Assembly (NCBI GenBank): GCA_016186485.1 | Contig: JACPLN010000005.1 | Location: 105,256 to 169,255 of the forward strand | Reading direction: 5' to 3' | Length of the DNA stretch: 64,000 nucleotides | Origin: Candidatus Nealsonbacteria bacterium | GTDB lineage: Bacteria > Patescibacteriota > Minisyncoccia > Minisyncoccales > UBA6532 | In this document: positions 1 through 64,000 of the stretch, piece after piece | Layout of the letters: every line of letters begins with the position of its first letter | Numbering within the stretch: the stretch's first letter is position 1 | Made by a program: the position numbers and the translations under genes | Notes under the pieces: generated by a model | Database searches by the model: none | What the model was told of the DNA's origin: nothing | Seen by the model: only the letters and a program-made list of their open reading frames with translations

Positions 1-549
1 GACCATCCTGCCAGGGACGCTCTTTCTCTTGGAAAAACCTTTTATTTAAAGGAAGGAGGGCTAATGAGGACCCATACTTCTTCTGTGCAAATAAGGTATT
101 TTGAAAAAAATAACCCTCCGTTTAGAATTATTGTTCCGGGACGAATTTTTAGAAATGAAGCAACCGATGCCAAGCACGAATTCAATTTTTACCAGCTTGA
201 AGGTCTATTTGTTGATAAAGCCGTTTCGGTGGCTAATTTAAAAGCCGTTATCCAAGAATTTCTCCATAGGTTTTTTGAAAAATCAATAGAGATAAGGATA
301 AGACCAAGTTATTTTCCTTTCACTGAACCCTCTTTTGAAATAGATATGAGATGGGGGGAAAACTGGATGGAAATTATGGGAGCAGGAATGGTTCATCCTA
401 ACGTATTTATAAATGCGGGTTTGAATCCCGGGGACTGGCAAGGGTTTGCTTTCGGGGTGGGGCTGGATAGATTGGCAATGCTAAAGTATAAAATTAACGA
501 TATCAGATTATTTTATAGCGGAGACTTAAGATTTTTAGCGCAATTTTAA
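1..549 (+). CDS. pheS: Phenylalanine--tRNA ligase alpha subunit, C-terminal part (5' end lies outside the window)
   Basis: Frame 1 is open from base 1 (DHPARD...). Class II aaRS core blocks are present: FRNEATDAKHEFNFYQLEG, GAGMVHPNV, GFAFGVGLDRLAM. pheT starts 1 nt after the stop. Confidence 0.9.
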   Translation, partial: DHPARDALSLGKTFYLKEGGLMRTHTSSVQIRYFEKNNPPFRIIVPGRIFRNEATDAKHEFNFYQLEGLFVDKAVSVANLKAVIQEFLHRFFEKSIEIRIRPSYFPFTEPSFEIDMRWGENWMEIMGAGMVHPNVFINAGLNPGDWQGFAFGVGLDRLAMLKYKINDIRLFYSGDLRFLAQF

Positions 550-550
550 T

Positions 551-2557
551 ATGTTATTTTCATACAACTGGCTAAAAGAATATATATCAGGAAAGCTGCC
601 CCAGCCAAAAAAGCTGGCAGAGATTTTAACTATGCATAGTTTTGAGGTGACAGAACTCAAAAGAATTTCAGGGGACCGGGTTTTTAACATAGATATTTTG
701 CCAAACCGTCCTGATTGTCTTTCTTGCATTGGCCTCGCCAGAGAAATATCAGCCTTATTGGGCAGAAAATTAGGCGAGACCCGTGCCCCAAAAACAGAAA
801 AATTAACCGTTGGAAAAGGGAGTTTGGATCCAGTAAAGATAAAAATAATAAATCATACGCTGGTACCGAGATATTCAGCAATTCTGCTAGAAGGAATTGA
901 GATAAAAGATTCTCCAAGATGGCTGAGATCAAAATTGGAAAAAGTCGGGGTTCGTTCGGTAAACAATATAGTTGATATAACCAATTTTGTGATGCTTGAA
1001 ACGGGACAGCCTCTTCACGCTTTTGATTATGATAAAATAAAGGGGGCGAAGATAACTCTGAGAATGGCTAGAGAAAGAGAATTTTTAATAACGCTTGACG
1101 GGATAAGGAGGCCTTTGCGAGAAGGGGTTTTGGTTATTGAAGACAAAGAAAGATTAATTGATTTGGCAGGCGTTATGGGGGGGAGATCAAGCGAAATTGA
1201 TTCAAAGACAAAGAACGTTTTTTTGCAGGCAGGAAATTTTGAACGCCAAAACATTGCCAGGACGGTGAAAAAAATGGGTTTTGGCACGCAAGCCTCCAAT
1301 ATTTACAGCCAAGGCGTTGATCCCGCCATGACGGCGGCCGGGCTGGAAAGAGCCCATTTCCTTATTAAGGATTTGGCAGGAGGAAAAATAGTTCAGCTGG
1401 TTGATATTTATCCCAAAAAGGTTTTGCCAAAAAGAATACGGTTAGACGAGGGGCGCATTGAAAATTTGCTTGGGGTAAAAATTCCGCAAAAAAATGCGGT
1501 TTCAATCCTGAAAAATTTAGGTTTTAAACAAGAGAAGCCGCTGGTTTTAGTTCCTGCTTTTAGGCAAGACATAAATCTTGAGGAAGATTTAGTTGAGGAA
1601 GTCGGGCGAATTTATGGATACCAAAATATTCCCGCAGCGCTTCCGGTTGCCGCGCTTTCCTCGCCAAAGAGGAACCTCGATATTTTTTGGCGGGATTTTG
1701 TAAAAGCCGTCTTAAAGGAATCGGGTTTTGCCGAAGTCTACAATTATTCTTTCATTCCTGAAAAGGAGGCAAAAATCTTTGGAAAATCCATTGAACTGGA
1801 GAATCCAATCAGCCAGGATTACAAATACTTGAGGCCCAGCCTCCTCCCCGGCCTTATTTCAAATATCAGCCAAAACAAGAAATATTTTACAGATATTAAA
1901 ATATTTGAATTGGGGAAAGTTTTTAAGAAGCAAAATGGTTTTGAAGAAAAAAACATGCTTTCCGGCCTGATTTTAGGAGAAGCATTTTACGAATTAAAGG
2001 GAATAGTTGACTTGCTGCTGTCAAAATTGGGAATAAGCGGCGTTTGGTACGATTCTTACCAGCAAACCCCTCAAGAAAGCAAAATAGAAATTTGGCATAA
2101 GGAGAAATCCGCAGAAATAAAGGTAGACGGAGAGGAAATCGGATTTTTGGGAGAAATATCGCCATCTCTATTAAAGGAATTTAAAATAGAAGGAAAAGTA
2201 ACTGCCCTTGATATTGATTTTGAAAAACTAAGCAAGCTTTCTTCTGAGGAGCACGAATACGAGCCAATTTCAAGGTTCCCTTCGGCAATAAGGGATTTGG
2301 CGGTTTTGGTGCCCCCAGAAACAAAGGTTGCCGACGTTTTGAACGCAATTGAGACTGCCGGCGGGAAATTAGTAAGAGACGTAGATTTATTTGACATTTA
2401 CGAAGGAGAAGAAGTGGGAGAGGGCCAAAAGAATTTCGCTTTCCACATTATTTACCAATCGGAAGACCATACTTTAAATTCGGCGGAAGTTGAAGCGGTC
2501 CACAATAAAATAATTCAAGCAATAGAAAAAAACATACAATGGCAAGTAAGAAAATAA
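551..2557 (+). CDS. pheT: Phenylalanine--tRNA ligase beta subunit, short form (668 aa) lacking the OB-fold tRNA-binding insert
   Basis: Canonical MLFSYNWLKEY start. The sequence runs straight into the DILPNRPDCLS B3/4 region, and the C-terminal FDX-ACB-like end is RFPSAIRDLAV. Adjacent to pheS. Confidence 0.9.
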   Translation: MLFSYNWLKEYISGKLPQPKKLAEILTMHSFEVTELKRISGDRVFNIDILPNRPDCLSCIGLAREISALLGRKLGETRAPKTEKLTVGKGSLDPVKIKIINHTLVPRYSAILLEGIEIKDSPRWLRSKLEKVGVRSVNNIVDITNFVMLETGQPLHAFDYDKIKGAKITLRMAREREFLITLDGIRRPLREGVLVIEDKERLIDLAGVMGGRSSEIDSKTKNVFLQAGNFERQNIARTVKKMGFGTQASNIYSQGVDPAMTAAGLERAHFLIKDLAGGKIVQLVDIYPKKVLPKRIRLDEGRIENLLGVKIPQKNAVSILKNLGFKQEKPLVLVPAFRQDINLEEDLVEEVGRIYGYQNIPAALPVAALSSPKRNLDIFWRDFVKAVLKESGFAEVYNYSFIPEKEAKIFGKSIELENPISQDYKYLRPSLLPGLISNISQNKKYFTDIKIFELGKVFKKQNGFEEKNMLSGLILGEAFYELKGIVDLLLSKLGISGVWYDSYQQTPQESKIEIWHKEKSAEIKVDGEEIGFLGEISPSLLKEFKIEGKVTALDIDFEKLSKLSSEEHEYEPISRFPSAIRDLAVLVPPETKVADVLNAIETAGGKLVRDVDLFDIYEGEEVGEGQKNFAFHIIYQSEDHTLNSAEVEAVHNKIIQAIEKNIQWQVRK

Positions 2558-4482
2558 AACCTAAAAAAATAAAAAGCGAAGGCAGTTACGAAGCCAAGGA
2601 TATTTATGTATTGCAGGGTTTGGAGCCCGTAAGAAAAAGGCCCGGCATGTATATTGGCACTACGGGTCTTGAGGGTTTGCATCATTTGATTTGGGAGTGC
2701 GTTGACAATAGTATTGACGAGGCAATGGCTGGGTACGCAAAGAACGTTGAGATTGCGCTGACGGGCGGCAACAAGGTTACGGTTGCTGACGACGGCCGCG
2801 GCATTCCGGTTGAAAAACATCCCCAGACGAAAAAATCAGCCCTGGAAACCGTAATGACCACTCTGCATGCCGGAGCAAAGTTCGGAGGAAAGTCTTACCA
2901 GGTAGCCGGAGGCCTTCATGGGGTTGGGGTTTCGGTGGTGTGCGCTTTATCAACATGGATGAGGGTAGAGGTTTGCAGGGGAGGCTTTAGGTATTACCAG
3001 GAATATTCCAAAGGAAAAGTCAGGGCGGCCGTTAAGAAAATGGGAAATTGCCGCCAAACAGGGACCAGCGTTTCTTTTGAGCCGGACCCCGAAGTCTTCA
3101 AGGAAATACGCTTTGATTTAAAGAAGATATTAAACCATCTTCGCCAGCAGGCTTATCTTACCAAGGGAGTAAGGATATCGGTGAAGGACAATAGGGCTAG
3201 CGAAAAATCCGAATACACATTTTATTTTGAAGGCGGCCTGAAGTCTTATGTCAAATATCTTGTTAGAGGAACCCCTTTAAGGCAGCAAAACATTTTTTAT
3301 ACCCAAGGAACGTATGAAGATATTTTAGTTGAGACAGCCTTTCAATACACTCAAGACCAGGAATATTTTGAAGAAAGTTTTGCCAACAATATCAATACCG
3401 GAGAAGGAGGAACGCATTTGACCGGATTGAGAACCGCCCTTACCAGAACCTTTAACGATTATGCAAGGCGGAATAACTACCTAAAAGAAAAAGACGAGAA
3501 TCTGTCCGGGGAGGATATAAGGGAGGGATTTACCGGCGTTGTTTCGGTTAAATTAAAAGAGCCCCAGTTTGAGGGGCAGACAAAAGCCAGGCTGGGGAAC
3601 CCCGAAGCTAGGCTGGCGGTAGAAAAAGTCGCTTCAGAAGGGTTAGCAGATTTTCTTGAAAGAAATCCCCAAGACGCAAGAGCTGTTATTGAAAACTGCA
3701 TTTTGGCGCAAAAGGCAAGGAAAGCCGCGAAGTCAGCCAGAGAAACCGTTTTGAGAAAAGGGATTCTTGAGGGTTTGGCCCTGCCGGGGAAACTGGCTGA
3801 TTGCGTTTCAAGAAACCCCGAGGAGTCCGAATTATACATTGTTGAGGGGGAGAGCGCCGGAGGGTCTTCAAGGCAGGCGAGAGACAGGCATTTTCAGGCA
3901 ATATTGCCATTGAAAGGCAAAATTTTGAATGTTGAAAGAGCAAGGCTGGATAAGATTTTGTCTTCAAAAGAAATAAGGTCTTTAATCATTGCTTTGGGCA
4001 CGGCCGTTGCCGACGACTTTAACATAGAAAAAGCTAGATATTACCGTACGGTTATAATGTGCGACGCGGACTCCGACGGAAACCATATCAGAACCCTTCT
4101 TTTAACTTTATTTTACAGATATTTTAAGCCTTTAATAGAGAAGGGGTATCTTTATATCGCCCAGCCTCCTCTTTACAAGATCCAGGCAGGGAAGAGAATA
4201 GAGTACGCCTATACGGAAACGGACAAAGAAGAAATTTTGGCAGATATTAAAAAACAAAAATTAAACGCCAATATTCAAAGATATAAAGGTTTGGGCGAAA
4301 TGAACCCCGAAGAGCTTTGGGAAACGACAATGAATCCAAAAAACAGGGTTCTTTTGAAAGTGACAATTGAAGACGGAAGGGAGGCAGACAAAATATTTGA
4401 CGTTTTAATGGGTGAAGAGGTTCTTCCGAGGAAAAAGTTTATCCAAGCTCAAGCAAAAAAGGTGCAAAATCTTGACATTTAA
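2539..4482 (+). CDS. gyrB: DNA gyrase subunit B
   Basis: GHKL ATPase motifs (LEPVRKRPGMYIGTT, HHLIWECVDNSIDEA), Toprim EGESAGGS, and QPPLYK. Overlaps the pheT end by 19 nt. Confidence 0.95.
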   Translation: MASKKIKPKKIKSEGSYEAKDIYVLQGLEPVRKRPGMYIGTTGLEGLHHLIWECVDNSIDEAMAGYAKNVEIALTGGNKVTVADDGRGIPVEKHPQTKKSALETVMTTLHAGAKFGGKSYQVAGGLHGVGVSVVCALSTWMRVEVCRGGFRYYQEYSKGKVRAAVKKMGNCRQTGTSVSFEPDPEVFKEIRFDLKKILNHLRQQAYLTKGVRISVKDNRASEKSEYTFYFEGGLKSYVKYLVRGTPLRQQNIFYTQGTYEDILVETAFQYTQDQEYFEESFANNINTGEGGTHLTGLRTALTRTFNDYARRNNYLKEKDENLSGEDIREGFTGVVSVKLKEPQFEGQTKARLGNPEARLAVEKVASEGLADFLERNPQDARAVIENCILAQKARKAAKSARETVLRKGILEGLALPGKLADCVSRNPEESELYIVEGESAGGSSRQARDRHFQAILPLKGKILNVERARLDKILSSKEIRSLIIALGTAVADDFNIEKARYYRTVIMCDADSDGNHIRTLLLTLFYRYFKPLIEKGYLYIAQPPLYKIQAGKRIEYAYTETDKEEILADIKKQKLNANIQRYKGLGEMNPEELWETTMNPKNRVLLKVTIEDGREADKIFDVLMGEEVLPRKKFIQAQAKKVQNLDI

Positions 4483-4485
4483 CAA

Positions 4486-4526
4486 GGCCTTGCTATCATA
4501 AGGCAAGGCCCCCGAAGGCCGTTTTT
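4486..4526 (+). terminator. Intrinsic terminator after gyrB
   Basis: GGCCTTGC/GCAAGGCC stem (4486-4493/4503-4510), a second GGCC..GGCC stem, then GTTTTT. Confidence 0.5.
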
Positions 4527-4541
4527 AAATAAGATTTTTGT

Positions 4542-4733
4542 ATGAATATATTTGCAATAATCGTAAATTACCTGAAAGAGGTAAGGGCAGAGGTAAAAAA
4601 GGTCAGCTGGCCCACAAGAGAACAAACGCTAAATTACACTTTGATTGTGGTGGGGTTGTCTATTGTCGTTGCTATATATATGGGCGGTTTGGATGTTCTA
4701 TTCTCCCGATTGTTAAATAAATTAATATTGTAA
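4542..4733 (+). CDS. secE: Preprotein translocase subunit SecE
   Basis: 63 aa with the KEVRAEVKKVSWPTREQT motif and one C-terminal TM helix. Sits directly upstream of nusG in the conserved secE-nusG-rplK order. Confidence 0.85.
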   Translation: MNIFAIIVNYLKEVRAEVKKVSWPTREQTLNYTLIVVGLSIVVAIYMGGLDVLFSRLLNKLIL

Positions 4734-4734
4734 T

Positions 4735-5280
4735 ATGCCAAAACAGCAGCTTCCGCAACAAAGAAATTGGTACGTTATCCATACCTATTCCGGATACGAA
4801 GATTCTGTGGCTAGGAATTTAAAGCAAAGGATTGAGTCTTTGGGTATGGATAATAAGATTTTCAGCGTTATTGTGCCAAAAGAAAAGAAAATCAAGATAA
4901 AGGAGGGGAAGAGAAGGGTTATTGAAGAGAAGATTTACCCCGGCTATGTCTTGGTTGAGATGATAGTTACCGATGATTCGTGGTATGTTGTTAGGAATAC
5001 CCCGAATGTTACCGGTTTTGTCGGGGCCGGCACGACACCCGTTCCCGTTTCTCCGGAGGAAATTGAAATCCTAAAGAAGAGAATGGGGGCTGCAGAGCCC
5101 CATTACAAGATAGACGTAAAAGCCGGAGACGCCGTAAAGATTACCGACGGCCCGTTTAAGGATTTTGACGGTAGGATTTCAGAGGTTGATCAAGAGCGCG
5201 GAAAGGTAAAGGTTTTGGTGAATATGTTCGGCAGAGACACGCCCGTGGAATTAGACTCCCTACAAATTAAAAAGATTTAA
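4735..5280 (+). CDS. nusG: Transcription termination/antitermination factor NusG
   Basis: NGN domain ([11 protein letters not shown]) and KOW domain ([22 protein letters not shown]). Conserved neighbourhood. Confidence 0.95.
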
Positions 5281-5296
5281 TATAATACCAGGCAAT

Positions 5297-5719
5297 ATGC
5301 CCAAAAAAATAAAGGCTATAGTAAAACTTCAAATACAGGCAGGCCAGGCAACGCCGGCGCCTCCGGTGGGGCCGTCTTTGGCTCAGCATGGGGTAAATAT
5401 CTCAGAATTTTGCCAAAAGTTTAACGACAGAACCAAAGACAAACAGGGCTTTAAAATACCGGTGGAAATAACTGTTTTTGAAGATAGAACCTATGAGTTT
5501 AAGCTAAAACAGCCGCCAGCTTCAGAATTATTGAAGAAAGCAGCCGGAATTGAAAAAGGATCGGGGCAGCCAAACAAGGTAAAAGTTGCTAAAATAACCA
5601 GAGCGCAGCTTAAAGAAATCGCTCAAAAGAAAATGGAAGACCTTAATGCCAACGATATTGAGGCTGCAATGAAAATTATTGAAGGCACTGCCCGCAATAT
5701 GGGAATTGAAATTCAATAA
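5297..5719 (+). CDS. rplK: 50S ribosomal protein L11
   Basis: [26 protein letters not shown] is a typical L11 N-terminus. Confidence 0.95.
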
Positions 5720-5723
5720 TTTT

Positions 5724-6269
5724 ATGGAAAACAAAAGCAATAATTCTTTTGAAACTAAAAGGCCGAGCTGGGAAGAGTTTTGGTTTACCCTCGCGCTTTT
5801 TTATTCAACACGCGGAACTTGCGACAGGTTGAGGGCCGGCTGTCTCTTGGTTGATAAAAATAACAGGTTAATCGGGGCCGGCTACAATGGCTCTCTTCCG
5901 GGGCATCCGCACTGCGACGATGTCGGGCATCTTATGGTTGACGGCCACTGCCTAAGGACGCTGCACTCTGAAGTTAACGCAATATTGTACAGCGCCGGAG
6001 ACCTTGATGGGGCAACGGCTTACGTCATTGGCACGCCTTGCATTGACTGCGTTAAAAAACTTCTTTCAAAGAAAGTAAAAAAGATTCTTTTCACCAGAGA
6101 TTACGATAACAAAGAAAAAGGGGGAAAACAGATTTTTGAACTAGCCAATTCTTCCGGGGCAGAGCTCAGGCGGGCCGATATAGACTTCGCAAAAGTTCTA
6201 AAGAAAAAGATTTCAATACTAAACGGTCCCGGAGGAGCTTTTAACGGCCAAGATATTAAATTAACCTGA
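5724..6269 (+). CDS. Deoxycytidylate (dCMP) deaminase-like cytidine/deoxycytidylate deaminase
   Basis: Zinc motifs HSEVNA and PCIDCVKK. I prefer ATG 5724 (MENKSNN) because the longer ORF from 5679 overlaps rplK. Confidence 0.8.
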   Translation: MENKSNNSFETKRPSWEEFWFTLALFYSTRGTCDRLRAGCLLVDKNNRLIGAGYNGSLPGHPHCDDVGHLMVDGHCLRTLHSEVNAILYSAGDLDGATAYVIGTPCIDCVKKLLSKKVKKILFTRDYDNKEKGGKQIFELANSSGAELRRADIDFAKVLKKKISILNGPGGAFNGQDIKLT

Positions 6270-6276
6270 CCAAACC

Positions 6277-6894
6277 ATGCAGAAAAACACATATCCCGGA
6301 AAGCTTATTGTATTTGAGGGATTGGACGGTTCAGGTCAAAGCACTCAGGCAGGACTTCTCCGCGATTTTTTAGTTTTCAAGGACTATCAAGTAATTTTGA
6401 CCAAAGAGCCAACAAAAGATTCTGAAGCTGGTAAAAAAATTAGAGAAGTTTTGGATAAAAAAAAGAAAGTTAGTCCTGAAGAGCTTCAGAAGTTTTTCGC
6501 AGAAGACCGGAAAGAACACCTGGAAAAGGTAATTATCCCCGCTTTAAAGGAGGGGAAGATCGCGATATCAGATCGTTATTTTTTTTCAACCTTTGCTTTT
6601 GGTACGGGCTCGGGCCTTGATTTAGAATGGCTAATTAAGCTTAATGATAATTTTCTTTTGCCGGATTTAGCCGTTATTTTGAGGGTAAGCCCTAAGGTTT
6701 GCATAGAAAGGATTAAGGCCAGAGGAAGCGTTAGAACCCTTTTTGAAGAAGAAGATAGGTTAGCTAGAGTTTGGAAGGTTTACGAAGTCTTGCCAGATCG
6801 TTTTGAAAATGTTCATATTGTAGATGGAGAGAGATCGGTTGAAGATGTCCACGAAAATATCAAAGCTCTTTTGCAAGAAAAACTTGAGTTGTAG
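6277..6894 (+). CDS. tmk: Thymidylate kinase
   Basis: P-loop GKLIVFEGLDGSGQSTQ and a DRYFFST motif. Confidence 0.9.
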   Translation: MQKNTYPGKLIVFEGLDGSGQSTQAGLLRDFLVFKDYQVILTKEPTKDSEAGKKIREVLDKKKKVSPEELQKFFAEDRKEHLEKVIIPALKEGKIAISDRYFFSTFAFGTGSGLDLEWLIKLNDNFLLPDLAVILRVSPKVCIERIKARGSVRTLFEEEDRLARVWKVYEVLPDRFENVHIVDGERSVEDVHENIKALLQEKLEL

Positions 6895-6904
6895 GTGATA
6901 GTGG

Positions 6905-7690
6905 TTGAGAATAGTAGAACCTAAGGTGTTTCTGGTCGGAGAAACCAGGATTATGAAGTCCGAATTGAATGCCTATTTAAGGCATATTGGCGTCCCAAAG
7001 TGGAAGTCGGACGCGACAACAGATGCCGAGAAGCTGACTGAGGTTTACGGGCGGCTTTGCTACAGGAGTTTCGTTCCCGGCCTCAATCCTAATGTTAAAA
7101 AAATCAGAGAGCGCAATAAGGACTATCTGGAAAACGTTATTGAGGTGAAACACGGTTCTGTATTAGAGCATATAACGCTGAATTTTATCTTTGCCGATGT
7201 CAGCCGGGTTTTCACCCACGAATTGGTCCGTCACAGGGTAGGGGTGGCAATTTCACAAGAGAGCTTGCGGTTTGTAAGACTTACTGATTTGGGATTCTGG
7301 CCGCCTTTGGCAGTCAGGGAAAACGAAAAGGTAATGGAAGTTATGTCCAATACCTTCAAGATTCTAGAGAAGCTGCAAAAAGATTTGGCGGAAGAATTAG
7401 GGCTTGATGAAGAAGATAAAAAGTTTGCTGAAAAGAAAAAGCTGACTTCGGCAATGAGAAGGATAGCGCCTCTGGGTTCAGCCACCGCTATCGGCTGGTC
7501 TACGAATATAAGGAATTTGAGACATGTAATTGAAATGAGAACTGATCCTGCGGCCGAAGAGGAAATAAGGCTGGTTTTCGGGAAAGTTGCTGAAATAGTT
7601 AAGGAGCGTTATCCAAATCTGTTTGCCGATTACGAAGTTGAAATTGCAGATGGTTTGCCCTGGTGGCATACCAAAAACAAAAAAGTATAA
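6905..7690 (+). CDS. thyX: FAD-dependent thymidylate synthase ThyX (TTG start)
   Basis: ThyX signature HELVRHRVGVAISQESLRF (RHRxxSxxxxSxR). Confidence 0.9.
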   Translation: MRIVEPKVFLVGETRIMKSELNAYLRHIGVPKWKSDATTDAEKLTEVYGRLCYRSFVPGLNPNVKKIRERNKDYLENVIEVKHGSVLEHITLNFIFADVSRVFTHELVRHRVGVAISQESLRFVRLTDLGFWPPLAVRENEKVMEVMSNTFKILEKLQKDLAEELGLDEEDKKFAEKKKLTSAMRRIAPLGSATAIGWSTNIRNLRHVIEMRTDPAAEEEIRLVFGKVAEIVKERYPNLFADYEVEIADGLPWWHTKNKKV

Positions 7691-7723
7691 AAGGCTTAAA
7701 CTCGTTCTAGCCTTTTTATTTTT
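7691..7723 (+). terminator. Intrinsic terminator after thyX
   Basis: AAGGCT (7691-7696) pairs with AGCCTT (7709-7714), followed by TTTTTATTTTT. Confidence 0.55.
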
Positions 7724-7755
7724 CGGCTGTTGACAGAAATACTATTATGTTTAAA
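7711..7755 (+). repeat. 45-bp perfect direct repeat, left copy (right copy at 8667..8711)
   Basis: CCTTTTTATTTTTCGGCTGTTGACAGAAATACTATTATGTTTAAA is identical at both sites, offset 956 bp. Confidence 0.95.
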
Positions 7756-7757
7756 AT
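7730..7757 (+). promoter_or_regulatory. Sigma70-like promoter for the tandem-repeat protein gene
   Basis: TTGACA (7730-7735), 16 nt, TAAAAT (7752-7757). The last 2 nt of the -10 lie outside the 45-bp repeat. Confidence 0.6.
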
Positions 7758-7862
7758 GGAGGTTAGCCATGAATAAATTGCTTTGGGTTGTATCTCCAAC
7801 GTGCCAGAAGGGGTGCCTTGGAGTAACTAGCCCAATAGTGAAAGAGGTTAGGAGGTGCATGT

Positions 7863-8633
7863 ATGTTGGGTAAAGTGAATGTAGACCAACTCTGCGAACT
7901 CTTCAGTCAGATAGCTGGAGGGAAAGTTACATCTGAAGCTATACAGGAATTGATTGACAAAGCGCCAAAGCTGGCGTTGCAACAGACTCTTGGGATAGTC
8001 TTGCGCCAGGCTCGTAAGACTGTAAAAGAAATCAACGACCCTCATTTACGAGCCAAAACTCTAGCAGCCATTGCCGGAGTAAGCCATGATGTCCATGACC
8101 TTGACGCAGCCAGAGAAAGCCATGATGTCCATGACCTTGACGCAGCCAGAAAACTAGTACCAGAAATCAGCCATCCTTATTCGCGAGCCGAAGTTCTAGC
8201 AGCCATTGCCGGAGTAAGCCATGATGTCCATGACCTTGACGCAACCAGAGAATCATTAGCAAAAATCACTGATCCTTACCAGCTAGCCAAAACTCTAGCA
8301 GCCATTGCCGGAGTAAGCCATGATGTCCATGACCTTGACGCAGCCAGAAAACTAGTACCAGAAATCAGCCATCCTTATTCGCGAGCCGGAGTTCTAGCAG
8401 CCATTGCCGGAGTAAGCCATGATGTTCATGACCTTGACGCAGCCAGAAAACTAGTACCAGAAATCAGCCATCCTTATTTACGAGCCAAAACTCTAGCAGC
8501 CATTGCCGGAGTAAGCCATGATGTCCATGACCTTGACGCAGCCAGAGAATCATTAGCAAAAATCACTGATCCTTACCAGCTAGCCGGAGTTCTAGCAGCC
8601 ATTGCCGGAGCATTAGCTGAAGCGCTGAAGTAA
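7863..8633 (+). CDS. Tandem-repeat protein with 33-aa helical-looking repeats (LAAIAGVSHDVHDLDAAR...); function unknown
   Basis: AGGAGG sits 8 nt upstream of the ATG. The ORF is made of near-identical 99-bp units. Own promoter and terminator. Confidence 0.75.
   Translation: MLGKVNVDQLCELFSQIAGGKVTSEAIQELIDKAPKLALQQTLGIVLRQARKTVKEINDPHLRAKTLAAIAGVSHDVHDLDAARESHDVHDLDAARKLVPEISHPYSRAEVLAAIAGVSHDVHDLDATRESLAKITDPYQLAKTLAAIAGVSHDVHDLDAARKLVPEISHPYSRAGVLAAIAGVSHDVHDLDAARKLVPEISHPYLRAKTLAAIAGVSHDVHDLDAARESLAKITDPYQLAGVLAAIAGALAEALK
8028..8630 (+). repeat. In-frame 99-bp tandem repeat array (about 5.5 units plus one internal 36-bp duplication)
   Basis: CTAGCAGCCATTGCCGGAGTAAGCCATGATGT recurs at 8061, 8196, 8295, 8394, 8493 and 8592. 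The first interval is 135 bp because of an extra 36-bp copy. Confidence 0.95.
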
Positions 8634-8651
8634 GTCCGAAAGTTCCAAGTT

Positions 8652-8679
8652 AGGGGCCACAAAGCCCCTTTTTATTTTT
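8652..8679 (+). terminator. Intrinsic terminator after the repeat-protein gene
   Basis: AGGGGC (8652-8657) pairs with GCCCCT (8664-8669), followed by a T-run. Confidence 0.6.
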
Positions 8680-8711
8680 CGGCTGTTGACAGAAATACTA
8701 TTATGTTTAAA
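8667..8711 (+). repeat. 45-bp perfect direct repeat, right copy
   Basis: Identical to 7711..7755. It ends 1 nt before the stop codon of the convergent gene 8713..9750. Confidence 0.95.
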
Positions 8712-8712
8712 G

Positions 8713-9750
8713 CTAGCGGCGCGGTTTCCTTTGGCGGGCAACCGCTCTTAGTTCTTTTAAGCAAGCCTCTGGGCTGAAAAATACCTTGCGAGCAGGGTAA
8801 ACAGTCCAGGGGCTGTATTTTTTATCCGGCCAGATTAAATAAACGATTTTGCCGTTGGAATTTGCGTAGTTGATTTCCGTTATCATTCCCGAGCTTGAGG
8901 CGACAATAGGGAAGTAGGCCACGACAAAATCGGATTGGTTGATTAATCTATAATCCCTTTTTATTATAACTTCAGCTCCCAGCGATTTTAGTTTTTGGGG
9001 GAAATGTTCAAACTTTTCCACCTTGTAGGGATCAAAGACGATCGCGATTTCATCAAGCTTTTTTATAAATTTCTCCGTTCTTTTTTTGATGTGGTCTGCG
9101 GCAAAGGTAATGGGAAAGCTGAAATATATTTTCAATCGGTTGTCAAAGATTAAACGGAAAAGAGTGTCCGGCGACTGTTCTTTCGGCAAAAGATAATATT
9201 CTTTTTTGTGTATCTGGGAAAAAAGCTCCGTGACAAACGACTCAAAATCGCGCCAGCGTATAACTCCCTCCAAATCCAGCGCCCTCCCCATGTTTTCCGC
9301 CACCTTGTCTATCCTCTCTTTTATAAATTCCAAGCCGTCAGTAATCTGGACGAAAAACAGAGGTTTTAATTTCTCAAAAAACGAGTTTAATATGTTGGCC
9401 GAGACAACTTCTTCCGGGCTTTCTTTCCACCAGTAAGTAAGATGGATGTTTATTATATTTATAGCGTCTTTTTTCAGCCTTTCCCTTAAAATATTATCAA
9501 GAGCGTCTTGGTGCCAGGCATTTCTGGTGCTTTTCGGGAAATTCAAAATATTATACCTTGTTATTTCGGCAGTCGTTTCTTTTGCCGCTTCCAGCACCTC
9601 GTCGGTTACGCTTATAACATTAACTTTTCTGCCTTTTTTAGCGCAGAATTCCGCAAAATCCTTGTAATACTCTTTTTCTCCGCAGCCGGCAATGCCGGAA
9701 GATACTATGTTGACCATATACTTTATTGTATCATTTTTTTGTGTTATCAT
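8713..9750 (-). CDS. Two-domain hypothetical protein: N-terminal kinase-like region plus C-terminal nucleoside 2-deoxyribosyltransferase-like domain
   Basis: The C-terminal pattern SDFVVAYFPIVASSSGMITEINYANSNGKIVYLIW resembles the Nuc_deoxyrib_tr superfamily. The N-terminal GIAGCGEK is only P-loop-like. The start could instead be M12 (9717). Confidence 0.45.
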   Translation of the reverse strand: MITQKNDTIKYMVNIVSSGIAGCGEKEYYKDFAEFCAKKGRKVNVISVTDEVLEAAKETTAEITRYNILNFPKSTRNAWHQDALDNILRERLKKDAINIINIHLTYWWKESPEEVVSANILNSFFEKLKPLFFVQITDGLEFIKERIDKVAENMGRALDLEGVIRWRDFESFVTELFSQIHKKEYYLLPKEQSPDTLFRLIFDNRLKIYFSFPITFAADHIKKRTEKFIKKLDEIAIVFDPYKVEKFEHFPQKLKSLGAEVIIKRDYRLINQSDFVVAYFPIVASSSGMITEINYANSNGKIVYLIWPDKKYSPWTVYPARKVFFSPEACLKELRAVARQRKPRR

Positions 9751-9759
9751 AAAATAACA

Positions 9760-10176
9760 ATGTCGGCCATAAGAAAGAAATCTTGTTCTGGAAAGAGTGC
9801 GGGAATTGTTGTAAATAAAGAGGGCAAAATATTGTTAATTGATAGAGCAATCTTTCCTTTCGGCTGGGCTTGCCCAGCGGGACACATAGACGAGGGAGAG
9901 CTGCCGGAAGAAACCGTAAGGCGGGAGCTTGAGGAAGAAACCGGACTGGTTGTTAACAGTTCAAAACTGGTTTTTGAAGAAAAGATGGTTCCGAATCAAT
10001 GCAGCAGAGGAACGGGATTTCATGATTGGTATGTGTTTGAAGGCGATGTTTCAGGAGACTTGAGGATTGCAGAAAGAGAGGTTAAGAATGTCGGCTGGTT
10101 TGAAATAAAAGAGATAAAAGGATTGACGCTTGAACCGATTTGGGAAAAGTGGTTTAAAAAACTAAAGGTAATATAA
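9760..10176 (+). CDS. NUDIX hydrolase
   Basis: Nudix box GHIDEGELPEETVRRELEEETGL. ATG 9760 is chosen because the upstream part of ORF 9508.. overlaps the minus-strand gene. Confidence 0.8.
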   Translation: MSAIRKKSCSGKSAGIVVNKEGKILLIDRAIFPFGWACPAGHIDEGELPEETVRRELEEETGLVVNSSKLVFEEKMVPNQCSRGTGFHDWYVFEGDVSGDLRIAEREVKNVGWFEIKEIKGLTLEPIWEKWFKKLKVI

Positions 10177-10189
10177 ATCACATAAATCA

Positions 10190-10654
10190 ATGAAGTCGGT
10201 TGTATTTTGCTCAAGCCAGAGATTCAAAAAAGAACTGGAAGAATTTATGGTTAAACTCTCAGACTTAGCCGAAGAAAAAGGCGTAAATTTAGCTATTTTG
10301 CATCCTGAGTTTGAGAGCGACGGCTGGCCAGAAGATTTTTACAAGCTTTCGGAAGAAGAGCGTTTAAAAAATACAAATTACAGAAGAACGGTGATGAGCA
10401 AGGTTTACGACCATCTTTTCAGAAAAATCAGGGCGGCGGATGTTTGTTATGTATTCAACAAAGACGGATACCTGGGACCCAACACCATAGGGGATTTATT
10501 TACCGCAGCTGCTTTGGGGAAAATGGTATATTCTCTTGAGGAGGAATGTAAAACAGGAGAATACCCCAAAAGAATGCACGAAGAGCCCTGTTGCCGCGGT
10601 TTAATCCACAAGGTTATCCCAAGCCCGGAAGAGCTGATAAAGTATCTGCTCTAA
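10190..10654 (+). CDS. Hypothetical protein, possibly nucleoside 2-deoxyribosyltransferase-like fold
   Basis: The pattern IRAADVCYVFNKDGYLGPNTIGDLFTAAALGKMVYSL resembles that superfamily. Weak call. Confidence 0.3.
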   Translation: MKSVVFCSSQRFKKELEEFMVKLSDLAEEKGVNLAILHPEFESDGWPEDFYKLSEEERLKNTNYRRTVMSKVYDHLFRKIRAADVCYVFNKDGYLGPNTIGDLFTAAALGKMVYSLEEECKTGEYPKRMHEEPCCRGLIHKVIPSPEELIKYLL

Positions 10655-10675
10655 TTCTTTCCGGTTGCAAAACTA

Positions 10676-10703
10676 TTGACAGAATTATCTTAAATGATAT
10701 AAT
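10676..10703 (+). promoter_or_regulatory. Sigma70-like promoter with extended -10
   Basis: TTGACA (10676-10681), 16 nt, TGA-TATAAT (10698-10703). Confidence 0.65.
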
Positions 10704-10720
10704 GCACCCGGTGAATAAAC

Positions 10721-10945
10721 GTGGAATACGAAGGTCGTTTCTGGAAAAACAGCTTTAGGCGGGTAGAAAAAACGGGTCCCTTCCCCTTTACCGTAGAGGC
10801 AGGATCTGCTGAAGAGGCAAAGAAGGAGGCGCAAAGAAAGTTGTTGCAAATAGACAGCCAGTCTCGTCGTCGGGCAACAACAGACTGTGAAATCTTTATA
10901 GACGGTCATTGGGCATCGATCTATAATCTGATCGCTCACAGTTAA
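10721..10945 (+). CDS. Small hypothetical protein (74 aa, GTG start)
   Basis: Consensus promoter upstream, GGTGA 6 nt before the GTG, and a terminator directly downstream. No family recognised. Confidence 0.45.
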   Translation: MEYEGRFWKNSFRRVEKTGPFPFTVEAGSAEEAKKEAQRKLLQIDSQSRRRATTDCEIFIDGHWASIYNLIAHS

Positions 10946-10950
10946 CAACA

Positions 10951-10972
10951 AGGGCATATGCCCCTTTTTTAT
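10951..10972 (+). terminator. Intrinsic terminator
   Basis: GGGCATATGCCC palindrome followed by a T-run. Confidence 0.6.
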
Positions 10973-11017
10973 TTCAGGGCGCTTGACTAGCGCCTGTTTT
11001 TTTGCAAATATTTACGT

Positions 11018-12124
11018 ATGGCACTTTCAAAATTGGTTGTTGGCGCCAGCCCTCAGAATCCAGACATGGTATGGGCTACGCAGTTCTGTTCTCCCGATCC
11101 ATTTGCGTTGCTTGTTTTAAATGATAATGATAGGCGAGTAATGGTGGTAAATCCCTTAGAATACAACCGTGCCCTTAAAGAGGCAATGGCAGGAGAGGTA
11201 GTTTGTTCTTCTCAGAAATTATCCGAGGCAATACTGTCTCTGCTTGAAAGTTTCAATATTTCTTCGGTTTTAGTTCCTGAAGACTTTCCTGCAAGTCTTT
11301 ATAGTTACTTTTTGGGAAAGGGTGTTGGCGTTAGCATATCCGATTCCTTAAAGCCTTTGTTTCCGGAAAGGGCAGTAAAGAAAGATTACGAAATTGAAGA
11401 CATAAGTTATGCTCAGTTAGCAATAGAAAAGGCCTTTAAGAAACTGCTGGATATTATTGAGAGGGCGAATGTTAGAGACGGCAAGCTATGGAACGGCAAG
11501 AAATACCTGACCTCAGAAGATCTCCGAAAAATATTTGAGCTTGAAGTTTTGAAACAAAACTGTTTGTCCGAAGCAACGATTGTTGCTTCCGGGGACCAAG
11601 CGGCAAACCCCCATTGCTTGGGTTCGGGCCCGATTCTGGCAAATACTCCCATAGTCATTGATATGTTTACAAGATCAAGAAAGAAATGGTATTGGTCTGA
11701 TATGACTAGGACGGTTGTTAAGGGATTTTTTTCCAATCCTGCAAGGCGATTATATGAAGCGGTTTTCGAGGCCCAAGAGAGAGCGCTTGAAATGGTGAGG
11801 CCGGGAATAGATGGCTGGGATATACATAATTTTGTATCCTCGTTTTTTAAAGAGGAAGGCTTTAAAACAGAGCAGGTTAATGGCGTCTGGCGGGGATTCT
11901 TCCACGGAACCGGGCATGGGGTGGGAGTGGAAATACACGAATGGCCTCGTGTTAGCGGCAGATACAAAAATCAGATACTGCAGCCGGGAAATGTTATTAC
12001 CATTGAACCCGGATTGTATTATCCCGGAATCGGAGGAGTAAGAATAGAAGACACTGTAGTAGTTACTGAAAATGGATATCGTAATTTAGCGAAACCAACC
12101 AAAGAATTAATTGAGCTTCCTTAA
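11018..12124 (+). CDS. M24 family metallopeptidase (Xaa-Pro aminopeptidase-like)
   Basis: C-terminal pita-bread motifs HGTGHGVGVEIHEWP and GNVITIEPGLY..GGVRIEDTV. Confidence 0.8.
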   Translation: MALSKLVVGASPQNPDMVWATQFCSPDPFALLVLNDNDRRVMVVNPLEYNRALKEAMAGEVVCSSQKLSEAILSLLESFNISSVLVPEDFPASLYSYFLGKGVGVSISDSLKPLFPERAVKKDYEIEDISYAQLAIEKAFKKLLDIIERANVRDGKLWNGKKYLTSEDLRKIFELEVLKQNCLSEATIVASGDQAANPHCLGSGPILANTPIVIDMFTRSRKKWYWSDMTRTVVKGFFSNPARRLYEAVFEAQERALEMVRPGIDGWDIHNFVSSFFKEEGFKTEQVNGVWRGFFHGTGHGVGVEIHEWPRVSGRYKNQILQPGNVITIEPGLYYPGIGGVRIEDTVVVTENGYRNLAKPTKELIELP

Positions 12125-12150
12125 GAGGAAGCTTTTTGTTATTATGATTT

Positions 12151-13623
12151 ATGATAAACTTTCTGCCGGTTATAGGTTTGGAGGTGCACGCTGAGCTGAA
12201 AACAAAAAGCAAGATGTTTTGTTCTTGCCATAATGATCCCTTGGAAAGGCACCCCAATACAAATATTTGCCCGATTTGCATGGGGCACCCGGGCACTCTG
12301 CCGGTTATTAATAAAGAAGCGGTGAGAAAAGTGATTAAAACGGGGCTGGCTTTAAATTGCCAAATTTCGGAACATTCTAAATTCGACAGAAAAAATTACT
12401 TTTATCCCGACCTCCCTAAAGGATATCAGATATCGCAGTATGACAAACCCCTGTGCCTGGGAGGTTTTTTAATTATTGATGGCAAGGAAATACGCATTAG
12501 GAGAATTCACCTTGAAGAAGACACTGGAAGGCTAATTCACCCTGAAGGGGCGGATTACAGCTTGGTTGATTTTAACAGAGCCGGAGTTCCTTTGATGGAA
12601 CTGGTGACCGAGCCCGATATTGATTCAGCAAAAGAAGCCAGAAGTTTCGCCCAAGAGCTCCAGCTTATTTTTAGATATCTTGGGGTTTCTGACGCTGATA
12701 TGGAAAAGGGAGAAATGAGGGTGGAGGCAAACGTGAGTTTGCTTCAACTTAAACCCAAAACCCAAAACCCAAAACCCAAAACTCTGGGTACTAAAGTAGA
12801 GGTTAAAAATCTGAACTCTTTCCGAGCAGTAGAGAAGGCAATAGAGTATGAGGTTATCAGGCAAAAAGGAATTCTTGGCAAGGGTAAGAAAGTCATTCAA
12901 GAGACTATGGGATGGGATGACGTTAGCGAAGTTACTTTCAGCCAGAGAATAAAAGAAGAAGCCCATGATTACAGGTATTTTCCCGAGCCCGATTTGCCGC
13001 CCTTGCGCATAACAAAAGAGGAGGTTTTGAGAATAAGGGCAGGCGTTCCCGAGCTTCCCCAAAACCGCAGAACAAGGCTTATTAAAGAATACAAATTAGA
13101 GCCAAAAGCGGCCGAGGTTTTCGTAACCAACAAAGACCTCGGTGAGTATTTTGAGAAGACGGTAAGCGAGTTTGATCCGCATCTTTCTAAAGAAAAACTC
13201 CAATCTTTAATAAAGCTGGCAACAAACTATATCGTTACAGACCTTCAGGGTTTGCTAAAGGGGGCTTTGGTGGCGGGCGAAGATTTTTTAATAACGCCGG
13301 AAAATTTCGCCGAGTTTATAAGTTTAATTTACGAAGGCAAAATTACGAGCAAAATTGCCAAGATTGTGCTGGAAGAAATGTTCAAGGCAGGAGCCGATCC
13401 CTCCCATATTATTGAAGAAAAAGGATTGGTTCAGATGACCGACGAGAAAGAAATCGAAGAAATAATAAAAGAGGTAATTTCTCAAAATCAAAAAGCGGTG
13501 GAAGATTACAAAAAAGGCAAAGAAAACGCCCTCCAGTTTTTATTAGGACAGGTAATGGCTAAAACTCAAGGCAAGGTCAATCCCGAGACCGCCCGCAAAC
13601 TTCTCTTGACAAAGCTAAAGTAA
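12151..13623 (+). CDS. gatB: Asp/Glu-tRNA amidotransferase subunit B
   Basis: GLEVHAELKT, CPICMGHPGTLP, GTKVEVKNLNSFR, and the C-terminal YqeY-like tail KGKENALQFLLGQVMAKTQGKVNP. Confidence 0.95.
   Translation: MINFLPVIGLEVHAELKTKSKMFCSCHNDPLERHPNTNICPICMGHPGTLPVINKEAVRKVIKTGLALNCQISEHSKFDRKNYFYPDLPKGYQISQYDKPLCLGGFLIIDGKEIRIRRIHLEEDTGRLIHPEGADYSLVDFNRAGVPLMELVTEPDIDSAKEARSFAQELQLIFRYLGVSDADMEKGEMRVEANVSLLQLKPKTQNPKPKTLGTKVEVKNLNSFRAVEKAIEYEVIRQKGILGKGKKVIQETMGWDDVSEVTFSQRIKEEAHDYRYFPEPDLPPLRITKEEVLRIRAGVPELPQNRRTRLIKEYKLEPKAAEVFVTNKDLGEYFEKTVSEFDPHLSKEKLQSLIKLATNYIVTDLQGLLKGALVAGEDFLITPENFAEFISLIYEGKITSKIAKIVLEEMFKAGADPSHIIEEKGLVQMTDEKEIEEIIKEVISQNQKAVEDYKKGKENALQFLLGQVMAKTQGKVNPETARKLLLTKLK
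12751..12785 (+). repeat. Heptanucleotide tandem array (AAACCCA x4 plus AAACTCT) inside gatB
   Basis: Read directly. It encodes LKPKTQNPKPKTL in a loop between the conserved ANVS and GTKVE blocks. Confidence 0.9.
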
Positions 13624-13656
13624 GTCGAACAGCCCCATAATTTTTTTAAAAAGTAC

Positions 13657-13685
13657 TTGACAGGGGTGTTAGCTATTGTATATAC
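13657..13685 (+). promoter_or_regulatory. Sigma70-like promoter for the toxin-antitoxin pair
   Basis: TTGACA (13657-13662), then 16-17 nt, then TATATA/ATATAC. ATG at 13695. Confidence 0.5.
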
Positions 13686-13694
13686 TTTAGATAT

Positions 13695-13973
13695 ATGGCG
13701 AAGACGATGATAAATATTAGGGCAGACCAGGATATAAAGAGCAAGGCACAGAGAGTTGCTCACGACCTTGGCATGCCTCTTTCTACGATTATTAATGCTT
13801 ATCTCAGACAGCTTATTCGCACCAAGGAGATTCACTTTTCTACTGAAGGAGAATTAAAGCCGGCAGTCAAAAAAAGACTGGATCGTATTCACGAAGAGGT
13901 CAGGGAAGGGAAGAATCTTTCCCCGGTATTTCATAATGCTAAGGCAATGGATTCTTATCTAGATTCTCTATAG
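13695..13973 (+). CDS. Type II antitoxin, RelB/DinJ family (ribbon-helix-helix)
   Basis: The N-terminus INIRADQDIKSKAQRVAHDLGMPLSTIINAYLRQL is DinJ-like. The toxin gene starts 3 nt downstream. Confidence 0.75.
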   Translation: MAKTMINIRADQDIKSKAQRVAHDLGMPLSTIINAYLRQLIRTKEIHFSTEGELKPAVKKRLDRIHEEVREGKNLSPVFHNAKAMDSYLDSL

Positions 13974-13975
13974 AA

Positions 13976-14236
13976 ATGAAGATACAGCTGCATAGAAATT
14001 TTGAGAAGAAATTTGTTAAACTTCCTCTCAAAATAAAGGAGAGGTTCAAAGAACGTAGAGGTCTCTTTCTAGAAGACGCTTTTAATCCGTTGCTTAATAA
14101 TCATCCTTTAAGCGGCGACCGTTTGGGGCAATGGAGTGTTAATATCACAGGCGACTGGCGCGCTATTTATGTGTTTAGAGACGAGAATACTATTGTTTTC
14201 ATTGATATAGACACGCACAGTAATTTATATAAATAA
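13976..14236 (+). CDS. Type II toxin, RelE/YafQ (ParE/RelE superfamily)
   Basis: NNHPLSGDRLGQWSVNITGDWRAIYVF....IDTHSNLY pattern. 86 aa, paired with the antitoxin. Confidence 0.75.
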   Translation: MKIQLHRNFEKKFVKLPLKIKERFKERRGLFLEDAFNPLLNNHPLSGDRLGQWSVNITGDWRAIYVFRDENTIVFIDIDTHSNLYK

Positions 14237-14240
14237 TAAT

Positions 14241-14351
14241 CAAGGCAAAGAAAACGCTTTGCAATTTCTTGTAGGCCAAGCAATGGCAAAATCTAGGGGC
14301 CGCGCCAACCCAGATAAAGTCAGGCAAACTCTATTGACAGAATTAAGATAG
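14241..14351 (+). pseudogene. Displaced relic of a gatB 3' end (36 codons plus stop)
   Basis: Translates to QGKENALQFLVGQAMAKSRGRANPDKVRQTLLTELR*, versus KGKENALQFLLGQVMAKTQGKVNPETARKLLLTKLK* at the live gatB end (22 of 36 identical by my count). No upstream coding continuation. Confidence 0.85.
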
Positions 14352-14362
14352 GGTGCTATAAT
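14334..14362 (+). promoter_or_regulatory. Perfect-consensus sigma70 promoter embedded in the gatB relic
   Basis: TTGACA (14334-14339), 17 nt, TATAAT (14357-14362). Confidence 0.75.
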
Positions 14363-14368
14363 TGGCTT

Positions 14369-14703
14369 AGCTCATAATGGCTGGACGATGAACACCGAGG
14401 GACGCTGGAGAACCTTAGCGTCTAGCAGGAGGGAAAGCTCCGGTCCCTTTGATGGAAGCACAGTCTTCTCTTGGGCCTAGATAGCAAGAGTTATCTTCTT
14501 GGGTGCTATGCAATAATGTCAGCCGGCTAAAAGGCTGGCTGGAAAGGGCGCAATACCCAACAATCACTAGCTTCTAGTGCAACTCTCGTAAGTTAAGTCT
14601 TACTTATGTTGCATACTAGCGAAGGCAAGAGGATGGCAGATGCGCTGTCTAGATATAATTAAAAGGGCCTAGTAGACTAAAAGTCCAACGGCCCCGTTTT
14701 TTT
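14369..14703 (+). ncRNA. Candidate structured non-coding RNA (~335 nt), family not identified
   Basis: Consensus promoter upstream. Terminator GGGCC (14665-14669) / GGCCC (14690-14694) followed by T7. No ORF above ~30 codons. Visibly higher GC than the flanks. Several hairpins: 14401-06/14417-22, 14499-504/14555-60, 14565-70/14574-79, 14578-83/14608-13 with inner 14588-92/14599-603. Confidence 0.6.
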
Positions 14704-14732
14704 ATTTTCAGAATGCGTGGTAATATTTTATA

Positions 14733-15437
14733 ATGGCCTCCTCAAAAATTTTCATTATAAGCCTGGGCGGATCTATTGTGGCCCCAAAGAGCGGGGAGGT
14801 TAATATTTCTTTCCTCAAAAAATTCAAAAAGCTTGTTTTAGGGTTTGTAAACAAAGGACACAGTTTTGTTATTGTGGTTGGAGGAGGGAAATTAGCCAGG
14901 GTTTACCAGGAAGAAATTTCCAACATCTTAAAACCCTCTTTTGAAGATAAAGATTGGTTGGGTATTTTAACTACCAGACTTAATGCTCAGTTTGTAAAGA
15001 TAATTTTTGGCGATAAAGCCCATTCTTTTATTGTCACCAATCCAACTTTACCGATAAAAACCGTAAAGCCAATCATTATATCAGCCGGCTGGAAGCCCGG
15101 CTGGTCCACGGATTATATCGCCGTGCTTTTAGCTAAAAAGTTCGGGGCAAAAGAGATAATTAATGCCAGCAATATTCCATTTGTTTATTCTGAAGACCCA
15201 AAATTAGCAAAGGTCAACGGCAGGAAACCGAAAGCTATCCCGAAGCTTTTTTGGAAAGAATACAGAAAACTAATAGGGGGAAAATGGATTCCGGGATTGG
15301 GAGTCCCGATTGATCCCATAGCCGCCAAAGAAGCTCAAAAACAGGGAATAAAAGCAATTATTGTTCTTGGAACCGATTTAAAGAACCTGAAAAATTTGCT
15401 ATCGGGTAAAAATTTCCGCGGCACTACCATTGCTTGA
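14733..15437 (+). CDS. pyrH: Amino-acid-kinase-fold UMP kinase, archaeal-type (putative)
   Basis: FIISLGGSIVAP and VIVVGGGKLAR motifs, 234 aa. Confidence 0.65.
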   Translation: MASSKIFIISLGGSIVAPKSGEVNISFLKKFKKLVLGFVNKGHSFVIVVGGGKLARVYQEEISNILKPSFEDKDWLGILTTRLNAQFVKIIFGDKAHSFIVTNPTLPIKTVKPIIISAGWKPGWSTDYIAVLLAKKFGAKEIINASNIPFVYSEDPKLAKVNGRKPKAIPKLFWKEYRKLIGGKWIPGLGVPIDPIAAKEAQKQGIKAIIVLGTDLKNLKNLLSGKNFRGTTIA

Positions 15438-15481
15438 CAATATAAACGCCTTTTGGTAACCTGGCGTCAGGTGATAGTTAT

Positions 15482-15721
15482 TTGCCAAAAGCATTTGTGG
15501 CGGTAAATACCGTAGAGCGCTCAGACGACAAAGAAATGAAAGAAAGGCTTAGCAAGGTGGACGGGGTAAAAGAAGTTTATTCAGTCTACGGAATATATGA
15601 TTTTTGTCTTGTTGTTGAGGCAGATACCGAGGAAGAATTGCTGGATATCGCAAGTAAGCGAATAAAACCAGTAAAAGGAGTGCTTTCTATCCTAACCTTA
15701 GTTGTTGCTGCTACTGAATGA
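15482..15721 (+). CDS. Stand-alone Lrp/AsnC ligand-binding (RAM) domain protein, TTG start
   Basis: 79 aa. VDGVKEVYSVYGIYDFCLVVEADTEEEL is typical of the AsnC_trans_reg domain. Confidence 0.55.
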   Translation: MPKAFVAVNTVERSDDKEMKERLSKVDGVKEVYSVYGIYDFCLVVEADTEEELLDIASKRIKPVKGVLSILTLVVAATE

Positions 15722-16589
15722 ATTTCAAGACTAAGTTTTCAGCATCTTCATAGTTTTTGACCCAGCGGATTCTTTTGTCCTTTTTAAACCACGTAAGTTG
15801 ACGCTTGGCATATTGCCAAGTGTTTTTTATTATCTCATTTTTAACTTCTTCTAGGCTCTTTTTTCTTTCAAAATAGCCTTTCCATTCTTGGTATCCTATA
15901 CTTTGGAAAGCGGGCGCTTCCCAGCCGTATTTTTCCGTCAAAACTTCAACCTCTTTTTTAAGGCCCAGTCCAATCATTTTTTTTACTCTTTTTACAATTT
16001 TATTTTTAAGTTCTTCTTTGTCTGTTTTTATTCCAATTATCAGGATATCAAGAGAAAAAGGGGCTTTTCTGGGTTTTGGAACCGGCCTATTGGTTTTGAG
16101 CACAATTTCTAGGGCTCTAATCAGCCGCCGCCGATTATTAACATCAATCGTTCTAAATCGGACCGGATCTAGTTTTTTTAGCCAGCTTGCTAATTCCGAG
16201 ATCGCTTTTTTATCAAGCTGTTTTCTAAGCTTCCAATCCGGTTTTACCTCTGGAATTATTATTCCGTCCACAACGGATTTAATATAAAATCCGGTTCCCC
16301 CTGCTAAAAACGGCAGCTTTCCCCTGTCTAGAATTTCCTTAATTTTTTTGACCGCCAATTTTTTATATAAGGTTACATTGAATTTCTGGTTTGGCTTTAG
16401 AATATCAATAAGGTGGTGGGGTACCGGGCTATTTTTTTGCTTTGCCGTTCCAATATCCATTCCCTTATAAATCTGTCTTGAGTCGGCAGAAACGATTTCG
16501 CCGCCAAATTCTTTAACCAGTTTTTTGGCCAGCTCGCTTTTTCCAGAGGCGGTTGGTCCCAAAACGACAATAAGCTTTTCTGTTGACAT
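15711..16589 (-). CDS. miaA: tRNA dimethylallyltransferase
   Basis: P-loop GPTASGKSELA, ADSRQIYKGMDIGTAK, and YAKRQLTWF. Confidence 0.9.
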   Translation of the reverse strand: MSTEKLIVVLGPTASGKSELAKKLVKEFGGEIVSADSRQIYKGMDIGTAKQKNSPVPHHLIDILKPNQKFNVTLYKKLAVKKIKEILDRGKLPFLAGGTGFYIKSVVDGIIIPEVKPDWKLRKQLDKKAISELASWLKKLDPVRFRTIDVNNRRRLIRALEIVLKTNRPVPKPRKAPFSLDILIIGIKTDKEELKNKIVKRVKKMIGLGLKKEVEVLTEKYGWEAPAFQSIGYQEWKGYFERKKSLEEVKNEIIKNTWQYAKRQLTWFKKDKRIRWVKNYEDAENLVLKFIQ

Positions 16590-16626
16590 TTTTAAATTTA
16601 GTATTATAATAAAAGAGATGAATTAA

Positions 16627-17004
16627 ATGGTAAAGGTGAGAAGTACTTTCAGTATAAGTTATAAGAACTTCTTAGATCAAGGAACAGAATGGACTGTTGA
16701 TTGGAACTGGTGGGGGGAATGGAGAGGGTTTTCCCGCAAGTTCGGAACTTTAAATAGGGATAGTTGGGAAGAGGCTCCTTTCATTGGCGACATGGCTTAC
16801 GAAGCGATTCTCAAAAAATTTGGCCTAGAAGAATGGCCGGAGGAATTTCCCAGAGATTCTATAGTAAAGATGAGCCCGGCCGAATTAATAGCAAAGAGAA
16901 GAGAAAAAGAGCAAAGTTTTCCTGAACTGTCCAGACTCATGGCGGTAAGCGATTTCGCAACGCCAGACAAAGAAGCGGAACTGGCAGAAAATTACGCGCC
17001 GTGA
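16627..17004 (+). CDS. Hypothetical protein (125 aa, Trp-rich N-terminus)
   Basis: ORF with terminators downstream. No recognisable family. Confidence 0.4.
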   Translation: MVKVRSTFSISYKNFLDQGTEWTVDWNWWGEWRGFSRKFGTLNRDSWEEAPFIGDMAYEAILKKFGLEEWPEEFPRDSIVKMSPAELIAKRREKEQSFPELSRLMAVSDFATPDKEAELAENYAP

Positions 17005-17148
17005 ATATATTGGCATCAGGCGATCGCGGGCCGGCAGAAGAATATACATAGGGCATCAAGCCCTTTTTTATTTTTGGGCCTATTGCTTCCTCCGAGGAAG
17101 CAACGAGCCCGTTTTGGTTGAGTTGTGGTAGAATGGAAGAAAAGTTGT

Positions 17149-18789
17149 ATGCTCAATAGAGTTTTAAATTCTCAAACTAACAGCATTACGGGGGCGGCTA
17201 TTTTGCTTGGCGCCTCGGCTTTTGGGAGCCAGATTTTGGGGATTATCAGAGACAGGCTTCTGGCTGGTACGTTTGGAGCCGGCCAAGAACTAGATGTTTA
17301 TTTTGCTTCATTCAGGATACCGGATTTTGTATACGCAATTTTGATTACGGGGGGCATTTCAGCCGCTTTTTTGCCCGTATTTTCCGAATACTTCAGCAAA
17401 AATAAAGAAGAGGCTTGGCGGCTGGTCAATAGCGTGTTAAATGTTTTTTTTATTTTACTTATTTTGATAGCGGGATTCTTAGCTTTGTTTACGCCCTCAT
17501 TGCTGGAATTAATAACCCCGGGATTTAGTTTCAGTCAAAAAGCGATAACAGCGGAACTAACGAGGATTATATTTTTAGGGTCAATTATTTTCGGGGTTTC
17601 CGGGATATTCGCCGGCATACTCCAGTATTTTAACAAGTTTTTAGCTTATGCCTTAGCTCCGATTTTGTACAACCTGGGAATTATTATCGGAATCATTTTT
17701 TTTGTTCCTGTTTTTGGCATTAAAGGGCTGGCTTACGGCGTTGTTTTCGGATCCCTGCTCCATTTTGCAATTCAGCTGCCTGCCGTTTTCCAATCGGGAT
17801 ATAGACCAAAACCAATATTTTCTTTGAAAAATCCAGGTTTGATAAAAATATTTAAACTAATGGCGCCGAGAACCTTTGGCCAGATATCCAACCACATTAA
17901 TTTATTGGCAATAACCGCCATTGGTTCAACATTAACCGCGGGTTCAATATCGGTTTTTAGCTTATCAAATAATCTTCAATCTTTCCCCGCCGGTCTTGTT
18001 GGCGTACCCTATGCTTTAGCTGTTTTTCCAAGTTTTTCAAAGGCTTTTGCGAGAAGCGATAAGCAAAAATTTATCTCCGATTTTTCTTCAACGCTAAGAA
18101 AAGTCATCTTTTTGATTATCCCGTCTATAATTTTAATATTTTTATTAAGGGCTCAGATTGTAAGGTTGGTGCTTGGTACCGGACAATTTGGCTGGGCAGA
18201 TACCCGCTTGACGGCAGCGAGCTTGGGCGTTTTTGCTTTTGGGATTTTTGCAGCCAGCTTAATTCCTTTATTGGTAAGAGCCTTCTTTTCTTTTCAGGAC
18301 ACCAAAACCCCGGTTATTATAGGAATGATTTCTATTGCCATAAACATTATTTCCTCATTATATTTTGTCTGGATTTTAAGTTTCAGCAATTCTTTCCAGG
18401 CGCTGATTGTTAACCTGCTTAAATTGCAGGGTCTTAACGGCATTTCTGTAATTGGCTTGCCGCTGGCGCTTTCTTTGTCCGGCACTTTCCAGCTTTTACT
18501 GCTTTTATTTTTTTTGAAAAGAAGGATTAGAGAAATAGAATTCCGGGGAATTGCCGGTTCTCTAAAGAAAATATTAATCGCCAGCGTTTTGGCTGGCGCC
18601 TCCGCTTATTTTACCATTTATCTTGTTGCCCAATTTTTAAACCTTCAGACTTTTCTTGGTGTTTTTGCGCAGGCCCTATCAGCTTTTTGCATAGGGGCCG
18701 CTGTTTACGGCTTCGTTTCTTATTCTCTGGGATTAACAGAGGCCAGCCTGATTTACTTCTCTTTTTTGAAGAAGATTAAGATAATGTAA
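17149..18789 (+). CDS. murJ: Lipid II flippase MurJ/MviN
   Basis: Polytopic membrane protein with RDRLLAGTFGAG..LDVYFASFRIPDF. I prefer ATG 17149; GTG 17125 is possible. Confidence 0.85.
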   Translation: MLNRVLNSQTNSITGAAILLGASAFGSQILGIIRDRLLAGTFGAGQELDVYFASFRIPDFVYAILITGGISAAFLPVFSEYFSKNKEEAWRLVNSVLNVFFILLILIAGFLALFTPSLLELITPGFSFSQKAITAELTRIIFLGSIIFGVSGIFAGILQYFNKFLAYALAPILYNLGIIIGIIFFVPVFGIKGLAYGVVFGSLLHFAIQLPAVFQSGYRPKPIFSLKNPGLIKIFKLMAPRTFGQISNHINLLAITAIGSTLTAGSISVFSLSNNLQSFPAGLVGVPYALAVFPSFSKAFARSDKQKFISDFSSTLRKVIFLIIPSIILIFLLRAQIVRLVLGTGQFGWADTRLTAASLGVFAFGIFAASLIPLLVRAFFSFQDTKTPVIIGMISIAINIISSLYFVWILSFSNSFQALIVNLLKLQGLNGISVIGLPLALSLSGTFQLLLLLFFLKRRIREIEFRGIAGSLKKILIASVLAGASAYFTIYLVAQFLNLQTFLGVFAQALSAFCIGAAVYGFVSYSLGLTEASLIYFSFLKKIKIM

Positions 18790-18800
18790 CAGATAATAAT

Positions 18801-20585
18801 ATGGAAAATATCAGGAATTTTGTTATTATCGCCCATATTGATCACGGGAAGTCAACGCTGGCTGACCGGCTTTTGGAAATAACTGGTACAATTCCTAAAG
18901 AAAAAATGAAACCGCAGTATTTGGATATGATGGATTTGGAAAGAGAGAGGGGAATTACAATAAAAATGCAGCCGGTTCGCATGAACTACAATCTACATTC
19001 TACTTTCTACATTCTAAACTTGATTGATACCCCGGGTCACGTTGATTTTGCTTATGAGGTTTCAAGGTCTCTGGCTGCGGTTGAAGGAGCAATTCTTTTG
19101 GTTGACGCAACCCAAGGGGTTCAGGCGCAGACCCTGGCTAATTTGGAGCTGGCCAGGAAGCAAAATTTGGTTATTATACCCGTTGTGAACAAGATAGATT
19201 CTCCGCAGGCGAACACAGAGGAAGCGGCAATAGAGCTTTCCAAGGTTTTAGGAATAAAGAAGGAAGAAATTATAATGATTTCGGCAAGGCTCGGCACCAA
19301 TGTAGATAAAGTTCTCCTTTCTGTCATTGAAAAGGTCCCGCCTCCAAAAATTAATTTAGAGAAACCATTAAGAGCTCTGGTTTTTGATTCAGATTACGAT
19401 ACTTATAAAGGAATTCTGGCTTATGTGAGAATAATTGACGGCGAAATCAAAATGGGAGAGCAAATTCATTTAATGGCTGCAAACATATCCAGTCAGATAA
19501 AAGAAATTGGATACTTTGCTCCGGAGTTAAAGCCGGCTGATTCGTTAAAGTCTGGCGAGATAGGATATATAGCAACAGGGATAAAGGAGCCCGGCAAAGT
19601 AATGGTAGGGGATACCATCACAATTCCCAATTTCAACATTGGACCCTTGGCGGGTTATAAAGAGCCAAAGCCCGTTGTTTTTGCCAGCGTTTACCCCCAG
19701 AATCCGGACGATTTTGATTTATTGAAGATTGCTTTGGAGAAATTGAAGCTTAGCGATTACGCCCTGACTTTTGAGCAGGAACTTAAAGCAATAATCGGCA
19801 GAGGGTTCCGCTGCGGATTTTTAGGCTCTTTGCACGCGGAAATAGCGACAGAAAGATTAAAAAGGGAGTTTGGTTTGGAGGTTATAATTTCCAAACCCTC
19901 TGTTGTTTATAAAATAATTGATATTAAAGACAAGGAGCATTTTATATATTCCCCGGCCGACTGGATCAGCTACTCTTTGATCAAGGAAATCAAAGAGCCA
20001 TGGGTAAGGATAGAGGTTATTGCTCCAAGCAGGTTTTTAGGCCCAGCCTTAAATGTTTTGGAAAGCGTGTCCGGGCGCCAGGTTGGCATCGTAAACATCA
20101 GCCAAGACAAGCTTTTGGTGACATACGAATTGCCCCTAAGGGAACTGATAGTGGGATTTTACGACAATCTTAAGGGAGCCACCCAAGGGTATGCTTCAAT
20201 GAACTACGAAATTTTAGATTATAGGCAGGGGGATTTGGCAAAGCTTGAGGTTTTGGTTGCCGGCCAGAAAGAGGAAGCTTTTTCCGAGATTGTTCCCAAA
20301 GAAAAAGCTTACCAAGAGGGCAGCAGGATTGTTAAGAAGCTGAAAGATATTTTGCCTCCCCAGCTTTTTTCTGTTGCTTTGCAGGCGGTTTTCCAGGGCA
20401 AAATAATCGCCAGGGAAACAATGAGGGCAAAAGGCAGAGATGTTATCGCTCCTCTTTACGGGGGAGATTACACAAGAAAAAAGAAGCTTCTGGAAAAACA
20501 GAAAAAAGGAAAGAAAGAGTTAAAAGAAAAGGGAAAGGTTAGGATTCCGCCCAAAGTATTTTTGGAGATATTCAAGAGCCATTGA
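18801..20585 (+). CDS. lepA: Translation elongation factor 4 (LepA)
   Basis: IRNFVIIAHIDHGKSTLADR, DTPGHVDF, NKID, and the LepA C-terminal domain with a Lys-rich tail. Confidence 0.95.
   Translation: MENIRNFVIIAHIDHGKSTLADRLLEITGTIPKEKMKPQYLDMMDLERERGITIKMQPVRMNYNLHSTFYILNLIDTPGHVDFAYEVSRSLAAVEGAILLVDATQGVQAQTLANLELARKQNLVIIPVVNKIDSPQANTEEAAIELSKVLGIKKEEIIMISARLGTNVDKVLLSVIEKVPPPKINLEKPLRALVFDSDYDTYKGILAYVRIIDGEIKMGEQIHLMAANISSQIKEIGYFAPELKPADSLKSGEIGYIATGIKEPGKVMVGDTITIPNFNIGPLAGYKEPKPVVFASVYPQNPDDFDLLKIALEKLKLSDYALTFEQELKAIIGRGFRCGFLGSLHAEIATERLKREFGLEVIISKPSVVYKIIDIKDKEHFIYSPADWISYSLIKEIKEPWVRIEVIAPSRFLGPALNVLESVSGRQVGIVNISQDKLLVTYELPLRELIVGFYDNLKGATQGYASMNYEILDYRQGDLAKLEVLVAGQKEEAFSEIVPKEKAYQEGSRIVKKLKDILPPQLFSVALQAVFQGKIIARETMRAKGRDVIAPLYGGDYTRKKKLLEKQKKGKKELKEKGKVRIPPKVFLEIFKSH
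18984..19018 (+). repeat. Degenerate heptanucleotide array (AACTACA ATCTACA TTCTACT TTCTACA TTCTAAA) inside lepA
   Basis: Read directly. It encodes NYNLHSTFYILN just upstream of the DTPGH motif. Confidence 0.7.
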
Positions 20586-20610
20586 CAGGGTTAAAGATAT
20601 AACCTATAAT
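20582..20610 (+). promoter_or_regulatory. Consensus sigma70 promoter
   Basis: TTGACA (20582-20587), 17 nt, TATAAT (20605-20610). Confidence 0.7.
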
Positions 20611-20631
20611 ATATTCGGTTCGTCAAAATTG

Positions 20632-21078
20632 ATGGGATCAGAAAGAAGAGAAATAGCAGCAAAGGAAACTTCATGGCATCGCAGGTTAAGGAAAAAGCAT
20701 GTTACAAAACCGATTTTTTTTATTCTGCTAATAGTAACGATATTTTGGTTTGCCGGAATCCCTATTTATGCACGCACATCAGGGGCGGGTCTAATCCATC
20801 TTACCAGCAAAGAAACGAGGGTTAGTGGCATAGGAACAATGGAAGATATCAAAAATGCTAGCGTTAGGTTTGATGGTTCTCAATTAATCTTTACTGTTGA
20901 TGGACAAATAAGGAGCATCAAACACATAGGCTCCGGGGCCTTTCAGGAAGAGTTTGCCGTAGGGAATACTGTTGTTGTTATCAACGGAATTACAGAGCGG
21001 GGCGAAGTCTTTTTTGTCAAAATATCTTATTACCAAGGCCAAACCAAATCTTCTTTCCAAACATCTCTACCCGAATAA
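20632..21078 (+). CDS. Hypothetical single-pass membrane protein
   Basis: One TM helix (PIFFILLIVTIFWFAGIPIY). The leader is identical to that of the next gene. Confidence 0.5.
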   Translation: MGSERREIAAKETSWHRRLRKKHVTKPIFFILLIVTIFWFAGIPIYARTSGAGLIHLTSKETRVSGIGTMEDIKNASVRFDGSQLIFTVDGQIRSIKHIGSGAFQEEFAVGNTVVVINGITERGEVFFVKISYYQGQTKSSFQTSLPE

Positions 21079-21110
21079 ATAGTTCGTTCCGTACTCCCCG
21101 CATAATGCCC

Positions 21111-21139
21111 TTGACAGATATAAGAATACATGATATTAT
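21111..21139 (+). promoter_or_regulatory. Sigma70 promoter with extended -10
   Basis: TTGACA (21111-21116), 17 nt, TGA-TATTAT (21134-21139). Confidence 0.65.
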
Positions 21140-21160
21140 ATATTCGGTTCGTCAAAATTG

Positions 21161-21754
21161 ATGGAATCAAGAAAAATACTGACCGTGAAAAAGGGTTCGT
21201 GGCACTACCTGCTAGCGAAAGTACTTGATGACCTCTGGGGTTCGGATATCACTCTCTCGCGCGATGGCTGCAGTTACAGAAGAGGATTAGGCATAGGTGT
21301 TTTCTTTACAGCCATGCCGGTCTTTATGGCGATAGGCATTTTCGCAATTGTCTTTCCCCCAAAAGAGCCATTCTTATCAGCATTTTCCGTCTTAACCCCG
21401 ATATATGGGATAGCAACCCTAATCGAACTAATTGTTCTGTGGGAGAACATGAGCGAGAACAAAAAGCGTCCAGTACAGAGAGTTCTTGGTCCTATTGCAA
21501 AAGTTCTTGATAGGGCATTCGCAAGATGGGATCGCGCGCGTCTTGTCGTAGACAGGACAATAGATGAGCTCTTATCACCGCTAGGGACCCTCATAGACTA
21601 TCTGTGGGAAAGAATTCACGCGCGGCGAATGGCGAGCAGACAGCAAAAGCCCAAAGCCATAAAAGCAGAAAGACAAAAACAGCCAAACCTATTCTTTCTT
21701 TGGATTAAGGCCAAGAAAGAAAGATACTGCCCGCTAATAGAATTCGTGCCATAA
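21161..21754 (+). CDS. Hypothetical membrane protein
   Basis: Two or three TM helices. The N-terminus (K.GSWH) resembles the preceding gene. GC is higher than the surroundings. Confidence 0.5.
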   Translation: MESRKILTVKKGSWHYLLAKVLDDLWGSDITLSRDGCSYRRGLGIGVFFTAMPVFMAIGIFAIVFPPKEPFLSAFSVLTPIYGIATLIELIVLWENMSENKKRPVQRVLGPIAKVLDRAFARWDRARLVVDRTIDELLSPLGTLIDYLWERIHARRMASRQQKPKAIKAERQKQPNLFFLWIKAKKERYCPLIEFVP

Positions 21755-21761
21755 ATCATTC

Positions 21762-21802
21762 GGGGTGTAAAAAGCATAAGCTTAGTCACCCCTTTTTATT
21801 TT
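21762..21802 (+). terminator. Intrinsic terminator
   Basis: GGGGTG (21762-21767) pairs with TCACCCC (21786-21792), followed by a T-run. Confidence 0.55.
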
Positions 21803-21813
21803 GTTTAGATTTG

Positions 21814-21909
21814 CTAGAATAAGGGAGCAATCAGGAAAAATATCGTGCTGATAACGACAAGCGAGACCATCAATAGCCAGACTATTTTAATTATTTTTTT
21901 GGACTTCAT
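21814..21909 (-). CDS. Possible 31-aa hydrophobic peptide (MKSKKIIKIVWLLMVSLVVISTIFFLIAPLF)
   Basis: A short ORF below the ORF-track cutoff, found by reading the minus strand. No further support. Confidence 0.2.
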   Translation of the reverse strand: MKSKKIIKIVWLLMVSLVVISTIFFLIAPLF

Positions 21910-21915
21910 TGATTT

Positions 21916-22299
21916 ATGATAACACGAACAAAAAGGACAAAAAGGGATTTTTACGAAAACCTATTTTTCTCCGTTCTCCTTATTGTTTTAATCTTTGCGA
22001 TAGTCGGCTTTCTTGTTGTTTCCAATATAAGGGCCAGTAAGAAAAGAGGGGAACTTCAATCCCAGATCCAGACCCTAAAAAAAGAAATCCAATCATTAGA
22101 AGATAAGAAGAAAGAATTAACGGGTCGGGCTGGCGAATCAAACAATGGAGAATTTTTGGAAAGGGAGGCGAGAGAAAGATTCAACCTTCAAAAACCAGGC
22201 GAAGAGGTGGTAACCATCGTTCCTTTTGAAAAAAGCGGAGAAAGCAAAAGCGAAGAAGGCAAAAATAAAAAATCTTGGTGGAATATCTTAGGGTTTTAA
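21916..22299 (+). CDS. Septum formation initiator (FtsB/DivIC-like) protein
   Basis: N-terminal TM helix followed by a coiled-coil (LQSQIQTLKKEIQSLEDKKKEL) and ARERFNLQKPGEEVV. Confidence 0.55.
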   Translation: MITRTKRTKRDFYENLFFSVLLIVLIFAIVGFLVVSNIRASKKRGELQSQIQTLKKEIQSLEDKKKELTGRAGESNNGEFLEREARERFNLQKPGEEVVTIVPFEKSGESKSEEGKNKKSWWNILGF

Positions 22300-22307
22300 T
22301 TATTTTT

Positions 22308-22378
22308 GCGGGTATGGTTCAGTGGCAGAATGCGACCTTCCCAAGGTTGAGATACGGGTTCGATTCCCGTTACCCGCA
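22308..22378 (+). tRNA. tRNA-Gly (anticodon CCC)
   Basis: Manual cloverleaf: acceptor GCGGGTA/TACCCGC, anticodon stem CGACC/GGTTG, loop TTCCCAA, T-arm ACGGG-TTCGATT-CCCGT. Confidence 0.9.
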
Positions 22379-22379
22379 T

Positions 22380-22454
22380 GCCGGCTTAGCTCAGCGGCAG
22401 AGCAGCTGTTTCGTAAACAGCAGGCCGTCGGTTCGAATCCGACAGCCGGCTCCA
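22380..22454 (+). tRNA. tRNA-Thr (anticodon CGU), CCA encoded
   Basis: Acceptor GCCGGCT/AGCCGGC, anticodon stem GCTGT/ACAGC, loop TTCGTAA, T-arm GTCGG-TTCGAAT-CCGAC, 3' TCCA. Confidence 0.9.
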
Positions 22455-22478
22455 ATTTTTTTATGTTAGAATATATTA

Positions 22479-23432
22479 GTGAGAACAATTATCCAATCCT
22501 TTTTTGTTTCATTGATCGCCGTATTAGCGGTTTTTCTGTTTTTCACCGAATCTTCTCTGGCAAAAACAGACCTTTCAATAACCGCTACTGATATCACCTT
22601 TTCTAAAGAGGATCCGTTAGACGGAGAAAATGTTCGGGTTTTCGCCCGAGTTTTTAATTTAGGAGATACGGATGTTTACGGTTTTGTCGTTTTTTTAGAC
22701 GGCAAGAGAGAAATGGCGGGTCCCCAGCCAATTTCCGTGAAAGCAAACACTTATGACGACGTATTCATTGATTGGGAAGCGGCTTCGGGCAGTCATAATA
22801 TAGATGCAAAAATTATCGGGACAAATCTTGCAGACGAAAATTCGTCCAATGACGTGGCCAAGAAAGAGAATTATTTCGTTGATTTAGACACGGATAGAGA
22901 TGGAAAGGGGAACATTGCAGACCAAGACGACGATAACGACGGGCTGTCGGATAACGATGAAATTGCAATAGGGACAAACCCCCTGGTTTTAGATACCGAC
23001 GGGGATTTGGTAAAAGACGGGATTGATCTTTTTCCTTTGGATAAAAGCGAATGGCGGGATTCGGATCAAGACGGGTCAGGAGACAATAAAGATTTGGACG
23101 ATGATAATGATAATTTGCCGGACAAAGAAGAAATTTTCGTTTTTGGCACCAACCCCCTCAATAGAGACAGCGATCAAGACAATATTTCAGACGATCAAGA
23201 AGTAATTTTGGGCACCAATCCCGTAAAAAAGGATACAGACGGGGACGGGGTAGCGGATTCCGAAGATGATTTTCCTTTAGATCCCACCAGATTCCAGGCA
23301 TCAATATTAGAAGCCATCGGCGCTTTAATCAAAAAAGAGGGATTGGCGAGAACCCAATTATTTATAGGATTTTCTCTCTTTTCAGCAATCTTTTTGTTTT
23401 TATTTTTCTATCGCAGAAGAAAAATACAATAA
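22479..23432 (+). CDS. Exported protein with CARDB-like N-domain and thrombospondin type-3-like Ca-binding repeats; C-terminal TM anchor (GTG start)
   Basis: Signal-like N-terminus. Repeated D-x-D-x-D-G blocks (DTDGDLVKDGIDLFPLD, DSDQDGSGDNKD, DTDGDGVADSEDDFPLD). Hydrophobic C-terminus followed by RRRK. Confidence 0.55.
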   Translation: MRTIIQSFFVSLIAVLAVFLFFTESSLAKTDLSITATDITFSKEDPLDGENVRVFARVFNLGDTDVYGFVVFLDGKREMAGPQPISVKANTYDDVFIDWEAASGSHNIDAKIIGTNLADENSSNDVAKKENYFVDLDTDRDGKGNIADQDDDNDGLSDNDEIAIGTNPLVLDTDGDLVKDGIDLFPLDKSEWRDSDQDGSGDNKDLDDDNDNLPDKEEIFVFGTNPLNRDSDQDNISDDQEVILGTNPVKKDTDGDGVADSEDDFPLDPTRFQASILEAIGALIKKEGLARTQLFIGFSLFSAIFLFLFFYRRRKIQ

Positions 23433-23434
23433 TC

Positions 23435-23998
23435 TTATTCAATCCTTCTGGAATATTCGCCGGTTTCCGTATTTATCTCAATAATATCTCCCTCGTTAAC
23501 AAATAAGGGAACATTTATTTTTGCGCCGGTTTCAAGAGTAGCCAATTTCGTCCCAGGTTGCGCCCTTTCTCCTTTGACGCCGGGCGGAGCCTCCGTAATT
23601 TTCAAACTTATCTTTATCGGCAAAGAGACGCCAATAATCTTGTTTTCAAACTCAAACGTCTCCACTTCCTGATTTGCTTTTAAAAATTGAGAGCTGTAGC
23701 CAATCTGTTCTTGGGTTAACTCAAACCTGAAAGAGGGATTGTCGGTTTTTGAAAATACAAACTTTCCTTTATTAGAGTAAATAAACTTTGCCTGAAATTT
23801 AGAGATCTCGGCCTCTTCAAAGACGTCTCCCTGATGGAAGTTTTTCTCAAAAACGCTGCCCCCAATGAGATTTTTTATTTTTGCTTGAATTACAACACGC
23901 CTCTGAGCTTTTTTCAGAGGCCTGGCTTCCAAAACTTCGTATGGTTCGCCTTCAATGATAATTCTGATTCCTTTGTGAAGTTCGCTATGCGTAATCAT
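23435..23998 (-). CDS. efp: Translation elongation factor P
   Basis: 187 aa. The N-terminal KOW-like region is ELHKGIRIIIEGEPYEVLEARPLKKAQRRVV, followed by OB domains. Confidence 0.9.
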   Translation of the reverse strand: MITHSELHKGIRIIIEGEPYEVLEARPLKKAQRRVVIQAKIKNLIGGSVFEKNFHQGDVFEEAEISKFQAKFIYSNKGKFVFSKTDNPSFRFELTQEQIGYSSQFLKANQEVETFEFENKIIGVSLPIKISLKITEAPPGVKGERAQPGTKLATLETGAKINVPLFVNEGDIIEINTETGEYSRRIE

Positions 23999-24001
23999 AA
24001 A

Positions 24002-24670
24002 TTATTTTATTGTGCGCCATTCAATTTCCGCTTCTTTGCCGGCAAATTCAAGCCACTCGCTGCTTTCACTGATAACATACCATTTTTTCCTAGTTTCAGA
24101 CCAGACCATTGGATTTCCCCGGAAATAAGGCTTTTTTACTATTTCTTTCGGCTTCAGGTTGTCCAGCTCCAGCCATTTTTTAAAAACGGTTTCAATGGCA
24201 TAGTCAAGCTTCCTTGATTTTGCCCAGCTAGCCACTTTGTCAATGGCTTCTCTGGCCCTTTCCAGGGAACCCGCTAATTCCAGCAGCTGCTTTGCCGGTT
24301 TTGTAAACCTTGAATAAATGATCTTTTGCTTTCTTGTATTTTGTTTTAGTTCGTTTAAAGAAACGCCCTTGGTTTCAAAATAATGGGTAATAACCGTTCT
24401 GATGGCCGTTTTTGATTTTAATTCCTCGTAATATTTGATTTTTCCTTTTTTCAGGTATTCTTCAATTTTTTCTGCTATGCTTTTTCCGACTGCCGGAATC
24501 AGCTCCAGGCCCTTTATACCCTTTTCTTTATAGATTTGCGCAATGTCTTCTTTCAAATTTTCTATGCTTTGAGCCGCTTTTTTGTAGGCTCGGGGCTTGA
24601 AAGCAATACTGTTTATTTCCAGCATCTTTCCGATATCGTATAGTATTTGGGCAATATCTTTATTTTCCAT
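24002..24670 (-). CDS. Helix-hairpin-helix protein resembling the PolX/Pol-beta N-terminal region; no polymerase domain
   Basis: IAQILYDIGKMLEINSIAFKPRAYKKAAQSIENL...IPAVGKSIAEKIEEYLKKG matches the PolX 8-kDa/HhH pattern. The C-terminal ~120 aa are unassigned. Confidence 0.5.
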   Translation of the reverse strand: MENKDIAQILYDIGKMLEINSIAFKPRAYKKAAQSIENLKEDIAQIYKEKGIKGLELIPAVGKSIAEKIEEYLKKGKIKYYEELKSKTAIRTVITHYFETKGVSLNELKQNTRKQKIIYSRFTKPAKQLLELAGSLERAREAIDKVASWAKSRKLDYAIETVFKKWLELDNLKPKEIVKKPYFRGNPMVWSETRKKWYVISESSEWLEFAGKEAEIEWRTIK

Positions 24671-24710
24671 GTTATTTAATTTTAATCTTTTTTATGATAA
24701 CATTCAATCT

Positions 24711-25283
24711 GTGAGACACCGAATTTTCATTGCCATTAATCTTACTGACGATATTAAAGAACGGCTTTTAGAATGCCAAAAAAAATGGCCGGAACTTCCG
24801 GCGCACTGGACCAAAATAGAAAATTTGCACATAACCCTGCTTTTTCTTGGGTACTTGGCGGAAGAAGACTTGCCGTTGGTTTTAGAGAAAACAAAAGAGC
24901 TTGCCTTGAAACAAAAGCCTTTTTCTATTTCCTTAGTAAAAGTTGTTTACGGACCGCCAGGAAAAATGCCGCCCAGGATGATTTGGGCACAAGGAGCAGG
25001 GTCAAAAGAGTTGGGCGTCCTGAAAGAAGGCCTAGAGAAATCGTTGCTGGAAGGCGGCATTAAATTTTCTGCAGAGGATAGAGTTTTCGCCCCCCACATA
25101 ACTTTAGCAAGAATCAAGACTTGGGAGTGGCGGAAGATTGAACCCGAAGAAAGGCCGGAGGTTTCAGAAGAAATCAATTTAAGTTTTGAGGTTAATTCAA
25201 TTGAGGTTATGGAAAGCAAGTTAAAAAGGGGAGGACCAGAATATTTTATTTTAGAGTCAGCCCCCCTTAAAACAGCTTCTTAA
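24711..25283 (+). CDS. thpR: RNA 2',3'-cyclic phosphodiesterase (2'-5' RNA ligase family, ThpR/LigT)
   Basis: Two H-x-T-x motifs (LHITLLFLG and PHITLARI). GTG 24711 gives a typical (M)RHRIFIAI start. ATG 24669 is the in-frame alternative. Confidence 0.75.
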   Translation: MRHRIFIAINLTDDIKERLLECQKKWPELPAHWTKIENLHITLLFLGYLAEEDLPLVLEKTKELALKQKPFSISLVKVVYGPPGKMPPRMIWAQGAGSKELGVLKEGLEKSLLEGGIKFSAEDRVFAPHITLARIKTWEWRKIEPEERPEVSEEINLSFEVNSIEVMESKLKRGGPEYFILESAPLKTAS

Positions 25284-25288
25284 AAGAT

Positions 25289-25354
25289 ATGCGAGCGCAC
25301 TTTATCGGCATCGGAGGAATCGGAGTGTCGGCCCAATGTGGTATATTTTTCTAA
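25289..25354 (+). pseudogene. Displaced relic of a murC 5' end (MRAHFIGIGGIGVSA then out-of-context tail)
   Basis: Nucleotides 25298..25332 match murC 26046..26080 at 29 of 35 positions. All 6 differences are synonymous third-codon positions. Homology ends at about 25334 and a stop follows at 25352-25354. Confidence 0.85.
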
Positions 25355-25380
25355 AGAGCGAGAAGAAAATAAAAACGGGT

Positions 25381-25974
25381 TCATTGAACCTTTTGAACCC
25401 GATAGCGTTTTATGTATAATTGGTGGCACGAGAGACTAAATCCCCCGATGAATATAGCAATGTCGCCAGGGCTTAGATAAACTGGAGATATCTGATCTCC
25501 TAACATTGGCAGGATGGCATCATCGGGGTTTGAGAGAAAGAGATGCCGTTCATAGACGACAGGCTCTGGGTATCCATCCATTATAACTGGCATATAGCCG
25601 TTGTTAACCGCAACAACAATCATATTACTAAGAATGCCAAAAGAGAGAATAATTAGACTAACTGCTAAAATTTTTCGCTTTCTATTTTGAACTGCTATAA
25701 TTAATAAAAAAGACGCGATTGATGTCCTAGTCATTAAAAATAGTAGATCTACTATATTGGACAGCAAGAACGAGAATATCATAATCAGAAATAAAATTCC
25801 GAGGAGTATCAGCACAAAAACCCTGATATGTTTTTGAAGTTTTTCAGCATTTCTTATCCAATATCTTTTCATTAAATCTTGAAGCAGTAATACCAGGCCT
25901 GGCCCAACTGACAGTATAATAAAGCAAGCAACATAATTACTCAACAGATAATCCAACGCAGTCTCAATTATCAA
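25381..25974 (-). CDS. Polytopic membrane protein, DUF5317-like (TTG start as drawn; start uncertain)
   Basis: NNGYMPV ... LGDQI ... SPGDIAIFIGG resembles my recollection of the DUF5317 pattern. The terminator hairpin GGGTTCA/TGAACCC overlaps its stop. Confidence 0.45.
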   Translation of the reverse strand: MIIETALDYLLSNYVACFIILSVGPGLVLLLQDLMKRYWIRNAEKLQKHIRVFVLILLGILFLIMIFSFLLSNIVDLLFLMTRTSIASFLLIIAVQNRKRKILAVSLIILSFGILSNMIVVAVNNGYMPVIMDGYPEPVVYERHLFLSNPDDAILPMLGDQISPVYLSPGDIAIFIGGFSLSCHQLYIKRYRVQKVQ

Positions 25975-25985
25975 GGGGCATCACT

Positions 25986-27365
25986 ATGCAAAGTAATAAC
26001 ATATTTAATAAAATAAGTCAATCCCAAAGAAGAAAACAAGGGGTCCATTTTATCGGCATTGGGGGCATTGGGGTGTCGGCTTTGGCGCAATATTACTTAG
26101 CAATGGGCCATAAAATTAGTGGTTCGGATTTAGCGTCTTCTGAAATTACCGAATTACTTAGAAAGAAGGGGGCTGAAATTTTTATAACAAATCCAAAATC
26201 CAAAATCCAAAATCCAAAATTACAATCAAAAATCAAAAATGCTGACTTGGTTATTTATAGTCCTGCGGTCAGAAAAGACCACCCAGAATTGTTAGCCGCT
26301 AGCCGCTATAAGCTAGAAACCATGTCGTATCCCCAGGCGTTAGGGGAGTTAACGAAAAAATATTTTACCATTGCTGTTTCCGGGACTCACGGCAAAAGCA
26401 CCACCACCGCCATGATTGCTTTGATTTTAGTTAAATCCGGCCTTGACCCCGCTGTAATCGTAGGAACAAAGCTTAAGGAGTTTGGCAACAGCAACTTTAG
26501 AACGGGAAAATCAAAGTATTTAGCGATAGAAGCAGATGAGCACATGGCTTCGTTTTTGAATTACTGGCCAAAAATTATTGTTTTGACAAACATTGATAAG
26601 GACCACCTGGATTACTATAAAAATTTAAAGAATATATTAAAAAGTTTCAAAAAATATGTCAGCCATCTGTCCAAAGACGGCGTTTTAGTAGCCAATAAAG
26701 ACGACATTAATATCTCAAAACTCAAAACTCAAATCTCAAAGCTGCAATTCAAAACTCAAAACTATTCTTTAAAACAAAGGGAGGCGAATATTTTAAGACG
26801 TATTCTGAAAATTCCGGGGGAGCATAATGTTTCCAACGCCTTGGCGGCTTTGACCACGGCAAGGGTTTTGTGTGTTCCAGACAAAATATCTTTTAAAGCG
26901 CTCTCAGAATTCAGGGGTTCCTGGCGCCGTTTTGAAGAGCGCCATATAACATGGAATAAAAAATACTTAACAATTGTTTCCGATTACGCGCATCATCCGA
27001 CAGAAGTTCTGGCCACCCTGAAAGCTGCCAGGAAAAAATATCCCAAAAAACGGATTTGGTGCGTTTTCCAGCCCCACCAATATCAGAGAACGCATTATTT
27101 GTTTAAAGATTTCATAAAAGTTTTTAAAGAAGCTCTTACATATATAGATAGAGTGATCATTACGGATATTTACGATGTAGCCGGCAGGGAAAATAAGGAG
27201 GTTAAGAAAAAAGTGAGCGGTAAAAAATTAGTTGAGGCGGTAAGAAAGCCTAAGGCAATCTATTTGCCTAAAGACAGCGTATTGGGATATGCAAAAGATA
27301 ATTTTCCAAATAGGGGAGTTCTTGTCATAATGGGCGCCGGCGATATTTATATGCTGGGTCGCTAG
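25986..27365 (+). CDS. murC: UDP-N-acetylmuramate--L-alanine ligase
   Basis: HFIGIGGIGVSALAQ, GTHGKSTTTAM, and the Mur ligase C-domain DYAHHPTE. Confidence 0.95.
   Translation: MQSNNIFNKISQSQRRKQGVHFIGIGGIGVSALAQYYLAMGHKISGSDLASSEITELLRKKGAEIFITNPKSKIQNPKLQSKIKNADLVIYSPAVRKDHPELLAASRYKLETMSYPQALGELTKKYFTIAVSGTHGKSTTTAMIALILVKSGLDPAVIVGTKLKEFGNSNFRTGKSKYLAIEADEHMASFLNYWPKIIVLTNIDKDHLDYYKNLKNILKSFKKYVSHLSKDGVLVANKDDINISKLKTQISKLQFKTQNYSLKQREANILRRILKIPGEHNVSNALAALTTARVLCVPDKISFKALSEFRGSWRRFEERHITWNKKYLTIVSDYAHHPTEVLATLKAARKKYPKKRIWCVFQPHQYQRTHYLFKDFIKVFKEALTYIDRVIITDIYDVAGRENKEVKKKVSGKKLVEAVRKPKAIYLPKDSVLGYAKDNFPNRGVLVIMGAGDIYMLGR
26191..26239 (+). repeat. Heptanucleotide tandem array (ATCCAAA x4, ATTACAA, TCAAAAA x2; 49 nt) inside murC
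   Basis: Read directly. It encodes NPKSKIQNPKLQSKIKN between the conserved EIFI and ADLVIYS blocks. Confidence 0.9.
26714..26762 (+). repeat. Second heptanucleotide array (CTCAAAA-type, 7 units, 49 nt) inside murC
   Basis: Read directly. It encodes SKLKTQISKLQFKTQN. Confidence 0.9.
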
Positions 27366-27451
27366 TGAACAAGCTGTGCAAAACTCAAATTGACGTAACC
27401 GTTGTACTAAACGAAAATGAATTAATAATAATTAAATAACATAAAATAAGT

Positions 27452-30400
27452 ATGCCATACAAAAGCATTAGCCGTTTTTTTAAAAAGGTTGCGGTTTTTT
27501 TTATCGCCATAGTTACAATTTTCGGCGTAACTAATCCTTTTTTGTTTTTGCCGAAAATTGTTTTTGCCCAAGATACCGTTCCTCCAAACATTAATCATTG
27601 GTCTGCTTGGCAGGCAGACGGCGACGCTGTTGTCACTACCACTCTTTATGTCCACGCTTTTGTAGGAGATAACACAGCTACACCCGGTTCCACTCTTGTG
27701 GTGTCAGCTCTTTCTAAGAGCGCGGGTTGGGGCGGTTTCTCAAGCAGCACTTGTTACGCCGAATACAGCGATACCAATCAGTTCAGGTGTCCGATTGGAA
27801 TACAGGGCGGTTCCGATGCCAGAACATTTAACTATTATTTAGAAGCTTTTGACGGTGAAAATAAGTCTTGGAGATCCTGGGCAACAGATACCAATAGTTT
27901 AAATAACGCCAAAAATTATCCTTTTCAAACAACAGTCTACAACGCTCCAAGCTGGACTAACGGTATTTCAGCCGAGGTTACAGACGGCCGGCATTACAAT
28001 TTTAGCCGAGGGATACAGGTCGCCACCTCAACCTTATATATTTCTTCCACCACCGACAGTACGGCCAACTTGGCGGTAAACGACTGGATAATTTTAAAGA
28101 GCACTACAGGGGCGTCTGAGCCAAAAGTAAAGATTCTGGCAATTAACGGTTTTGGCCAAACCGCTACGGAATACGAGGTTCAGATTTCAGGCTATACGCC
28201 TCACAACTTTACCACTTCTGATTATGTTAACGAATTCGTAGACAACGCTTTGGTTTTCATTGACGGCACAACGGCTTACGCTACCACCACAGCTGTCCAA
28301 GCCACCACTACTTTCGGCGCCATAAGTTTATACAATGTTCCTAACGGCAGTTTTGATGTGACTGCTTTTAAACAGGGTTACACAGAGCATAGGATTACTA
28401 ATGTTTATCTTTCCGGCACCTCAACTTCTACTTTAAGGTTTGTTTTGCCTTTTGGAGGTTTTCAGGGCGGAGCCAATCTTGGCGGAACTTCTGTCAGCTG
28501 GTCAGCTCCTTCAAATGGAATGACCGGAGCCCCGGCTAATATCGGTATCGCCCAACAGCCGATTTTAGTCGCTTTTTCCGGAAACGCTTCTTCCACTACC
28601 ATCAGTAAAAATAATATTACTTTGAAAGTTGCCAATCCCGACGGCACTTTTACTGCTTTTTCCGGATACTATAACGTGGCTTATGAAGCCCAAGGGACAA
28701 ATGTCAGCATTGGCGGCACAAATTATGATTTCGGGCCCGATGCCAAAGCCATTGTTTATTCTTCTACCACCTTGGCCACTTCCACGGGTTATGTTGTTCG
28801 TTTGAACAATAATGTTAAGGATGCCAACAATAGCCCCATAAATGGCAACGACCCCCAAGGCGGCCACACAGTCTTTTTCAGCACTTCTGGCGGATTTTTC
28901 TCCGGGGGGGCTGGAATTACTGTCGGCAATTTTGGCAGCGGAGGATCCTTTATGCCGCCTTTTGCGCTCAATGTGATGCCAAACTCTGGTTCGGTGAATG
29001 TTGCCAGAAACACTAAAATCGCTGTCCAGTTTGACCAGCCAATGTCAGCTTCATCTCTTTCTAGCAACATTGAATTAAAGGCCTTGAGTTCTACTTTCCA
29101 AGAAGGGGATTCGGTCACTTTTACAGCAGCGCTTTCTGACACCGATAAATCTCTTTTGATTATTACTCCTTCCAGCAATCTGGCAGCTAGCATCAGGTAT
29201 AAAGTTAAGCTTTTAGGCGGTTTGCAGTCTTCTTCCGGCGTGTCTATGGCTCCGCCGGGGTCTGCCTCAACGAAGATGTTTGAGTTTGAATTTACAACAG
29301 GCTCTTTAACAGATAGCGCAGCTCCAACGATTTTAGCTGCCGGCCTTGACAGATTTTTAGTCGGCTCAACCTACACTGGCGTGCCGGTTTCGGGTATTTT
29401 GAAAGTTTCTTTTTCAGAATCAATTGATCCTACGACGGTCAATGCGTCTAATGTTTACCTAAGAAGAAAGGGCAGTACAAGCAATATTTCTGGCGACGTA
29501 AAATACGATATTATGGAAGGCAAAGTGCTTTTGGCTCCTTCTACCGCCCTTAATGCCACCACCACCTATATTTTGACTTTGACAGGCTATATTAAAGATC
29601 TGACCGGCGCTCAAAACGCTTTGGCAACCACTACTTATGAGTTTACTACCGGAGGGGTTGACGTGACCGGCCCGGCCTTGTCATTCTTTAACGCTGACGA
29701 TTACTCTTTATCTTTGACCTTTGACGAGCCTATGAACTCTGCGGCCATCACGGACACTAATACCTGGCCGTCCGGCTCCACCAAATGGCAGACTTCCGTT
29801 TTGAATCCGTCAAACTACATAGTTTATGTTGATGACGGGGCTCCGACTACAGGTGCTTTTGCAAAGTATTTTAACGTTGACAGTTTGGCAAGTTCAAGCG
29901 CACCCTCGGTTACTTTGACATATGACTCCATGTTTAAGACTATAAAAATTAAAGGAATGCAGTTATTTGCGGGCTCTTCAGGAGTGAGCAGCGATTCAAG
30001 CAGAAGAGGGGCAAGGGTTTGGATAAAAAATGCAACTGATATTTCCGGAAATGTCATTCAGGCAAATGTCGGCCCTGACGCCGAAGCCGATAATTTTGGT
30101 TCAAATGCAGCTGGAGGACCTGTCAAGAATTCTCAGAGCACTTTCGGCCAAATGGGTCCTGGCGGAGGAATGTTTGCTCCGCCTTCTACAGCCGGCAGTT
30201 TCACTATTACCGATTTTGGCGGAAAGAACCCAGCAATGATGGGTATGATGCCTGTTGGTATTTGGCCTATGAATATGATGGCTGGCGCCACTTCAACTTA
30301 CATGATGGATATTCCCGTGTCTTCCGGCAAAGCCATTCCGGCTTCGGGGAAAATCGTTATTGGTCCTTTCCCTGACGAAGCCAATGTTTCTTTGGTTAGG

Positions 30401-33400
30401 GATGCCGATCCCAACAAGACATTTGCTCACAGGGATATTAATGGCCCGGGAACAGGCACGGTTACCATTGCCTCGGTTTCAGTTTCCGGCCAGACAGTTA
30501 CAGTAACTCTGGGTACTACCGGCACTCAAGCCCCAGACTTTATTCATTTGGAATTGGATAATATCAAGAATCCGACCACCCCTACCCAAAGCGGCTATAA
30601 GGTCAGCATCCAGACCCAGAAAGCTGACAGTACGGCCCTGGAATCTTTCACCTCAATGCCCTTCTTTATAACGCCAAAAGGGAAATACGTTATTATAGGC
30701 CATGTTACAGCAACAGATGTTGGGCTTAACGGAGTTCAGGTATTTGGCGGTTCTCCTTCAACCGGGCCTTTGTTTGCCAATTCCAGCAACAGCGCTTTCG
30801 GTTCTTCCACTGACGGCGAATTTAAAATTGAGGGATTAAATGCCGGAGACGTGATGTTAATGACAGAGCAGTCTATCACAATAGGCGCTGATGAATATAT
30901 AGCTTCTTTCCCGGAGCCCATCCATTTGGATGATAGCACCACTAATAATAATTCCGGAGCCGCCAAAGGTGGATTGACCGGCTGCACAAGCACCACCGCT
31001 TGTTATGGTTACAAAAAGATTACTCTGACTAGAGTGGCAGCGGGCACAACCCCGGGTTTAGTGGTTTATATTTACGGCAATTTTGCTACCACTACCGGGG
31101 CTGGTTATGCCACCATTGATATTTTTGCCGGCGGACAAAACGGTTTTAAAGTGAAAGAGGTGTCACTAAACGGCGATTATAGTTCTACTCCTTATTCCAC
31201 TTTGTTGAGTTTGCCTAATACCGGCAGCTATTTTGTCGGCATAGGGCCTGCTATGCCAAAAACAATGGGCAAGTCAGCTCCTCCAATGCCGACTACCTGG
31301 ATGCCGCCAAAACCGGTAAACGTCAATGTTTCTGGGTCTGGCGGAACTTGGACTTGGGTGGAATCTGACTCAGCCTCAACAGGGACATCAACCGCTGACG
31401 GCTTGGTAAAGTTTACTATTGTTTCAGCCAACAAAACCATTTCCGGCCACGTTTACGACACTTCCGGCAACGCTGTTACCAATGCCCAAGTTTTTGCTTA
31501 TTCTCCGAATGGTTCCTTTGGAAACAGCACGTATGTCGGGCAAAACGGATCATTTAGCCTTCAGGTTAGCACCGGATTTTACAAAATCGGCGCATTCTTG
31601 CCAGGCGCTCCTCCGACAAACGAAATCGGGGTGGAAGTTAAATCCAGTGCCGTTCTTGTTGATGGAATTACCACCACAGACGTTATCTTAAAGATTAGTA
31701 AGGACATACAGTCAGGCTATACTATTTCGGGCACTGTCTATTCGGACACAAGCTCCCAGTATCCGGCCTCAGACGCTTCTGTGTATGCTTACAGAACGGA
31801 TGGCCCGGGCAACACCGAAACAATGACGGATTCCAAAGGAACTTATACCCTTTATGTTGGTATCGGTACCTGGAAAGTGGGGGTTTTCCTTCCTTCTCAC
31901 GGAAAACTTACCGAACAGACGGTCAGTGTTTCTCCGTCAAAATCAGGCCTTAAGTTTACTCCGGATACAACGACCAATTATGTCACCATTAGAGAGAGGG
32001 TTTGGGAAGATCAGAATGACGACGGCGTTGTTGATTCTGGAGAAGGAATTGCCAAGGCGACAGTAACCTTTGTCGCCACCAGCACGGCCTATGTCAACAC
32101 GGCTGTTACCGATTCCAGCGGCGTTTATGAAATTAAGGTTCCCGCTACCACTACTTACGATATTTATGTTTGGTCGCCGGATATTGGCAATTTAGCGCCT
32201 CAAAAGAATACCATAGTTACCAGCACCAACATTATTTACACTTCTTTTTCTGACTATGCTGACATGAGAACGGAAAAAGCCACCACTGTTGAGTTTGGAA
32301 TATATGATTCCAACAATGTGGCTACAACCGTTGATAAATTACTTATTCAATTGGACAGGATAGGCGTGTTCGGGGTGAGCAACGACGTTTATAAAGAGAA
32401 AGTTGCCACTACTACTATTAGGGTTGCCACTAGTACCAGACCTTATATTCTGGATGCTAGAATAGAAGGCATTCCCAAGGGTTTGCTGACCTTTACTACT
32501 TTTGATGCCAATACCGCTTTAACAACCACGACAGTTGGCACCAAGAGATTTGCCACAACTACCGTTAATGATTATGAGAAGATAAAGATACTTCTGCCGC
32601 CGGTTAGCTATGTTTCTGGCCAGGTTAGAGACGATAGCGGCAATGGTATTTCCAATGCTGTCTTGCACATTGAACAGCCGGGAACCGATGTTGAGTTTGA
32701 TGTTGATACTGACAGTTCAGGCAACTATTCTTTCAGAGTGGCCTCAAGTACTACTCCTTACCTAATACAGGCAAACGTTTCAGGATATATAGATTCAGCT
32801 GATTCAGTTTATGCTTCAAGTACGTCTTTAACCTATAACCCGAGCGTCAAGAAAGCAAACTTTACAATTTCAGGACAGGTTACTATTAATGGGTCGGCTC
32901 CTTCCGGCACAAGCGTGTATGTTTGGGCGGAGAAGCTGGGCGGCGGATACGGGGCCACTGCCAAGGGAGATCCTTCTACAGGCGCCTACACTTTGTCTAT
33001 TACCGAAGGAAGTTGGGAGGTTGCTGCTTCCGCCGAAGGTTATTCGGCTTTAACTAAACCGGTTATTGTTGATGTTTCAGGAAACAATGTTTCTGGCATA
33101 GGCTTTGATATCGCTTCTGAAGCAACGACCCAAAAACCGCAGAACTTGAGCATGGCAGGAAATGTCGGAGGCACTGTTACCAACAAGGATTCCGGTTTTG
33201 AAATGTCAGTTCCGACGGGTACCATTTCTGCCTCAGACTCAAGCTCATACAATGTAAAGGAGAAAGAAGTTTCCAACATCCCGACCTATACTCCAACTGG
33301 TAATTTGGTCGGTAACACAGCAGAAGAGGTTTCTGCTTATAAGATGTCGGGGTCAGGAGGAAATGTCAGCACTGTTTCCGGGTTGAATGGTTCCGCGTTT

Positions 33401-34552
33401 GTTGATAAGACATTCACGGTAGCCCAATTGGCAACCGAGGGTATTACTACGACTGACCAGGCAGAAGAGGTAAAGATGGGAAGTTATGATACTTCCGCTC
33501 AAAACTGGACAATGATGCCAACTACAATTACTTATCTAAACAACGCCGACCAACCCATTGTGCCTACTTCAACAAATCTTTCGTTGGGCATTTCCAAAGT
33601 CGTCTTTAACGGCGTAACCAAGCACTTTTCAACCTTCGGTGTGATTAATTCTAAGTTTGACGGACTGGCTCCTTCAGCTCCCACTGGGGTTGCGGTAACA
33701 GTTTCCGGCAACCAGGCAACTGTTTCTTGGAACGCGGTTACTACAAATGCCGATGGCACTGCTGCCGGTGATCTGCAAAAGTATGCAATCTATAGGTCTT
33801 CAGGATCATCCGGTCCCTGGACAAAGATTACTACCGTACCGGTTGGCACCACTTCTTATACAGATACTTTGCCTTCAGGAGGTACTTCCTACTACAAAGT
33901 AACGGCTGATACCGGTTTGCAGTCTGATTTCTCAGGTTCTTCTGGCGGCGTCAGCCCTTCAAGCGGCGGATCAGAAAATATAGTTTCTACTCCTTCTTCT
34001 GGGGGCGGCGGGGTATCAACCCCTCCTCCGGCCTCTCCAGCCGCTCCTTCAGTTCCACCAGAAACGCCAAAGAAAATAGCTGAGGCTCCGGCAGCCCCAA
34101 AAGCAGAAGTAAAAGCCGAGAAAAAGCTTACCGTGACCTTTGACAAGCCAATCAGCAAGATGACAAAAGCAGAGATTCAGGTAAAAATAGCCGAAATTCT
34201 GGAGGTGATTAATAATTTGAAAGAAATGATTAAAGAGGTCGCAACATCTGTTATTGAAGGGATTCCTTCTGGATTCAAGTTTGAAAGGACTATAAAGCCA
34301 GGATCCGCAAGCGATGATGTAAAGTACATCCAGATTATTTTGAATTCTGACCCAGACACAAGAATATCGGGATCAGGCGCCGGCTCTCCGGGTAAAGAAA
34401 CGAATTACTTTGGATCCATAACCAAAGCCGCATTAATCAAATTCCAAGAAAAGTACGCTTCCAAGATTTTGGCTCCTTGGGGATTGATTAAAGGGACGGG
34501 AACTCTTGGAAATAACACTAGGGATAAATTGAACGAGATTATTGGTAAATAA
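27452..34552 (+). CDS. Giant (2366 aa) cell-surface protein: signal/anchor, Ig-like (SbsA/Big_5-like) domains, CarboxypepD_reg-like repeats, FN3, C-terminal peptidoglycan-binding domain
   Basis: N-terminal hydrophobic segment. Repeated ISG.V.D..G..V.NA.V.. motifs. FN3-like APSAPTGVAVTVSGNQATVSWNAV...YAIYRSS. C-terminal PG_binding_1-like DDVKYIQIILN...GSITKAALIKFQEKY. Thr/Ser/Gly-rich. Confidence 0.8.
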   Translation: MPYKSISRFFKKVAVFFIAIVTIFGVTNPFLFLPKIVFAQDTVPPNINHWSAWQADGDAVVTTTLYVHAFVGDNTATPGSTLVVSALSKSAGWGGFSSSTCYAEYSDTNQFRCPIGIQGGSDARTFNYYLEAFDGENKSWRSWATDTNSLNNAKNYPFQTTVYNAPSWTNGISAEVTDGRHYNFSRGIQVATSTLYISSTTDSTANLAVNDWIILKSTTGASEPKVKILAINGFGQTATEYEVQISGYTPHNFTTSDYVNEFVDNALVFIDGTTAYATTTAVQATTTFGAISLYNVPNGSFDVTAFKQGYTEHRITNVYLSGTSTSTLRFVLPFGGFQGGANLGGTSVSWSAPSNGMTGAPANIGIAQQPILVAFSGNASSTTISKNNITLKVANPDGTFTAFSGYYNVAYEAQGTNVSIGGTNYDFGPDAKAIVYSSTTLATSTGYVVRLNNNVKDANNSPINGNDPQGGHTVFFSTSGGFFSGGAGITVGNFGSGGSFMPPFALNVMPNSGSVNVARNTKIAVQFDQPMSASSLSSNIELKALSSTFQEGDSVTFTAALSDTDKSLLIITPSSNLAASIRYKVKLLGGLQSSSGVSMAPPGSASTKMFEFEFTTGSLTDSAAPTILAAGLDRFLVGSTYTGVPVSGILKVSFSESIDPTTVNASNVYLRRKGSTSNISGDVKYDIMEGKVLLAPSTALNATTTYILTLTGYIKDLTGAQNALATTTYEFTTGGVDVTGPALSFFNADDYSLSLTFDEPMNSAAITDTNTWPSGSTKWQTSVLNPSNYIVYVDDGAPTTGAFAKYFNVDSLASSSAPSVTLTYDSMFKTIKIKGMQLFAGSSGVSSDSSRRGARVWIKNATDISGNVIQANVGPDAEADNFGSNAAGGPVKNSQSTFGQMGPGGGMFAPPSTAGSFTITDFGGKNPAMMGMMPVGIWPMNMMAGATSTYMMDIPVSSGKAIPASGKIVIGPFPDEANVSLVRDADPNKTFAHRDINGPGTGTVTIASVSVSGQTVTVTLGTTGTQAPDFIHLELDNIKNPTTPTQSGYKVSIQTQKADSTALESFTSMPFFITPKGKYVIIGHVTATDVGLNGVQVFGGSPSTGPLFANSSNSAFGSSTDGEFKIEGLNAGDVMLMTEQSITIGADEYIASFPEPIHLDDSTTNNNSGAAKGGLTGCTSTTACYGYKKITLTRVAAGTTPGLVVYIYGNFATTTGAGYATIDIFAGGQNGFKVKEVSLNGDYSSTPYSTLLSLPNTGSYFVGIGPAMPKTMGKSAPPMPTTWMPPKPVNVNVSGSGGTWTWVESDSASTGTSTADGLVKFTIVSANKTISGHVYDTSGNAVTNAQVFAYSPNGSFGNSTYVGQNGSFSLQVSTGFYKIGAFLPGAPPTNEIGVEVKSSAVLVDGITTTDVILKISKDIQSGYTISGTVYSDTSSQYPASDASVYAYRTDGPGNTETMTDSKGTYTLYVGIGTWKVGVFLPSHGKLTEQTVSVSPSKSGLKFTPDTTTNYVTIRERVWEDQNDDGVVDSGEGIAKATVTFVATSTAYVNTAVTDSSGVYEIKVPATTTYDIYVWSPDIGNLAPQKNTIVTSTNIIYTSFSDYADMRTEKATTVEFGIYDSNNVATTVDKLLIQLDRIGVFGVSNDVYKEKVATTTIRVATSTRPYILDARIEGIPKGLLTFTTFDANTALTTTTVGTKRFATTTVNDYEKIKILLPPVSYVSGQVRDDSGNGISNAVLHIEQPGTDVEFDVDTDSSGNYSFRVASSTTPYLIQANVSGYIDSADSVYASSTSLTYNPSVKKANFTISGQVTINGSAPSGTSVYVWAEKLGGGYGATAKGDPSTGAYTLSITEGSWEVAASAEGYSALTKPVIVDVSGNNVSGIGFDIASEATTQKPQNLSMAGNVGGTVTNKDSGFEMSVPTGTISASDSSSYNVKEKEVSNIPTYTPTGNLVGNTAEEVSAYKMSGSGGNVSTVSGLNGSAFVDKTFTVAQLATEGITTTDQAEEVKMGSYDTSAQNWTMMPTTITYLNNADQPIVPTSTNLSLGISKVVFNGVTKHFSTFGVINSKFDGLAPSAPTGVAVTVSGNQATVSWNAVTTNADGTAAGDLQKYAIYRSSGSSGPWTKITTVPVGTTSYTDTLPSGGTSYYKVTADTGLQSDFSGSSGGVSPSSGGSENIVSTPSSGGGGVSTPPPASPAAPSVPPETPKKIAEAPAAPKAEVKAEKKLTVTFDKPISKMTKAEIQVKIAEILEVINNLKEMIKEVATSVIEGIPSGFKFERTIKPGSASDDVKYIQIILNSDPDTRISGSGAGSPGKETNYFGSITKAALIKFQEKYASKILAPWGLIKGTGTLGNNTRDKLNEIIGK

Positions 34553-34570
34553 CAGTCTCTCCTTGTGGAC

Positions 34571-34599
34571 GAAACCCCCGCCTAAATCGGCGGGGGTTT
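34571..34599 (+). terminator. Strong hairpin after the giant gene
   Basis: AAACCCCCGCC / GGCGGGGGTTT 11-bp stem. The T-tract is weak. Confidence 0.5.
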
Positions 34600-34615
34600 G
34601 TGTTATAATCTAGTA

Positions 34616-35749
34616 ATGGCAAAGAAAATAATTTTTATTGTTATTGACGGCTTGGGTGATAAGCCAATTAAAGCTCTTGGAAATAAAACGCCTTTAGAAG
34701 CGGCTAAAACCCCTAACCTAGATTTTATGGCTGAAAATGGAATATATGGTTTAATAGAACCTTTTTTGTTTCCTTGGCAGGAGCTTCCGGCTTCCGATAT
34801 TTCTCATCTTGCCTTGTTCGGATATGATCCAAAAACCTTTTATCTTGGCCGCGGCCCTTATGAGGCAGCGGGATTAGGAATCAAACTAAAGAAAGGAGAT
34901 ATCGCCCTAAGGGCTAATTTTGCCGCAGTCAGCAAGGATTTAATTGTTTTAGACAGAAGGGCCGGCAGAATAGAGAAAACCCAGCCTTTAATTAAAATCT
35001 TATCAAGAATAAAAATAAAAGGAGTGAAAATTTTAGTTAAAAGAAGTTTTGGGCACAGGGCAGTCTTGGTTTTAAGAGGGAAAAGGCTTTCTTCAAAATT
35101 AACCGATAATGATCCAAAAAAAGAAGGGGAGACGGTTAAAAAGGTTTTACCAGCCGATAAATCCAAAGAAGCTAGGTTTACCGCCGCTGTCCTAAACGAG
35201 TTTTTGGATAAGGCCCGCCAATTCTTAAAAAACCAAGTTAGAGCTAATTATTTCTTGGTAAGGGGGGCGGGCCAAATAAGGGAAACCCCTAGTTTTGAAA
35301 AAAGGTACGGATTGAAAGCTTGCTGTGTTGCCGGAGGCGCTCTATACAAGGGCATAGCAAAAATCTTAGGCATGGATTTGATAAAAGTTAAGGGAGCCAG
35401 CGGGCTTCCCAACACCAATTTAAAAGGAAAATTCCTGGCGGCAAAAAAAGCGATTAATAAATACGATTTCGTCTTTCTGCACATTAAAGCGGCTGATAAT
35501 TTTGCTGAAGACGGGAACTTTTTGGCAAAAAAAGACTTTTTGGAAAAAATAGATAAAAATATAAAACACCTGCTTGGCTTGAAAAATACTTTAATTGTGC
35601 TTACGGGAGATCATTCAACTTGTTCTGAGCTGAAACGGCACTGCGTGGACTCAATACCAATTTTAATTTCTGGCTTTTCTCGGGGGAAGCTTAGCAGACC
35701 ATTGCCGCAGCTTGAGGTCTTGCCAATGGTTCTAAAATTGTTATTATGA
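34616..35749 (+). CDS. apgM: Cofactor-independent phosphoglycerate mutase, archaeal type
   Basis: KIIFIVIDGLGDKP, TGDHSTC, and metalloenzyme superfamily layout. I prefer ATG 34616 over TTG 34598. Confidence 0.8.
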   Translation: MAKKIIFIVIDGLGDKPIKALGNKTPLEAAKTPNLDFMAENGIYGLIEPFLFPWQELPASDISHLALFGYDPKTFYLGRGPYEAAGLGIKLKKGDIALRANFAAVSKDLIVLDRRAGRIEKTQPLIKILSRIKIKGVKILVKRSFGHRAVLVLRGKRLSSKLTDNDPKKEGETVKKVLPADKSKEARFTAAVLNEFLDKARQFLKNQVRANYFLVRGAGQIRETPSFEKRYGLKACCVAGGALYKGIAKILGMDLIKVKGASGLPNTNLKGKFLAAKKAINKYDFVFLHIKAADNFAEDGNFLAKKDFLEKIDKNIKHLLGLKNTLIVLTGDHSTCSELKRHCVDSIPILISGFSRGKLSRPLPQLEVLPMVLKLLL

Positions 35750-35815
35750 ATTTGAGCGTCGGCGATAGCACTCACTAAAGACTTAGTATTGGAGTCAACT
35801 GCCGGCGCTCTTCAT

Positions 35816-36784
35816 ATGAATTTTCAATTTTCAATTTCTAATTTCCAAAAAAATGTTCCGTTAAACAATCATACTACGTTTAAAATCGGGGGGCCGGCGA
35901 AATATTTTTTTGCCGCCAAAACAAAAGAAGATATAATTCAGGCGATAAATTGGGCAAAGAAAAACGATCTGCCGTTTTTTATTTTGGGAGGCGGCAGCAA
36001 TATGGTGGTTTCAGACAAAGGCTTCAACGGCCTTGTTATAAAAATACAAACCACAAACTATAAACTGCAAGCTGCAAGATTGCATGCCGAGGCCGGTGTT
36101 CTAATAGAAACGCTGGTAAGGGAAACCGGTAAGTTAGGGTTGTCCGGTTTTGAATGGGCCGGGGGATTGCCAGGGACTTTAGGAGGGGCAATAAGAGGGA
36201 ACGCCGGAGCCTTTGGAGGAGAAATCAAAGACAATATAATTGAAGTTGAGGCGCTGGATAATAAGGGAAGAATTAGAAAATTTTCTAAAAAACAATGCCG
36301 GTTTTCTTACAGGGATTCTATTTTCAAAGATAAAAACTGGATTATTCTTTCGGCAATTTTTGTATTTAAAAATGGGGATGGGGAAAAAATTAAAGAAGCG
36401 GCAAGGGAACACATTAATTACCGCAAAGAAAGACACCCTCTTGAATACCCAAGCGCCGGCAGCGTTTTTAAAAACTGCGATTTAAAAGATGTGCCAATAA
36501 ATATCAGAAATTTTTTTAAGGATGTTGTGAAAACAGATCCTTTCCCTGTTGTGCCAGCAGCCGCCATTATAGCCAGAGCCGGTTTAAAGGGATTAAGGGC
36601 TGGGGGGGCCGAAGTTTCGGAAAAACACCCCAACTATATTGTTAATAAAGACAATGCGAGAGCGGTTGATGTGCTGAAACTTATAAAAATGGTTAAGAAA
36701 AAGGTTAAAGAAAATTTTGGGATAAAGCTAGAGGAAGAGATACAGTTGTTGGGTTTTTCTTCAAATAATTTATTGACAAAATAA
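35816..36784 (+). CDS. murB: UDP-N-acetylenolpyruvoylglucosamine reductase
   Basis: FAD-binding TTFKIGGPAKYFF, GGGSNMVV, and C-terminal SAGSVFKN. I prefer ATG 35816. Confidence 0.9.
   Translation: MNFQFSISNFQKNVPLNNHTTFKIGGPAKYFFAAKTKEDIIQAINWAKKNDLPFFILGGGSNMVVSDKGFNGLVIKIQTTNYKLQAARLHAEAGVLIETLVRETGKLGLSGFEWAGGLPGTLGGAIRGNAGAFGGEIKDNIIEVEALDNKGRIRKFSKKQCRFSYRDSIFKDKNWIILSAIFVFKNGDGEKIKEAAREHINYRKERHPLEYPSAGSVFKNCDLKDVPINIRNFFKDVVKTDPFPVVPAAAIIARAGLKGLRAGGAEVSEKHPNYIVNKDNARAVDVLKLIKMVKKKVKENFGIKLEEEIQLLGFSSNNLLTK
35821..35848 (+). repeat. Heptanucleotide array (TTTTCAA x2, TTTCTAA, TTTCCAA) forming codons 2-11 of murB
   Basis: Read directly. It encodes NFQFSISNFQ. Confidence 0.85.
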
Positions 36785-36801
36785 TCGCTTCATGCTAGCA
36801 T
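36773..36801 (+). promoter_or_regulatory. Sigma70-like promoter of paralog A; overlaps the last codons and stop of murB
   Basis: TTGACA (36773-36778), 17 nt, TAGCAT (36796-36801). Homologous to the promoter at 38040. Confidence 0.6.
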
Positions 36802-36817
36802 CTTACTAGGTGAAAAA

Positions 36818-37489
36818 TTGAACCTTAACAAGTACGTATATCCTAAGGGCTACAAAGTAAAGAACATTACGGAGCAGACCAACATCTTGCGTCAGTTATT
36901 CCCCGGAATAGGCTATGCTGACGAGAGAATAGTCAAAGGACCTTTGCCGGAGGGAGCCGAAGGATGGTTCGCCATCCCGAGGTGGGATAGTATCGCGCAT
37001 ACCTACAACGAGGCGGTGGATAAGGTGCTGAAAATGCTCAAGCAACAGTGCAAAGGCAGGTTCTATAACTACCGCGAGCACCATATAACAGATTGGTTGC
37101 AACAAACCAATAAGGCAATGAAGATGTTCTATAAGATATGGCAAGAGCAGGATGGATACGACATTCTCGTAGTTCCGGCGCAGTTCGGTCTCCGTCATCG
37201 GGGCCTTTCCATTAGGCAGGCTCGGAATGCCATGAATGTCATGGAGTTTGGTTTCGGCGCTTTCGCCGTCGGTATCATGCTATTGATCCATCCCGAGCGG
37301 GAAGTCCAGTGGGAACAGCTCCACGTTCTATGCGCTGGTGACGACTTCAGTATCATCTATGTCGAGTCCTTGCGCGAGCCGTTTTTCGACTTCTACAACG
37401 GCGAGGTAAAGTTCGACAACTGCTTGGAACATAGCTACGACGATCGCTACGGTTCCGCGTCGGGATTTGTCTCGTCCTCCTCCGTATAA
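36818..37489 (+). CDS. Unassigned protein family, paralog A (223 aa, TTG start)
   Basis: TAGGTGA SD-like sequence then TTG. Shares blocks GAEGWFAIPRW, YNEAV, PAQFGLRHRG, HPEREVQWEQLH and C-terminal GSASGFVSSSSV with 38085.. and 55518.. Confidence 0.8.
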   Translation: MNLNKYVYPKGYKVKNITEQTNILRQLFPGIGYADERIVKGPLPEGAEGWFAIPRWDSIAHTYNEAVDKVLKMLKQQCKGRFYNYREHHITDWLQQTNKAMKMFYKIWQEQDGYDILVVPAQFGLRHRGLSIRQARNAMNVMEFGFGAFAVGIMLLIHPEREVQWEQLHVLCAGDDFSIIYVESLREPFFDFYNGEVKFDNCLEHSYDDRYGSASGFVSSSSV

Positions 37490-37598
37490 AAACTATGGAC
37501 GGACAAGCAGTAGCCTTTCAAATAATTATCCGCCAAAGGCGGATCCGCCTATGGCGGAAACTCTCGGGTCTTTTAATCCTTGAGTTCTTTTTTATTTT
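37490..37598 (+). other. Conserved 3' module, copy A: GC palindrome (37530..37557) plus terminator hairpin and T-run
   Basis: CCGCCAAAGGCGGATCCGCCTATGGCGG, then AACTC..GAGTT and CTTTTTTATTTT. Nearly identical downstream of all three paralogs. Confidence 0.85.
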
Positions 37599-37617
37599 CA
37601 CTAGTGTAATGAAAAAC

Positions 37618-37646
37618 TTGACAAATTTATAAACAGAGAGTAATGT
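37618..37646 (+). promoter_or_regulatory. Sigma70-like promoter
   Basis: TTGACA (37618-37623), 17 nt, TAATGT (37641-37646). Confidence 0.55.
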
Positions 37647-37676
37647 GTTGGGTAGCACAAAAGAGGCGTTGGTTGG

Positions 37677-37991
37677 TTGAGAGAAGGTGTCTTTTTTAGG
37701 GTTGCTGTTATAACTACTATAGCTGTATTAATAAGCGCTGGTATTACCATGTTGCTTTTTTCTAAAACCGATGGGCCGTCGTCTTACCCGCTTAGGTCTG
37801 AATTTAATACGCTTAACTACCCTGTTATTAAAGTAGAGGCGCCAGCTTCCTGGGGTAAGGTAGTGGACGTTTCTCCGAGTAGGGATTATGGGATAACGGC
37901 TTTGGTCTTTGAAGATGGACATGTATTGTATCTTAAAATAGGTTACGTTTATAATACTGTAATAGAAGTCGTTCCAATCCGCGGCAATTAA
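37677..37991 (+). CDS. Small N-terminally anchored hypothetical protein (104 aa, TTG start) between paralogs A and B
   Basis: One TM helix (VAVITTIAVLISAGITMLLF). Own promoter and terminator. Confidence 0.5.
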   Translation: MREGVFFRVAVITTIAVLISAGITMLLFSKTDGPSSYPLRSEFNTLNYPVIKVEAPASWGKVVDVSPSRDYGITALVFEDGHVLYLKIGYVYNTVIEVVPIRGN

Positions 37992-37998
37992 CAAAAAG

Positions 37999-38027
37999 CG
38001 GGGAGAAAATTTCGCCCCGATTTTTTA
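37999..38027 (+). terminator. Intrinsic terminator
   Basis: CGGGG (37999-38003) pairs with CCCCG (38015-38019), followed by a T-run. Confidence 0.6.
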
Positions 38028-38039
38028 TTCTTACTGTAC

Positions 38040-38068
38040 TTGACAAAGTAATCGCCTTATTCTAATAT
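38040..38068 (+). promoter_or_regulatory. Sigma70-like promoter of paralog B
   Basis: TTGACA (38040-38045), 17 nt, TAATAT (38063-38068). The leader TAGTAGGTGAAAAATTGAACCTT is nearly identical to copy A. Confidence 0.65.
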
Positions 38069-38084
38069 CTTAGTAGGTGAAAAA

Positions 38085-38804
38085 TTGAACCTTGAAAATC
38101 TGATGAGTCCGTTCTTCGCTAACGAAGAAGCGTCGTCCAACTACGGCTATCCGCAAGGGTATGCCGTGAAGCCGATTTCGGAACAGCTCGTGGAGCTTTC
38201 CAAGCACTTCAAAAGCCTCAATAACAGTTCGGTGCTCGCGTGTTCTAATGAGCTTCCGGCTCTGCCCGCTGGCGCGGAAGGCTGGTTCGCCGTTCCGCGA
38301 TGGGAGAAAGTCGCGTCTTCGTACAACGAGGCTGTTAAGAAGGTCCTCTACCTGATCGGCAAGACCCGCAACTTCTACAACTGCCGTAAATACGCACTCG
38401 GCCCGAAGTACCTGCGGCTCTCTGAGCGAACGGCTGTCGCGCTCCAGATGATCTGCGAAAAGCAGAAGGGCGACTTTCTGCTGATCCCGGCGCAGTTCGG
38501 TCTGACCCATCGCGGTCGGTCCGTGCGAAGGGTGCGCGTGGTATACGCTCCCCACGAGTTCGGCCTCGGGTCGTTCATCGCGGGGTGCATGATCCTGTCA
38601 CATCCCGAGCGCCTCGTTCAGTGGGAGCAGTTGCACATTGACTGCCCCGGTGACGAGTATAGTCCTGGCGCCGATGGTCGCTTCGACAGCGCGCCGATCT
38701 TTTTCTTCGTCGACAGCGAGGTCAAGTTCAACGCCTTCTGGGTCAGCCTCGCCCGCGAGCACGATGGCTCCGCGTCGGGATTTGTCTCGTCCTCCTCCGT
38801 ATAA
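38085..38804 (+). CDS. Unassigned protein family, paralog B (239 aa, TTG start), GC-rich core
   Basis: Same conserved blocks and identical C-terminal GSASGFVSSSSV. The interior is strongly diverged from A and C. Confidence 0.8.
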   Translation: MNLENLMSPFFANEEASSNYGYPQGYAVKPISEQLVELSKHFKSLNNSSVLACSNELPALPAGAEGWFAVPRWEKVASSYNEAVKKVLYLIGKTRNFYNCRKYALGPKYLRLSERTAVALQMICEKQKGDFLLIPAQFGLTHRGRSVRRVRVVYAPHEFGLGSFIAGCMILSHPERLVQWEQLHIDCPGDEYSPGADGRFDSAPIFFFVDSEVKFNAFWVSLAREHDGSASGFVSSSSV

Positions 38805-38909
38805 AAACTATGGACGGACAAGCAGTAGCCTTTCAAATAATTATACGCCAAAGGCGGATCCGCCTATGGCGAAAACTCTCGGGTCTTTTAATCCTTGAGT
38901 TCTTTTTTT
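38805..38909 (+). other. Conserved 3' module, copy B
   Basis: Together with the last ~40 nt of the CDS, it differs from copy A at 3 positions by my count. Palindrome core at 38845..38872. Confidence 0.85.
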
Positions 38910-38959
38910 AGAACTAGCCCAAAAATATCTTTTGTATTAAAATTAAGATATAAATTATA

Positions 38960-40264
38960 ATGAATAATAATATAATAATACCGCCTAAAAAATTTTTATT
39001 TGTTTCTTGGGAGAGCTTAAGCGGAGATTTAGCCTGGCAGATTAAGAAAGAAGGCCACGAAGTAAAAGTTTATATAAAAAACGAAAAAGATAAGGATGTT
39101 TACGACGGATTTATAGACAAAGTAGATAAATGGGAAGATTATATTGATTGGGCCGATGTTATTGTTTTTGATGACGTAGGGTTTGGTAGGGTTGCAGACC
39201 GATTAAGGAAGAAAGGAAAGTTAGTGGTCGGGGGAAGCGAATATACCGATAGGCTTGAAGAGGAGCGAGAATTCGGCCAGATAGAAATGAAGGTAGCGGG
39301 GATGTCGGTTTTGCCGCATTGGGATTTTTTTGACTTCGATTCTGCCATTGAGTTTCTTCGCAATAACCCCGGCCGTTACGTTTTTAAACCAAACCCGGTA
39401 GACAACCGGAATCTTTCGGATTTGATATTTTTAGGGGAAGAAGAAGACGGCAAAGATCTTTTAGAAATGCTTGAATCCAACAGGAAATTTTTACAATCAA
39501 AGGTTAAGGGCTTTCAGTTACAGAAATTTGCCAGCGGAGTAGAAGCAGCTGTCGGGGCTTTTTTTAATGGCAAAGAGTTCATCTATCCAGTTTGCGTTAA
39601 CTTTGAGCATAAAAGATTGTTTCCCGGCGAATTAGGACCTTTTACCGGAGACATGGGGGCATTAATGTATTGGAGCCAGCCCAATGTTCTTTTTACGGCT
39701 ACTCTAGAGAAGGTAAAAAACAGACTGGCAGAAAACAATTACGTCGGCTATATCGATATTAACTGTATTGCAAATAGCCGAGGGATTTATCCCTTAGAGT
39801 GGACGTCTAGGTTCGGCTATCCCACTATCAGCACCCAGATGGAAGGAATTTTGACTCCGATTGGCGAGTTTCTCTATCGTTTAGCAAATGGAGAAAGTTT
39901 TGAACTGAGAACTCAAAGGGGTTTTCAATTGGGAGTTGTTACCGCTGTTCTTCCATACATATCAGAAGACCCTAACGATATTAATACTTATCGCGACCTT
40001 TCCGTGTTGTTTAAACAGCCCCAGCTCGGCATGGAGGGTATACACCTTGGCGACGTGAAGCTGGTAGAAAATCGTCTGAGGCTTGCCGGCACCTCGGGCT
40101 ACGTGCTGATAGTTACGGGATCCGGCCAAACAGTTGATGAAGCGAGAAAGCAGGCTTACCGAAGAGTAAAAAATATTCGTCTCCAAAATGTGTTTTACAG
40201 AGTTGATATTGGCATTCGTTGGCTTGAGGATTCAGACAAGCTTCAGGCTTGGGGTTATTTATAA
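38960..40264 (+). CDS. PurD-like ATP-grasp ligase (phosphoribosylamine--glycine ligase family)
   Basis: [27 protein letters not shown], and the C-terminal [22 protein letters not shown]...YRVDIG parallel PurD blocks. Confidence 0.6.
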
Positions 40265-40268
40265 CATT

Positions 40269-40811
40269 ATGGTTCCGACAAAATTTTTCCTTACAAAAGG
40301 CGTAGGCATACATAAAGAGAAATTGACTTCTTTTGAGCTGGCTCTAAGGGATGCCGGGCTGGCTCCATTTAATTTGGTATATGTTTCCAGCATTGTGCCC
40401 CCTGGCTGCAAGAGAATTTCTAAGGAAGAAGGGGTCGTTTCATTAAATCCCGGGGAAATAGTTTTCTGTGTTATGGCTAGAAACGCCACAAACGAACCAA
40501 ACAGATTGGCCGCTGCTTCAATTGGCTGCGCCATACCGGCGGAAAATAACCAATACGGCTATCTTTCAGAGCATCATTCTTTCGGAGAAACCGATGAAAA
40601 AGCCGGCGAATATGCCGAAGATTTGGCGGCTTCCATGCTGGCTACGACTCTGGGCATTGAGTTTAATCCGGATGCCGCTTGGGACGAAAGAGAACAGATT
40701 TATAAAATGGGAGGAAAGATCACCAGGACGTTTAACGCCACTCAATCTTCGCAGGGCAATAAAAACGGGCTTTGGACATCCGTAGTGGCCGCCGCCGTCT
40801 TTGTTTTTTGA
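40269..40811 (+). CDS. pdaD: Pyruvoyl-dependent arginine decarboxylase
   Basis: [39 protein letters not shown] is typical of PdaD. ATG 40269 lies 4 nt after the ATP-grasp stop. Confidence 0.8.
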
Positions 40812-40834
40812 ATATAAATTATTTAAGGTAAATT

Positions 40835-43261
40835 ATGTCGCTGCTGGCTAAAATTTTTGGGGATGCCAATGAGAAATATTTGGAAGGTTTGCAGCCATTG
40901 GTTGAGAAAATAAACCAGCTCGAATCCCAATTCGAGTCTTTTTCTGCCGGACAGCTGAAAGAAAAAACAAAAGAGCTCAAAGAGAAATTGGGCGAAGGCG
41001 GAACTTTAACTGACGAGATATTGCCCCCAGCTTTTGCTTTAGTCAGGGAGGCAGCAAAAAGAACTCTTAACCAGCGCCACTTTGACGTCCAGCTAATCGG
41101 AGGAATCGCATTGCATCAGGGTAAAATTGCCGAAATGAAAACCGGCGAAGGAAAAACGCTTACCGCTACCCTCCCTGTTTATTTTAATGCTCTGCAAGGG
41201 CGTGGAGTGCACGTGATAACGGTAAATGATTATCTTGCAAAAAGGGATACGGTATGGATGGGGCAGATATACGATTTTTTGGGGCTGTCGGTGGGGTGCA
41301 TAGTTCATGAGGCGGCATACCTATATGATCAAAATTACCAGCCAAATAATAAAGATAGAGAGAGAGATTTGCTTGGCGGGTTTAAGGTTGTTGAAAGTTA
41401 CTTGAGACCAGTTTCAAGAAAGGAAGCCTATGGCGCAGATATAACCTATGGGACCAATAACGAATTCGGGTTTGATTACTTGAGAGACAATATGGTTTAC
41501 ACCCAAGACCAAATGGTCCAGCGAGGTTTTGATTATGCCATTATTGACGAAGTAGACTCAATTTTAATTGACGAGGCCAGAACTCCTTTGATTATTTCTG
41601 CTCCGGATACAGAATCTTCAAAAATGTATGAAGAATTTGCCAGGATTATTCCTCGGCTTTCAAAAGATATTGATTACGAAATAGATGAAAAAAGAAAATC
41701 CGCCACACTAACAGAGGCCGGGATTAATAAAGTTGAAAAGATCTTGGGAATGAAGGATATTTATCAAGAAAAGGGGATAAGATACCTTCATCATTTAGAG
41801 CAAGCTTTGAGGGCAGAAGTTTTCTTTAAAAAAGACCGAGATTATATTGTTAAAGACGGGGAGGTTATAATAGTTGATGAGTTTACCGGCAGATTGATGG
41901 CGGGGCGCAGGTGGTCTGGCGGCCTTCACCAGGCAGTAGAAGCAAAAGAAGGATTGAGAATACAGCCAGAATCAATAACTCTAGCTTCCATAACCTTTCA
42001 AAACCTATTTCGCATGTACAGCAAATTGGCCGGAATGACCGGGACTGCGGCAACCTCAGGAGAAGAGTTTTCAAAAGTTTATGGGTTGGATGTTGTTGTC
42101 GTCCCGACCGAAAAACAGATGATAAGGCAAGATTTGCCGGATAAGATATATAAGACGAGAGACGGAAAGTTTGTGGCGGCAGCGAGAGAAATTAAAGAAC
42201 GCCACAAAAAAGGCCAACCATTGCTGGTAGGCACTGTTTCTATTGAAAAAAATGAGTACCTAGGAAAGCTTTTGGACAGAGAAGGTGTTCCCCATAATAT
42301 CCTTAATGCAAAAAATCACGAAAAAGAAGGTGAAATTATCGCTCAAGCCGGGAGGCTGGGAGCCGTAACAATTGCTACGAATATGGCAGGCCGCGGCGTT
42401 GATATTATCCTAGCTGGCAATCCCCAGGATCCAGAGGAGGCTAGAAAGGTTCGGGAAACAGGCGGGCTTCATGTTATCGGCACTGAACGCCATGAAGCAA
42501 GGCGTATTGACAACCAGTTGCGGGGAAGGTCTGGCAGGCAGGGGGATCCGGGCTCATCGCAGTTTTTTGTTTCTTTGGAAGATGATTTAATGAGGATTTT
42601 TGGGGGAGAGAAGATTAAAAGATTAATGGAAATGCTGAAGATTCCGGAAGATGAGCCCATTGAAGCAAAATTAATTTCTGGGGTTATAGAGGGCGCTCAA
42701 GCAAAAATTGAAGGAATGAATTTTGATTTAAGAAAGCATCTTTTGGATTTTGACGATGTTTTAAACAAGCATAGAGAAGTGATATACAAAAAAAGGAGAG
42801 AGACGTTAGATAAATCTCAAATATTATTGATTGTCAAAAAGGCGGGATATTCGGAAAGCGATTATGAAAAAAAAGAAAAAGAAGTAGGAGAGGAAAACAT
42901 GAGAAAACTTGAAAAATTCATTCCGCTTAGGGTGATTGACGCTCTTTGGGTTGAACACTTGGAAAATATGGAGCAGTTGAGAGATTCTGTAAGGCTGAGG
43001 GGTTATGGTCAGCAGGATCCTTTGATAGAATACAAGAATGAGGGCCATAGGCTTTTTCAGGGCCTATTGAAAACGCTGGAGCTGTCAATCGCAAACACAA
43101 TAATGAAAGTCGGCGAGGCAAAGGAAGCGTCATATCAATCCCCACCTCCGGTAAAAATTCAGGGCAGCTCGGCCAAAGTTAGCCGTAACGATCCCTGTCC
43201 ATGCGGAGCGAAAAAACCAGACGGTCGCCCAATAAAGTATAAACATTGCCATGGAAAATAA
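40835..43261 (+). CDS. secA: Preprotein translocase ATPase SecA
   Basis: DEAD motor motifs ([38 protein letters not shown]) and C-terminal zinc motif [21 protein letters not shown]. Confidence 0.95.
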
Positions 43262-43583
43262 ACCGCTGAAAAAACTTTTAAGATCTTCTTATCGGAAAGA
43301 GATGTGGAAGAATGCAGAAGAGATTGTGCGAAAGATTGAAAAGGTATTGCCGATTTCTTCAATGTACTTGATGGGAAGTTTTGCATCGAAGAAACGAAGA
43401 CCCGCAGATGTAGATTTTATTGTAATGCTACAAACGCCGGTTAAACGAAAGCATGAAAAGTGGTCACTTGATCTAGTCATCGCACCAGATAATAAACATG
43501 GCAAGGAGTTACTTGAAGATAATAAAAAGTGGATGAAGCAGAAATATGGTGCAAAAAAGTCAGAGGTTATGCGGTATCGGTAA
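43251..43583 (+). CDS. Minimal nucleotidyltransferase-domain protein (MNT-like)
   Basis: The [17 protein letters not shown] pattern is G-S...D-x-D. Its start overlaps the secA stop by 11 nt. Confidence 0.6.
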
Positions 43584-43605
43584 GAAATATAAGAGATGTC
43601 ATGAG
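43570..43605 (+). pseudogene. Relic of a SecA C-terminal zinc-finger ([12 protein letters not shown]) in a frame unrelated to neighbours
   Basis: TGC GGT ATC GGT AAG AAA TAT AAG AGA TGT CAT GAG matches the canonical SecA tail C-G-x-G-K-K-Y-K-x-C-H. The first Cys pair of the motif is missing. Confidence 0.55.
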
Positions 43606-43614
43606 ACGCAGGGA

Positions 43615-44379
43615 TTAAGAAAGAATCCCAAAAGAGATCAAAATTGTTCTTAGGCTCAAAATAATTATTGATATCCCAACCGAAATACCTACTATTTTCT
43701 CCGGTAATTTATTGGTCAATAAAGCCGCGATTGGAGCCGCTATAATGCCTCCGAGCAGGAGCGGAAAAACAATTTTCCAGTCAATTGCCCTTAATGACAA
43801 AAGAAAAGTCGCAGAGATAGATAACGTTATGAAGAACTCGGCGGCATTTACTGAGCCTATCGTCTTTTTCGGATCACCATTGCCGGCAATCAGGGTTGGA
43901 GTGGTAATTGGACCCCAGCCCCCGCCGCCAATAGCATCAATAAAAGCGGCAATGAATCCCAGCGGCATTAGTTTTCTGATCCTGGGTACGTCGTAAGTAT
44001 GTTTTAGGGGATCATTCTTGTTTAAAAATTTTACGATTATAAGGAATCCTAAGAACAATAAGACAAATGAAATAGCCGGTCTTAAAAAAAATAAATTTTG
44101 AGCGCGAACGGCCACATAGGCTCCAAAAACGCCGCCAATAATACCTGGGATTGCCAAGAATTTAAAAATCTTTTTATCAAAATTACCGATTCTAAAGTGG
44201 GAAGATCCGGAAACCAGAGACGTAAAGACTTCCGAGAAATGAACAACAGCGCTTGACATGGCTGTTCCCACTCCTATTGAAAGCAGCATGGTTGTAAGCG
44301 AAACGCCGTAACCCATGCCGATCCCGCCATCAATAAGCTCGGCTATAAAAGCAAATAGTAGAAAAATAAAATATAGCAT
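43615..44379 (-). CDS. TauE/SafE family anion exporter
   Basis: Polytopic protein with a duplicated 4-TM pattern and IGGGGWGPITTP. Confidence 0.65.
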   Translation of the reverse strand: MLYFIFLLFAFIAELIDGGIGMGYGVSLTTMLLSIGVGTAMSSAVVHFSEVFTSLVSGSSHFRIGNFDKKIFKFLAIPGIIGGVFGAYVAVRAQNLFFLRPAISFVLLFLGFLIIVKFLNKNDPLKHTYDVPRIRKLMPLGFIAAFIDAIGGGGWGPITTPTLIAGNGDPKKTIGSVNAAEFFITLSISATFLLSLRAIDWKIVFPLLLGGIIAAPIAALLTNKLPEKIVGISVGISIIILSLRTILISFGILS

Positions 44380-44420
44380 ATGCTAAATACAGCATAACAA
44401 ATACCGCGCGATAAAAAAAC

Positions 44421-44687
44421 ATGGCAATTATTAAGAAAAAAATTTGGCCGAAATACTTTGATGCCGTAGCTTCAGGAAAGAAAAAGTATGAGTTTCGCCT
44501 TGATGATTTTGAAATAGAAGAAGGAGATGCAATGCTTCTTGAAGAATGGGATCCAAAGACAGGAGAGTATACCGGCAGATCAATTAAAAAAAATGTTACC
44601 TATATTTGGAGATTCAAGACAGATAAGATTTTTTGGCCAGAAGAAGAAATTAAAGAAAAAGGCATCCAGATTATTTCAATTGAATGA
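44421..44687 (+). CDS. ASCH-like (DUF3850-type) small protein
   Basis: KKYEFRLDDFEIEEGDAMLLEEWDPKTGEYTGR pattern. Confidence 0.55.
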   Translation: MAIIKKKIWPKYFDAVASGKKKYEFRLDDFEIEEGDAMLLEEWDPKTGEYTGRSIKKNVTYIWRFKTDKIFWPEEEIKEKGIQIISIE

Positions 44688-44695
44688 AATAACTT

Positions 44696-45172
44696 ATGGA
44701 AAACAAGACAAAGAAAATTTTGACGCTTTGCATTGTGCACAATCATTCCAAGGTTTTGCTTGGCATTAAAAAACGCGGTTTTGGAAGCGGTAAGTGGAAT
44801 GGTTTTGGCGGAAAGATTGAGAAGGGAGAGAGCATAAAGGAGGCTGCGTTAAGAGAATTAAAAGAAGAAACGGGTTTGGTTGGTAAAGACATCAATAATT
44901 TGGGCGTGCTGGATTTTGAGTTTTTGGGAAACCCGGAAATTTTGGAAGTCCATGTTTTTAAAGCCGCAGATCTAAAAGGGGAGCCAAAAGAAACAGAAGA
45001 GATGGCGCCAAAATGGTTTAATATCAATGAAGTTCCCTTTGATTTAATGTGGCCGGATGATAAGTATTGGTTTCCTTTGTTTTTGAGCGATAAAAAGTTC
45101 CGAGGCAAATTTCTCTTTGAAGGCCAAGATAAAATTATTGAAATGGACCTGAAAGAGGTAAAAGAGATATAA
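44696..45172 (+). CDS. NUDIX hydrolase (MutT/MTH1-like)
   Basis: Nudix box GGKIEKGESIKEAALRELKEETGL. Confidence 0.8.
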   Translation: MENKTKKILTLCIVHNHSKVLLGIKKRGFGSGKWNGFGGKIEKGESIKEAALRELKEETGLVGKDINNLGVLDFEFLGNPEILEVHVFKAADLKGEPKETEEMAPKWFNINEVPFDLMWPDDKYWFPLFLSDKKFRGKFLFEGQDKIIEMDLKEVKEI

Positions 45173-45205
45173 ACAAAAGCTCGGGGCGTTCCCGAGGCTT
45201 AATTA

Positions 45206-45739
45206 TTAACGATTGTTATTTGACGGTTCGTCTATCCAGTTTAAGATCTTTTTTAGATAGAAAATGAATGCTATTGCCAGCCCTATCATCATCATCAATG
45301 ACGATATCCAGCTGAATGTTTCTGTTATCCCTCCGAATTTATAAAGCAGAAGTTCTGTGGGCGCGTAGAAAAGATTTGTATAAATAGTGGCGCTTGCCGC
45401 CGATTCAACATAGATATCTTGTTTTGTTTTGGTAAGCCAAGGAGGAAGCCAGAAGAAGACGAAAAAGAATAGGGCTGTTATAACTCCGCCAGCCGGATAC
45501 ATTAACCATAGGTGATCTGGATTTGGAGGCATCTTGGTAACTGTCATACTGCCAAAGAGAAGGGTGGCGTCATAAGATATTATTCCGTCTCCGCCTAAAA
45601 TTTTGACCATCATAAGATGTCCTGCCTCGTGGACGGTAATTCCAAGGACGGTGAATCCAATCAGCATTAAAATCCAGGCAGACATTTTTCTTGTTTGATT
45701 TACCCCGTTATACTCATTATTATTTGTTTCTTTTGTCAA
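45206..45739 (-). CDS. Membrane protein with HExxH motif (putative zinc metalloprotease)
   Basis: VHEAGHLMMV lies within or next to TM helices. The start is TTG as drawn, or the internal ATG (MSAWIL). Confidence 0.4.
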   Translation of the reverse strand: MTKETNNNEYNGVNQTRKMSAWILMLIGFTVLGITVHEAGHLMMVKILGGDGIISYDATLLFGSMTVTKMPPNPDHLWLMYPAGGVITALFFFVFFWLPPWLTKTKQDIYVESAASATIYTNLFYAPTELLLYKFGGITETFSWISSLMMMIGLAIAFIFYLKKILNWIDEPSNNNR

Positions 45740-45756
45740 CGATCAACCACCGCTTA

Positions 45757-45784
45757 ATTATACAAAATTTCTATAATTTGTCAA
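45757..45784 (-). promoter_or_regulatory. Consensus promoter for the minus-strand gene 45206..45739
   Basis: The minus strand reads TTGACA (45784-45779), 16 nt, TATAAT (45762-45757). Confidence 0.6.
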
Positions 45785-45787
45785 TAT

Positions 45788-45816
45788 TTGACTTTTATGC
45801 TTTTCCGTCTGATAAT
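45788..45816 (+). promoter_or_regulatory. Promoter for secDF
   Basis: TTGACT (45788-45793), 17 nt, GATAAT (45811-45816). Confidence 0.5.
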
Positions 45817-45849
45817 TAAAAAAGCGCATAAAAACATAAGGTCATTATC

Positions 45850-47235
45850 ATGAAGAGGAATAATTTCTACATAATATTGATTGCCATCCTGACTTTTTTT
45901 GCTTTGAATTTCAGCTATCCCGCATATTTAAATCTTGGAATAGACCGGCTGAATTCAAGGCTTTCCACAAGCTTTCCTCATTTTTGGGATGTGCCTTTTA
46001 GGTTGGGGCTTGACCTCCGGGGCGGAATCCATCTCTTATATGAAGCAGATTTGTCAAAAATTGAAAAAAAAGACCATCAATCCGCGATGCAGGGTTTAAG
46101 AGATGTCATAGAAAGGAGAGTTAATATTTTCGGAGTCAAAGAACCGTCGGTTCAGGTCCAACAGGAGGGGGAGAGATATAGATTGATAGTGGAGTTAGCC
46201 GGAGTCATGGATCCCGCAGAAGCAATAAAAATGATTGGCGAAACCCCGTTTTTAGAGTTTAGAGAAAAGAGATTAGAAGACGAAACTAAAAAGATTATTG
46301 ATATTCAGAAAGCGGCAGAGGGAAAAACGATGGAAGAAGTTCAAAAAAGCGAAAACTGGCAGATGGTTTTAGAAGATCCTTATTTTAAGCCCACCCAGTT
46401 GACAGGAAGGTTTTTAGCCAAAGCCGAATTAAATTTTGATCAAACTACTTATCAGCCAATCGTTTCTTTGCAGTTTAACAGCGAAGGAGCCGAAATATTT
46501 AAAGAATTAACTTCAAAAAATATCGGCAAACCCATAGCGATTTACGTTGATAACTCCTTAATTTCAGCGCCGGTAGTCCAGGAAGTTATATCGGGGGGCA
46601 AGGCCCAGATTACCGGCCGTTTTACCGTTGAAGAAGCTAAGAAATTAGCCCAAAATTTGAGCGCTGGGGCTTTGCCTTTGCCAATTAAGATAATTTCTCA
46701 ACAGAATGTTGGGCCAACCTTGGGTAAAGAATCCCTTGATCAGTCGTTAAGGGCCGGCATATTCGGTTTCTTGGCAATCATTTTATTCCTGATTGTTTTC
46801 TACAGATTGCCAGGATTTTTGGCGTCTTTGGCATTGCTTATTTATATTGCACTAGTTCTAACTATCTTTAAATTTGTTTCCGTTACCTTAACGCTTGCCG
46901 GCATTGCTGGTTTTATTCTTTCTATAGGCATGGCAATTGACGCCAATGTCTTAGTTTTTTCCAGGCTTCGCGAAGAATTGAAAGAAGGCAAGGATTTTTC
47001 CCTCGCTCTGTCTGAAGGATTTAGCAGGGCTTGGCCCTCAATCCGTGACGGAAACATAACTACCATCCTTGTGGGCATTATTCTTTTTTTCTTTGGAACA
47101 GGTTTTGTCCAGGGGTTTGCCCTGACTCTGGTTTTAGGCAACATTATCAGCATATTTTCCGCAGTCTTTATTACAAAGGTTTTTCTTGAGATGTTTATCG
47201 GAAGTAAGTTGGGAAAAATACCTTTCTTATGGTGA
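45850..47235 (+). CDS. secD: Protein translocase subunit SecD
   Basis: LGLDLRGGIHL, a periplasmic domain, and a C-terminal 6-TM bundle. Confidence 0.9.
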   Translation: MKRNNFYIILIAILTFFALNFSYPAYLNLGIDRLNSRLSTSFPHFWDVPFRLGLDLRGGIHLLYEADLSKIEKKDHQSAMQGLRDVIERRVNIFGVKEPSVQVQQEGERYRLIVELAGVMDPAEAIKMIGETPFLEFREKRLEDETKKIIDIQKAAEGKTMEEVQKSENWQMVLEDPYFKPTQLTGRFLAKAELNFDQTTYQPIVSLQFNSEGAEIFKELTSKNIGKPIAIYVDNSLISAPVVQEVISGGKAQITGRFTVEEAKKLAQNLSAGALPLPIKIISQQNVGPTLGKESLDQSLRAGIFGFLAIILFLIVFYRLPGFLASLALLIYIALVLTIFKFVSVTLTLAGIAGFILSIGMAIDANVLVFSRLREELKEGKDFSLALSEGFSRAWPSIRDGNITTILVGIILFFFGTGFVQGFALTLVLGNIISIFSAVFITKVFLEMFIGSKLGKIPFLW

Positions 47236-48116
47236 GTTTTATCAGATACAAAAAAGTTTATTATCTTATTTCAGGGATTTTGGCTGTTTCGTCCATAATT
47301 TCTCTTTTGGCCTTTGGTCTGAATTTCGGGATAGATTTCACCGGGGGAAGCATTTTAGAGTTGGATTTTGAACAAAGGCCGGAAAACGCAGTTATTCAAG
47401 AAAAACTCGCATCACAAGACTTGGGAGAAGTGATCGTTCAGCCGACCAAAGAAACAGAAGTTCTTTTGAAGCTTAAAAGCATTGACGAAGACGCGCATCA
47501 AAGAATAATTTCAAGCCTTAACGAAGTTTCGCCCTTAACCGAAAAACGTTTTGAGAGCATAGGGCCGCTGATTGGCAGGGAATTGAGAGAAAAAACAATG
47601 GTTATTGTTATCCTCGCAGTTGTTTTAATGCTAATTTATATTACATTCTCTTTTAGAAGAGTTTCTCGGCCGATTTCCAGCTGGAAATACGGCATAATTT
47701 CCATAGTTGCTCTTTCTTTTGATGTTTTAGTGTCGTTGGGAATATTTTCTTACCTAGGCAAGACCTATAATATTCAGTTTAATCTTCCGATTGTTACCGC
47801 CATATTGACGATTTTGGGTTACACTATAAATGATAAAATAATAGTTTTTGACAGGATTAGGGAAAACCTTTTAAGGTCGCAGGAAGCAAGTTTTGAGCTG
47901 GTGGTTGACAAAAGTTTTGTTCAGGTGCTTTCCCGATCGTTGAGCACCGGAACTTGTACGCTTTTAGTCTTGTTTTTTATACTTTTTCTTGGAGGAGAAA
48001 CCCTTAGGTACTTTGCCCTAACCTTAATTGCTGGAATTCTTATTGGCACATATTCTTCATTATTTTTAGCCGCTCCCTTGCTGGTTAGCTGGCTTAATTT
48101 CAAAAGAAAAATATAA
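47229..48116 (+). CDS. secF: Protein translocase subunit SecF
   Basis: [11 protein letters not shown] and a C-terminal TM bundle. Overlaps secD by 7 nt. Confidence 0.9.
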
Positions 48117-48120
48117 GTTT

Positions 48121-49287
48121 ATGAAAAACTTTCTTTTCACATCGGAGTCAATGACCGAGGGGCATCCCGATAAATTATCGGATCAAATTGCCGACGCCGT
48201 CCTAGATGAAGTTTTAAGGCAAGACAGGTATGGAAGGGTGGCCTGTGAAGTGGCTACGGGTATGGGATATATTATTGTCGGGGGAGAGGTAACAACTAGC
48301 GCCTGGATAAATATAGGGAATTTGGTTAGGTCGGTAGTTAAAGATATTGGGTACGATAAGCCGGAATACGGGTTTGATTGGCATACCGTGGCCGTATTCA
48401 ATACGATCCACGAACAGTCTCCGGATATTGCCAGAGGGGTGAGAAAAACAGGCGCCAAAAAACAGGGGGCGGGGGACCAGGGATTGATGGTGGGGTATGC
48501 TTGCAAAGAAACAAAAGAATTGATGCCTCTTCCAATAACCCTTGCCCACAAGCTTGCCAGAAAACTTGCCGAGGTCCGGAAAAAAAAGATTATGCCCTTT
48601 TTAAGGCCAGACGGGAAAACCCAAGTTACCGTAGAATACAAAGATGGGTTCCCGAAAGCAATAAACAACGTTGTTATTGCGGCCCAGCACGATCCTGGCG
48701 TTTCCAACTCAAAACTGAAAGAGGGGATAATAAAAAAGGTAATTTTTCCTGTCTGCCGGCCGTATTTAAATTCAAAATCCAAGTTTTATATCAATAACAC
48801 CGGGCGTTTTGTAATCGGGGGGCCGGTGGCTGATTGCGGGCAGACAGGAAGAAAAATTATTGCCGATACTTATGGCGGCGCGGCTTCGCACGGAGGAGGA
48901 GCTTTTTCCGGGAAAGATCCGACTAAGGTGGACAGATCCGGGGCTTATATGGCAAGATACGTTGCTAAAAATATTGTTGCAGCGGGCTTGGCAGATAAGT
49001 GCGAGGTTCAAATTGCCTATGTTATCGGAGGAAAAAGCTCCCTTTCTTTATATGTAAACACTTTTAATACCGGGAAAGTAAGCGATGAAAAATTAGCAGA
49101 AATTATTCCAAAAGTATTTGATCTTTCTCCCGGAGGATTAATTGGAGAATTGAATCTTTTAAGGCCAATATACCGTAAAACCTCCTGCTACGGGCATTTC
49201 GGTAGAGAAGAAACCGAGTTTACCTGGGAAAAGACAGATAGGGTTAAGGGCTTGACAAAATTTTGTAATATGCTTAAAATAGAGTAG
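48121..49287 (+). CDS. metK: S-adenosylmethionine synthetase
   Basis: [30 protein letters not shown], and [16 protein letters not shown]. Confidence 0.95.
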
Positions 49288-49291
49288 AAAT

Positions 49292-50284
49292 ATGAAATTA
49301 GCTGACTATAGGAAAATAAGCTTATCTTTGGTTAAAGATTTGCCAGACAAGACAAGAACCGTTTTAGAAAGGCGGTTTGGTTTTGGTTATGCGGAGCCCG
49401 AAACATTAGAGTCTATCGGCAAAATCTTCGGTTTAACCAGAGAAAGAGTAAGGCAGATAGAGGCAGCCGGCCTTAAGAAAACCGCAGAGCTGGCTAAGGA
49501 AAAATACGGCAATATTTTTCAAAGTTTTAGAAACTACCTTAATAAGAACAGCGACGTAAAAAAGGAAGAACTTTTAGTATCGGATTTTTCTTCCCCCGAA
49601 TCTAAAAACTATTTTTTGTTTCTTCTGGCTCTAGGAGAAGAATTCCAAAGGTTTAACGAGAACAATCGTTTTTATGCTTTTTGGGGGGCGGGCTCAAGTT
49701 CGGCAAATCTGGCAAAAAAGGCTGTGGACCAGGCAATAGAAAAACTTGAGAAATCTAAAAAACCTTTTTCCTTGGCTGACTTCGGGGCAATTCCCGAATC
49801 TTATCTTGAGATAACAAAACGCATTGTAAATTTTGAGGGCAAATACGGTCTGCGAGAGTGGCCGGAAGTTAACCCGCGTTTTGTAAAGGATAAAACATAT
49901 TTAGTTTTAAGGAAGGCCGGCAAACCCCTTCATTTTATGGAAGTTACCAGCCTAATTGGAACCTTAGATGCGCCGGGCAGCATTCATAAGAAGGTTAATC
50001 CTCAAACTGTCCATAACGAACTAATTAAGGATCAAAGGTTTGTTTTAGTCGGCAGAGGCACTTATGCTCTAAAAGAGTGGGGCTATTTTGAGGGAACGGT
50101 AAAAGACGTGGTTTTTGCCGTTTTGACCGAAGCGCAGCAGCCCCTGCCTAAATCAGAAATTGTAAAAAGAGCGCTAGCTCAAAGGCAGGTAAAAGCCAAT
50201 ACAATTGCATTAAGCCTCCAAGACGGCAAAGTTTTTGTAAGAGATTCGGGAGGAAATTATTCTCTAAAAGGAAAGTTAGTTTAA
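49292..50284 (+). CDS. DNA-binding protein with N-terminal sigma70 region-4-like HTH and C-terminal HARE-HTH-like domain
   Basis: ETLESIGKIFGLTRERVRQIEAAGLKK is region-4-like. LHFMEV....VHNELIKDQRFVLVGRGTYALKEWGY is HARE-HTH-like. Confidence 0.5.
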   Translation: MKLADYRKISLSLVKDLPDKTRTVLERRFGFGYAEPETLESIGKIFGLTRERVRQIEAAGLKKTAELAKEKYGNIFQSFRNYLNKNSDVKKEELLVSDFSSPESKNYFLFLLALGEEFQRFNENNRFYAFWGAGSSSANLAKKAVDQAIEKLEKSKKPFSLADFGAIPESYLEITKRIVNFEGKYGLREWPEVNPRFVKDKTYLVLRKAGKPLHFMEVTSLIGTLDAPGSIHKKVNPQTVHNELIKDQRFVLVGRGTYALKEWGYFEGTVKDVVFAVLTEAQQPLPKSEIVKRALAQRQVKANTIALSLQDGKVFVRDSGGNYSLKGKLV

Positions 50285-51597
50285 TGCCGGCCCAACTGAT
50301 ATTTATTTTCAACACCCTCTGGGAAATTTTCAAAAATTGGTGGTGGTTAGCGCCTCCGTTTTTGCTTTATCGCCCATTTTTGGTTTTATGGCTGTGGTGG
50401 CGGCAGGAAGTGTTTTCTTCCCAACAAAAGTACGTTTTTTTAGAAATAAAAATTCCTAAAGAAGTTATTAGGCCCCTGAAAGCGATGGAGCAGGCCTTTC
50501 ATTCAATTTGGGGCAATATTTATGATCCTCCTGATTGGTGGGAAAAGTGGATAGAAGGGAAGTTCCTCTTGAGATTTTCAATGGAAATAGCAGCCATAGA
50601 CGGGGAACCCCATTTTTTTATGTGGGTTCCCGAGGGCAGAAGGAATGCCATAGAGGCCTCGCTTTATTCCCAGTATTCGGATGTTGAGATTTCTACGGCA
50701 GATGATTATACCAAAGCCGTCCCAAGAGAAATTCCAAACAAGAATTGGAACATGTGGGGATGCGATTACGAGCTTGTAAAACCAGATGTTTATCCCATAA
50801 AAACTTATGCGCAGTTTTTCGAAGAGAGGCCGGAGGCTCCAGTTGAAGAAAAAAGGCTGGATCCCATTTCAACTCTTTTGGAAGGCATGGCTACTTTAAA
50901 AGCAGGAGAGCAGCTTTGGGTTCAGATTGTTGCTGTTCCCATTGTCAGCGTGGACGACCCGTCTGCGGGCGACAACTATGTAGCCAGAGGAAAAGTTATT
51001 GTTGAGAAACTATTGAAAAGGCCGCCGAAGGAAAAACCAAAATCAATTTTTAGAGAAGCGTTAGGCGTTTTAATCACCGGTAAAACCCCAGGAGAGGATG
51101 AAAAAGAGCAATCTTTCTTTGTGCCGGAAATGATGCTTTCGCCCGGCGAAAGAGCGGTTGTGGCCGGCATAGAAGATAAAATAAGCAAGTATTGTTTCAC
51201 TTCTTGGATAAGGTTTATTTATATTGCCAAAAGCGATGTTTATTTTGGGGGGGCTAAAGCAACGCCCTTCGGGTTTTTTCAGCAGTTTTCTACTTCAAAT
51301 TTAAACGCTTTGAAACCATGGTCAAACACGCTGACTAAAATTAAAAAACACTGGTTTCTGCCAATAAACTTTATTCGGGAAAGAAGGCTGTATTTAAGGA
51401 AAAGGCAGCTATTTAAGACTTATATTTCAAGGCTCCCTCCCAGGTTTCCTCATAAGCCAACCATGACCTTTATTTTGAATACCGAAGAGCTGGCTACCAT
51501 ATTTCATTTCCCGGGCAGGGCGGTATCCAAGGCTCCGTTTGTGGAGAGAATAGAAACTAAAAAGGGAGAAGCGCCTCCAGGATTGCCAACGGAATAA
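50284..51597 (+). CDS. Membrane-anchored hypothetical protein (437 aa) upstream of the coupling-protein-like ATPase
   Basis: N-terminal hydrophobic hairpin (WWWLAPPFLLYRPFLVLWLWW). TAATG overlap with the preceding gene. Confidence 0.5.
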   Translation: MPAQLIFIFNTLWEIFKNWWWLAPPFLLYRPFLVLWLWWRQEVFSSQQKYVFLEIKIPKEVIRPLKAMEQAFHSIWGNIYDPPDWWEKWIEGKFLLRFSMEIAAIDGEPHFFMWVPEGRRNAIEASLYSQYSDVEISTADDYTKAVPREIPNKNWNMWGCDYELVKPDVYPIKTYAQFFEERPEAPVEEKRLDPISTLLEGMATLKAGEQLWVQIVAVPIVSVDDPSAGDNYVARGKVIVEKLLKRPPKEKPKSIFREALGVLITGKTPGEDEKEQSFFVPEMMLSPGERAVVAGIEDKISKYCFTSWIRFIYIAKSDVYFGGAKATPFGFFQQFSTSNLNALKPWSNTLTKIKKHWFLPINFIRERRLYLRKRQLFKTYISRLPPRFPHKPTMTFILNTEELATIFHFPGRAVSKAPFVERIETKKGEAPPGLPTE

Positions 51598-51601
51598 AAC
51601 T

Positions 51602-53272
51602 ATGAATGGTGATATAAATTTTTTTGCCGAAACTACTTTTAGGAATATTAATAGAAAATTCGGGATAAAAATCGACGATAGGCGAAGGCATGTTTACGTT
51701 GTTGGAAAGACCGGAATGGGTAAAACGGTAATGCTGAAAAACATGGCAATCCAGGATATTCAGCAGGGGCACGGAATTGCTTTTGTTGATCCTCACGGAG
51801 AAGCCTCGGAAGAGCTTCTGGATTTTGTTCCCCCCAACAGAATTAACGATGTTATATATTTTAACCCCGCAGATTTAGACCATCCTATTGCCTTTAATAT
51901 TATGGAGAAGGTTGGTCCGGAACACCGGCATTTGGTTGCCGGAGGCCTAATGGGCGTATTTAAAAAAATATGGCCGGATGTTTGGTCTGCCCGCATGGAA
52001 TACATTTTAAATAATGCAATTTTAGCTCTTCTTGAATATCCCGGGTCCACGCTTTTGGGAGTAAACCGAATGCTTTCCGATCCGGAATATAGAAGAAAGG
52101 TGGTAGAAAATATTACCGATCCTTTAGTTAAAGCTTTTTGGGTCCAGGAATTCGCCCGCTACACCCAAAGGCTGGAATCAGAAGCAACGGCGGCTATTCA
52201 AAATAAAGTCGGCCAGTTTACTTCCGCCTCTTTGATAAGGAATATTATTGGCCAGACCGCCTCATCCATTGATATGAGAGATATAATGGACAAGGAAAAG
52301 ATATTGATTATTGATCTTTCCAAGGGAAGGGTGGGCGAGGATAACTCGCGCCTTTTAGGAGCCTTGATTATTACCAAGCTGCAGTTGGCCGCAATGTCAA
52401 GGGTTGATATTCCGGAGAACCAGAGAAAAGACTTTTTTCTGTATGTTGATGAATTCCAGAACTTTGCCACGCAATCTTTTGTAAACATTTTATCTGAAGC
52501 AAGAAAATACAGGCTGGCCTTGATTTTGGGCCACCAATACATTACTCAAATGGAGGAAGAAGTTAGAGACGCAGTGTTTGGAAACGTTGGAACGATAGTC
52601 AGTTTTAGAGTCGGAGCGGAAGACGGCGAATTTTTAGAGAAAGAATTTATGCCAGAATTTACCGCTCAAGATTTGGTAAATCTGGGAAAGTACTCTATTT
52701 ACCTTAAGTTAATGATAGACGGATTAGCCGGGCGCCCATTTTCTGCCCAAACACTGGCTCCTTTGCCTCCGTTAGAAATTTCCAATAGAAATAAGATTAT
52801 AGAGGCATCGCGGGAAAGGTATGGCAGACCGAGGGCAGGGGTGGAAGAAAAGATTGCCAAATGGGCTGAAGTATCTGCAAGCCAAGTTCCTCCGCAAAGG
52901 ACGCAAACAATGCTTTATGACGCTAAATGCAGCGAGTGCGGGAAAGATACCAAGGTTGTTTTCCCTCCGGATGGCGTAAGGCCGGTTTATTGCAAGTCCT
53001 GCCGCAACAAGATAAGCATGCAAAGATACAAAGAAGACGAAGTTTCGGCTCCGCCAAAAAGAGAATTCGTTTCTCTTAAAGAAACAATGGAAGACAAAAC
53101 CGCTTTCTTTTCGCCAAAAAAAAGAGACGAAAACCAGGAACAAAAAAGGCCCAGAAGAGAAGTTGACCTGGAAGGTTTAAGAGAAACATTGAGAGAACCT
53201 TCAATTGGCGATAATAAAGAAAGCGGCGCAAAGAAAGGAACGCTAAAGCCGGGAGAAACAATAAAGTTTTAA
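51602..53272 (+). CDS. VirD4/TraD/TraG-like (type IV coupling protein-like) P-loop ATPase with C-terminal zinc ribbon
   Basis: Walker A VVGKTGMGKT, FVDPHGE, Walker B-like FFLYVDEFQNF, and C-terminal CSECGKDTKVVFPPDGVRPVYCKSCRNK. No N-terminal TM segment. Confidence 0.6.
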   Translation: MNGDINFFAETTFRNINRKFGIKIDDRRRHVYVVGKTGMGKTVMLKNMAIQDIQQGHGIAFVDPHGEASEELLDFVPPNRINDVIYFNPADLDHPIAFNIMEKVGPEHRHLVAGGLMGVFKKIWPDVWSARMEYILNNAILALLEYPGSTLLGVNRMLSDPEYRRKVVENITDPLVKAFWVQEFARYTQRLESEATAAIQNKVGQFTSASLIRNIIGQTASSIDMRDIMDKEKILIIDLSKGRVGEDNSRLLGALIITKLQLAAMSRVDIPENQRKDFFLYVDEFQNFATQSFVNILSEARKYRLALILGHQYITQMEEEVRDAVFGNVGTIVSFRVGAEDGEFLEKEFMPEFTAQDLVNLGKYSIYLKLMIDGLAGRPFSAQTLAPLPPLEISNRNKIIEASRERYGRPRAGVEEKIAKWAEVSASQVPPQRTQTMLYDAKCSECGKDTKVVFPPDGVRPVYCKSCRNKISMQRYKEDEVSAPPKREFVSLKETMEDKTAFFSPKKRDENQEQKRPRREVDLEGLRETLREPSIGDNKESGAKKGTLKPGETIKF

Positions 53273-53273
53273 A

Positions 53274-54314
53274 ATGAAAACTATCCGCGATTTTGGAGTC
53301 AGAAATAAAAGAGTGTTGGTAAGGGCTGATTTTAACGTTCCTCTTTCCCCGCCTGCCGGCGGGCAGGAAAAGCAAGGGGAGATTTTAGATGATTTAAGGA
53401 TTAGGGCAACCTTGCCTACCATTGATTATTTAATAAACAATGGAGCCAAGATAATTTTAATGAGCCACTTGGACAGTCCCGGAGGAAAAGTAGTTGAAGA
53501 GCTAAAGTTAGATAAGGTCCAAGAAAGATTAATGGAATATCTTGATCTTTCTATAACCAAAGCTCCTGATTGCATTGGTCCTAAGATAGAAAAGTGGACA
53601 AAAGAAATGCGGCCGGGAGAAATTCTCCTTTTGGAAAACTTGAGATTTCGCAAAGAAGAAGAAAATAACGATGAAAATTTCGCCGCAGATCTTTCAAAAC
53701 TAGGGGATATATATATAAACGATGCTTTTGGCGTTTCTCACAGGGCCCATGCCTCTATTGTTGGCGTGCCAAAACACTTGCCGTCAGGGGCAGGTTTTTT
53801 GTTAGAAAAAGAAATTAAAACATTGAATATGATTTTAAAAAATCCTGACAAGCCTTTAATAGCAATAGTCGGCGGCGTAAAAGCCGAAACAAAAGGGGCT
53901 ATTATTGATAGAATTTCTAAGGTCGCAGATTGGGTATTGGTTGGCAACATAATTGCTAAAAATATTGACGGTAAAAAGGTATTGAAACCCGTTGACGGAG
54001 CAAAAGATATCGGGCCAAAAACAATAGAGATTTTTAAAGAAAAGATCTTTCAGGCAAAGACCGTTTTTTGGTCAGGTCCCCTGGGAATGGTTGAAAAAAA
54101 GGAATTTCAGAAAGGCTCTTTAGAGATTGCAAAATCTATTGTTGAGAGCAAGGCTTTTTCTGTTGCCGGAGGGGGAGAAACAACGGAGTTTATAAACAAA
54201 ATTGGTTTTGAAGATAAATTCAGCTATATTTCTACCGGCGGAGGAGCAATGCTGGAATTTTTATCCGGAAAGAAACTGCCCGGCATAGAAAGCTTAAATG
54301 TTATAATAAGGTAA
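53274..54314 (+). CDS. pgk: Phosphoglycerate kinase (short, 346 aa)
   Basis: VLVRADFNVPL, NLRF..EE, and DAFGVSHRAHAS. Confidence 0.9.
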   Translation: MKTIRDFGVRNKRVLVRADFNVPLSPPAGGQEKQGEILDDLRIRATLPTIDYLINNGAKIILMSHLDSPGGKVVEELKLDKVQERLMEYLDLSITKAPDCIGPKIEKWTKEMRPGEILLLENLRFRKEEENNDENFAADLSKLGDIYINDAFGVSHRAHASIVGVPKHLPSGAGFLLEKEIKTLNMILKNPDKPLIAIVGGVKAETKGAIIDRISKVADWVLVGNIIAKNIDGKKVLKPVDGAKDIGPKTIEIFKEKIFQAKTVFWSGPLGMVEKKEFQKGSLEIAKSIVESKAFSVAGGGETTEFINKIGFEDKFSYISTGGGAMLEFLSGKKLPGIESLNVIIR

Positions 54315-55468
54315 TGTCACAAGATATTAAAAACCTGGATAAGGCGGCAAAAAGGATTATAGAGGGCATTAAAAACAAAGAAAGGTTTATACTTTTCGGC
54401 GACGCAGACCCTGACGGCGTGTCTTCAGTTGTTATTTTAAAAGAAACCCTTGAAGCTTTTGGCGCAAAAAGAATAATTGCCTATTTCCCAGACAGGGAGC
54501 AAGACGGCTACGGCCTTAATCAAAAAGCCCTAAGCTACCTTAAAAATAAGGCGCCCGGCATCTTAATAACCCTTGATTGCGGAATAGGGAATTTTAAAGA
54601 AGTAGAAAGAGCAAAGAAAACCGGCTTTTATGTAATAATAGTTGACCATCACAGGCTTACTACGGTTGTTGCAAAACCAAATATTTTGGTGGATCCATTT
54701 CAAGAGGGAGATAACTCAACCTTTAAAGACTTTGCCGCTGGCGGCCTGTCCTTTTTGCTTTCAAAATTAATTTTGAATAAAGCCCATCCTTTATTAAAAG
54801 GGGAACAGGATAGATTTTTAGAATTGGCTGCGCTTGCCACTGTCGCTGACCAGATGAAATTGGAAGACGAAAACGAAAGAATAGTTAGAGAGGGAATTAT
54901 CGCTTTGAGTTACACGAAAAGAAAAGGGCTTATTTTGCTGATTAAGAGAGTTGGTTTTGGAGGGGGCAAAAGCGATGTTATAGAAAAGCTGCTGCCGCCC
55001 TTAAGCGCAGCCGGACCAAAAGGCAACCTTAACGAGGCATACCTGCTTTTAATTGAAAATAATCTAAATAAGGCTAAGAAGATGGTTAATGTTTTGGTTA
55101 AAAAGGCATTAGCCAAAAAAGATAGACAGCAGAGAATATATGCAGAAGTCCTAAATAATATTGAAGATAAAAATGATTCAATAATCTTTGAGGGGAAAAA
55201 TTCTTGGCCCCTGGTTTTACTTGGGGCCGTGGCTTCAAAGTTATGCCAAAAACATAATAAACCAGTTTTTCTTTATAGGCGCGGCAGGAAAGAAAGCCCT
55301 GGTTCTGTAAGAGCTCCAAAGGGCGTAGACAGCGTAAAAGCAATGACTTCTTGCGAAAAACTGCTGGTTACATATGGCGGCCATCCGCCTGCCTCCGGTT
55401 TTAGGGTAAAAAACGAGAACTTGGATAAATTTAAAAGCTGTTTAATTAAGTATTTTGAAGAAAGATAG
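54314..55468 (+). CDS. DHH-family phosphoesterase, RecJ-like (short, 384 aa)
   Basis: GDADPDGVSS, DCGIGN, and VDHHR motifs. Confidence 0.7.
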   Translation: MSQDIKNLDKAAKRIIEGIKNKERFILFGDADPDGVSSVVILKETLEAFGAKRIIAYFPDREQDGYGLNQKALSYLKNKAPGILITLDCGIGNFKEVERAKKTGFYVIIVDHHRLTTVVAKPNILVDPFQEGDNSTFKDFAAGGLSFLLSKLILNKAHPLLKGEQDRFLELAALATVADQMKLEDENERIVREGIIALSYTKRKGLILLIKRVGFGGGKSDVIEKLLPPLSAAGPKGNLNEAYLLLIENNLNKAKKMVNVLVKKALAKKDRQQRIYAEVLNNIEDKNDSIIFEGKNSWPLVLLGAVASKLCQKHNKPVFLYRRGRKESPGSVRAPKGVDSVKAMTSCEKLLVTYGGHPPASGFRVKNENLDKFKSCLIKYFEER

Positions 55469-55473
55469 GTGCC

Positions 55474-55502
55474 TTGACAACAACCAATATGTTTGCTATA
55501 AG
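55474..55502 (+). promoter_or_regulatory. Sigma70-like promoter of paralog C
   Basis: TTGACA (55474-55479), 17 nt, TATAAG (55497-55502). Confidence 0.6.
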
Positions 55503-55517
55503 ATATGCAGAGTAAAA

Positions 55518-56198
55518 TTGCTCTTCAAAAAAAGGTACGTATATCCTAAGGGCTACAAAGTAAGGAGTATTACGGAGCAGACCAACATCTTGCGTCAGTT
55601 ATTCCCCGGAATAGGCTACGCTGATGAGAGAATAGTCAAAGGACCTTTGCCGGAGGGAGCCGAAGGATGGTTCGCCATTCCGAGGTGGGAGAATATCGCG
55701 TCCTCGTACAATGAGGCGGTGGAAAAGATGCTGGAGCTGATTAGGCAACAGCGTAAGGGCAGGTTCTGCAACTATCGCGCGGGCCGTCTCGGACCATATT
55801 ACCTGAAACAAACCGAGAAGGCAACGATGATGTTCCATAAGATAGAACAAGAGCAGAAGGGATACGACATTCTTGTAGTTCCGGCGCAGTTCGGTCTCCG
55901 TCACAGGAATCTTTTCGTAGAGCAGGCTCGCGCAGTCATGAACGCTGGCGAGTTCGGTTTCGGCGCCTTCGCTGTCGGCATCATGCTATTGATCCATCCC
56001 GAGCGGGAAGTCCAGTGGGAACAGCTCCACGTCCAATGCGCTGGCGACGACTTTAGTAATTTAATCCATGGCGAGTGGTCGCGCGCGCCGCTCTTCGACT
56101 TCAACGACGACGAGATCAAGTTCGGCGCCGGCTGGTTCCTCAGTACCTACGCGCACTACGGTTCCGCGTCGGGGTTTGTCTCGCCCTCCTCCGTATAA
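55518..56198 (+). CDS. Unassigned protein family, paralog C (about 226 aa from TTG 55518)
   Basis: Same family as 36818.. and 38085... The ORF-track start 55455 lies upstream of the promoter and inside the recJ-like gene, so TTG 55518 is preferred. Confidence 0.75.
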   Translation: MLFKKRYVYPKGYKVRSITEQTNILRQLFPGIGYADERIVKGPLPEGAEGWFAIPRWENIASSYNEAVEKMLELIRQQRKGRFCNYRAGRLGPYYLKQTEKATMMFHKIEQEQKGYDILVVPAQFGLRHRNLFVEQARAVMNAGEFGFGAFAVGIMLLIHPEREVQWEQLHVQCAGDDFSNLIHGEWSRAPLFDFNDDEIKFGAGWFLSTYAHYGSASGFVSPSSV

Positions 56199-56308
56199 AA
56201 ACTACGGACGGGCAGGTAGTAGCCATTCAAATAATTGTCCGCCATAGGCGGATCCGCCTCTGGCGGAAACTCTCGGGTTTTTTAATCCTTGAGTTCTTTT
56301 TTATTTTT
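56199..56308 (+). other. Conserved 3' module, copy C
   Basis: Palindrome CCGCCATAGGCGGATCCGCCTCTGGCGG (56239..56266), then the same terminator hairpin and T-run. Confidence 0.85.
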
Positions 56309-56426
56309 CCAAAACTTGATTGAAATCGGTTTGATTGAGGCTCGGCCTCAATTATATTAAAAACTTAGAAAAATTTAGAAACTGTATGATTGACTACTTT
56401 GTTGGGCACTGATGCACTAATTTTTG

Positions 56427-56455
56427 TTGACAAATCCTATAAAAATTGATAATCT
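56427..56455 (+). promoter_or_regulatory. Sigma70 promoter with extended -10 for nadK
   Basis: TTGACA (56427-56432), 17 nt, TGA-TAATCT (56450-56455). Confidence 0.55.
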
Positions 56456-56477
56456 AATAAGTTTTGGGGATTGTTCG

Positions 56478-57272
56478 TTGAAATTCAGCGTTGTGCGAGA
56501 TCCTTTTAAGGAAGAGACCGAACTTTTTAATCAGGAACTTGTGAAATGGTGTCAGGAAAGAAATATAGAAGTGGAACCGGGTACAGGAAAGAACACAATT
56601 GTTTTGGCGCTGGGAGGGGACGGTTTCATTATGCGCGAAGCAAAAAGATTACAGAAATCCAGTCTTCCGGTTCTCGGAGTAAACTTTGGAAGGAAAGGTA
56701 TTTTAGCCGCAGTTGAAAAGGAGAACTGGCAGGAAAATTTGAGCCGGGTGATAAGGGGCGAATACAAGATTGAAAGACGTCTTATGTTAACCTGCGATCA
56801 TTTAGATGGGGCAGGGCGTTTGGTTAAAAGAATCGAATCCATCAATGATATATATATTAGGCACCCAAAGCGTATGGTGATTGTGGGGCTTAGAATCAAT
56901 GGAGAGGTAGTTCATAAGGAGGTTCACGCTGACGGAGTGGTTATTTGTACTCCAATGGGATCGACGGCTTATTTTCGTACTTCCGGGGGCAGCCCATTTC
57001 CTTCGGGAATAGGAGTAAACTTTATATGCCCGATGGAAGAAAATTTGACCGCGCTTATCCAGACGGAAGGAGATGTAATCGAAGTCACCTTGTCCGATGT
57101 CGGATCATTCAAAAAGGAGCCTGCTTTCTTGTTTGTGGACGGCGAGGACTCTGAGATTAAGGTGGGAGAAATGATAAGAGTGCGAAAAAGTAAAAAGAAA
57201 GCACGTTTTGTGATACCAAGGGGCTTTTCCTGGTTTCACGTTGCCCAGCGAAAACTAGGATTGTCATATTGA
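56478..57272 (+). CDS. nadK: NAD kinase
   Basis: The GGDGFIM motif and the NAD kinase C-domain. TTG 56478 is preferred because ORF start 56424 overlaps the -35 element. Confidence 0.8.
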   Translation: MKFSVVRDPFKEETELFNQELVKWCQERNIEVEPGTGKNTIVLALGGDGFIMREAKRLQKSSLPVLGVNFGRKGILAAVEKENWQENLSRVIRGEYKIERRLMLTCDHLDGAGRLVKRIESINDIYIRHPKRMVIVGLRINGEVVHKEVHADGVVICTPMGSTAYFRTSGGSPFPSGIGVNFICPMEENLTALIQTEGDVIEVTLSDVGSFKKEPAFLFVDGEDSEIKVGEMIRVRKSKKKARFVIPRGFSWFHVAQRKLGLSY

Positions 57273-57303
57273 AGATTCGTGCTATAATGTAGGAGATCAG
57301 GGA

Positions 57304-57894
57304 ATGAGAAATCATAAGAGAAGGGCTCTGATTGTTGTAGACGTTCAGAATGATTTTTGTTCCGGCGGGGCGCTAGCTGTCCCGGGTGGGGACGAGATTG
57401 TTCCCGTTATTAATTCTTTAATAAGGTCCGGAAAATTCCGTTACGTATATTACACATTGGATTGGCATCCTGAAAATCATTGTTCTTTCAAAGACTATGG
57501 CGGCGCTTGGCCAAAGCATTGCGTTGGAGGAAGTTCCGGCGCAGAATTCCATCCCTATCTTTTTGTGGATAGACAAGAGGGGGTAATAATCAAAAAAGGA
57601 ACCGATCGCAGAAAGGAAGCCTACTCTGGTTTTGACGGAAAAGATTCCGATTCCGGATGGGATTTAGGTCTTTGGCTAAAATTAACTAAAGCAGACGAAG
57701 TTTATGTCTGCGGTTTGGCAACAGATTACTGCGTAAAAGCCACTGCTTTAGACGCAAGAAAGCAGGGTTTTAAGACCTTTGTGTTAAGGAATGCTTGCAG
57801 GGGCGTAGAGCTAAACCAAGGAGACGTAAGCCAGGCAATATATGAAATGGCTATAGAGGGAATAATAGTAATAGAGAGTGAGGATATAAAATAG
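57304..57894 (+). CDS. pncA: Nicotinamidase/pyrazinamidase (isochorismatase family)
   Basis: ALIVVDVQNDFCSGGALAV and the catalytic Cys context VCGLATDYCV. Confidence 0.85.
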   Translation: MRNHKRRALIVVDVQNDFCSGGALAVPGGDEIVPVINSLIRSGKFRYVYYTLDWHPENHCSFKDYGGAWPKHCVGGSSGAEFHPYLFVDRQEGVIIKKGTDRRKEAYSGFDGKDSDSGWDLGLWLKLTKADEVYVCGLATDYCVKATALDARKQGFKTFVLRNACRGVELNQGDVSQAIYEMAIEGIIVIESEDIK

Positions 57895-57976
57895 ACACCT
57901 TCAAAAGAAGGTGTATTTTTATGCTAATTTTGCTATAAATAATGCGGTACATTAAAATAATGGTGTGGGATGATTT

Positions 57977-59557
57977 ATGAAAATTACCATTGCGCAATTG
58001 AATCCGACCATCGGAGATATTGATAGGAACCTAAGCCTGGCAAAAAAGGCAATAAAGAAAGCTTTGCTGGACAAGGCAGATCTTATTGTTTTCCCTGAGC
58101 TGTTTATCACCGGATACCCGCCTCTGGATTTGCTGGAAAGGAAAGATTTTTTAGAGAGAGTCTTGAAAGCCATAGAAAAACTGACTGTTTTTTCTAAAGA
58201 AATCAAGGGACTGGGCATAATTATTGGCGCGCCTATTTTGCGTTTTAACTCAGCTTTGCTGATTTTCGGAGGGAAAATAGTGTTTCAACAAAACAAGCGC
58301 CTTTTGCCAACGTATGATGTTTTTGACGAATTGAGGTATTTTGATCCCGGCCAAGATGCAAGAGTAGTAAAATTTAAAGACGAAATATTGGGCATTTCCA
58401 TTTGCGAAGATATGTGGAAGCCGGGCCCCATAGAAAGGCTGGCAGAGAAAGGAGCAACTTTGATTATCAATATTTCAGCCTCCCCGTTTTATGCCGACAA
58501 AGAAAAGATCCGCTATGAAATTATCAGGAATCATGCCAAGAAGCACAGGGTTCCTTTTGTCTTTGTTAACCAGGTAGGGGGTAACGATGAACTGATTTTT
58601 GACGGCGGAAGTATGGTTATTGACGGAAAAGGAGAAGTGATAGCGGTTTTGCCCGCCTTTAAAGAGAAGACGCAAACAGTAGATCTGGATCGTTTGAATA
58701 AGGTTCCTTATGCCCCAAAAGAAAAAATTGAGAGCATTTACTGGGCATTGATCCTCGGAATCAGGGACTATATGAGAAAATGCGGATTTAAGAAAGCTAT
58801 AATTGGGTTATCCGGAGGCATTGATTCGGCAGTTACCGCTTCTCTGGCGGCGGCAGCCCTTGGCAACAAAAACGTTATAGGGCTTTCAATGCCAGGTCCA
58901 TATTCTTCAAAGGGCAGCGTTGAAGACGCAAAAAAATTGGCCGGCAATCTCGGAATCAAACTAAAAACAGTGCCGATTTCCAAAATATACCATTCTTATC
59001 TTGGATCGTTGAAATCGGATATTGGGGCGAAAGAAGCAAGTGTCGCAAAAGAGAATATACAGGCAAGGATAAGAGGGAATGTACTGATGGCTTTTTCCAA
59101 CAAATACGGATACCTTGTGCTTTCAACCGGAAACAAAAGCGAGCTGGCGGTCGGCTATTGCACCATTTATGGCGACATGTCTGGCGGTCTTGCTGTAATA
59201 TCGGACGTTCCCAAGACCATGGTTTATGAGTTGGCTGGATGCATTAACAGAAATTCTGAAATAGTTCCTCAGGAGATAATAAATAAAGCCCCGTCTGCCG
59301 AGCTGAGGCCGAACCAGAAAGACCAGGATACTTTGCCTCCTTACGATGTTTTGGACGAGATAATCCGTTGCTACATTGATGAAGGATGTTCTCTGGATGA
59401 TATTGAGGCAAGGGGCCATGATAGAAAAATCGCCAAATGGACAATTAACGCTATTAATAAGAATGAGTTCAAAAGAAGACAAGCCGCTCCCGGGCTTAAA
59501 GTTACCTCAAAAGCATTTGGCATGGGGAGGAAAATCCCTATCGCTGCTAAATTCTAG
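57977..59557 (+). CDS. nadE: Glutamine-dependent NAD+ synthetase (nitrilase domain plus NAD synthase domain)
   Basis: N-terminal CN-hydrolase (FPELFITGYPP, ICEDMW) and C-terminal GLSGGIDSAV. Confidence 0.9.
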   Translation: MKITIAQLNPTIGDIDRNLSLAKKAIKKALLDKADLIVFPELFITGYPPLDLLERKDFLERVLKAIEKLTVFSKEIKGLGIIIGAPILRFNSALLIFGGKIVFQQNKRLLPTYDVFDELRYFDPGQDARVVKFKDEILGISICEDMWKPGPIERLAEKGATLIINISASPFYADKEKIRYEIIRNHAKKHRVPFVFVNQVGGNDELIFDGGSMVIDGKGEVIAVLPAFKEKTQTVDLDRLNKVPYAPKEKIESIYWALILGIRDYMRKCGFKKAIIGLSGGIDSAVTASLAAAALGNKNVIGLSMPGPYSSKGSVEDAKKLAGNLGIKLKTVPISKIYHSYLGSLKSDIGAKEASVAKENIQARIRGNVLMAFSNKYGYLVLSTGNKSELAVGYCTIYGDMSGGLAVISDVPKTMVYELAGCINRNSEIVPQEIINKAPSAELRPNQKDQDTLPPYDVLDEIIRCYIDEGCSLDDIEARGHDRKIAKWTINAINKNEFKRRQAAPGLKVTSKAFGMGRKIPIAAKF

Positions 59558-59589
59558 GCGTTTGACATCGTGTCTTAAACGCCTTTTTT
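59556..59589 (+). terminator. Intrinsic terminator after nadE
   Basis: AGGCGTTT (59556-59563) pairs with AAACGCCT (59577-59584), followed by a T-run. Confidence 0.65.
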
Positions 59590-59590
59590 A

Positions 59591-59619
59591 TTGACAGAAG
59601 TCAATTTATTTGCTACAAT
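59591..59619 (+). promoter_or_regulatory. Sigma70 promoter for pncB
   Basis: TTGACA (59591-59596), 17 nt, TACAAT (59614-59619). Confidence 0.65.
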
Positions 59620-59647
59620 TTTAGCGGCTAAAGAGAGTGATTGGCGG

Positions 59648-61141
59648 TTGGAAAAAAGCAGCGCTTTGCGTGTAGATAGGTATCATCTTGTAATGGGGAA
59701 CTTTGCGCTTGGTCTTGATCCTTTACAAACCGGAAGAGTATTTGGCAAAGAACAAGCCTCTTTCTATGTTACTCAAAGAAAAGTTCCTTTTGCTCCTTGT
59801 TTGGGGCATGATAGATTAGTTGACTTTCTAAATAACTCAAGAGCTGACGAACCAAGGACTAGATTTCTTACAGAAGATAAGGCCGGCCTGAAACTAATTG
59901 CTGAAAATATGAGACTTTCCCGTTTCCCGGGAAAAGTTTGGACAGTTCCGGAAGGAACAATTATTTTTGCTCAAGAGCCTTTTGCCCAAGTTGCAGGTCC
60001 TTTTGCCGTGACCCAGATGATTGAAGTGGCTTTTGAAAATGCCTTTGATTCTCCAATGACAGTATCTTATTTAGCAATGATGATGAAAGAAGCGGCTGGA
60101 GAGGGCGCATTTGTTTCTGATTTTTCTTTGCGTCGCGGCGGCTTTGATCTTTCAAAATATCTCTATATCGGCGGCTGCGATAATACTAGCAATATGGAAG
60201 CGTCATTTTTGTACGGTCTCGCGTCTGTCGGAACGATGGCTCATTACTTGGTTCAGGCTTTTATGGCTTTTGTTTCTTTCGTTGTCAGCCGGAACTTTCC
60301 AATTCCAAATCATTGGCACGACGAGCAGGGGAATTTGAAGCACGGAGAAAGATTGTGTTTTGAGTATTGGCTTGACGCCCACCCTCAAGGAACAGTCTGT
60401 CTTGTAGACACAATATCGCTTAAGTTAGGACTAATACATGTTATTGAGGCTGCTCTTAGCAGTCCCTCAAGGAGAAAAGCCCTGATAGCAGTAAGAATAG
60501 ATTCCGGAGACTTAGCAAAAGGATCACTATTTGCCAGAAGGATGTTTGATGCTAATGGTCTTTACAACGTAAAGATCGTTCCTACCGGAGACTTGAACGA
60601 TAAAAAGGTTAGAGAGATCAAGAAAGAATTGGATGGGTATAATACCACCGCTAAATCAACAGGTATTATCGGATACGCCGGGGGAACAAAATTGGTTGCT
60701 GAAATTGATAGAATTGCCGGAGTCGTGTTTAAGCTGGTAGAGTTTTTAGGAACTCCTACCCTTAAATGTTCTGGTACTCCCGGGAAAGAAACCTTGCCGG
60801 GCAGACTTCAGCTATGGAGGTGTGAAGATAAGAAGGGGAAATACATACTTGATGTTATAAGCACGGAAAAAGAAGATCCTCCTGGGGGAGAAAAGGTTCA
60901 GCTGGCAACAGGTCTTTTACAGCCTTTCTGGGAACAAGGTAAATCTCCGGAATTAAAGACTCCGCAAGAACTAAAGAAATTAGTTGAGGATCAGAAGGGC
61001 AGGTTTGCCATATCGTTGGAAAGATATGCCAAAGAAAGAGTTGTTTTGAGCGATAAGCTTTTACGCCTTAAAGAAAATATTCAAAAGGAGTACAAAGAAA
61101 TTTCGCCAACAACAGTGAGGGTTGTAGATTGGCCAGAATAA
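59648..61141 (+). CDS. pncB: Nicotinate phosphoribosyltransferase family protein
   Basis: The N-terminal ALRVDRYHLVM is like the NAPRTase TD.Y.LTM motif. TTG 59648 is preferred because ORF start 59591 coincides with the -35 hexamer. Confidence 0.7.
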   Translation: MEKSSALRVDRYHLVMGNFALGLDPLQTGRVFGKEQASFYVTQRKVPFAPCLGHDRLVDFLNNSRADEPRTRFLTEDKAGLKLIAENMRLSRFPGKVWTVPEGTIIFAQEPFAQVAGPFAVTQMIEVAFENAFDSPMTVSYLAMMMKEAAGEGAFVSDFSLRRGGFDLSKYLYIGGCDNTSNMEASFLYGLASVGTMAHYLVQAFMAFVSFVVSRNFPIPNHWHDEQGNLKHGERLCFEYWLDAHPQGTVCLVDTISLKLGLIHVIEAALSSPSRRKALIAVRIDSGDLAKGSLFARRMFDANGLYNVKIVPTGDLNDKKVREIKKELDGYNTTAKSTGIIGYAGGTKLVAEIDRIAGVVFKLVEFLGTPTLKCSGTPGKETLPGRLQLWRCEDKKGKYILDVISTEKEDPPGGEKVQLATGLLQPFWEQGKSPELKTPQELKKLVEDQKGRFAISLERYAKERVVLSDKLLRLKENIQKEYKEISPTTVRVVDWPE

Positions 61142-61202
61142 TTTTATGCTGCTAGGCTATTAGCAGCTTTTTATTTTTTAAAAGGAGAGTTAGAATAAGT
61201 TA

Positions 61203-61643
61203 ATGGAGAAAATTATTGTTTATACAGACGGCGGATCTCGAGGAAACCCGGGCCCTGCCGGAATCGGGGTAGTTATTGAAAATAACAAGGAAGAAGTAAT
61301 AAAAGAATATTCAGCTTGCTTAGGAGAGGCTACCAATAATGAAGCTGAATACCAAGCGCTCATTTTTGCTTTAAAAAAAGTTAAAGCTCTTTTTGGAAAA
61401 GAAAAGATTAAAAAAACGGAAATGGAAATAAGATCGGATTCCGAACTTTTAGTAAGCCAGCTTAATGGGAAATATAAAGTTTTAGATAAAGATATCCAGC
61501 CTTTATTTTTGCAGGCTTGGAATCTTAAAACAGATTTTGGCAAAATCAAATTTACCGCGCTTCCCAGAGAAGAAAACAAAGAAGCCGACCGTCTTGTTAA
61601 TCAGGCGCTAGACGAACAACAAAAATCCCAAAAATTATTCTAA
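61203..61643 (+). CDS. rnhA: Ribonuclease HI family protein
   Basis: IVYTDGGSRGNPGPAGIG, TNNEAEYQALIFAL, SDSELLV, and NKEADRLVN. Confidence 0.85.
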   Translation: MEKIIVYTDGGSRGNPGPAGIGVVIENNKEEVIKEYSACLGEATNNEAEYQALIFALKKVKALFGKEKIKKTEMEIRSDSELLVSQLNGKYKVLDKDIQPLFLQAWNLKTDFGKIKFTALPREENKEADRLVNQALDEQQKSQKLF

Positions 61644-61645
61644 CA

Positions 61646-61672
61646 AAAAACAGACCGGTAAAACCGGTCTGT
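61646..61672. terminator. Bidirectional terminator shared by rnhA (+) and RNase P RNA (-)
   Basis: AACAGACCGGT / ACCGGTCTGTT perfect stem flanked by A-run and T-run. Confidence 0.7.
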
Positions 61673-61680
61673 TTTCTTAT

Positions 61681-62059
61681 CTCAGCGGGCTCATAGGCCG
61701 AATTTTGTTTAAATGGTCATCTATCTGGATCCGACTTTGCAGTCGGATTCTAGCGAGCTACTTTTATTCTTCGATAAATCCGGAGATTATCGAAGACTTT
61801 GCTCTTGCATCCGGGTAAGGATTTAGCCGTTTCACCTAGGCATTTCTGCCGAGTTCGCCCTCCTTTGCATAAAAGCTTCGGAGGGCGATTTTATCCTTTC
61901 GGACAAAATCGTCTCTGTTCGCACCTCTCCCGCCAGCAACTGCGTAGCTGTAGGCGGGGACGGGCGTTACCCGCTACCTTTGTCCTGACTTAACGTCTGG
62001 ACTGGATGTTCGGATCTTCCTCCCCGACTATAGTCGGAGCGACCATCCGGCCCACCAAG
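61681..62059 (-). ncRNA. rnpB: RNase P RNA, bacterial type A
   Basis: The minus strand reads the following elements. P1: CUUGGUGGGC / GCCCGCUGAG, 10 bp. P2: AUGGUC / GACCAU. P3 hairpin: CCGACUAUAGUCGG. P4 strands: GGAGGAAGAUCCGAAC and ACAAAAUUCGGCCUAU, where CCGAA:UUCGG covaries with E. coli CCGGG:CCCGG. Also present: GGUAACGCC, ACAGAGA, GGUGAAA and AGAUAGAUGAC. Confidence 0.9.
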
Positions 62060-62067
62060 ACAATTAT

Positions 62068-62096
62068 ATTATAAGGCTTGAATACCAATTTGTCAA
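62068..62096 (-). promoter_or_regulatory. Perfect-consensus promoter for rnpB
   Basis: The minus strand reads TTGACA (62096-62091), 17 nt, TATAAT (62073-62068). The P1 5' end lies ~8 nt downstream. Confidence 0.75.
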
Positions 62097-62098
62097 AT

Positions 62099-63697
62099 TT
62101 AGTGAATTTCTTCTTTTTTCTCTTTTAGAAAATAGCGCCATTGTTCCAAGAATTCAACGAACACCTGGAAAGGCAGATCTATCAATGAATTGAAAATTAT
62201 TACAACGGCATTGTATCTTTCCCATTGATGAGAAAGCCATTTGCCAACCCTTATAATGGGCAAAGAGAAAAAATCAATCACAAGGTTTAAAAACCTTTCT
62301 TTTCCTTCTTCAATCACCAACTCTTTTGCCCTTTGCCTTAATTTTACTCCGGCATAAGAAATTAAGGTCAAGAACAAAAGGAATATCCCCATAGATAATA
62401 TGCCGAAATTCAGCTCTTTTAACGCCCAGATTACGACTCCAAAAGATCCCATAAATCCAAGGGTATAGAAGAAGGCAATGATAATTCTCAGGGCTGTTCC
62501 TCTTTTCGCCGGCTTTTTGATTTCATAAATATCCTTACTTTCTCTTTCGTAGGTAATTTTAAAAACTTCCATAATAACCTTTTGCAGGTTTGATTTTTTA
62601 GGCGTTCTTATTGTTGATACCAGAAGAAACATAAGCAAAGGAGGCATAATAATATTGATGAGCAGAACTCTATAGCTGAATTCGCCAGTTATATACATAT
62701 CAAAAGGAATTTCAATAATTAATGCCGAAAAAATCTTAGTTATAAATATAGAAAGAGTGCTGTAAAAAGCAGCTCTTGCCAGCCTCTTTTTGAGTTTTGA
62801 AAATCTTTCGCCGTATGCTTCTTTTGCCGCATTTTCTAAAAATTCCGGATTTTGAATATTGTGGGCCTCTGCCGGATTTTTAGATATGATGTCGCCCAAA
62901 ATGAGGTAAGAAGTATCGTATTTTTCGCACAGCTGATAAAACCTTTCTGACCAGGGATGAGAAATAGCCTTTTCTATTTTTGATTTTAATTCCAGGATAT
63001 TTTGAGATATTTCCCCGAGAGTGTTTTCTTCCGGTTTATCCCAGTCTAAGTACAGCTTTTTAAACAGGTGATAAACGATTGTCGGAGTATCAAGCTTAAA
63101 AAGAGCTCTTTGGCAAGCAATATAAGTTTGAAGATTTTTTTCTTCTTCGGTTAACCCTCCAAAAACCAGGATTCCTTCTTTTGTCCGGATCCTTTCCTTC
63201 ATCAAAGCAGTCATATAGTCAATTATCGCCCCCTCTCTTATTGGAGGAGCAAGGCAAGCTTCTATTTCTGAGGCAGCGATTGCGGAAATCCAGTTAAAAA
63301 TATCTGCTTTTTGATTTTGCGATTTGCGAGAAACGCCATCAATGATATAAACGTATTTGTTTATGATCGTATTTATTTCCCCGATTTTAGTTTGGGGGAG
63401 ATTATCGTTTGGAAAATGGCCTCCGCGTATAAGTTCCATTACAAGAGCCTCGGCAATAATTTCTCCATCTTTCTTTAGGGTTAGCCTTCTTCTTAAAATT
63501 CTTTCTATTGCCGATTTTCTTAAGAGGTGTTCTTCTCGCCATTCAATAACCCCCCTTATTTTTTCATAGAAAGAAGCTACGCCGGAAGCCACCTCATCAA
63601 CATGAATTTTAGGGATACCTTCCGGCGGAGTAAGCATTTGAGACCAATATTGATAGCGCTCAATTAATTGTTTTGTTGGTTGAGATATTTCTGACAT
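62099..63697 (-). CDS. Hypothetical membrane protein (532 aa; soluble N-terminal ~330 aa plus C-terminal TM bundle)
   Basis: Long ORF whose start overlaps the thrS 3' end by 38 nt. No family recognised. Confidence 0.6.
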   Translation of the reverse strand: MSEISQPTKQLIERYQYWSQMLTPPEGIPKIHVDEVASGVASFYEKIRGVIEWREEHLLRKSAIERILRRRLTLKKDGEIIAEALVMELIRGGHFPNDNLPQTKIGEINTIINKYVYIIDGVSRKSQNQKADIFNWISAIAASEIEACLAPPIREGAIIDYMTALMKERIRTKEGILVFGGLTEEEKNLQTYIACQRALFKLDTPTIVYHLFKKLYLDWDKPEENTLGEISQNILELKSKIEKAISHPWSERFYQLCEKYDTSYLILGDIISKNPAEAHNIQNPEFLENAAKEAYGERFSKLKKRLARAAFYSTLSIFITKIFSALIIEIPFDMYITGEFSYRVLLINIIMPPLLMFLLVSTIRTPKKSNLQKVIMEVFKITYERESKDIYEIKKPAKRGTALRIIIAFFYTLGFMGSFGVVIWALKELNFGILSMGIFLLFLTLISYAGVKLRQRAKELVIEEGKERFLNLVIDFFSLPIIRVGKWLSHQWERYNAVVIIFNSLIDLPFQVFVEFLEQWRYFLKEKKEEIH

Positions 63698-64000
63698 ATT
63701 CTATAAATTTGTTTAATTTCATGGGTCCCATGTCGCCCTTGCCTCTTTCCCTTATTCTAACCGATTTTGTCTTTATTTCCTCGTCGCCAACAACAGCTAG
63801 GTAGGGTATTTTTTGCATTTCTCCTTCCCTTATTTTCTTTGAAACAGTTTCATTTTCATATTTTACCGTGACACGAAATCCTTTATCTGAGATCTGATCC
63901 CCGATTTCTTTGGCGTATTTTTCGTGTTTTGAGCCAACCGGAATTATCCAAACCTGTTCGGGGGAAAGCCACAGGGGCAAGGCTCCGGCGAAGTGTTCCA
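63660..64000 (-). CDS. thrS: Threonine--tRNA ligase, C-terminal anticodon-binding part (5' end outside window)
   Basis: The frame is open to the window edge. EHFAGALPLWLSPEQVWIIPV...KIREGEMQKIPYLAVVGDEE is typical of a ThrRS C-terminus. Confidence 0.85.
   Translation of the reverse strand, partial: EHFAGALPLWLSPEQVWIIPVGSKHEKYAKEIGDQISDKGFRVTVKYENETVSKKIREGEMQKIPYLAVVGDEEIKTKSVRIRERGKGDMGPMKLNKFIEYVRNISTNKTIN

Follow-up and report, generated by a model that had tools for sequence, protein, structure and literature searches.

Stand-alone small RNA (sRNA) genes in the size class of CsrB, RNAIII and 6S RNA have their own consensus promoter and a rho-independent terminator, and contain no ORF. 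Their G+C content and folding exceed the genome background, and they locate in intergenic or variable regions. The raiA motif, ROOL, GOLLD, OLE and HEARO RNAs are long multi-helix junctions found in accessory or variable settings, where the neighbouring genes do not reveal the function. In attenuation leaders and riboswitches, a structured RNA with a terminator lies just 5' of a gene.

Here, a candidate RNA of about 335 nt was analysed in a metagenome-assembled genome of Candidatus Nealsonbacteria (Patescibacteria/CPR). The whole stretch of DNA examined, referred to as the window, is 64 kb. The candidate RNA shares with the stand-alone sRNA genes all of the features named above, but it has no homologues and no identifiable partner protein or target. 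Unlike in CsrB-class sRNAs, GGA-type motifs are not enriched (about 8 counted by eye versus about 7 expected). It resembles the raiA motif, ROOL, GOLLD, OLE and HEARO in its long multi-helix junction and its setting, but none of their Rfam models matches it, and ROOL, GOLLD and OLE are larger. Those RNAs were defined through covariation over many genomes, whereas the candidate RNA is a single sequence. It has the layout of an attenuation leader, but no antiterminator was found, a separate promoter plausibly serves the gene that follows and the element is not conserved at pyrH. Judged by its promoter, terminator and non-coding character, it would belong to the generic promoter-bounded, rho-independent sRNA genes. 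In our estimate the balance is even on whether it is an independently transcribed, lineage-specific, structured non-coding sRNA gene outside the described families.

Promoter, terminator and the slot downstream of gatB

In the window, gatB (12151-13623) is followed by relB (13695-13973) and a YafQ/ParE-type toxin gene (13976-14236). A gap of 496 nt, which contains the candidate RNA, separates the toxin gene from an amino-acid-kinase gene of the UMP-kinase (pyrH) type (14733-15437), which has an AA_kinase domain and the database name UMP kinase and shows 100% identity to a UMP kinase of a Candidatus Nealsonbacteria genome. Also within the gap, on the + strand (14241-14351), is a relic copy of the end of gatB, consisting of 36 codons plus TAG (QGKENALQFLVGQAMAKSRGRANPDKVRQTLLTELR*). 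In the DNA alignment the relic is about 78% identical to 13514-13640, and by tblastn it shares 61% amino acid identity with GatB residues 455-490 (E=1e-13). Thus, two gatB 3' ends, the live one (13513-13623) and the relic, flank the RelB/YafQ toxin-antitoxin cassette, which therefore appears to have brought a replacement gatB end and displaced the original end downstream. The bracketing of the cassette resembles integration or replacement at the gatB end, with the new gene end supplied by the incoming DNA; no integrase was found near the cassette.

The promoter of the candidate RNA overlaps this relic. Its -35 box, TTGACA (14334-14339, + strand), lies within the Leu-Thr codons of the relic, and its extended -10 element, TG-c-TATAAT (14354-14362, + strand; TG at 14354-55, TATAAT at 14357-14362), begins 3 nt past the relic stop. 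The initial annotation had described a perfect promoter with a 17-nt spacer at 14334-14362, and this is confirmed by a score of 12/12, with the upstream TG in addition. According to the sigma-70 spacing rule, transcription is predicted to start at the A/G at 14369-14370 (+), 7-8 nt past the -10 box. Six promoters of the 12/12 grade exist in the window: four precede ORFs, one precedes the RNase P RNA and the last is that of the candidate RNA. The candidate RNA and the RNase P RNA thus have promoters of equal grade. The promoter scan found no promoter on the - strand of the candidate RNA stretch.

The live end of gatB likewise has TTGACA (13608), as do gatB ends of relatives, and out of 76 related gatB genes no fewer than 16 have a TTGACA-N-TAnnnT promoter spanning the stop codon. 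Since the -35 box sits in the relic and similar promoters cross the gatB stops of relatives, the promoter is, on sequence evidence, ancestral and real. Because it is part of the gatB end, it is also expected here whatever DNA lies downstream of it. In relatives, these promoters drive unrelated small genes, such as MraZ-like genes, several genes for Pfam-less proteins of 84-128 aa and genes for Cys-rich peptides, indicating a slot behind gatB whose cargo varies. The slot cargo here is the ORF-less 335-nt unit. The cargo of relatives is likewise enriched in G+C (0.41-0.48), so a raised G+C content at the slot is not peculiar to RNA genes. While the boundaries and features of the unit drawn in the initial annotation stand, the gatB relic under the promoter and the variable slot had been overlooked.

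The arrangement TTGACA..TATAAT straddling the gatB stop was seen in many related loci (L087, 2985-3085; L093, L095, L097, L103, L105 and others). In these loci, a conserved leader hairpin (AGCACCUUUACAAA..AGGGUGC) and a gene for a Pfam-less protein of 84-105 aa often come after the promoter. The gatB ends thus appear to be promoter-bearing docking sites for variable small genes.

At the other end of the unit, the proposed hairpin with T7 was found as a strong, free-standing intrinsic terminator (14665-14703, + strand). It is formed by GGGCC (14665-69) and GGCCC (14690-94) with an inner GACU/AGUC helix and is followed by T7 (14697-14703); its pair probability is 0.95-0.98, and the hairpin alone has an energy of -12.1 kcal/mol. 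The consensus scanner skipped it because its loop limit is 8. The start region of the pyrH-type gene follows (14718-14735, +), with an extended -10 element TGgTAATAT (14718-26) that ends 6 nt before the ATG (14733), so that the predicted start falls on the A of the ATG. This spacing is compatible with leaderless initiation, and relB in the same genome has the same layout from -10 to start. The claim that the downstream gene has its own -10 box is thus plausibly right.

A -10 box 5-8 nt ahead of the start codon was seen at relB (13657-13697), at pyrH (14718-14735) and at several other genes, and an SD-like motif precedes only 7 of 53 genes. This suggests that leaderless or SD-independent initiation is widespread in the genome.

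Some further transcription signals were noted elsewhere in the window. A second 12/12 promoter plus terminator unit (10676-11003) was considered as a parallel RNA case and rejected, as it encodes a 75-aa ORF. This GTG ORF (about 75 aa, 10721-10948) is followed by two tandem terminators, lies just 5' of an M24 peptidase gene and would be absent from ORF lists whose minimum length is set high. Near-identical promoter/leader regions were observed for two pairs of neighbour genes, 20582-20628 versus 21111-21157 (..atattcggttcgtcaaaaTTG) and 36773-36817 versus 38040-38084 (ttgacaaa.taatcgc..taggtgaaaaaTTG), which points to duplication of gene cassettes whose 5' regions are conserved.

Predicted fold and coding capacity

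The folding ensemble resolves the candidate RNA into two domains and the terminator. The whole RNA on the + strand has a minimum free energy (MFE) of -117.6 kcal/mol (z = -3.99), and none of 100 dinucleotide shuffles folded as well. In contrast, the reverse strand reaches -97.7 kcal/mol (z = -1.28). The 5' domain (14369/14370-14476, +; about 107 nt, G+C 0.56) is closed by GCUCA/UGGGC and folds no better than chance (MFE -36.0 kcal/mol, z = -1.0). The 3' domain (14477-14652, +; 176 nt) is a multi-branch junction with an MFE of -66.9 kcal/mol and a z of -4.99. It is closed by helices of 9 bp (14477-85/14644-52, pair probability 0.99) and 12 bp (14490-501/14626-37, 0.93), and its junction carries one hairpin of 10 bp (14519-42, 0.96) and three short ones (14546-58, 14565-79 and 14588-603). 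By manual count of the predicted fold, the three best-supported helices hold seven G-U pairs, which fits the + strand-specific excess of folding.

In a scan of both strands with 726 windows, each 176 nt long, in which few shuffles were used and the z values are therefore coarse, the 3' domain ranked third by z, and a lower MFE was found only in an RNase P window. Twelve of the 726 windows had z < -4, indicating that the folding of the 3' domain is strong and not unique. All helices proposed in the initial annotation are present at the coordinates given there. CACUAG/CUAGUG and GUAAG/CUUAC are part of the minimum-energy fold, while GACGCU/AGCGUC, UUGGGU/ACCCAA and UGCAAC/GUUGCA are alternatives disfavoured in the ensemble. 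The description as a structured RNA is supported for the 3' domain and not for the 5' domain; since none of the relatives searched has the candidate RNA, it depends on single-sequence thermodynamics of the 3' domain.

In the same coarse scan, other 176-nt windows with z <= -4.9 were 56189-56364 (+), 16941-17116 (-), 42109-42284 (-) and 61293-61468 (-), the first of which overlaps the intergenic gap 56198-56424. At 7863-8633, a 256-aa ORF of tandem repeats (..LAAIAGVSHDVHDLDAAR..) was observed, which is rich in CTAG. A 43-nt promoter-bearing segment (tttttatttttcggctgTTGACAgaaatactattatgtttaaa) is present on both sides of this ORF (7714-7756 and 8669-8711). The region 3' of the second promoter copy (8669-8845, +) includes a 176-nt window with -65.5 kcal/mol and a z of about -4.2. 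This fold is antisense to the 3' end of the ORF at 8713-9750 and could be a small RNA or an antisense transcript.

The candidate RNA stretch had been described as more G+C-rich than its surroundings, and the measured values agree, with 0.49-0.50 over 14300-14599 versus 0.34-0.43 in the neighbouring genes. The candidate RNA itself has 0.46-0.56, compared with 0.42 for the whole window. It contains 7 CTAG in 346 nt versus 1.4 per kb genome-wide, and some of them are ends of CUAG/CUAG helices. CTAG is strongly avoided in the genome (92 observed versus 235 expected), so the high count is what non-coding sequence predicts.

The absence of any ORF longer than about 30 codons, as stated initially, is correct for the + strand, where the longest ORF encodes 30 aa (14388-14480). 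On the - strand it is not, as a GTG ORF of 50 aa (14415-14567), which has no promoter, had gone unmentioned. Six-frame peptides of the candidate RNA had no match among 5.8 billion proteins at E<=10, which makes it less likely that the stretch is a decayed gene or that wrongly called ORFs cover homologous loci. A decayed copy of the slot proteins of relatives was rejected, as no similarity to them was found. Together, the ORF lengths and the six-frame search reveal no convincing protein-coding capacity in this stretch.

Homologue searches and known RNA families

The nearest sequenced relatives are distant. Among 5.8 billion proteins, including SRA-wide assemblies, the closest proteins share 63% amino acid identity for pyrH and 75% for GatB. 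To look for homologues, nhmmer and single-sequence covariance models (CMs) of both domains were applied to about 160 loci (80 pyrH loci from GTDB genomes and 80 gatB loci from JGI metagenomes) and 8 assembly contigs, about 1.75 Mb in total. The candidate RNA was absent from the roughly 80 gatB and 80 pyrH relatives, gatB synteny in 3 assemblies gave no match either, and only the window matched itself; the CM of the 5' domain also returned only the self-match over these loci. Three of the 8 assembly contigs represent the source population and have the identical sequence. Besides the assembly of the window itself, three assemblies contain the region; their identity across 8.7 kb is 100%, and they therefore give no population signal. 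The candidate RNA had no blastn match in phage and plasmid collections. No match was obtained in IMG/VR with back-translated "protein" patterns and three DNA patterns, nor in the JGI metagenomes with one DNA pattern, a search in which the self-match was absent too. Self-search found no paralogue within the window.

The lack of a significant Rfam match, predicted by the unclassified status given to the RNA at the outset, was borne out by a gathering-threshold scan of the window with Rfam 15 and by scans at E<=10. In the window, the gathering scan matched only two tRNAs and the RNase P RNA, all away from the candidate RNA. At E<=10, where the region and each domain were scanned in pieces of 120-600 nt, no SRP RNA, tmRNA, 6S RNA, RNase P RNA, riboswitch, T-box, PyrR element or intron was returned; the matches obtained, among them sok, SNORA58, mir-745 and HOTTIP, were all of the chance kind.

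The RNase P RNA had been placed elsewhere in the window, and Rfam locates it at 61678-62058 on the - strand, so RNase P RNA, a single-copy RNA, was rejected for the candidate site, where nothing matched. The RNase P RNA scores barely over the Rfam threshold (108.8 versus 100 bits), which shows how divergent the universal RNAs are in this lineage. Its gene (61678-62096, -) was observed to have a deviant P4 strand (GAGGAAGAUCCGA) and the 12/12 promoter at 62096. P4-like strings spotted by eye in the candidate RNA (GGGAAAGCUCCGG ... CCGGCU) had no CM support and were rejected as pattern-seeking.

The candidate RNA is comparable to tmRNA in length and in having a strong promoter. In agreement with the initial report that no tmRNA ends could be recognized, ARAGORN was negative for tmRNA at default and at 70% thresholds, and Rfam gave no match. 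tmRNA was rejected, as there is no tRNA-like domain (acceptor stem, T-arm) and no plausible tag frame. Only with thresholds lowered to 80% or less did ARAGORN report tRNAs here: two "tRNAs" within the RNA region, both with introns and implausible, and one without an intron at the scan edge.

The SRP helix-8 look-alike GGUCC..GGAAGCA (14442-14460), located in the 5' domain, indeed lacks a GNRA loop and has a 7-nt CUUUGAU loop instead. By eye, it resembles SRP domain IV (helix 8) in its UCC/GGA helix flanked by CCGG and AGCA(C), as compared with CAGG-UCC-GGAA-GGA-AGCA of 4.5S RNA. The hairpin is absent from the MFE and ensemble folds and is off-centre, outside a long helix. SRP RNA was rejected, as there is no CM match at E<=10, no tetraloop and no ACCA asymmetric loop. 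6S RNA, which is rod-shaped, about 180 nt long and opened by a central bubble, was rejected on the missing Rfam match and the two-domain fold with its multi-branch junction.

A tRNA with a divergent group I intron was considered and rejected, because a T-arm is missing and the -10 box would lie partly within the acceptor. Relaxed ARAGORN found no tRNA halves around the candidate RNA, RF00028 did not match, and a AGACUAAA-like string occurs only in the terminator loop. Divergent tRNA group I introns of Patescibacteria may escape RF00028 (PMC13011429), so the negative CM result alone is weak evidence against an intron.

Weighing the possible readings

A cis-regulatory leader, either attenuator or riboswitch, that governs the UMP-kinase-type gene through regulated termination would explain why a long, structured and G+C-rich stretch ends in a terminator 30 nt ahead of the pyrH ATG, a typical riboswitch layout. 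However, the terminator has no competing pairing; when its 3' arm was forced open in constrained folding, the upstream fold was unchanged. As no antiterminator alternative exists, the initial view that the candidate RNA is not simply the pyrH leader is upheld. The extended -10 of pyrH fits a leaderless start, the region upstream of pyrH is shorter than 150 nt in most of 80 relatives, none of which has the element (0/80), and Rfam gives no riboswitch, T-box or PyrR match. The leader is thus very unlikely. Marginally less probable again is an mRNA or dual-function RNA for a tiny protein, such as the 30-aa ORF at 14388-14480. The slot of relatives does hold small protein genes, and SD sequences are rare in this genome, so a missing SD is not disqualifying. 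But the ORF spans just 93 of about 335 nt, has no homologue among the 5.8 billion proteins and is neither hydrophobic nor otherwise distinctive, and its AUG, at a distance of 19 nt from the predicted transcript start, falls within predicted structure. The most improbable reading is a highly divergent universal RNA (SRP RNA, tmRNA or 6S RNA) unseen by the Rfam models. It would fit the size near that of tmRNA, the housekeeping-grade promoter, the 14442-60 motif that recalls the SRP helix 8 core and the narrow score of the RNase P RNA, which points to divergent RNAs in the lineage. Yet the SRP, tmRNA, 6S and RNase P models found nothing in pieces of 120-600 nt, not even with the cut-off relaxed to E<=10, ARAGORN at 70% thresholds detected no tmRNA and no T-arm/acceptor pairing is present. 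The SRP-like hairpin, with neither GNRA nor asymmetric loop, is disfavoured and outside a long helix, and the RNA folds into two domains instead of a rod. Some of the 160 loci should also contain an alignable or syntenic copy of a universal RNA, which is not so.

Because the slot is variable, the insert could also be decaying foreign DNA. The transcript would then be a functionless by-product of the ancestral gatB-end promoter firing into decayed or foreign cargo, and the terminator would merely insulate pyrH. This is improbable in our judgement, though well above the three readings just discussed. It is consistent with the unrelated small genes that fill the slot in different relatives, with the inheritance of the promoter from gatB, with the RNA being an orphan in all searches, with the lack of excess structure in the 5' domain and with the G+C enrichment (0.41-0.48) of the relatives' cargo. 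On the other side, the 3' domain shows strand-specific excess folding with a rank comparable to RNase P RNA, and no ORF remnant was detected in any frame. In a streamlined genome of about 40% G+C, one would moreover expect a decaying insert to disappear or to become richer in A+T.

The reading as a lineage-specific sRNA gene is a credible one. In this reading, transcription would start at about 14369 from the consensus extended -10 promoter inherited from the gatB end and would stop at the constitutive intrinsic terminator (14665-14703). The predicted product has a weakly structured, G+C-rich 5' domain and a stable 176-nt 3' domain, in which a 21-bp interrupted helix would close the multi-hairpin junction. 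The RNA would probably accumulate as a discrete species and may act in trans, binding proteins or serving as a scaffold, with its folded core formed by the 3' domain. It would be accessory cargo of the variable slot downstream of gatB rather than a universal housekeeping RNA. A bolder possibility, which we consider doubtful, is that it is the founding member of a new structured RNA class restricted to a rare Nealsonbacteria lineage and transcribed, in a streamlined genome, from a promoter of RNase P grade, with the 176-nt junction as the core of a ribonucleoprotein or of a self-assembling RNA that supplies a function otherwise missing from the reduced cells.

Regulatory and structural RNAs of the Patescibacteria (CPR) are almost unexplored, and a literature search on their non-coding RNAs found no survey. 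That 335 non-coding bases are kept behind one of the strongest promoters of a streamlined genome suggests a function. The gatB-end context, a promoter combined with an insertion or replacement site for small cargo genes, may generalise beyond the RNA itself. If the RNA is real, it would provide a handle on RNA-based regulation in the Patescibacteria.

Follow-up and report, generated by a model that had tools for sequence, protein, structure and literature searches.

Inserts that carry a substitute end for the gene they enter are of a known kind, exemplified by e14/icd and SXT/prfC. When e14 (or phage 21) enters icd of E. coli, it provides a substitute end for this housekeeping gene, which stays functional; the original end comes to lie beyond the insert, as the pseudogene fragment icdC, and the two ends differ mostly by synonymous changes (PMC13626634). 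Elements of the SXT/R391 family integrate at the 5′ end of prfC, a conserved gene (PMC2791158). e14 is a 15-kb element with its own integrase that replaces the 3′ end of its target and excises upon SOS induction, and SXT, at about 100 kb, uses a tyrosine recombinase and fixed attP/attB sites. As Hochhut and Waldor reportedly described in 1999, SXT supplies prfC with a new promoter and new 5′ coding sequence. Similar products arise by Campbell-type insertion-duplication, in which a circle bearing a terminal gene fragment leaves one complete and one truncated copy around the insert, and by homology-facilitated illegitimate recombination, in which foreign DNA is trapped beside a homologous anchor (PMC3240628); these are laboratory or general routes and not a described natural type of cassette. 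In arrays of T6SS effectors or of Rhs/CdiA proteins, modules recombine within a conserved part and the old end is pushed downstream as an orphan (PMC5361080), the exchanged pieces being variable toxic C-termini under diversifying selection.

Here we describe a locus with the anatomy of gene-end replacement in Candidatus Nealsonbacteria, within a stretch of 64,000 nucleotides that was analysed as a whole (the window). A partial duplicate of the murC terminus lies on both sides of an insert, and the gene is kept intact by the insert-borne copy. Unlike e14, this insert measures 0.75 kb, replaces a 5′ end, also supplies a candidate promoter and lacks a recombinase, no tyrosine or serine recombinase being found in it or in the 44 window ORFs that were compared with Pfam; nor were fixed attachment sites of the SXT type found at it. 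A second locus in the window, gatB, is the closer 3′ analogue of e14/icd. Compared with the Campbell-type and illegitimate routes, the homology at murC and gatB is very short (8–16 nt identical within diverged sequence), and, in contrast to the T6SS and Rhs/CdiA arrays, the end exchanged in murC is equivalent in function and the cargo forms a gene of its own. A very small insert of this sort, lacking an integrase, represents a variant of the known kind.

Anatomy of the murC locus

The gene upstream of murC was assigned as thpR by TIGR02258 (112.4 bits, cut-off 65.7) and PF02834. Its translation shows both H-x-T/S motifs (HITLLF and HITLAR), and it aligns over its full length with the LigT genes found upstream of murC in relatives. 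In every relative locus long enough to judge (L002, L003-L004, L005, L008-L011, L012-L014 and L015), thpR is followed by murC with no gene between, the adjacency that the earlier note had expected, and the membrane gene described below is absent from every relative's locus examined. L006 and L007, in which the same overlapping upstream ORF was seen, are too short to judge adjacency. The HFIGIGG motif of MurC occurs once per locus in the eight that were scanned (L002, L003, L005, L008 and L012-L015), and twice in the window alone. The nearest relative for both proteins is L002, with 64% identity for LigT and 67% for MurC; LigT and MurC thus have the same relationship to relatives, so that there is no obvious sign of foreign origin in the murC body. 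The databases contain no relative with more than 67% MurC identity that could show an empty site or the donor arrangement.

A short ORF follows thpR at the spacing previously noted, with the thpR stop at TAA 25281..25283 and the ORF's ATG at 25289. It reads MRAHFIGIGGIGVSA and then QCGIFF out of register, up to a stop at 25352..25354. The two copies of the direct repeat are equal at 29 of 35 bases, as claimed from inspection. One base more (25298..25333 against 26046..26081) gives 29 of 36, and all seven differences are synonymous and fall on third codon positions, both copies translating to HFIGIGGIGVSA. Similarity ceases at 25333/25334, practically where it had been placed, and none exists leftward of 25298. 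The longest exact run common to both starts is an 11-nt stretch internal to the repeat, TTTATCGGCAT; an identical run of 8 nt at the repeat's inner edge, GTGTCGGC, is statistically indistinguishable from ordinary conservation. The HFIGIGGxG motif occupies residues 4-12 in the stub and residues 21-29 in the live protein. The stub has the commonest N-terminal form of the family, with His at residue 4 in 69 of 120 MurC homologues. Codon usage (log-likelihood -16.4 versus -14.8) gives no call on which of the two starts is native.

The live MurC scores 400.6 bits against TIGR01082 (cut-off 335.1), model position 2 falling on residue 20, and PF01225, PF08245 and PF02875 are each matched above threshold. 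It matches a protein from a Nealsonbacteria MAG at NCBI (P0001) with 100% identity; an exact-sequence look-up gave no record for MurC or for a 197-aa membrane ORF, and a scan of genome contigs with MurC gave one distant match, in Lentisphaeria. The longer N-terminus described in the earlier note begins at ATG 25986, the sole in-frame start codon ahead of the motif, which is preceded by a Shine-Dalgarno-like AAGGGG. This 20-residue lead is unique among the 120 homologues, which favours the reading of the earlier note. Solved MurC enzymes have roughly 10–35 residues before the aligned motif position, so a lead of this length should be tolerable. Sigma-70-type promoters are apparently in use in the group, in which TTGACA-N17-TATACT is conserved, and consensus matches place a candidate promoter ahead of the live gene and another facing the cargo.

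The single ORF of the 748-nt insert encodes a DUF5317-like membrane protein, as the earlier note had proposed. The family assignment held (PF17248, 34.8 bits, cut-off 25, E = 2e-8, profile positions 4-147 of 151; an NCBIfam search gave no match), but the start at TTG 25974 did not, ATG 25872 being most likely and giving the 163-aa form that NCBI annotates (P0121). The terminator hairpin ascribed to this gene was also located, with its stem and T-run. The protein is a near-orphan: homologue searches returned itself and a few matches at 31–39% identity, the best non-self match among 1.84 billion representatives having E = 1e-6 and 34% identity, and with such distant matches only, no donor could be traced. 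Scans of viral contigs gave no match to this protein or to the toxin of the gatB cassette. The part of the insert outside murC (25334..25985) has a GC content of 0.37, against 0.42 for the window. An insertion sequence, MITE or transposon was rejected as the type of insert, as no terminal inverted repeats occur at 25334 or at 26045/26081 and the flanking repeat is 35 nt long and diverged. Rfam gave no RNA family inside or adjoining either the murC or the gatB cassette.

Table 1. Features of the murC and gatB loci (window positions)
Feature	Position	Strand	Remarks
gatB live 3′ end	13514..13623	+	
relB	13695..13973	+	PF04221
ParE/YafQ-like toxin	13976..14236	+	PF05016 above cut-off, PF15738 just below
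gatB relic, last 36 codons and stop	14241..14351	+	tblastn 61% identity, E = 2.5e-9
thpR (RNA 2′,3′-cyclic phosphodiesterase, LigT family)	24711..25283	+	GTG start, 190 aa; native upstream neighbour of murC
Dead, probably original murC start	25289..25333	+	15 codons, MRAHFIGIGGIGVSA; 5 nt past thpR, as in relatives
Left copy of 35-nt direct repeat	25298..25332	+	83% identity to 26046..26080; from repeat search, spacing 748
Inserted segment, 748 nt (if a point insertion)	25334..26081		Repeat offset 748; holds terminator, DUF5317-like gene, divergent candidate promoters and probably foreign murC start
Terminator-like hairpin and T-run	25377..25400	-	Stem 25390..25378, then CGTTTTTATT; overlaps stop codon of membrane gene
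Cargo, DUF5317-like membrane protein, 163 aa	25381..25872	-	ATG 25872; open frame reaches TTG 25974
Promoter-like site CTGACA-18-CATAAT	25908..25937	+	10/12, consensus match only; 49 nt upstream of live murC ATG
Promoter-like site facing cargo gene	25944..25916	-	Consensus match only
New murC start, ATG and 20-codon lead	25986..26045	+	MQSNNIFNKISQSQRRKQGV; GC 0.28; AAGGGG 7 nt upstream
Live murC, 459 aa	25986..27365	+	TIGR01082 and three Mur ligase Pfam domains
Right copy of 35-nt direct repeat	26046..26080	+	Within live murC

Divergence of the two murC starts and reality of the junctions

It is extremely unlikely that the pair of murC starts has a non-biological or purely local origin, be it coincidence, a target-site-type duplication with later divergence, or a chimeric assembly. 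Such readings could appeal to the shortness of the DNA match (35 nt) and to the motif that is repeated, which is the most conserved part of MurC. However, when all 57 long ORFs were compared with the six-frame translation of the window, the murC start was the only 12/12 peptide match outside true paralogues, which speaks against chance. Local duplication is contradicted by the pattern of the seven differences, which, if placed at random over the 36 sites, would all fall on third positions with P = 9.5e-5. Duplication followed by neutral decay was also simulated, percentages being counted among the runs that reached at least 6 third-position differences: at a per-site mutation probability of 0.2 or more, at most 0.13% of these runs reproduced the pattern; at a probability of 0.1, which rarely yields 6 such differences, 3.7% did so. 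Between the two starts pS is 0.72 and pN is 0. The synonymous-only differences show that selection acted on both starts during their divergence, which fits an incoming foreign 5′ end. Saturated synonymous sites combined with no amino-acid change exclude local duplication and decay, and each start has its origin in a different lineage.

The possibility of an assembly artefact, raised together with the original observation, was checked in Logan assemblies of other SRA runs, of which L020 spans both junctions and L021 the left junction, each at 100% identity. The junctions are thus reproduced by independent assemblies and do not stem from a chimera, and the longest exact common run, at 11 nt, is too short for a k-mer join.

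The gatB cassette and its toxin-antitoxin relatives

A scar of the same design lies 11 kb from that in murC, at gatB. The earlier note had likened the murC case to gatB, and the anatomy is indeed shared, but as a mirror image, the relic at gatB being a 3′ end, not a 5′ end. The live end and the relic share a 16-nt identical run (13514-13529 = 14242-14257), exactly at the relic's inner edge, and differ with a dN/dS of about 0.17; codon usage weakly favours the relic as native, and the arrangement is reproduced in four Logan assemblies. By family matches, the cargo is an adjacent type II toxin-antitoxin pair, relB and the toxin, whose homologues at 60–79% identity occur across Patescibacteria. 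The repeat cores of murC and gatB are unrelated in sequence. A candidate RNase P RNA at 14352..14712, just past the relic, proved wrong, the RNase P RNA being at 61678..62058.

Relatives of the gatB cassette were surveyed for duplicated pieces of neighbouring genes. Such pieces flank 7 of 56 metagenome loci, compared with 1 of 126 mock positions (Fisher p = 0.0012), a contrast that is clear only with an identity criterion, since in a score-only control mock positions reach similar raw scores through internal domain repeats, and that draws on partly non-independent loci (the same organism in several samples) whose cargo differs from that of the murC insert. In the relic-flanked toxin-antitoxin loci, the relic begins 5–10 nt after the toxin stop. 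Members of the family adjoin duplicated termini of various genes, among them gatB and pgk.

Routes of insertion and their implications

We hold with moderate confidence that a foreign 748-nt cassette was inserted at a single point, codon 15/16 of murC, probably as a circle and by a single crossover. Before this event, thpR would have been followed directly by a murC beginning MRAHFIGIGG. The segment would have brought a ribosome-binding site together with the ATG and 32 initial codons (the 20-codon lead and the 12 residues of the repeat) of the murC of a distant lineage, as well as the membrane gene on the opposite strand with its terminator and a divergent promoter region; in the donor, the DUF5317-like gene would have stood divergent from a murC beginning MQSNNIFNKISQ. 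As the segment would end in register with the host gene, the essential murC would be kept whole, and as the insert would bring its own promoter and a substitute start, murC would remain intact with the original 15-codon start left as a dead stub. The live gene would now be read from the promoter and start codon of the cassette, and the first 15 codons of the host gene would be stranded beside thpR. More specifically, the circle may have recombined once within a short stretch of identity between donor and host murC, for which the 11-nt and 8-nt runs given above are candidates. As in Campbell-type insertion-duplication, one crossover would place both junctions at one host position, with the truncated copy beside the host's upstream gene and the complete copy beside the incoming DNA. 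The suggestion made from the sequence by eye, that incoming DNA gave murC a replacement 5′ end and displaced the original, is supported, adjacency, N-terminal lead and assembly check all having come out in its favour, the thpR side being the probable native one and the cassette the probable newcomer.

Three other routes would lead to a comparable locus. Linear DNA may have entered by homology-facilitated illegitimate recombination, for example after natural transformation, with a crossover further downstream in murC as the anchor and the other end joined at codon 15/16; part of the murC body would then be foreign. The final anatomy would be the same, reports of the process exist for competent bacteria and for E. 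coli conjugation (PMC3240628), and natural competence has been demonstrated in Patescibacteria (PMC10633639). We nevertheless consider this route fairly unlikely. The saturation of synonymous sites implies that donor and host murC were probably only about 65–80% identical as DNA, a poor anchor for RecA, and MurC and LigT agree in their pattern of distances. Two independent joints would, moreover, not be expected to yield repeatedly what is seen at gatB and at several toxin-antitoxin loci, both junctions at one host position and a relic that begins within 5–10 nt of the last stop codon of the cassette. Another possible route is a two-step history, in which a complete foreign murC with the membrane gene was acquired beside the native gene and the native murC was later deleted from codon 16. 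No special recombination would be needed, and starts that diverged under selection would be accounted for as well; but the xenologue must land beside the native gene, the deletion must stop directly outside the terminator of the cargo, and this coincidence must recur at gatB and the other loci whose relics abut the cassette edge. The MurC body also tracks the neighbouring LigT in its distance to relatives, and we regard such a history as quite improbable.

Site-specific integration by a tyrosine or serine recombinase, at an attachment site mimicking the murC start, would make the 0.75-kb insert a non-autonomous cassette mobilised in trans or the remnant of a larger element. The anatomy would fit attL and attR with an element-borne terminus and synonymous differences, as at icd/icdC (PMC13626634) and SXT/prfC (PMC2791158), and both relics do have a short identical run at their inner edge (8 nt at murC, 16 nt at gatB). 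Against this stand the absence of a recombinase from the insert and the scanned window ORFs and the unrelated cores of murC and gatB, and the occurrence of the toxin-antitoxin family beside the ends of different genes argues that there is no single fixed attachment site; we judge this origin unlikely.

Under the single-crossover model, the insertion in murC would be survivable through its incoming promoter, start codon and equivalent gene end. The locus represents a clean, dated scar of horizontal transfer where the coding sequence of an essential cell-wall gene begins, in Patescibacteria, whose routes of gene exchange are poorly known. Together, the murC, gatB and toxin-antitoxin cases suggest recurrent integrase-free entry of very small cargo into streamlined genomes. 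A broader proposal, which we put forward tentatively and regard as possible but doubtful, is that Patescibacteria harbour a class of sub-kilobase, recombinase-free cassettes that use a portable terminus of a housekeeping gene as a homology patch; its members would be the murC and gatB sites and those copies of the toxin-antitoxin family that are flanked by relics of pgk and other genes. If so, the cassettes would be single transcription units (a toxin-antitoxin pair, a membrane protein or other cargo) that spread between distant lineages and integrate in register by one crossover within a few identical bases, leaving the essential gene intact and a relic end behind.

For genome annotation, a short ORF that duplicates the terminus of a conserved neighbour marks the exact borders and the direction of an insertion, and odd N-terminal leads on conserved enzymes may have been imported and not have evolved in place. 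P0091/P0111, considered as a second double murC start, proved instead to carry an in-frame MITE-like insert. In murC of another lineage (L015), a true MITE-like insert has 7-nt inverted repeats and a TACA duplication, in contrast to the insert described here.

The two starts of murC

The twelve residues HFIGIGGIGVSA are encoded twice in the window, at 25298..25333 within a dead 15-codon murC start adjoining thpR (the stub, 25289..25333) and at 26046..26081 within the live gene (25986..27365). On re-reading, 29 of 36 bases proved identical and all seven differences were synonymous and at third codon positions, in keeping with the duplicated 5' end proposed in an earlier note on this DNA; the probability that seven randomly placed differences would all hit third positions is 9.5e-5. 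The similarity ends at 25333/25334, where that note had placed its end (about 25334), and has its left limit at 25298. A repeat finder ranked the pair first among the direct repeats of the region (spacing 748 nt), and comparison of 57 long ORFs with the six-frame translation of the window gave it as the sole perfect peptide match of at least 10 residues outside real paralogues. Both junctions were found again in Logan assemblies of separate SRA runs, which answers the concern over an assembly artefact: one contig (L020, SRR12113424) corresponds to window 26215..22392 with zero mismatches and spans both junctions, and another (L021, SRR12113422) spans the left one. The longest identical run between the two copies is 11 consecutive bases, too short for an assembler to have joined them through a shared k-mer.

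Synonymous sites between the copies are saturated (pS 0.72) and replacement changes are zero. In simulations of neutral decay, where runs with at least six third-position differences were counted, the peptide was unchanged in at most 0.13% of qualifying runs at mutation probabilities of at least 0.2 per site and in 3.7% at 0.1 per site, at which few runs qualify. A neutrally decaying local duplicate was rejected as the origin of the stub, since first and second codon positions would also have changed. From saturated synonymous sites together with an unchanged peptide it follows that the two starts diverged in different lineages, both under purifying selection, and that the stub lost its function only a short time ago.

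The upstream gene thpR encodes an RNA 2',3'-cyclic phosphodiesterase (TIGR02258, 112 bits) with its real start at GTG 24711. The insert (25334..26081, 748 nt) carries a minus-strand ORF scoring above the Pfam threshold for DUF5317, so the family assigned in the earlier note stands, but not the start implied by its span of 25381..25974: ATG 25872 is favoured by the NCBI annotation, the match to the profile and a promoter-like site on the minus strand, and gives a protein of 163 aa. The putative terminator hairpin claimed for this gene was also recovered. The cargo protein has almost no relatives: none by word search, and a best match among 1.84 billion representatives of E = 1e-6 at 34% identity. 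Neither terminal inverted repeats nor a recombinase gene were found in the insert. Its G+C content is 0.37 in the non-murC part (25334..25985) and 0.28 in the new murC lead, against 0.42 for the window. The live murC matches the MurC equivalog with 400 bits, model position 2 aligning to residue 20, and has no alternative in-frame start before the motif. A 20-residue lead should be tolerated, because roughly 10-35 residues precede the aligned motif position in solved MurC enzymes. Directly downstream of murC lies a predicted surface protein of 2366 residues (27452-34552), rich in T/S/G repeats and with an N-terminal membrane anchor.

Features of the murC insert, and repeats within the window and in metagenome loci carrying toxin-antitoxin relatives
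Feature	Position	Strand	Detail
thpR stop	25281..25283	+	TAA
Stub ORF	ATG 25289	+	MRAHFIGIGGIGVSAQCGIFF, then stop; 21 codons
Left end of insert			~45 nt, then hairpin and T-run overlapping cargo stop codon, then cargo gene
Promoter-like region	113-nt stretch right of cargo gene		sites pointing both ways
New murC start			AAGGGG 7 nt before ATG; 20-codon lead; twelve shared codons
Direct repeats, L065	585-719 vs 1293-1410
Direct repeats, L061	1436-1546 vs 2132-2242
Direct repeats, L077	3638-3691 vs 4277-4327
Direct repeats, L096	3642-3667 vs 4307-4332
Heptanucleotide arrays	12751-12782, 26189-26240, 26714-26763, 18986-19016, 35819-35848		units AAACCCA, AAATCCA, CTCAAAA, CTACATT, AATTTCC

The window proved identical to an NCBI MAG of Candidatus Nealsonbacteria. 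Beyond that, the closest MurC proteins in a set of 5.8 billion sequences reach no more than 67% identity, and a sister genome with the empty site is therefore not available. In every relative's locus long enough to judge (L002, L003/L004, L005, L008-L011, L012-L014 and L015), LigT/thpR directly precedes murC in the same orientation, with a 19-nt overlap or a 47-58-nt gap and nothing between, and no relative's locus contains the DUF5317-like gene; the predicted thpR-murC adjacency was thus observed. Of the 120 best MurC homologues, 69 carry the His of HFIGIGG at residue 4, as the stub does, and 34 carry it at residue 9. On the test that the earlier note had set for the N-terminal extension, this 20-residue lead is confined among these 120 to the live gene of the window. 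The motif occurs twice in the window and once in each relative's locus. LigT and MurC relatedness agree (the window is the outgroup, and L002 is nearest for both), and there is therefore no sign in these sequences of a foreign murC body. In L015, which belongs to a separate lineage, a 77-nt MITE-like insert (2573-2657) splits the murC start without breaking the frame; its inverted ends, CCCGGTA/TACCGGG, are 7 nt long and its target duplication is TACA. Gene callers fuse the old ATG and this insert into a 35-residue lead.

Displaced gene ends at gatB and in other cassettes

The likeness to gatB drawn earlier holds for a second insert with a displaced gene end, but the relic there is of a 3' end: the last 36 gatB codons recur in frame at 14241..14351 with 61% protein identity and a stop at the homologous place. 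The live end and this relic enclose a complete relB and ParE/YafQ-like toxin pair. Sixteen consecutive bases are identical (13514-13529 = 14242-14257), precisely where the relic has its inner edge, and the two gatB ends are offset by 728 nt, compared with 748 nt for murC. Between the two ends dN/dS is about 0.17. Rare codons point weakly to the live end as the import. The locus was found again in four Logan assemblies. After the relic, 14352-14712 is a relatively G+C-rich noncoding stretch of about 360 nt with a strong terminator at its end (fold z-score -2.7; 2 of 100 shuffles fold equally well). It gave no Rfam match, and tmRNA and RNase P RNA were ruled out; an RNA gene of no known class is a possible reading.

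Toxin homologues 60-79% identical occur across Patescibacteria, and a metagenome scan gave 79 loci with the toxin (L022-L100). Relics of 3' ends of the same design adjoin other genes in L065, L061 and, as the pgk C-terminus, L082/L084/L085, and 5' duplications occur in L077 and L063. In nucleotide alignments of these loci, relics start 5-10 nt past the toxin stop, and the cassette begins at a conserved promoter, TTGACA-N17-TATACT, which is common to all these relB/parE-like cassettes. By an identity criterion, flanking duplications were present at 7/56 real cassette positions vs 1/126 mock positions (Fisher p = 0.0012), counts that are approximate because certain organisms were sampled twice; a score-only control did not discriminate, as internal domain repeats reach similar scores. 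The cassettes are often flanked by direct repeats of 26-120 nt, perfect to highly diverged, derived from a terminus, 5' or 3', of the adjacent gene.

Routes of insertion

We propose that a circular cassette would have entered the chromosome by a single crossover within a few bases identical between donor and host. At both murC and gatB, host sequence continues from one side of the insert to the other, with the donor gene terminus closing the insert at murC and opening it at gatB. Such a crossover would produce both anatomies directly and fix the direction, the truncated copy retaining its host neighbour (thpR at murC, the downstream DNA at gatB) and the complete copy adjoining the import.

Homology-facilitated illegitimate recombination of linear DNA (PMC3240628) is an unlikely route: competence is known in Patescibacteria (PMC10633639), but saturated synonymous divergence makes a long anchor improbable, and both joints at one host position would be left unexplained. 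We consider still less probable an integrase-mediated event of the SXT/prfC (PMC2791158) or e14/icd (PMC13626634) type, given that no recombinase was found in the insert or among the 44 window ORFs scanned against Pfam, that no shared core was found, and that one cassette family adjoins the ends of different genes. That a whole xenologue was acquired and a deletion came later would need end-point coincidences repeatedly, and is very improbable. It is already well known that incoming DNA replaces a gene terminus and leaves a relic; what sets the present case apart is the small size (~0.7 kb), the single transcription unit without a recombinase, the supply of a promoter and new 5' end to an essential gene, and its repeated occurrence among Patescibacteria. 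Elsewhere in the window, a VirD4/TrwB-type coupling-protein-like ATPase with a zinc finger (51602-53272) adjoins a sigma-70 region 4/HARE-HTH protein (49292..50284); as DNA-transfer machinery, the ATPase could bear on foreign-DNA entry into this genome.

Other repeats and paralogues

Heptanucleotide tandem repeats of 4-8 copies lie in frame in the conserved genes gatB, murC (twice), lepA and murB, whose products thereby gain low-complexity segments, for example PKSKIQNPKLQSKIKN. The arrays in gatB (12752) and murC (26215) are where two independent Logan contigs stop. Three paralogous ORFs (36818-37489, 38085-38804 and 55455-56198; 223-247 aa, 43-72% mutual identity) have no Pfam match, and each is followed by a conserved palindrome-bearing segment of ~140 nt, 98.6% identical between 37454-37593 and 38769-38908. 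ORF 7863..8633 contains a 99-nt tandem array of ~5 copies (8027-8610, 84-95% identity) and is flanked by a 45-nt perfect repeat (7711-7755 and 8667-8711). Just upstream of two adjacent ORFs without a family match (20629..21078 and 21158..21754), a 32-nt repeat (20609-20640 and 21138-21169, 97% identical) may represent either a regulatory site common to both or a duplication in place.

Follow-up and report, generated by a model that had tools for sequence, protein, structure and literature searches.

How did a small nucleotidyltransferase gene come to start inside the last codons of secA, with what looks like a second, broken copy of the SecA tail lying just behind it? Patescibacteria have tiny genomes with few recognisable mobile elements, and the gain and shuffling of accessory genes in these organisms are poorly understood. 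The 64-kb stretch of DNA analysed here (the window) and a set of related loci provide an opportunity to consider one route by which such genes might be gained. The relevant features of the window are the following.

40835..43261, + strand: secA, complete, 808 aa (ORF; Pfam SecA_DEAD, SecA_PP_bind, P-loop_SecA and SecA_SW, E 1e-43 to 1e-124)
codons 43196..43258, stop 43259-43261, + strand: live zinc-finger tail of secA (ORF reading)
43201..43206, + strand: ATGCGG, left copy of a 6-nt direct repeat (read from the sequence)
43251..43261, + strand: overlap of secA and the nucleotidyltransferase gene, ATGGAAAATAA, 11 nt (sequence and ORFs)
43251..43583, + strand: accessory minimal nucleotidyltransferase (NTase), 110 aa, DUF6932 (Pfam PF22014, 48 bits, E 2.3e-12, cut-off 27)
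43569..43574, + strand: ATGCGG, right copy of the 6-nt direct repeat (read from the sequence)
43570..43605, third + frame: SecA-tail relic within the limits first proposed for it, 12 codons (matrix 34.4 bits; Pfam SEC-C 18.1 bits)
43582..43605, + strand: NTase-independent part of the relic, KKYKRCHE (25.5 bits; canonical short-loop type)
43615..44379, - strand: TauE/SafE membrane protein gene, convergent (ORF; Pfam TauE, E 3.6e-37)
44696..45172, + strand: NUDIX gene starting MENK (ATGGAAAACAAG) (Pfam NUDIX, E 2.8e-19)

The live tail of SecA retains all four zinc ligands (C, C, C and H), arranged as C-P-C-x14-C-H at the C-terminus of the protein, and its loop of 9 residues is 6 longer than the 3-residue loop of the usual type. 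This longer loop is the sole reason that the tail falls below the cut-off of the Pfam SEC-C model (PF02810), which aligns only over positions 1-11 of 19 with 17.0 bits. An earlier interpretation made from the sequence alone (the sequence-only reading) had called the live tail atypically expanded, but it is ordinary for its lineage and is not tied to the NTase. Specifically, a 9-residue loop is present in 29 of the 117 nearest SecA C-termini, protein P0128 has an identical tail, and long-loop tails occur at four loci that lack the NTase (L003, L069, L181 and L182). The expanded loop appears to be an older trait of this SecA lineage that was not delivered by the NTase. A sliding identity comparison with 16 relatives revealed no switch of nearest neighbour, and no visible recombination breakpoint, in secA upstream of the CPCG, within the limits set by a linker too variable for finer resolution. 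Long-loop variants of the SecA zinc finger are common in the phylum and are missed by Pfam.

The NTase gene begins at a cATGg within the His-Gly codons of the SecA tail, and the secA stop codon falls within NTase codons 3-4. The proposal that the gene starts 11 nt before the secA stop and ends at 43581..43583 was reproduced at every coordinate. This start, rather than the internal Met18, is backed by Y14 and R15, which are invariant in 40 homologues, as are the motifs of the Pol-beta fold (G42-S43, D53-x-D55 and D74, corresponding to G-[GS], D-x-[DE] and the third acidic residue). Pol-beta nucleotidyltransferase families in Pfam also match the protein, weakly. A total of 133 homologues was found. 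An exact look-up of the 110-aa protein came back empty because public gene callers chose the internal Met, as in homologue P0003, which is present in public data as a protein of 93 aa. Gene callers mis-start these cassettes.

The segment of the protein carrying the motifs aligns weakly to DNA polymerase mu, and no sequence relatives are found in the PDB (best E 0.44). Identity as MntA, as part of an MNT-HEPN (type VII) toxin-antitoxin system, was considered and rejected: the MntA equivalog model (NCBIfam NF047752) yields 15.8 bits, far under its cut-off of 60, and no HEPN partner adjoins the gene in the window, where its neighbours are secA and the convergent TauE gene. PADLOC returns only weak matches to candidate families (PDC-M63A, 3.5e-8). 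In L164-167, a 106-aa gene with neither a PADLOC match nor a Pfam family on record is located upstream of the NTase.

The NTase is an accessory gene with a patchy distribution. It is missing from 160 related secA loci, is found in at least five different genomic contexts whose neighbouring genes differ, and has homologues in DPANN archaea. There are no relatives among viral contigs, and no viral or plasmid-like carrier was found. The gene is under purifying selection, with pN values of 0.06-0.17 and saturated pS (0.75-0.83 between copies). Recent horizontal transfer, which a protein identity of 83-88% compared to 58% for SecA might suggest, was rejected on account of this saturation of synonymous sites; the high protein identity therefore reflects constraint. 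The literature search came up empty for DUF6932, for SEC-C in combination with Patescibacteria, and for secA as a comparable hot spot of insertion.

A SecA-like stretch behind the NTase gene

The reading of 43570..43605 in the third frame was reproduced, as was the proposal that this stretch is nearer to the canonical SecA tail than the live tail is, although its first Cys-Pro is absent. On a matrix of 12 columns derived from 52 distinct SecA tails, it scores 34.4 bits versus 15.0 for the live tail, which is the only other site of at least 10 bits in the six frames of the window. The corresponding maxima are 14.6 bits for 150 dinucleotide shuffles of the whole window and 12.0 bits for 5000 shuffles of positions 43262-43700. 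The Pfam SEC-C model aligns over positions 7-18 of 19, and its 18.1 bits do not reach the gathering score of 20.4. Of the zinc ligands, only the distal C and H are retained, along with a proximal C contributed by the NTase frame. This stretch, which lies inside a 35-codon ORF (43546..43653), is a gene fragment and not a working zinc motif.

Part of the likeness comes from the NTase itself. The GIGK of the relic is formed by the NTase codons cGG-TAT-CGG-TAA-g read one base on, and NTase homologues that lack a SecA fragment downstream also conserve the xRYR-stop. In other words, 4 of the 12 relic codons (CGIG) are the conserved R-Y-R-stop of the NTase out of frame, and the other 8 are independent of it. 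These 8 codons, KKYKRCHE at 43582-43605, are the extent to which a dead copy of the tail can be assigned securely. Their score of 25.5 bits was never exceeded in 100 shuffles of the whole window (maximum 20.9, over 12.8 million shuffled positions) or in 5000 local shuffles (maximum 15.5).

A chance product might be favoured by the AT-rich region with its frequent Lys codons and by the four codons that come free with the NTase frame. However, these shuffles refute it, as does recurrence: no comparable matches exist upstream or on the opposite strand in 1.6 Mb of related loci, and L163 and L168 carry the same fragment in the same place. We give this explanation almost no credence. Since the motif stands far above a Lys-rich, AT-rich background, and relatives without the NTase share the type of tail and not the sequence downstream, neither comparison refutes the relic reading. 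The layout is no assembly artefact, because two independent assemblies (L161 and L162) match the window here with 100% identity. The stretch is thus a genuine remnant of SecA zinc-finger (SEC-C) coding DNA.

L001, whose SecA is one of the nearest to that of the window (73% identity), has a live tail (GKKYKRCHG) that agrees with the region at 43582-43605 in 21 of 27 nt and 8 of 9 residues by hand count. The relic contains a cATGa that is now without an ORF, its ATG opening only 5 codons. The TauE/SafE gene is convergent and its stop lies 10 nt past the relic, and therefore no gene on the same strand uses this ATG. The ATGCGG pair brackets 43207-43574 and is a possible junction microhomology, though a weak one alone, as the right copy is also NTase coding sequence. 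Inverted repeats are absent at either boundary (43150-43700), Rfam has no match over the relic, and no promoter or terminator signals over it rise above the shuffle background.

Tail fragments in related loci

Tail fragments recur in other genomes, with a marked strand bias. In 140 secA loci, the 8-column matrix at 16 bits or more gives 9 matches in 448 kb of same-strand sequence downstream of secA, and none in the 420 kb upstream or in the 1.24 Mb of the opposite strand. Of these nine, six are short dead fragments (L020, L025, L030, L036, L069 and L107). The gene between secA and the fragment encodes Fic/Doc in L020, NUDIX in L030, and a protein that is MazG-like by eye, with no Pfam match, in L036. 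Some loci carry strings of fragments. In L178, the live tail is followed by fragments at 1807-1842, 3038-3073, approximately 3480-3510 (before the NTase) and approximately 4436. In L180, they stand ahead of UDG, NUDIX, NTase and DUF1653 genes, and in L168 they are found before the NTase, after the NTase and before a NUDIX gene. In the window and in L003, L030, L107, L178 and L179, the cATGg of the live tail provides the start of the gene that directly follows secA, and displaced fragments still hold the ATG of the next gene in L030 (280 aa), L163, L168 and L180.

The suspicion that the accessory gene travels with a piece of the SecA terminus is borne out by these loci. A sequence reading ..KYKKCHGK*, with the NTase ATG inside it, covers the NTase start in L163, L168, L175-177, L178, L179 and L180, and it stays with the gene even between def and fmt (L175-177) or 3.4 kb from secA. 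Approximately 14 of 120 NTase homologues begin M-[EG]-[NS]-[KR], as dictated by the tail overlap. Elsewhere, the fragments accompanying the NTase belong to the canonical type. The arrangement of NTase plus 3′ fragment is also present in L163 and L168, and in decayed form in L180; the 3′ fragment is absent in L175, L178 and L179. The same NTase-plus-flanks layout occurs in genomes whose SecA proteins are only 58% identical. Given that the layout recurs, the relic need not be the former tail of this particular genome. The fragment behind the NTase is alike at 23 of 27 nt (hand count) between the window and L168, despite the pS of 0.75-0.83, and such likeness beside a saturated gene suggests that the insertions were recent and separate, that working tails have refreshed the fragments, or that the fragments are under constraint.

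An expanded live tail is combined with an unexpanded dead copy in L036, L069, L163, L168 and L181, and the NTase is located behind a canonical live tail in L179. The sequence-only view of an accessory gene arriving with a substitute terminus can be retained in part. The relic is real and the NTase accessory, but the expanded tail is not linked to the NTase, as the 29 of 117 relatives and the four loci without the gene indicate.

We searched genome representatives, JGI metagenomes and a set of 5.8 billion proteins with SecA, or with its last 299 aa, and found no near-isogenic empty site; the closest SecA outside the same genome has 74% identity. The pre-insertion state and the junctions are therefore not directly readable.

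Other gene ends in the window are duplicated as well. The gatB gene is followed by RelB/ParE genes and then by a 35-codon gatB relic. An identical core of 16 nt is common to both gatB copies. Their identity is lowest at third codon positions (0.51) and higher at first (0.69) and second (0.78) positions, as expected of live and duplicate ends that diverged as working sequences, with one of them of foreign origin. Likewise, a 247-aa gene and then a 14-codon relic lie behind a DHH/DHHA1 gene. NUDIX genes are present after secA or the NTase in L030, L163, L168 and L178, and the NUDIX gene of the window may be the former first gene behind secA, whose link to the relic we infer. The idea that the start of this NUDIX gene is itself a decayed tail fragment was rejected, because only ATGGAAAAcAAG matches and the 16 nt upstream do not.

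How the layout may have arisen

We lean towards C-terminal displacement as the origin of the stretch at 43570-43605, which would be the final third of the SecA zinc-finger tail, left behind as a dead copy. The best reading of the loci as a group is that cassettes accrete at gene 3′ ends: related bacteria have the same layout, which therefore looks like repeated stacking of genes onto the ends of housekeeping genes. In this process, the SecA tail would act as a landing pad; in this group of Patescibacteria, the gene next to secA habitually begins with the ATG of the tail's Cys-His-Gly codons (tgC-ATG-Gn). The 11-nt overlap probably couples translation of this first gene to that of secA. A newcomer behind secA would be harmless to both secA and the next gene only with the tail present twice. 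One copy would close secA and start the newcomer, and the older copy would be pushed downstream, often together with the start of the former first gene. Repetition would yield same-strand strings of small accessory genes with a tail fragment before each.

The DUF6932 NTase would be such a cassette, as it is nearest to secA, starts in the live tail and has a displaced fragment behind its stop; the gene that formerly used the ATG of the relic would have been lost. Joining most likely relied on a short conserved SEC-C coding stretch (approximately 20-35 nt) that served as homology on one or both sides. This could proceed by homology-facilitated illegitimate recombination of taken-up DNA, or by recombination between the fragments that flank cassettes. 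The published gene content of Patescibacteria points to natural competence. In this account, the repeated architecture with its statistics, recurrence and strand bias, as well as the 5′ fragment that moves with the NTase, are observations, while the way in which the DNA recombined, the sequence of events and the coupling of translation are inferred.

Some observations speak against displacement, among them the lack of a near-isogenic empty site in the collections searched and of a visible breakpoint in secA before the CPCG. The flanking identity at the secA locus is only 6 nt (ATGCGG), with the right copy doubling as NTase coding sequence. There is also no gene behind the relic here, and thus the preservation of the relic is not explained by the need for a start of the next gene. 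In L163 and L168, the NTase is located behind an extra, non-live tail fragment, and the simpler layout of the window therefore needs a separate insertion or a later deletion between repeats. Moreover, selection for some other role might in principle maintain the short fragments.

The sequence-only reading assumed that the expanded tail and the NTase arrived as one block, displacing the genome's own canonical tail, which is now decaying at 43570-43605. We consider this version distinctly unlikely. It would account for the long loop of the live tail and the short loop of the relic (GKKYKRCH), for the match of the relic to the L001 live tail (73% SecA identity) at 8 of 9 residues, and for the five other loci with an expanded live tail and an unexpanded dead one (L036, L069, L163, L168 and L181). 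However, the loop and the gene occur independently, given the 29 of 117 nearest C-termini and the four loci without the NTase, the canonical tail before the NTase in L179, and the canonical-type fragments that accompany it in L163, L168, L175 and L178. Indeed, in L163 and L168 a canonical fragment lies between the expanded live tail and the NTase, so tail and NTase are separable. The NTase might instead be a dedicated mobile cassette with two SEC-C-like ends as attachment sites, with the relic mostly cassette-borne and kept for movement. A circular form would have its stop (gGTAAg) and start (cATGg) bridged by one SEC-C-like site of approximately 35 nt, and its entry into any SEC-C sequence would be catalysed by a recombinase encoded elsewhere or by RecA using short homology. 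Consistent with this proposal, the NTase keeps its 5′ fragment, and in four loci its 3′ fragment too, among genomes with only 58%-identical SecA. The synonymous sites of the NTase are far less conserved than the fragments on either side of it, and the gene is found in five or more contexts. The single canonical fragment behind the live tail in L069 and L181 resembles an empty or post-excision site, and the 16-nt identical core at both gatB ends is as expected from site-specific or Campbell-type insertion. We nevertheless regard a dedicated cassette as rather unlikely. No integrase or transposase is encoded among the called genes of any locus, inverted repeats are absent at the boundaries, and no viral or plasmid-like carrier was found. 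In addition, L175, L178 and L179 lack the 3′ fragment, and the C-terminal codons of the NTase themselves impose half of the '3′ site'. Since NUDIX, Fic and UDG genes come with the same fragments, none of this is particular to the NTase.

It is also conceivable, but in our view very unlikely, that the stretch is functional now, either as a small overlapping ORF (43546-43653) or as an RNA or DNA signal that ends the secA-NTase transcript, with its SecA likeness reflecting origin and not decay. An ATG-initiated ORF does run over the fragment in the window (35 codons), L168 (21) and L163 (20), and 23 of 27 nt are kept beside saturated synonymous divergence. However, the conserved NTase frame determines the first half of this ORF, the ORF has a different length and end in every genome, and only 2 of the 4 zinc ligands are left. 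There is neither an Rfam match nor a terminator- or promoter-like site above shuffles. L180 has only a decayed version of the fragment, and L175, L178 and L179 have none.

The locus and its relatives suggest a route of gene gain in which essential genes accumulate newcomers at their 3′ ends. Each insertion would duplicate the last few codons, such that the essential gene stays whole and the start of the next gene is kept. The leftover fragments would be datable scars that could be mined over thousands of genomes to learn in what order and how fast genes were gained. In addition, they could reveal which motif stretches are used as landing pads and provide a test of short-homology recombination after DNA uptake as the driver. 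More tentatively, Patescibacteria might possess a general, integrase-free cassette system in which motif-coding gene ends are at once recombination site, replacement terminus and translation start pad for single-gene cassettes. These would form integron-like arrays coupled to essential genes and exchanged across the phylum, perhaps also with DPANN archaea. Candidate ends in such a system would be the SecA zinc finger, the GatB C-terminal helix and others.

Likeness to known systems

Jackson et al. 2009 reportedly described C-terminal displacement in the rhs, CdiA and MafB polymorphic-toxin loci. As in those loci, the body of the gene is constant and a new 3′ end arrives with one or more extra genes, while the old 3′ end persists downstream as a same-strand 'orphan' that begins at a short conserved motif boundary, and strings of orphans build up. 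Same-strand orphaned 3′-end fragments are indeed what is found downstream of secA (9 versus 0 and 0), with strings in L178, L180 and L168. The hosts here differ in being essential housekeeping genes (secA, gatB and the DHH phosphoesterase gene), and the displaced piece of 8-35 codons has no function of its own. The cargo consists of NTase, NUDIX, Fic, UDG and RelB/ParE toxin-antitoxin genes instead of toxin tips and immunity genes, and the repeat doubles as the start site of the next gene.

A precedent for the displacement process has been described in rhs and T6SS loci (PMC5361080). There, as proposed here, incoming DNA is anchored at one end by a conserved upstream stretch, and its other end is joined illegitimately. 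The newest module is nearest the conserved gene, older genes are shifted downstream, no integrase is involved and the organisms are naturally competent. In contrast, the anchor in our case would be very short (a motif-coding stretch of approximately 20-35 nt), because no breakpoint is visible further upstream in secA, and the retained piece is a gene terminus plus start site rather than an immunity gene.

Integrase-bearing elements likewise enter gene 3′ ends, such as e14 and phage 21 in icd, islands in tRNA and tmRNA genes, and streptococcal ICEs in rpsI, guaA and others. The incoming substitute terminus and the displaced original at the far junction are shared with the e14 and phage 21 type. 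As for an identical core flanking the insert, it amounts to 16 nt at gatB and to only the 6 nt of ATGCGG at secA. The inserts here measure 0.35-0.9 kb and lack an integrase, that at secA consisting of the 110-aa NTase gene alone. Integron arrays resemble these loci in their small, apparently promoterless genes of the same orientation, in the repeated boundary element behind a fixed site, and in having the newest cassette nearest to that site. Unlike integrons, the boundary is a direct repeat of coding sequence and not an imperfect palindrome of the attC type, and the fixed site is the end of an essential gene. No IntI or other integrase families were found among the called genes of L161-L182, and no attC-type imperfect inverted repeats at the cassette boundaries (43150-43700).

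For the spacer that L069, L163, L168 and L181 have in common, no consensus fold was found. A motif of this spacer, GC[CG]GAGTCCC, was rejected as a dispersed repeat because its other matches are scattered and unrelated. Within secA-tail spacers it is present only in L069, L163 and L168/L169, and the L181 spacer carries the variant AAGCGAAGTCCC.

The secA-NTase locus and its tail relic

The host genome is Paceibacteria-like within the Patescibacteria, and the best matches of its SecA all come from metagenome-assembled genomes of Patescibacteria, at no more than 74% identity. The sequence-only reading had placed a minimal nucleotidyltransferase (NTase) gene at the 3ˊ end of secA and a relic of the SecA zinc finger downstream of it.

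Features of the secA-NTase locus
40835-43261, + strand: secA, an ORF with the zinc-finger tail at its end
43251-43583, + strand: NTase ORF of 110 codons with a DUF6932 match
43570-43605, third forward frame: relic, as a translated reading
Stop 10 nt beyond the relic, strand opposite to secA: convergent TauE gene

The NTase gene begins at a cATGg within the His-Gly codons of the live tail (the zinc-finger C-terminus of the working secA), which gives an overlap of 11 nt with secA. Its ORF matches DUF6932 at 48 bits (cut-off 27) and carries the signature of Pol-beta nucleotidyltransferases (G-S ... D-x-D ... D), without variation in 40 homologues. The residues upstream of the internal Met18 are likewise invariant in these homologues, and therefore the long start is the real one; public gene calls begin the NTase at the short start. 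Two independent public assemblies match the window exactly over 42706-49583, and thus an assembly artefact does not explain the layout.

Against the Pfam profile for SEC-C, the SecA C-terminal zinc-binding motif, the live tail covers positions 1-11 only and the relic covers 7-18. The relic reaches 34.4 bits on a 12-column matrix derived from 52 different SecA tails, and the only other site of at least 10 bits in six frames of the 64 kb is the live tail. Dinucleotide shuffles reached maxima of 14.6 bits (window, 150 times) and 12.0 bits (local region, 5000 times), so the proposed SecA-tail match lies far above background. The coordinates of the relic also stand, but its letters G-I-G-K are only the last NTase codons (cGG TAT CGG TAA g) with the frame moved one base forward, and x-R-Y-R-stop is conserved also in NTase homologues with nothing SecA-like behind them. 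The part that is independent of the NTase is KKYKRCHE (43582-43605). Alone it scores 25.5 bits, and by manual count this stretch shares 8 of 9 residues and 21 of 27 bases with the live tail GKKYKRCHG of locus L001, among the closest SecA relatives. A chance origin of the match is excluded, since no shuffle reaches the score of either the relic or KKYKRCHE.

Tail fragments and loop types behind secA

An 8-column matrix (at least 16 bits) applied to 140 secA loci yielded nine matches, all of them downstream of secA on its own strand (448 kb); the upstream sequence (420 kb) and the opposite strand (1.24 Mb) had none. Three of the nine are complete motifs that end small ORFs (L002, L062 and L120). 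The other six are short dead fragments, located behind a Fic/Doc gene (L020), behind a NUDIX gene (L030), behind a gene that is MazG-like by eye and has no Pfam match (L036), 60 nt past the live tail (L069), and in L025 and L107. Fragments can be numerous, with four inside 4.4 kb in L178 (live tail not counted), three in L168, and one ahead of each of four genes in L180. The first gene past secA starts in the cATGg of the live tail in the window, L003, L030, L107, L178 and L179, and the ATG of the next gene still lies in the displaced fragment in L030, L163, L168 and L180.

Small ORFs ending in SEC-C, all on the secA strand
L002: 5413-5619
L062: about 8780-8997
L120: about 5620-5976
L181: about 4270-4460

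These ORFs encode about 60-120 aa, lie 0.5-2.5 kb past secA and finish in a complete SEC-C motif (for example, IGRNELCFCGSGKKHKKCCM followed by a stop). Each could be a SEC-C protein in its own right, or another protein that has captured an old tail as its C-terminus.

The live tail had been described as atypically expanded, which is not borne out by the 117 nearest SecA C-termini in which the motif can be read. Although 70 of these carry the usual 3-residue loop, 29 have the 9-residue loop of the window (A-[KT]-x-x-D-G-R-P-x) and 18 a 10-residue loop (KINPxTGKPM or AINPxTGxVY); the tail of one homologous protein, P0128, is identical to that of the window. L003, L069, L181 and L182 have a long-loop tail but no NTase, and L179 has the NTase behind a canonical tail, indicating that the NTase did not bring the expanded loop with it. 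In four long-loop loci, the live tail is followed by a spacer of 30-70 nt, with a AAGCGGAGTCCC-like motif plus a hairpin, and then by a canonical fragment. This shared layout implies that the long-loop tail itself once displaced a canonical one.

Non-coding layout behind the long-loop secA stop
L069: 6840-6940
L163: 230-325
L168: 3945-4010
L181: 3865-3975

The spacer motif reads AAGC[GC]GAGTCCC, with the variant AAGCGAAGTCCC in L181, and the fragment past the hairpin reads GSGKK[YF]KKC[HNR]GK-stop. This arrangement is kept although the SecA proteins share no more than 51-60% identity. For the spacer of these four loci, no consensus fold emerged.

Travelling fragments and other duplicated termini

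A survey of 160 secA loci, taken from genomes and metagenomes, turned up no NTase, and thus the gene is accessory. Its relatives comprise 133 proteins in at least five contexts.

Contexts of NTase relatives
Directly behind secA: L163, L168/169, L179
3.4 kb behind secA: L178
Between def and fmt: L175-177
Between RNase J and a tRNA synthetase: L170-174
Ahead of dinB: L164-167
Behind two NUDIX genes: L180

The 20-35 nt before and over the NTase ATG read ..KYKKCHGK-stop in the SecA frame in L163, L168, L175-177, L178, L179 and L180, even without secA nearby, and a recognisable trace remains in L170. The residues set by the tail overlap, an M-[EG]-[NS]-[KR] N-terminus, occur in about 14 of 120 NTase homologues. 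A 3ˊ fragment follows the NTase stop in L168 (CGIGKKYNRCHGG, then a stop), in L163 (14 residues) and, decayed and holding the start of the next gene, in L180; none was found behind the NTase in L175, L178 or L179.

Between the window and L168, SecA is 58% and the NTase 83% identical. Synonymous sites of the NTase copies are saturated (pS 0.75-0.83, pN 0.06-0.17), so the high identity reflects constraint rather than recent transfer. Their 3ˊ fragments share 23 of 27 bases (manual count). A neutral remnant from a common ancestor should by now be unrecognisable; separate and fairly recent events, refreshment from working tails, or constraint are possible explanations.

In L175 (2330-2380), the def stop codon lies within the travelling SecA fragment (..GAT GAA ATA TAA.. 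in ATGAAATATAAAAAGTGTCATGG), and hence NTase insertion may have reshaped the def terminus as well. In L164-L167, a 106-aa gene with no PADLOC match or recorded Pfam family tightly abuts the NTase upstream, and dinB overlaps the last 38 nt of the NTase; the 106-aa gene and the NTase could form a two-gene module. Two NTase homologues of 60-65% identity (P0051 and P0093) are annotated as DPANN archaea (Micrarchaeota; Aenigmarchaeota, 918-kb contig), which suggests exchange between two groups of ultra-small cells, Patescibacteria and DPANN.

A generic scan of the window for copies of the last 30 residues of each ORF within 2 kb downstream gave two further clear cases. Both back the broader proposal of accessory genes that bring a substitute terminus with them.

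Further terminus duplications in the window
12151-13623: gatB, terminus duplicated downstream
13695-13973: RelB antitoxin gene, behind gatB
13976-14236: ParE/YafQ-type toxin gene, behind the RelB gene
14244-14351: intact 35-codon copy of the GatB C-terminus (GKENALQFLVGQAMAKSRGRANPDKVRQTLLTELR, then a stop)
54314-55468: DHH/DHHA1 phosphoesterase gene
55455-56198: 247-aa gene without a Pfam match, overlapping the DHH gene end
56359-56400: copy of the last 14 DHH codons (KNLEKFRNCMIDYF; live counterpart ENLDKFKSCLIKYF)

Both GatB ends open with the 16-nt core AAGGCAAAGAAAACGC (13514-13529 and 14242-14257). Beyond it they are 61% identical (0.51 at third, 0.69 at first and 0.78 at second codon positions), and this concentration of divergence at third positions indicates that the copies were functional, each in a separate lineage, while they diverged. 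Three paralogues (36818-37489, 38085-38804 and 55455-56198) share the C-terminal signature GSASGFVS[SP]SSV, and one of them is the insert behind the DHH gene; the two that were scanned had no Pfam match.

Probable displacement with accretion, and its alternatives

C-terminal displacement with accretion fits these observations best, and we consider it somewhat probable. The Cys-His-Gly codons of the tail always provide an ATG 11 nt ahead of the stop, and genes placed there could be translated in step with secA. Adding a gene without damage to secA or to the former first gene would need two tail copies, and therefore viable events would be those in which a fresh copy comes in with the new DNA while the old one remains downstream. 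The short, highly conserved motif-coding stretch is the most evident candidate for crossover homology, and the far end may be joined illegitimately or inside a second fragment. In the window, the NTase would be the cassette nearest secA and the fragment behind it the displaced copy; the gene that once used the relic ATG was presumably lost, given that the reading frame at that ATG stays open for just five codons. The relic is either the former tail of this genome or cassette-borne, and the fusion of long-loop tail and NTase reflects either a separate insertion or, in an ancestor resembling L163, a deletion between repeats. Searches revealed no close relative with an empty site, and no recombination breakpoint is visible in secA upstream of CPCG.

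A dedicated NTase cassette with att-like SEC-C ends, mobilized by a recombinase in trans, would also account for the conservation of the flanks and for the 16-nt core in the gatB case. However, neither a recombinase among the called genes of the NTase loci nor inverted repeats at the boundaries in the window were seen, and the fragments are common to other cargo genes, making this unlikely. A present-day function of the relic is more doubtful still, given that Rfam, promoter and terminator evidence is absent over it and that the end of its ORF differs between genomes. The observation made in the sequence-only reading is thus upheld, and its interpretation in part. Displacement of C-termini and cassette accretion are known processes, with a precedent in rhs and T6SS loci (PMC5361080); here they would act at the termini of essential genes, where the repeat doubles as a start pad. 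The main interest is that the pattern recurs over genomes and over genes.

NUDIX genes lie directly behind secA or the NTase in L030, L163, L168 and L178, and secA-mutT is also the gene order of E. coli. The NUDIX gene of the window (44696-45172) begins MENK (ATGGAAAACAAG), the N-terminus that results when an ATG lies within a SecA tail (cATGGAAAATAA). This gene may once have been the first one behind secA, and is parted from it by the inverted TauE gene and a DUF3850 gene. By far the largest ORF of the window encodes 2366 aa (27452-34552, + strand).
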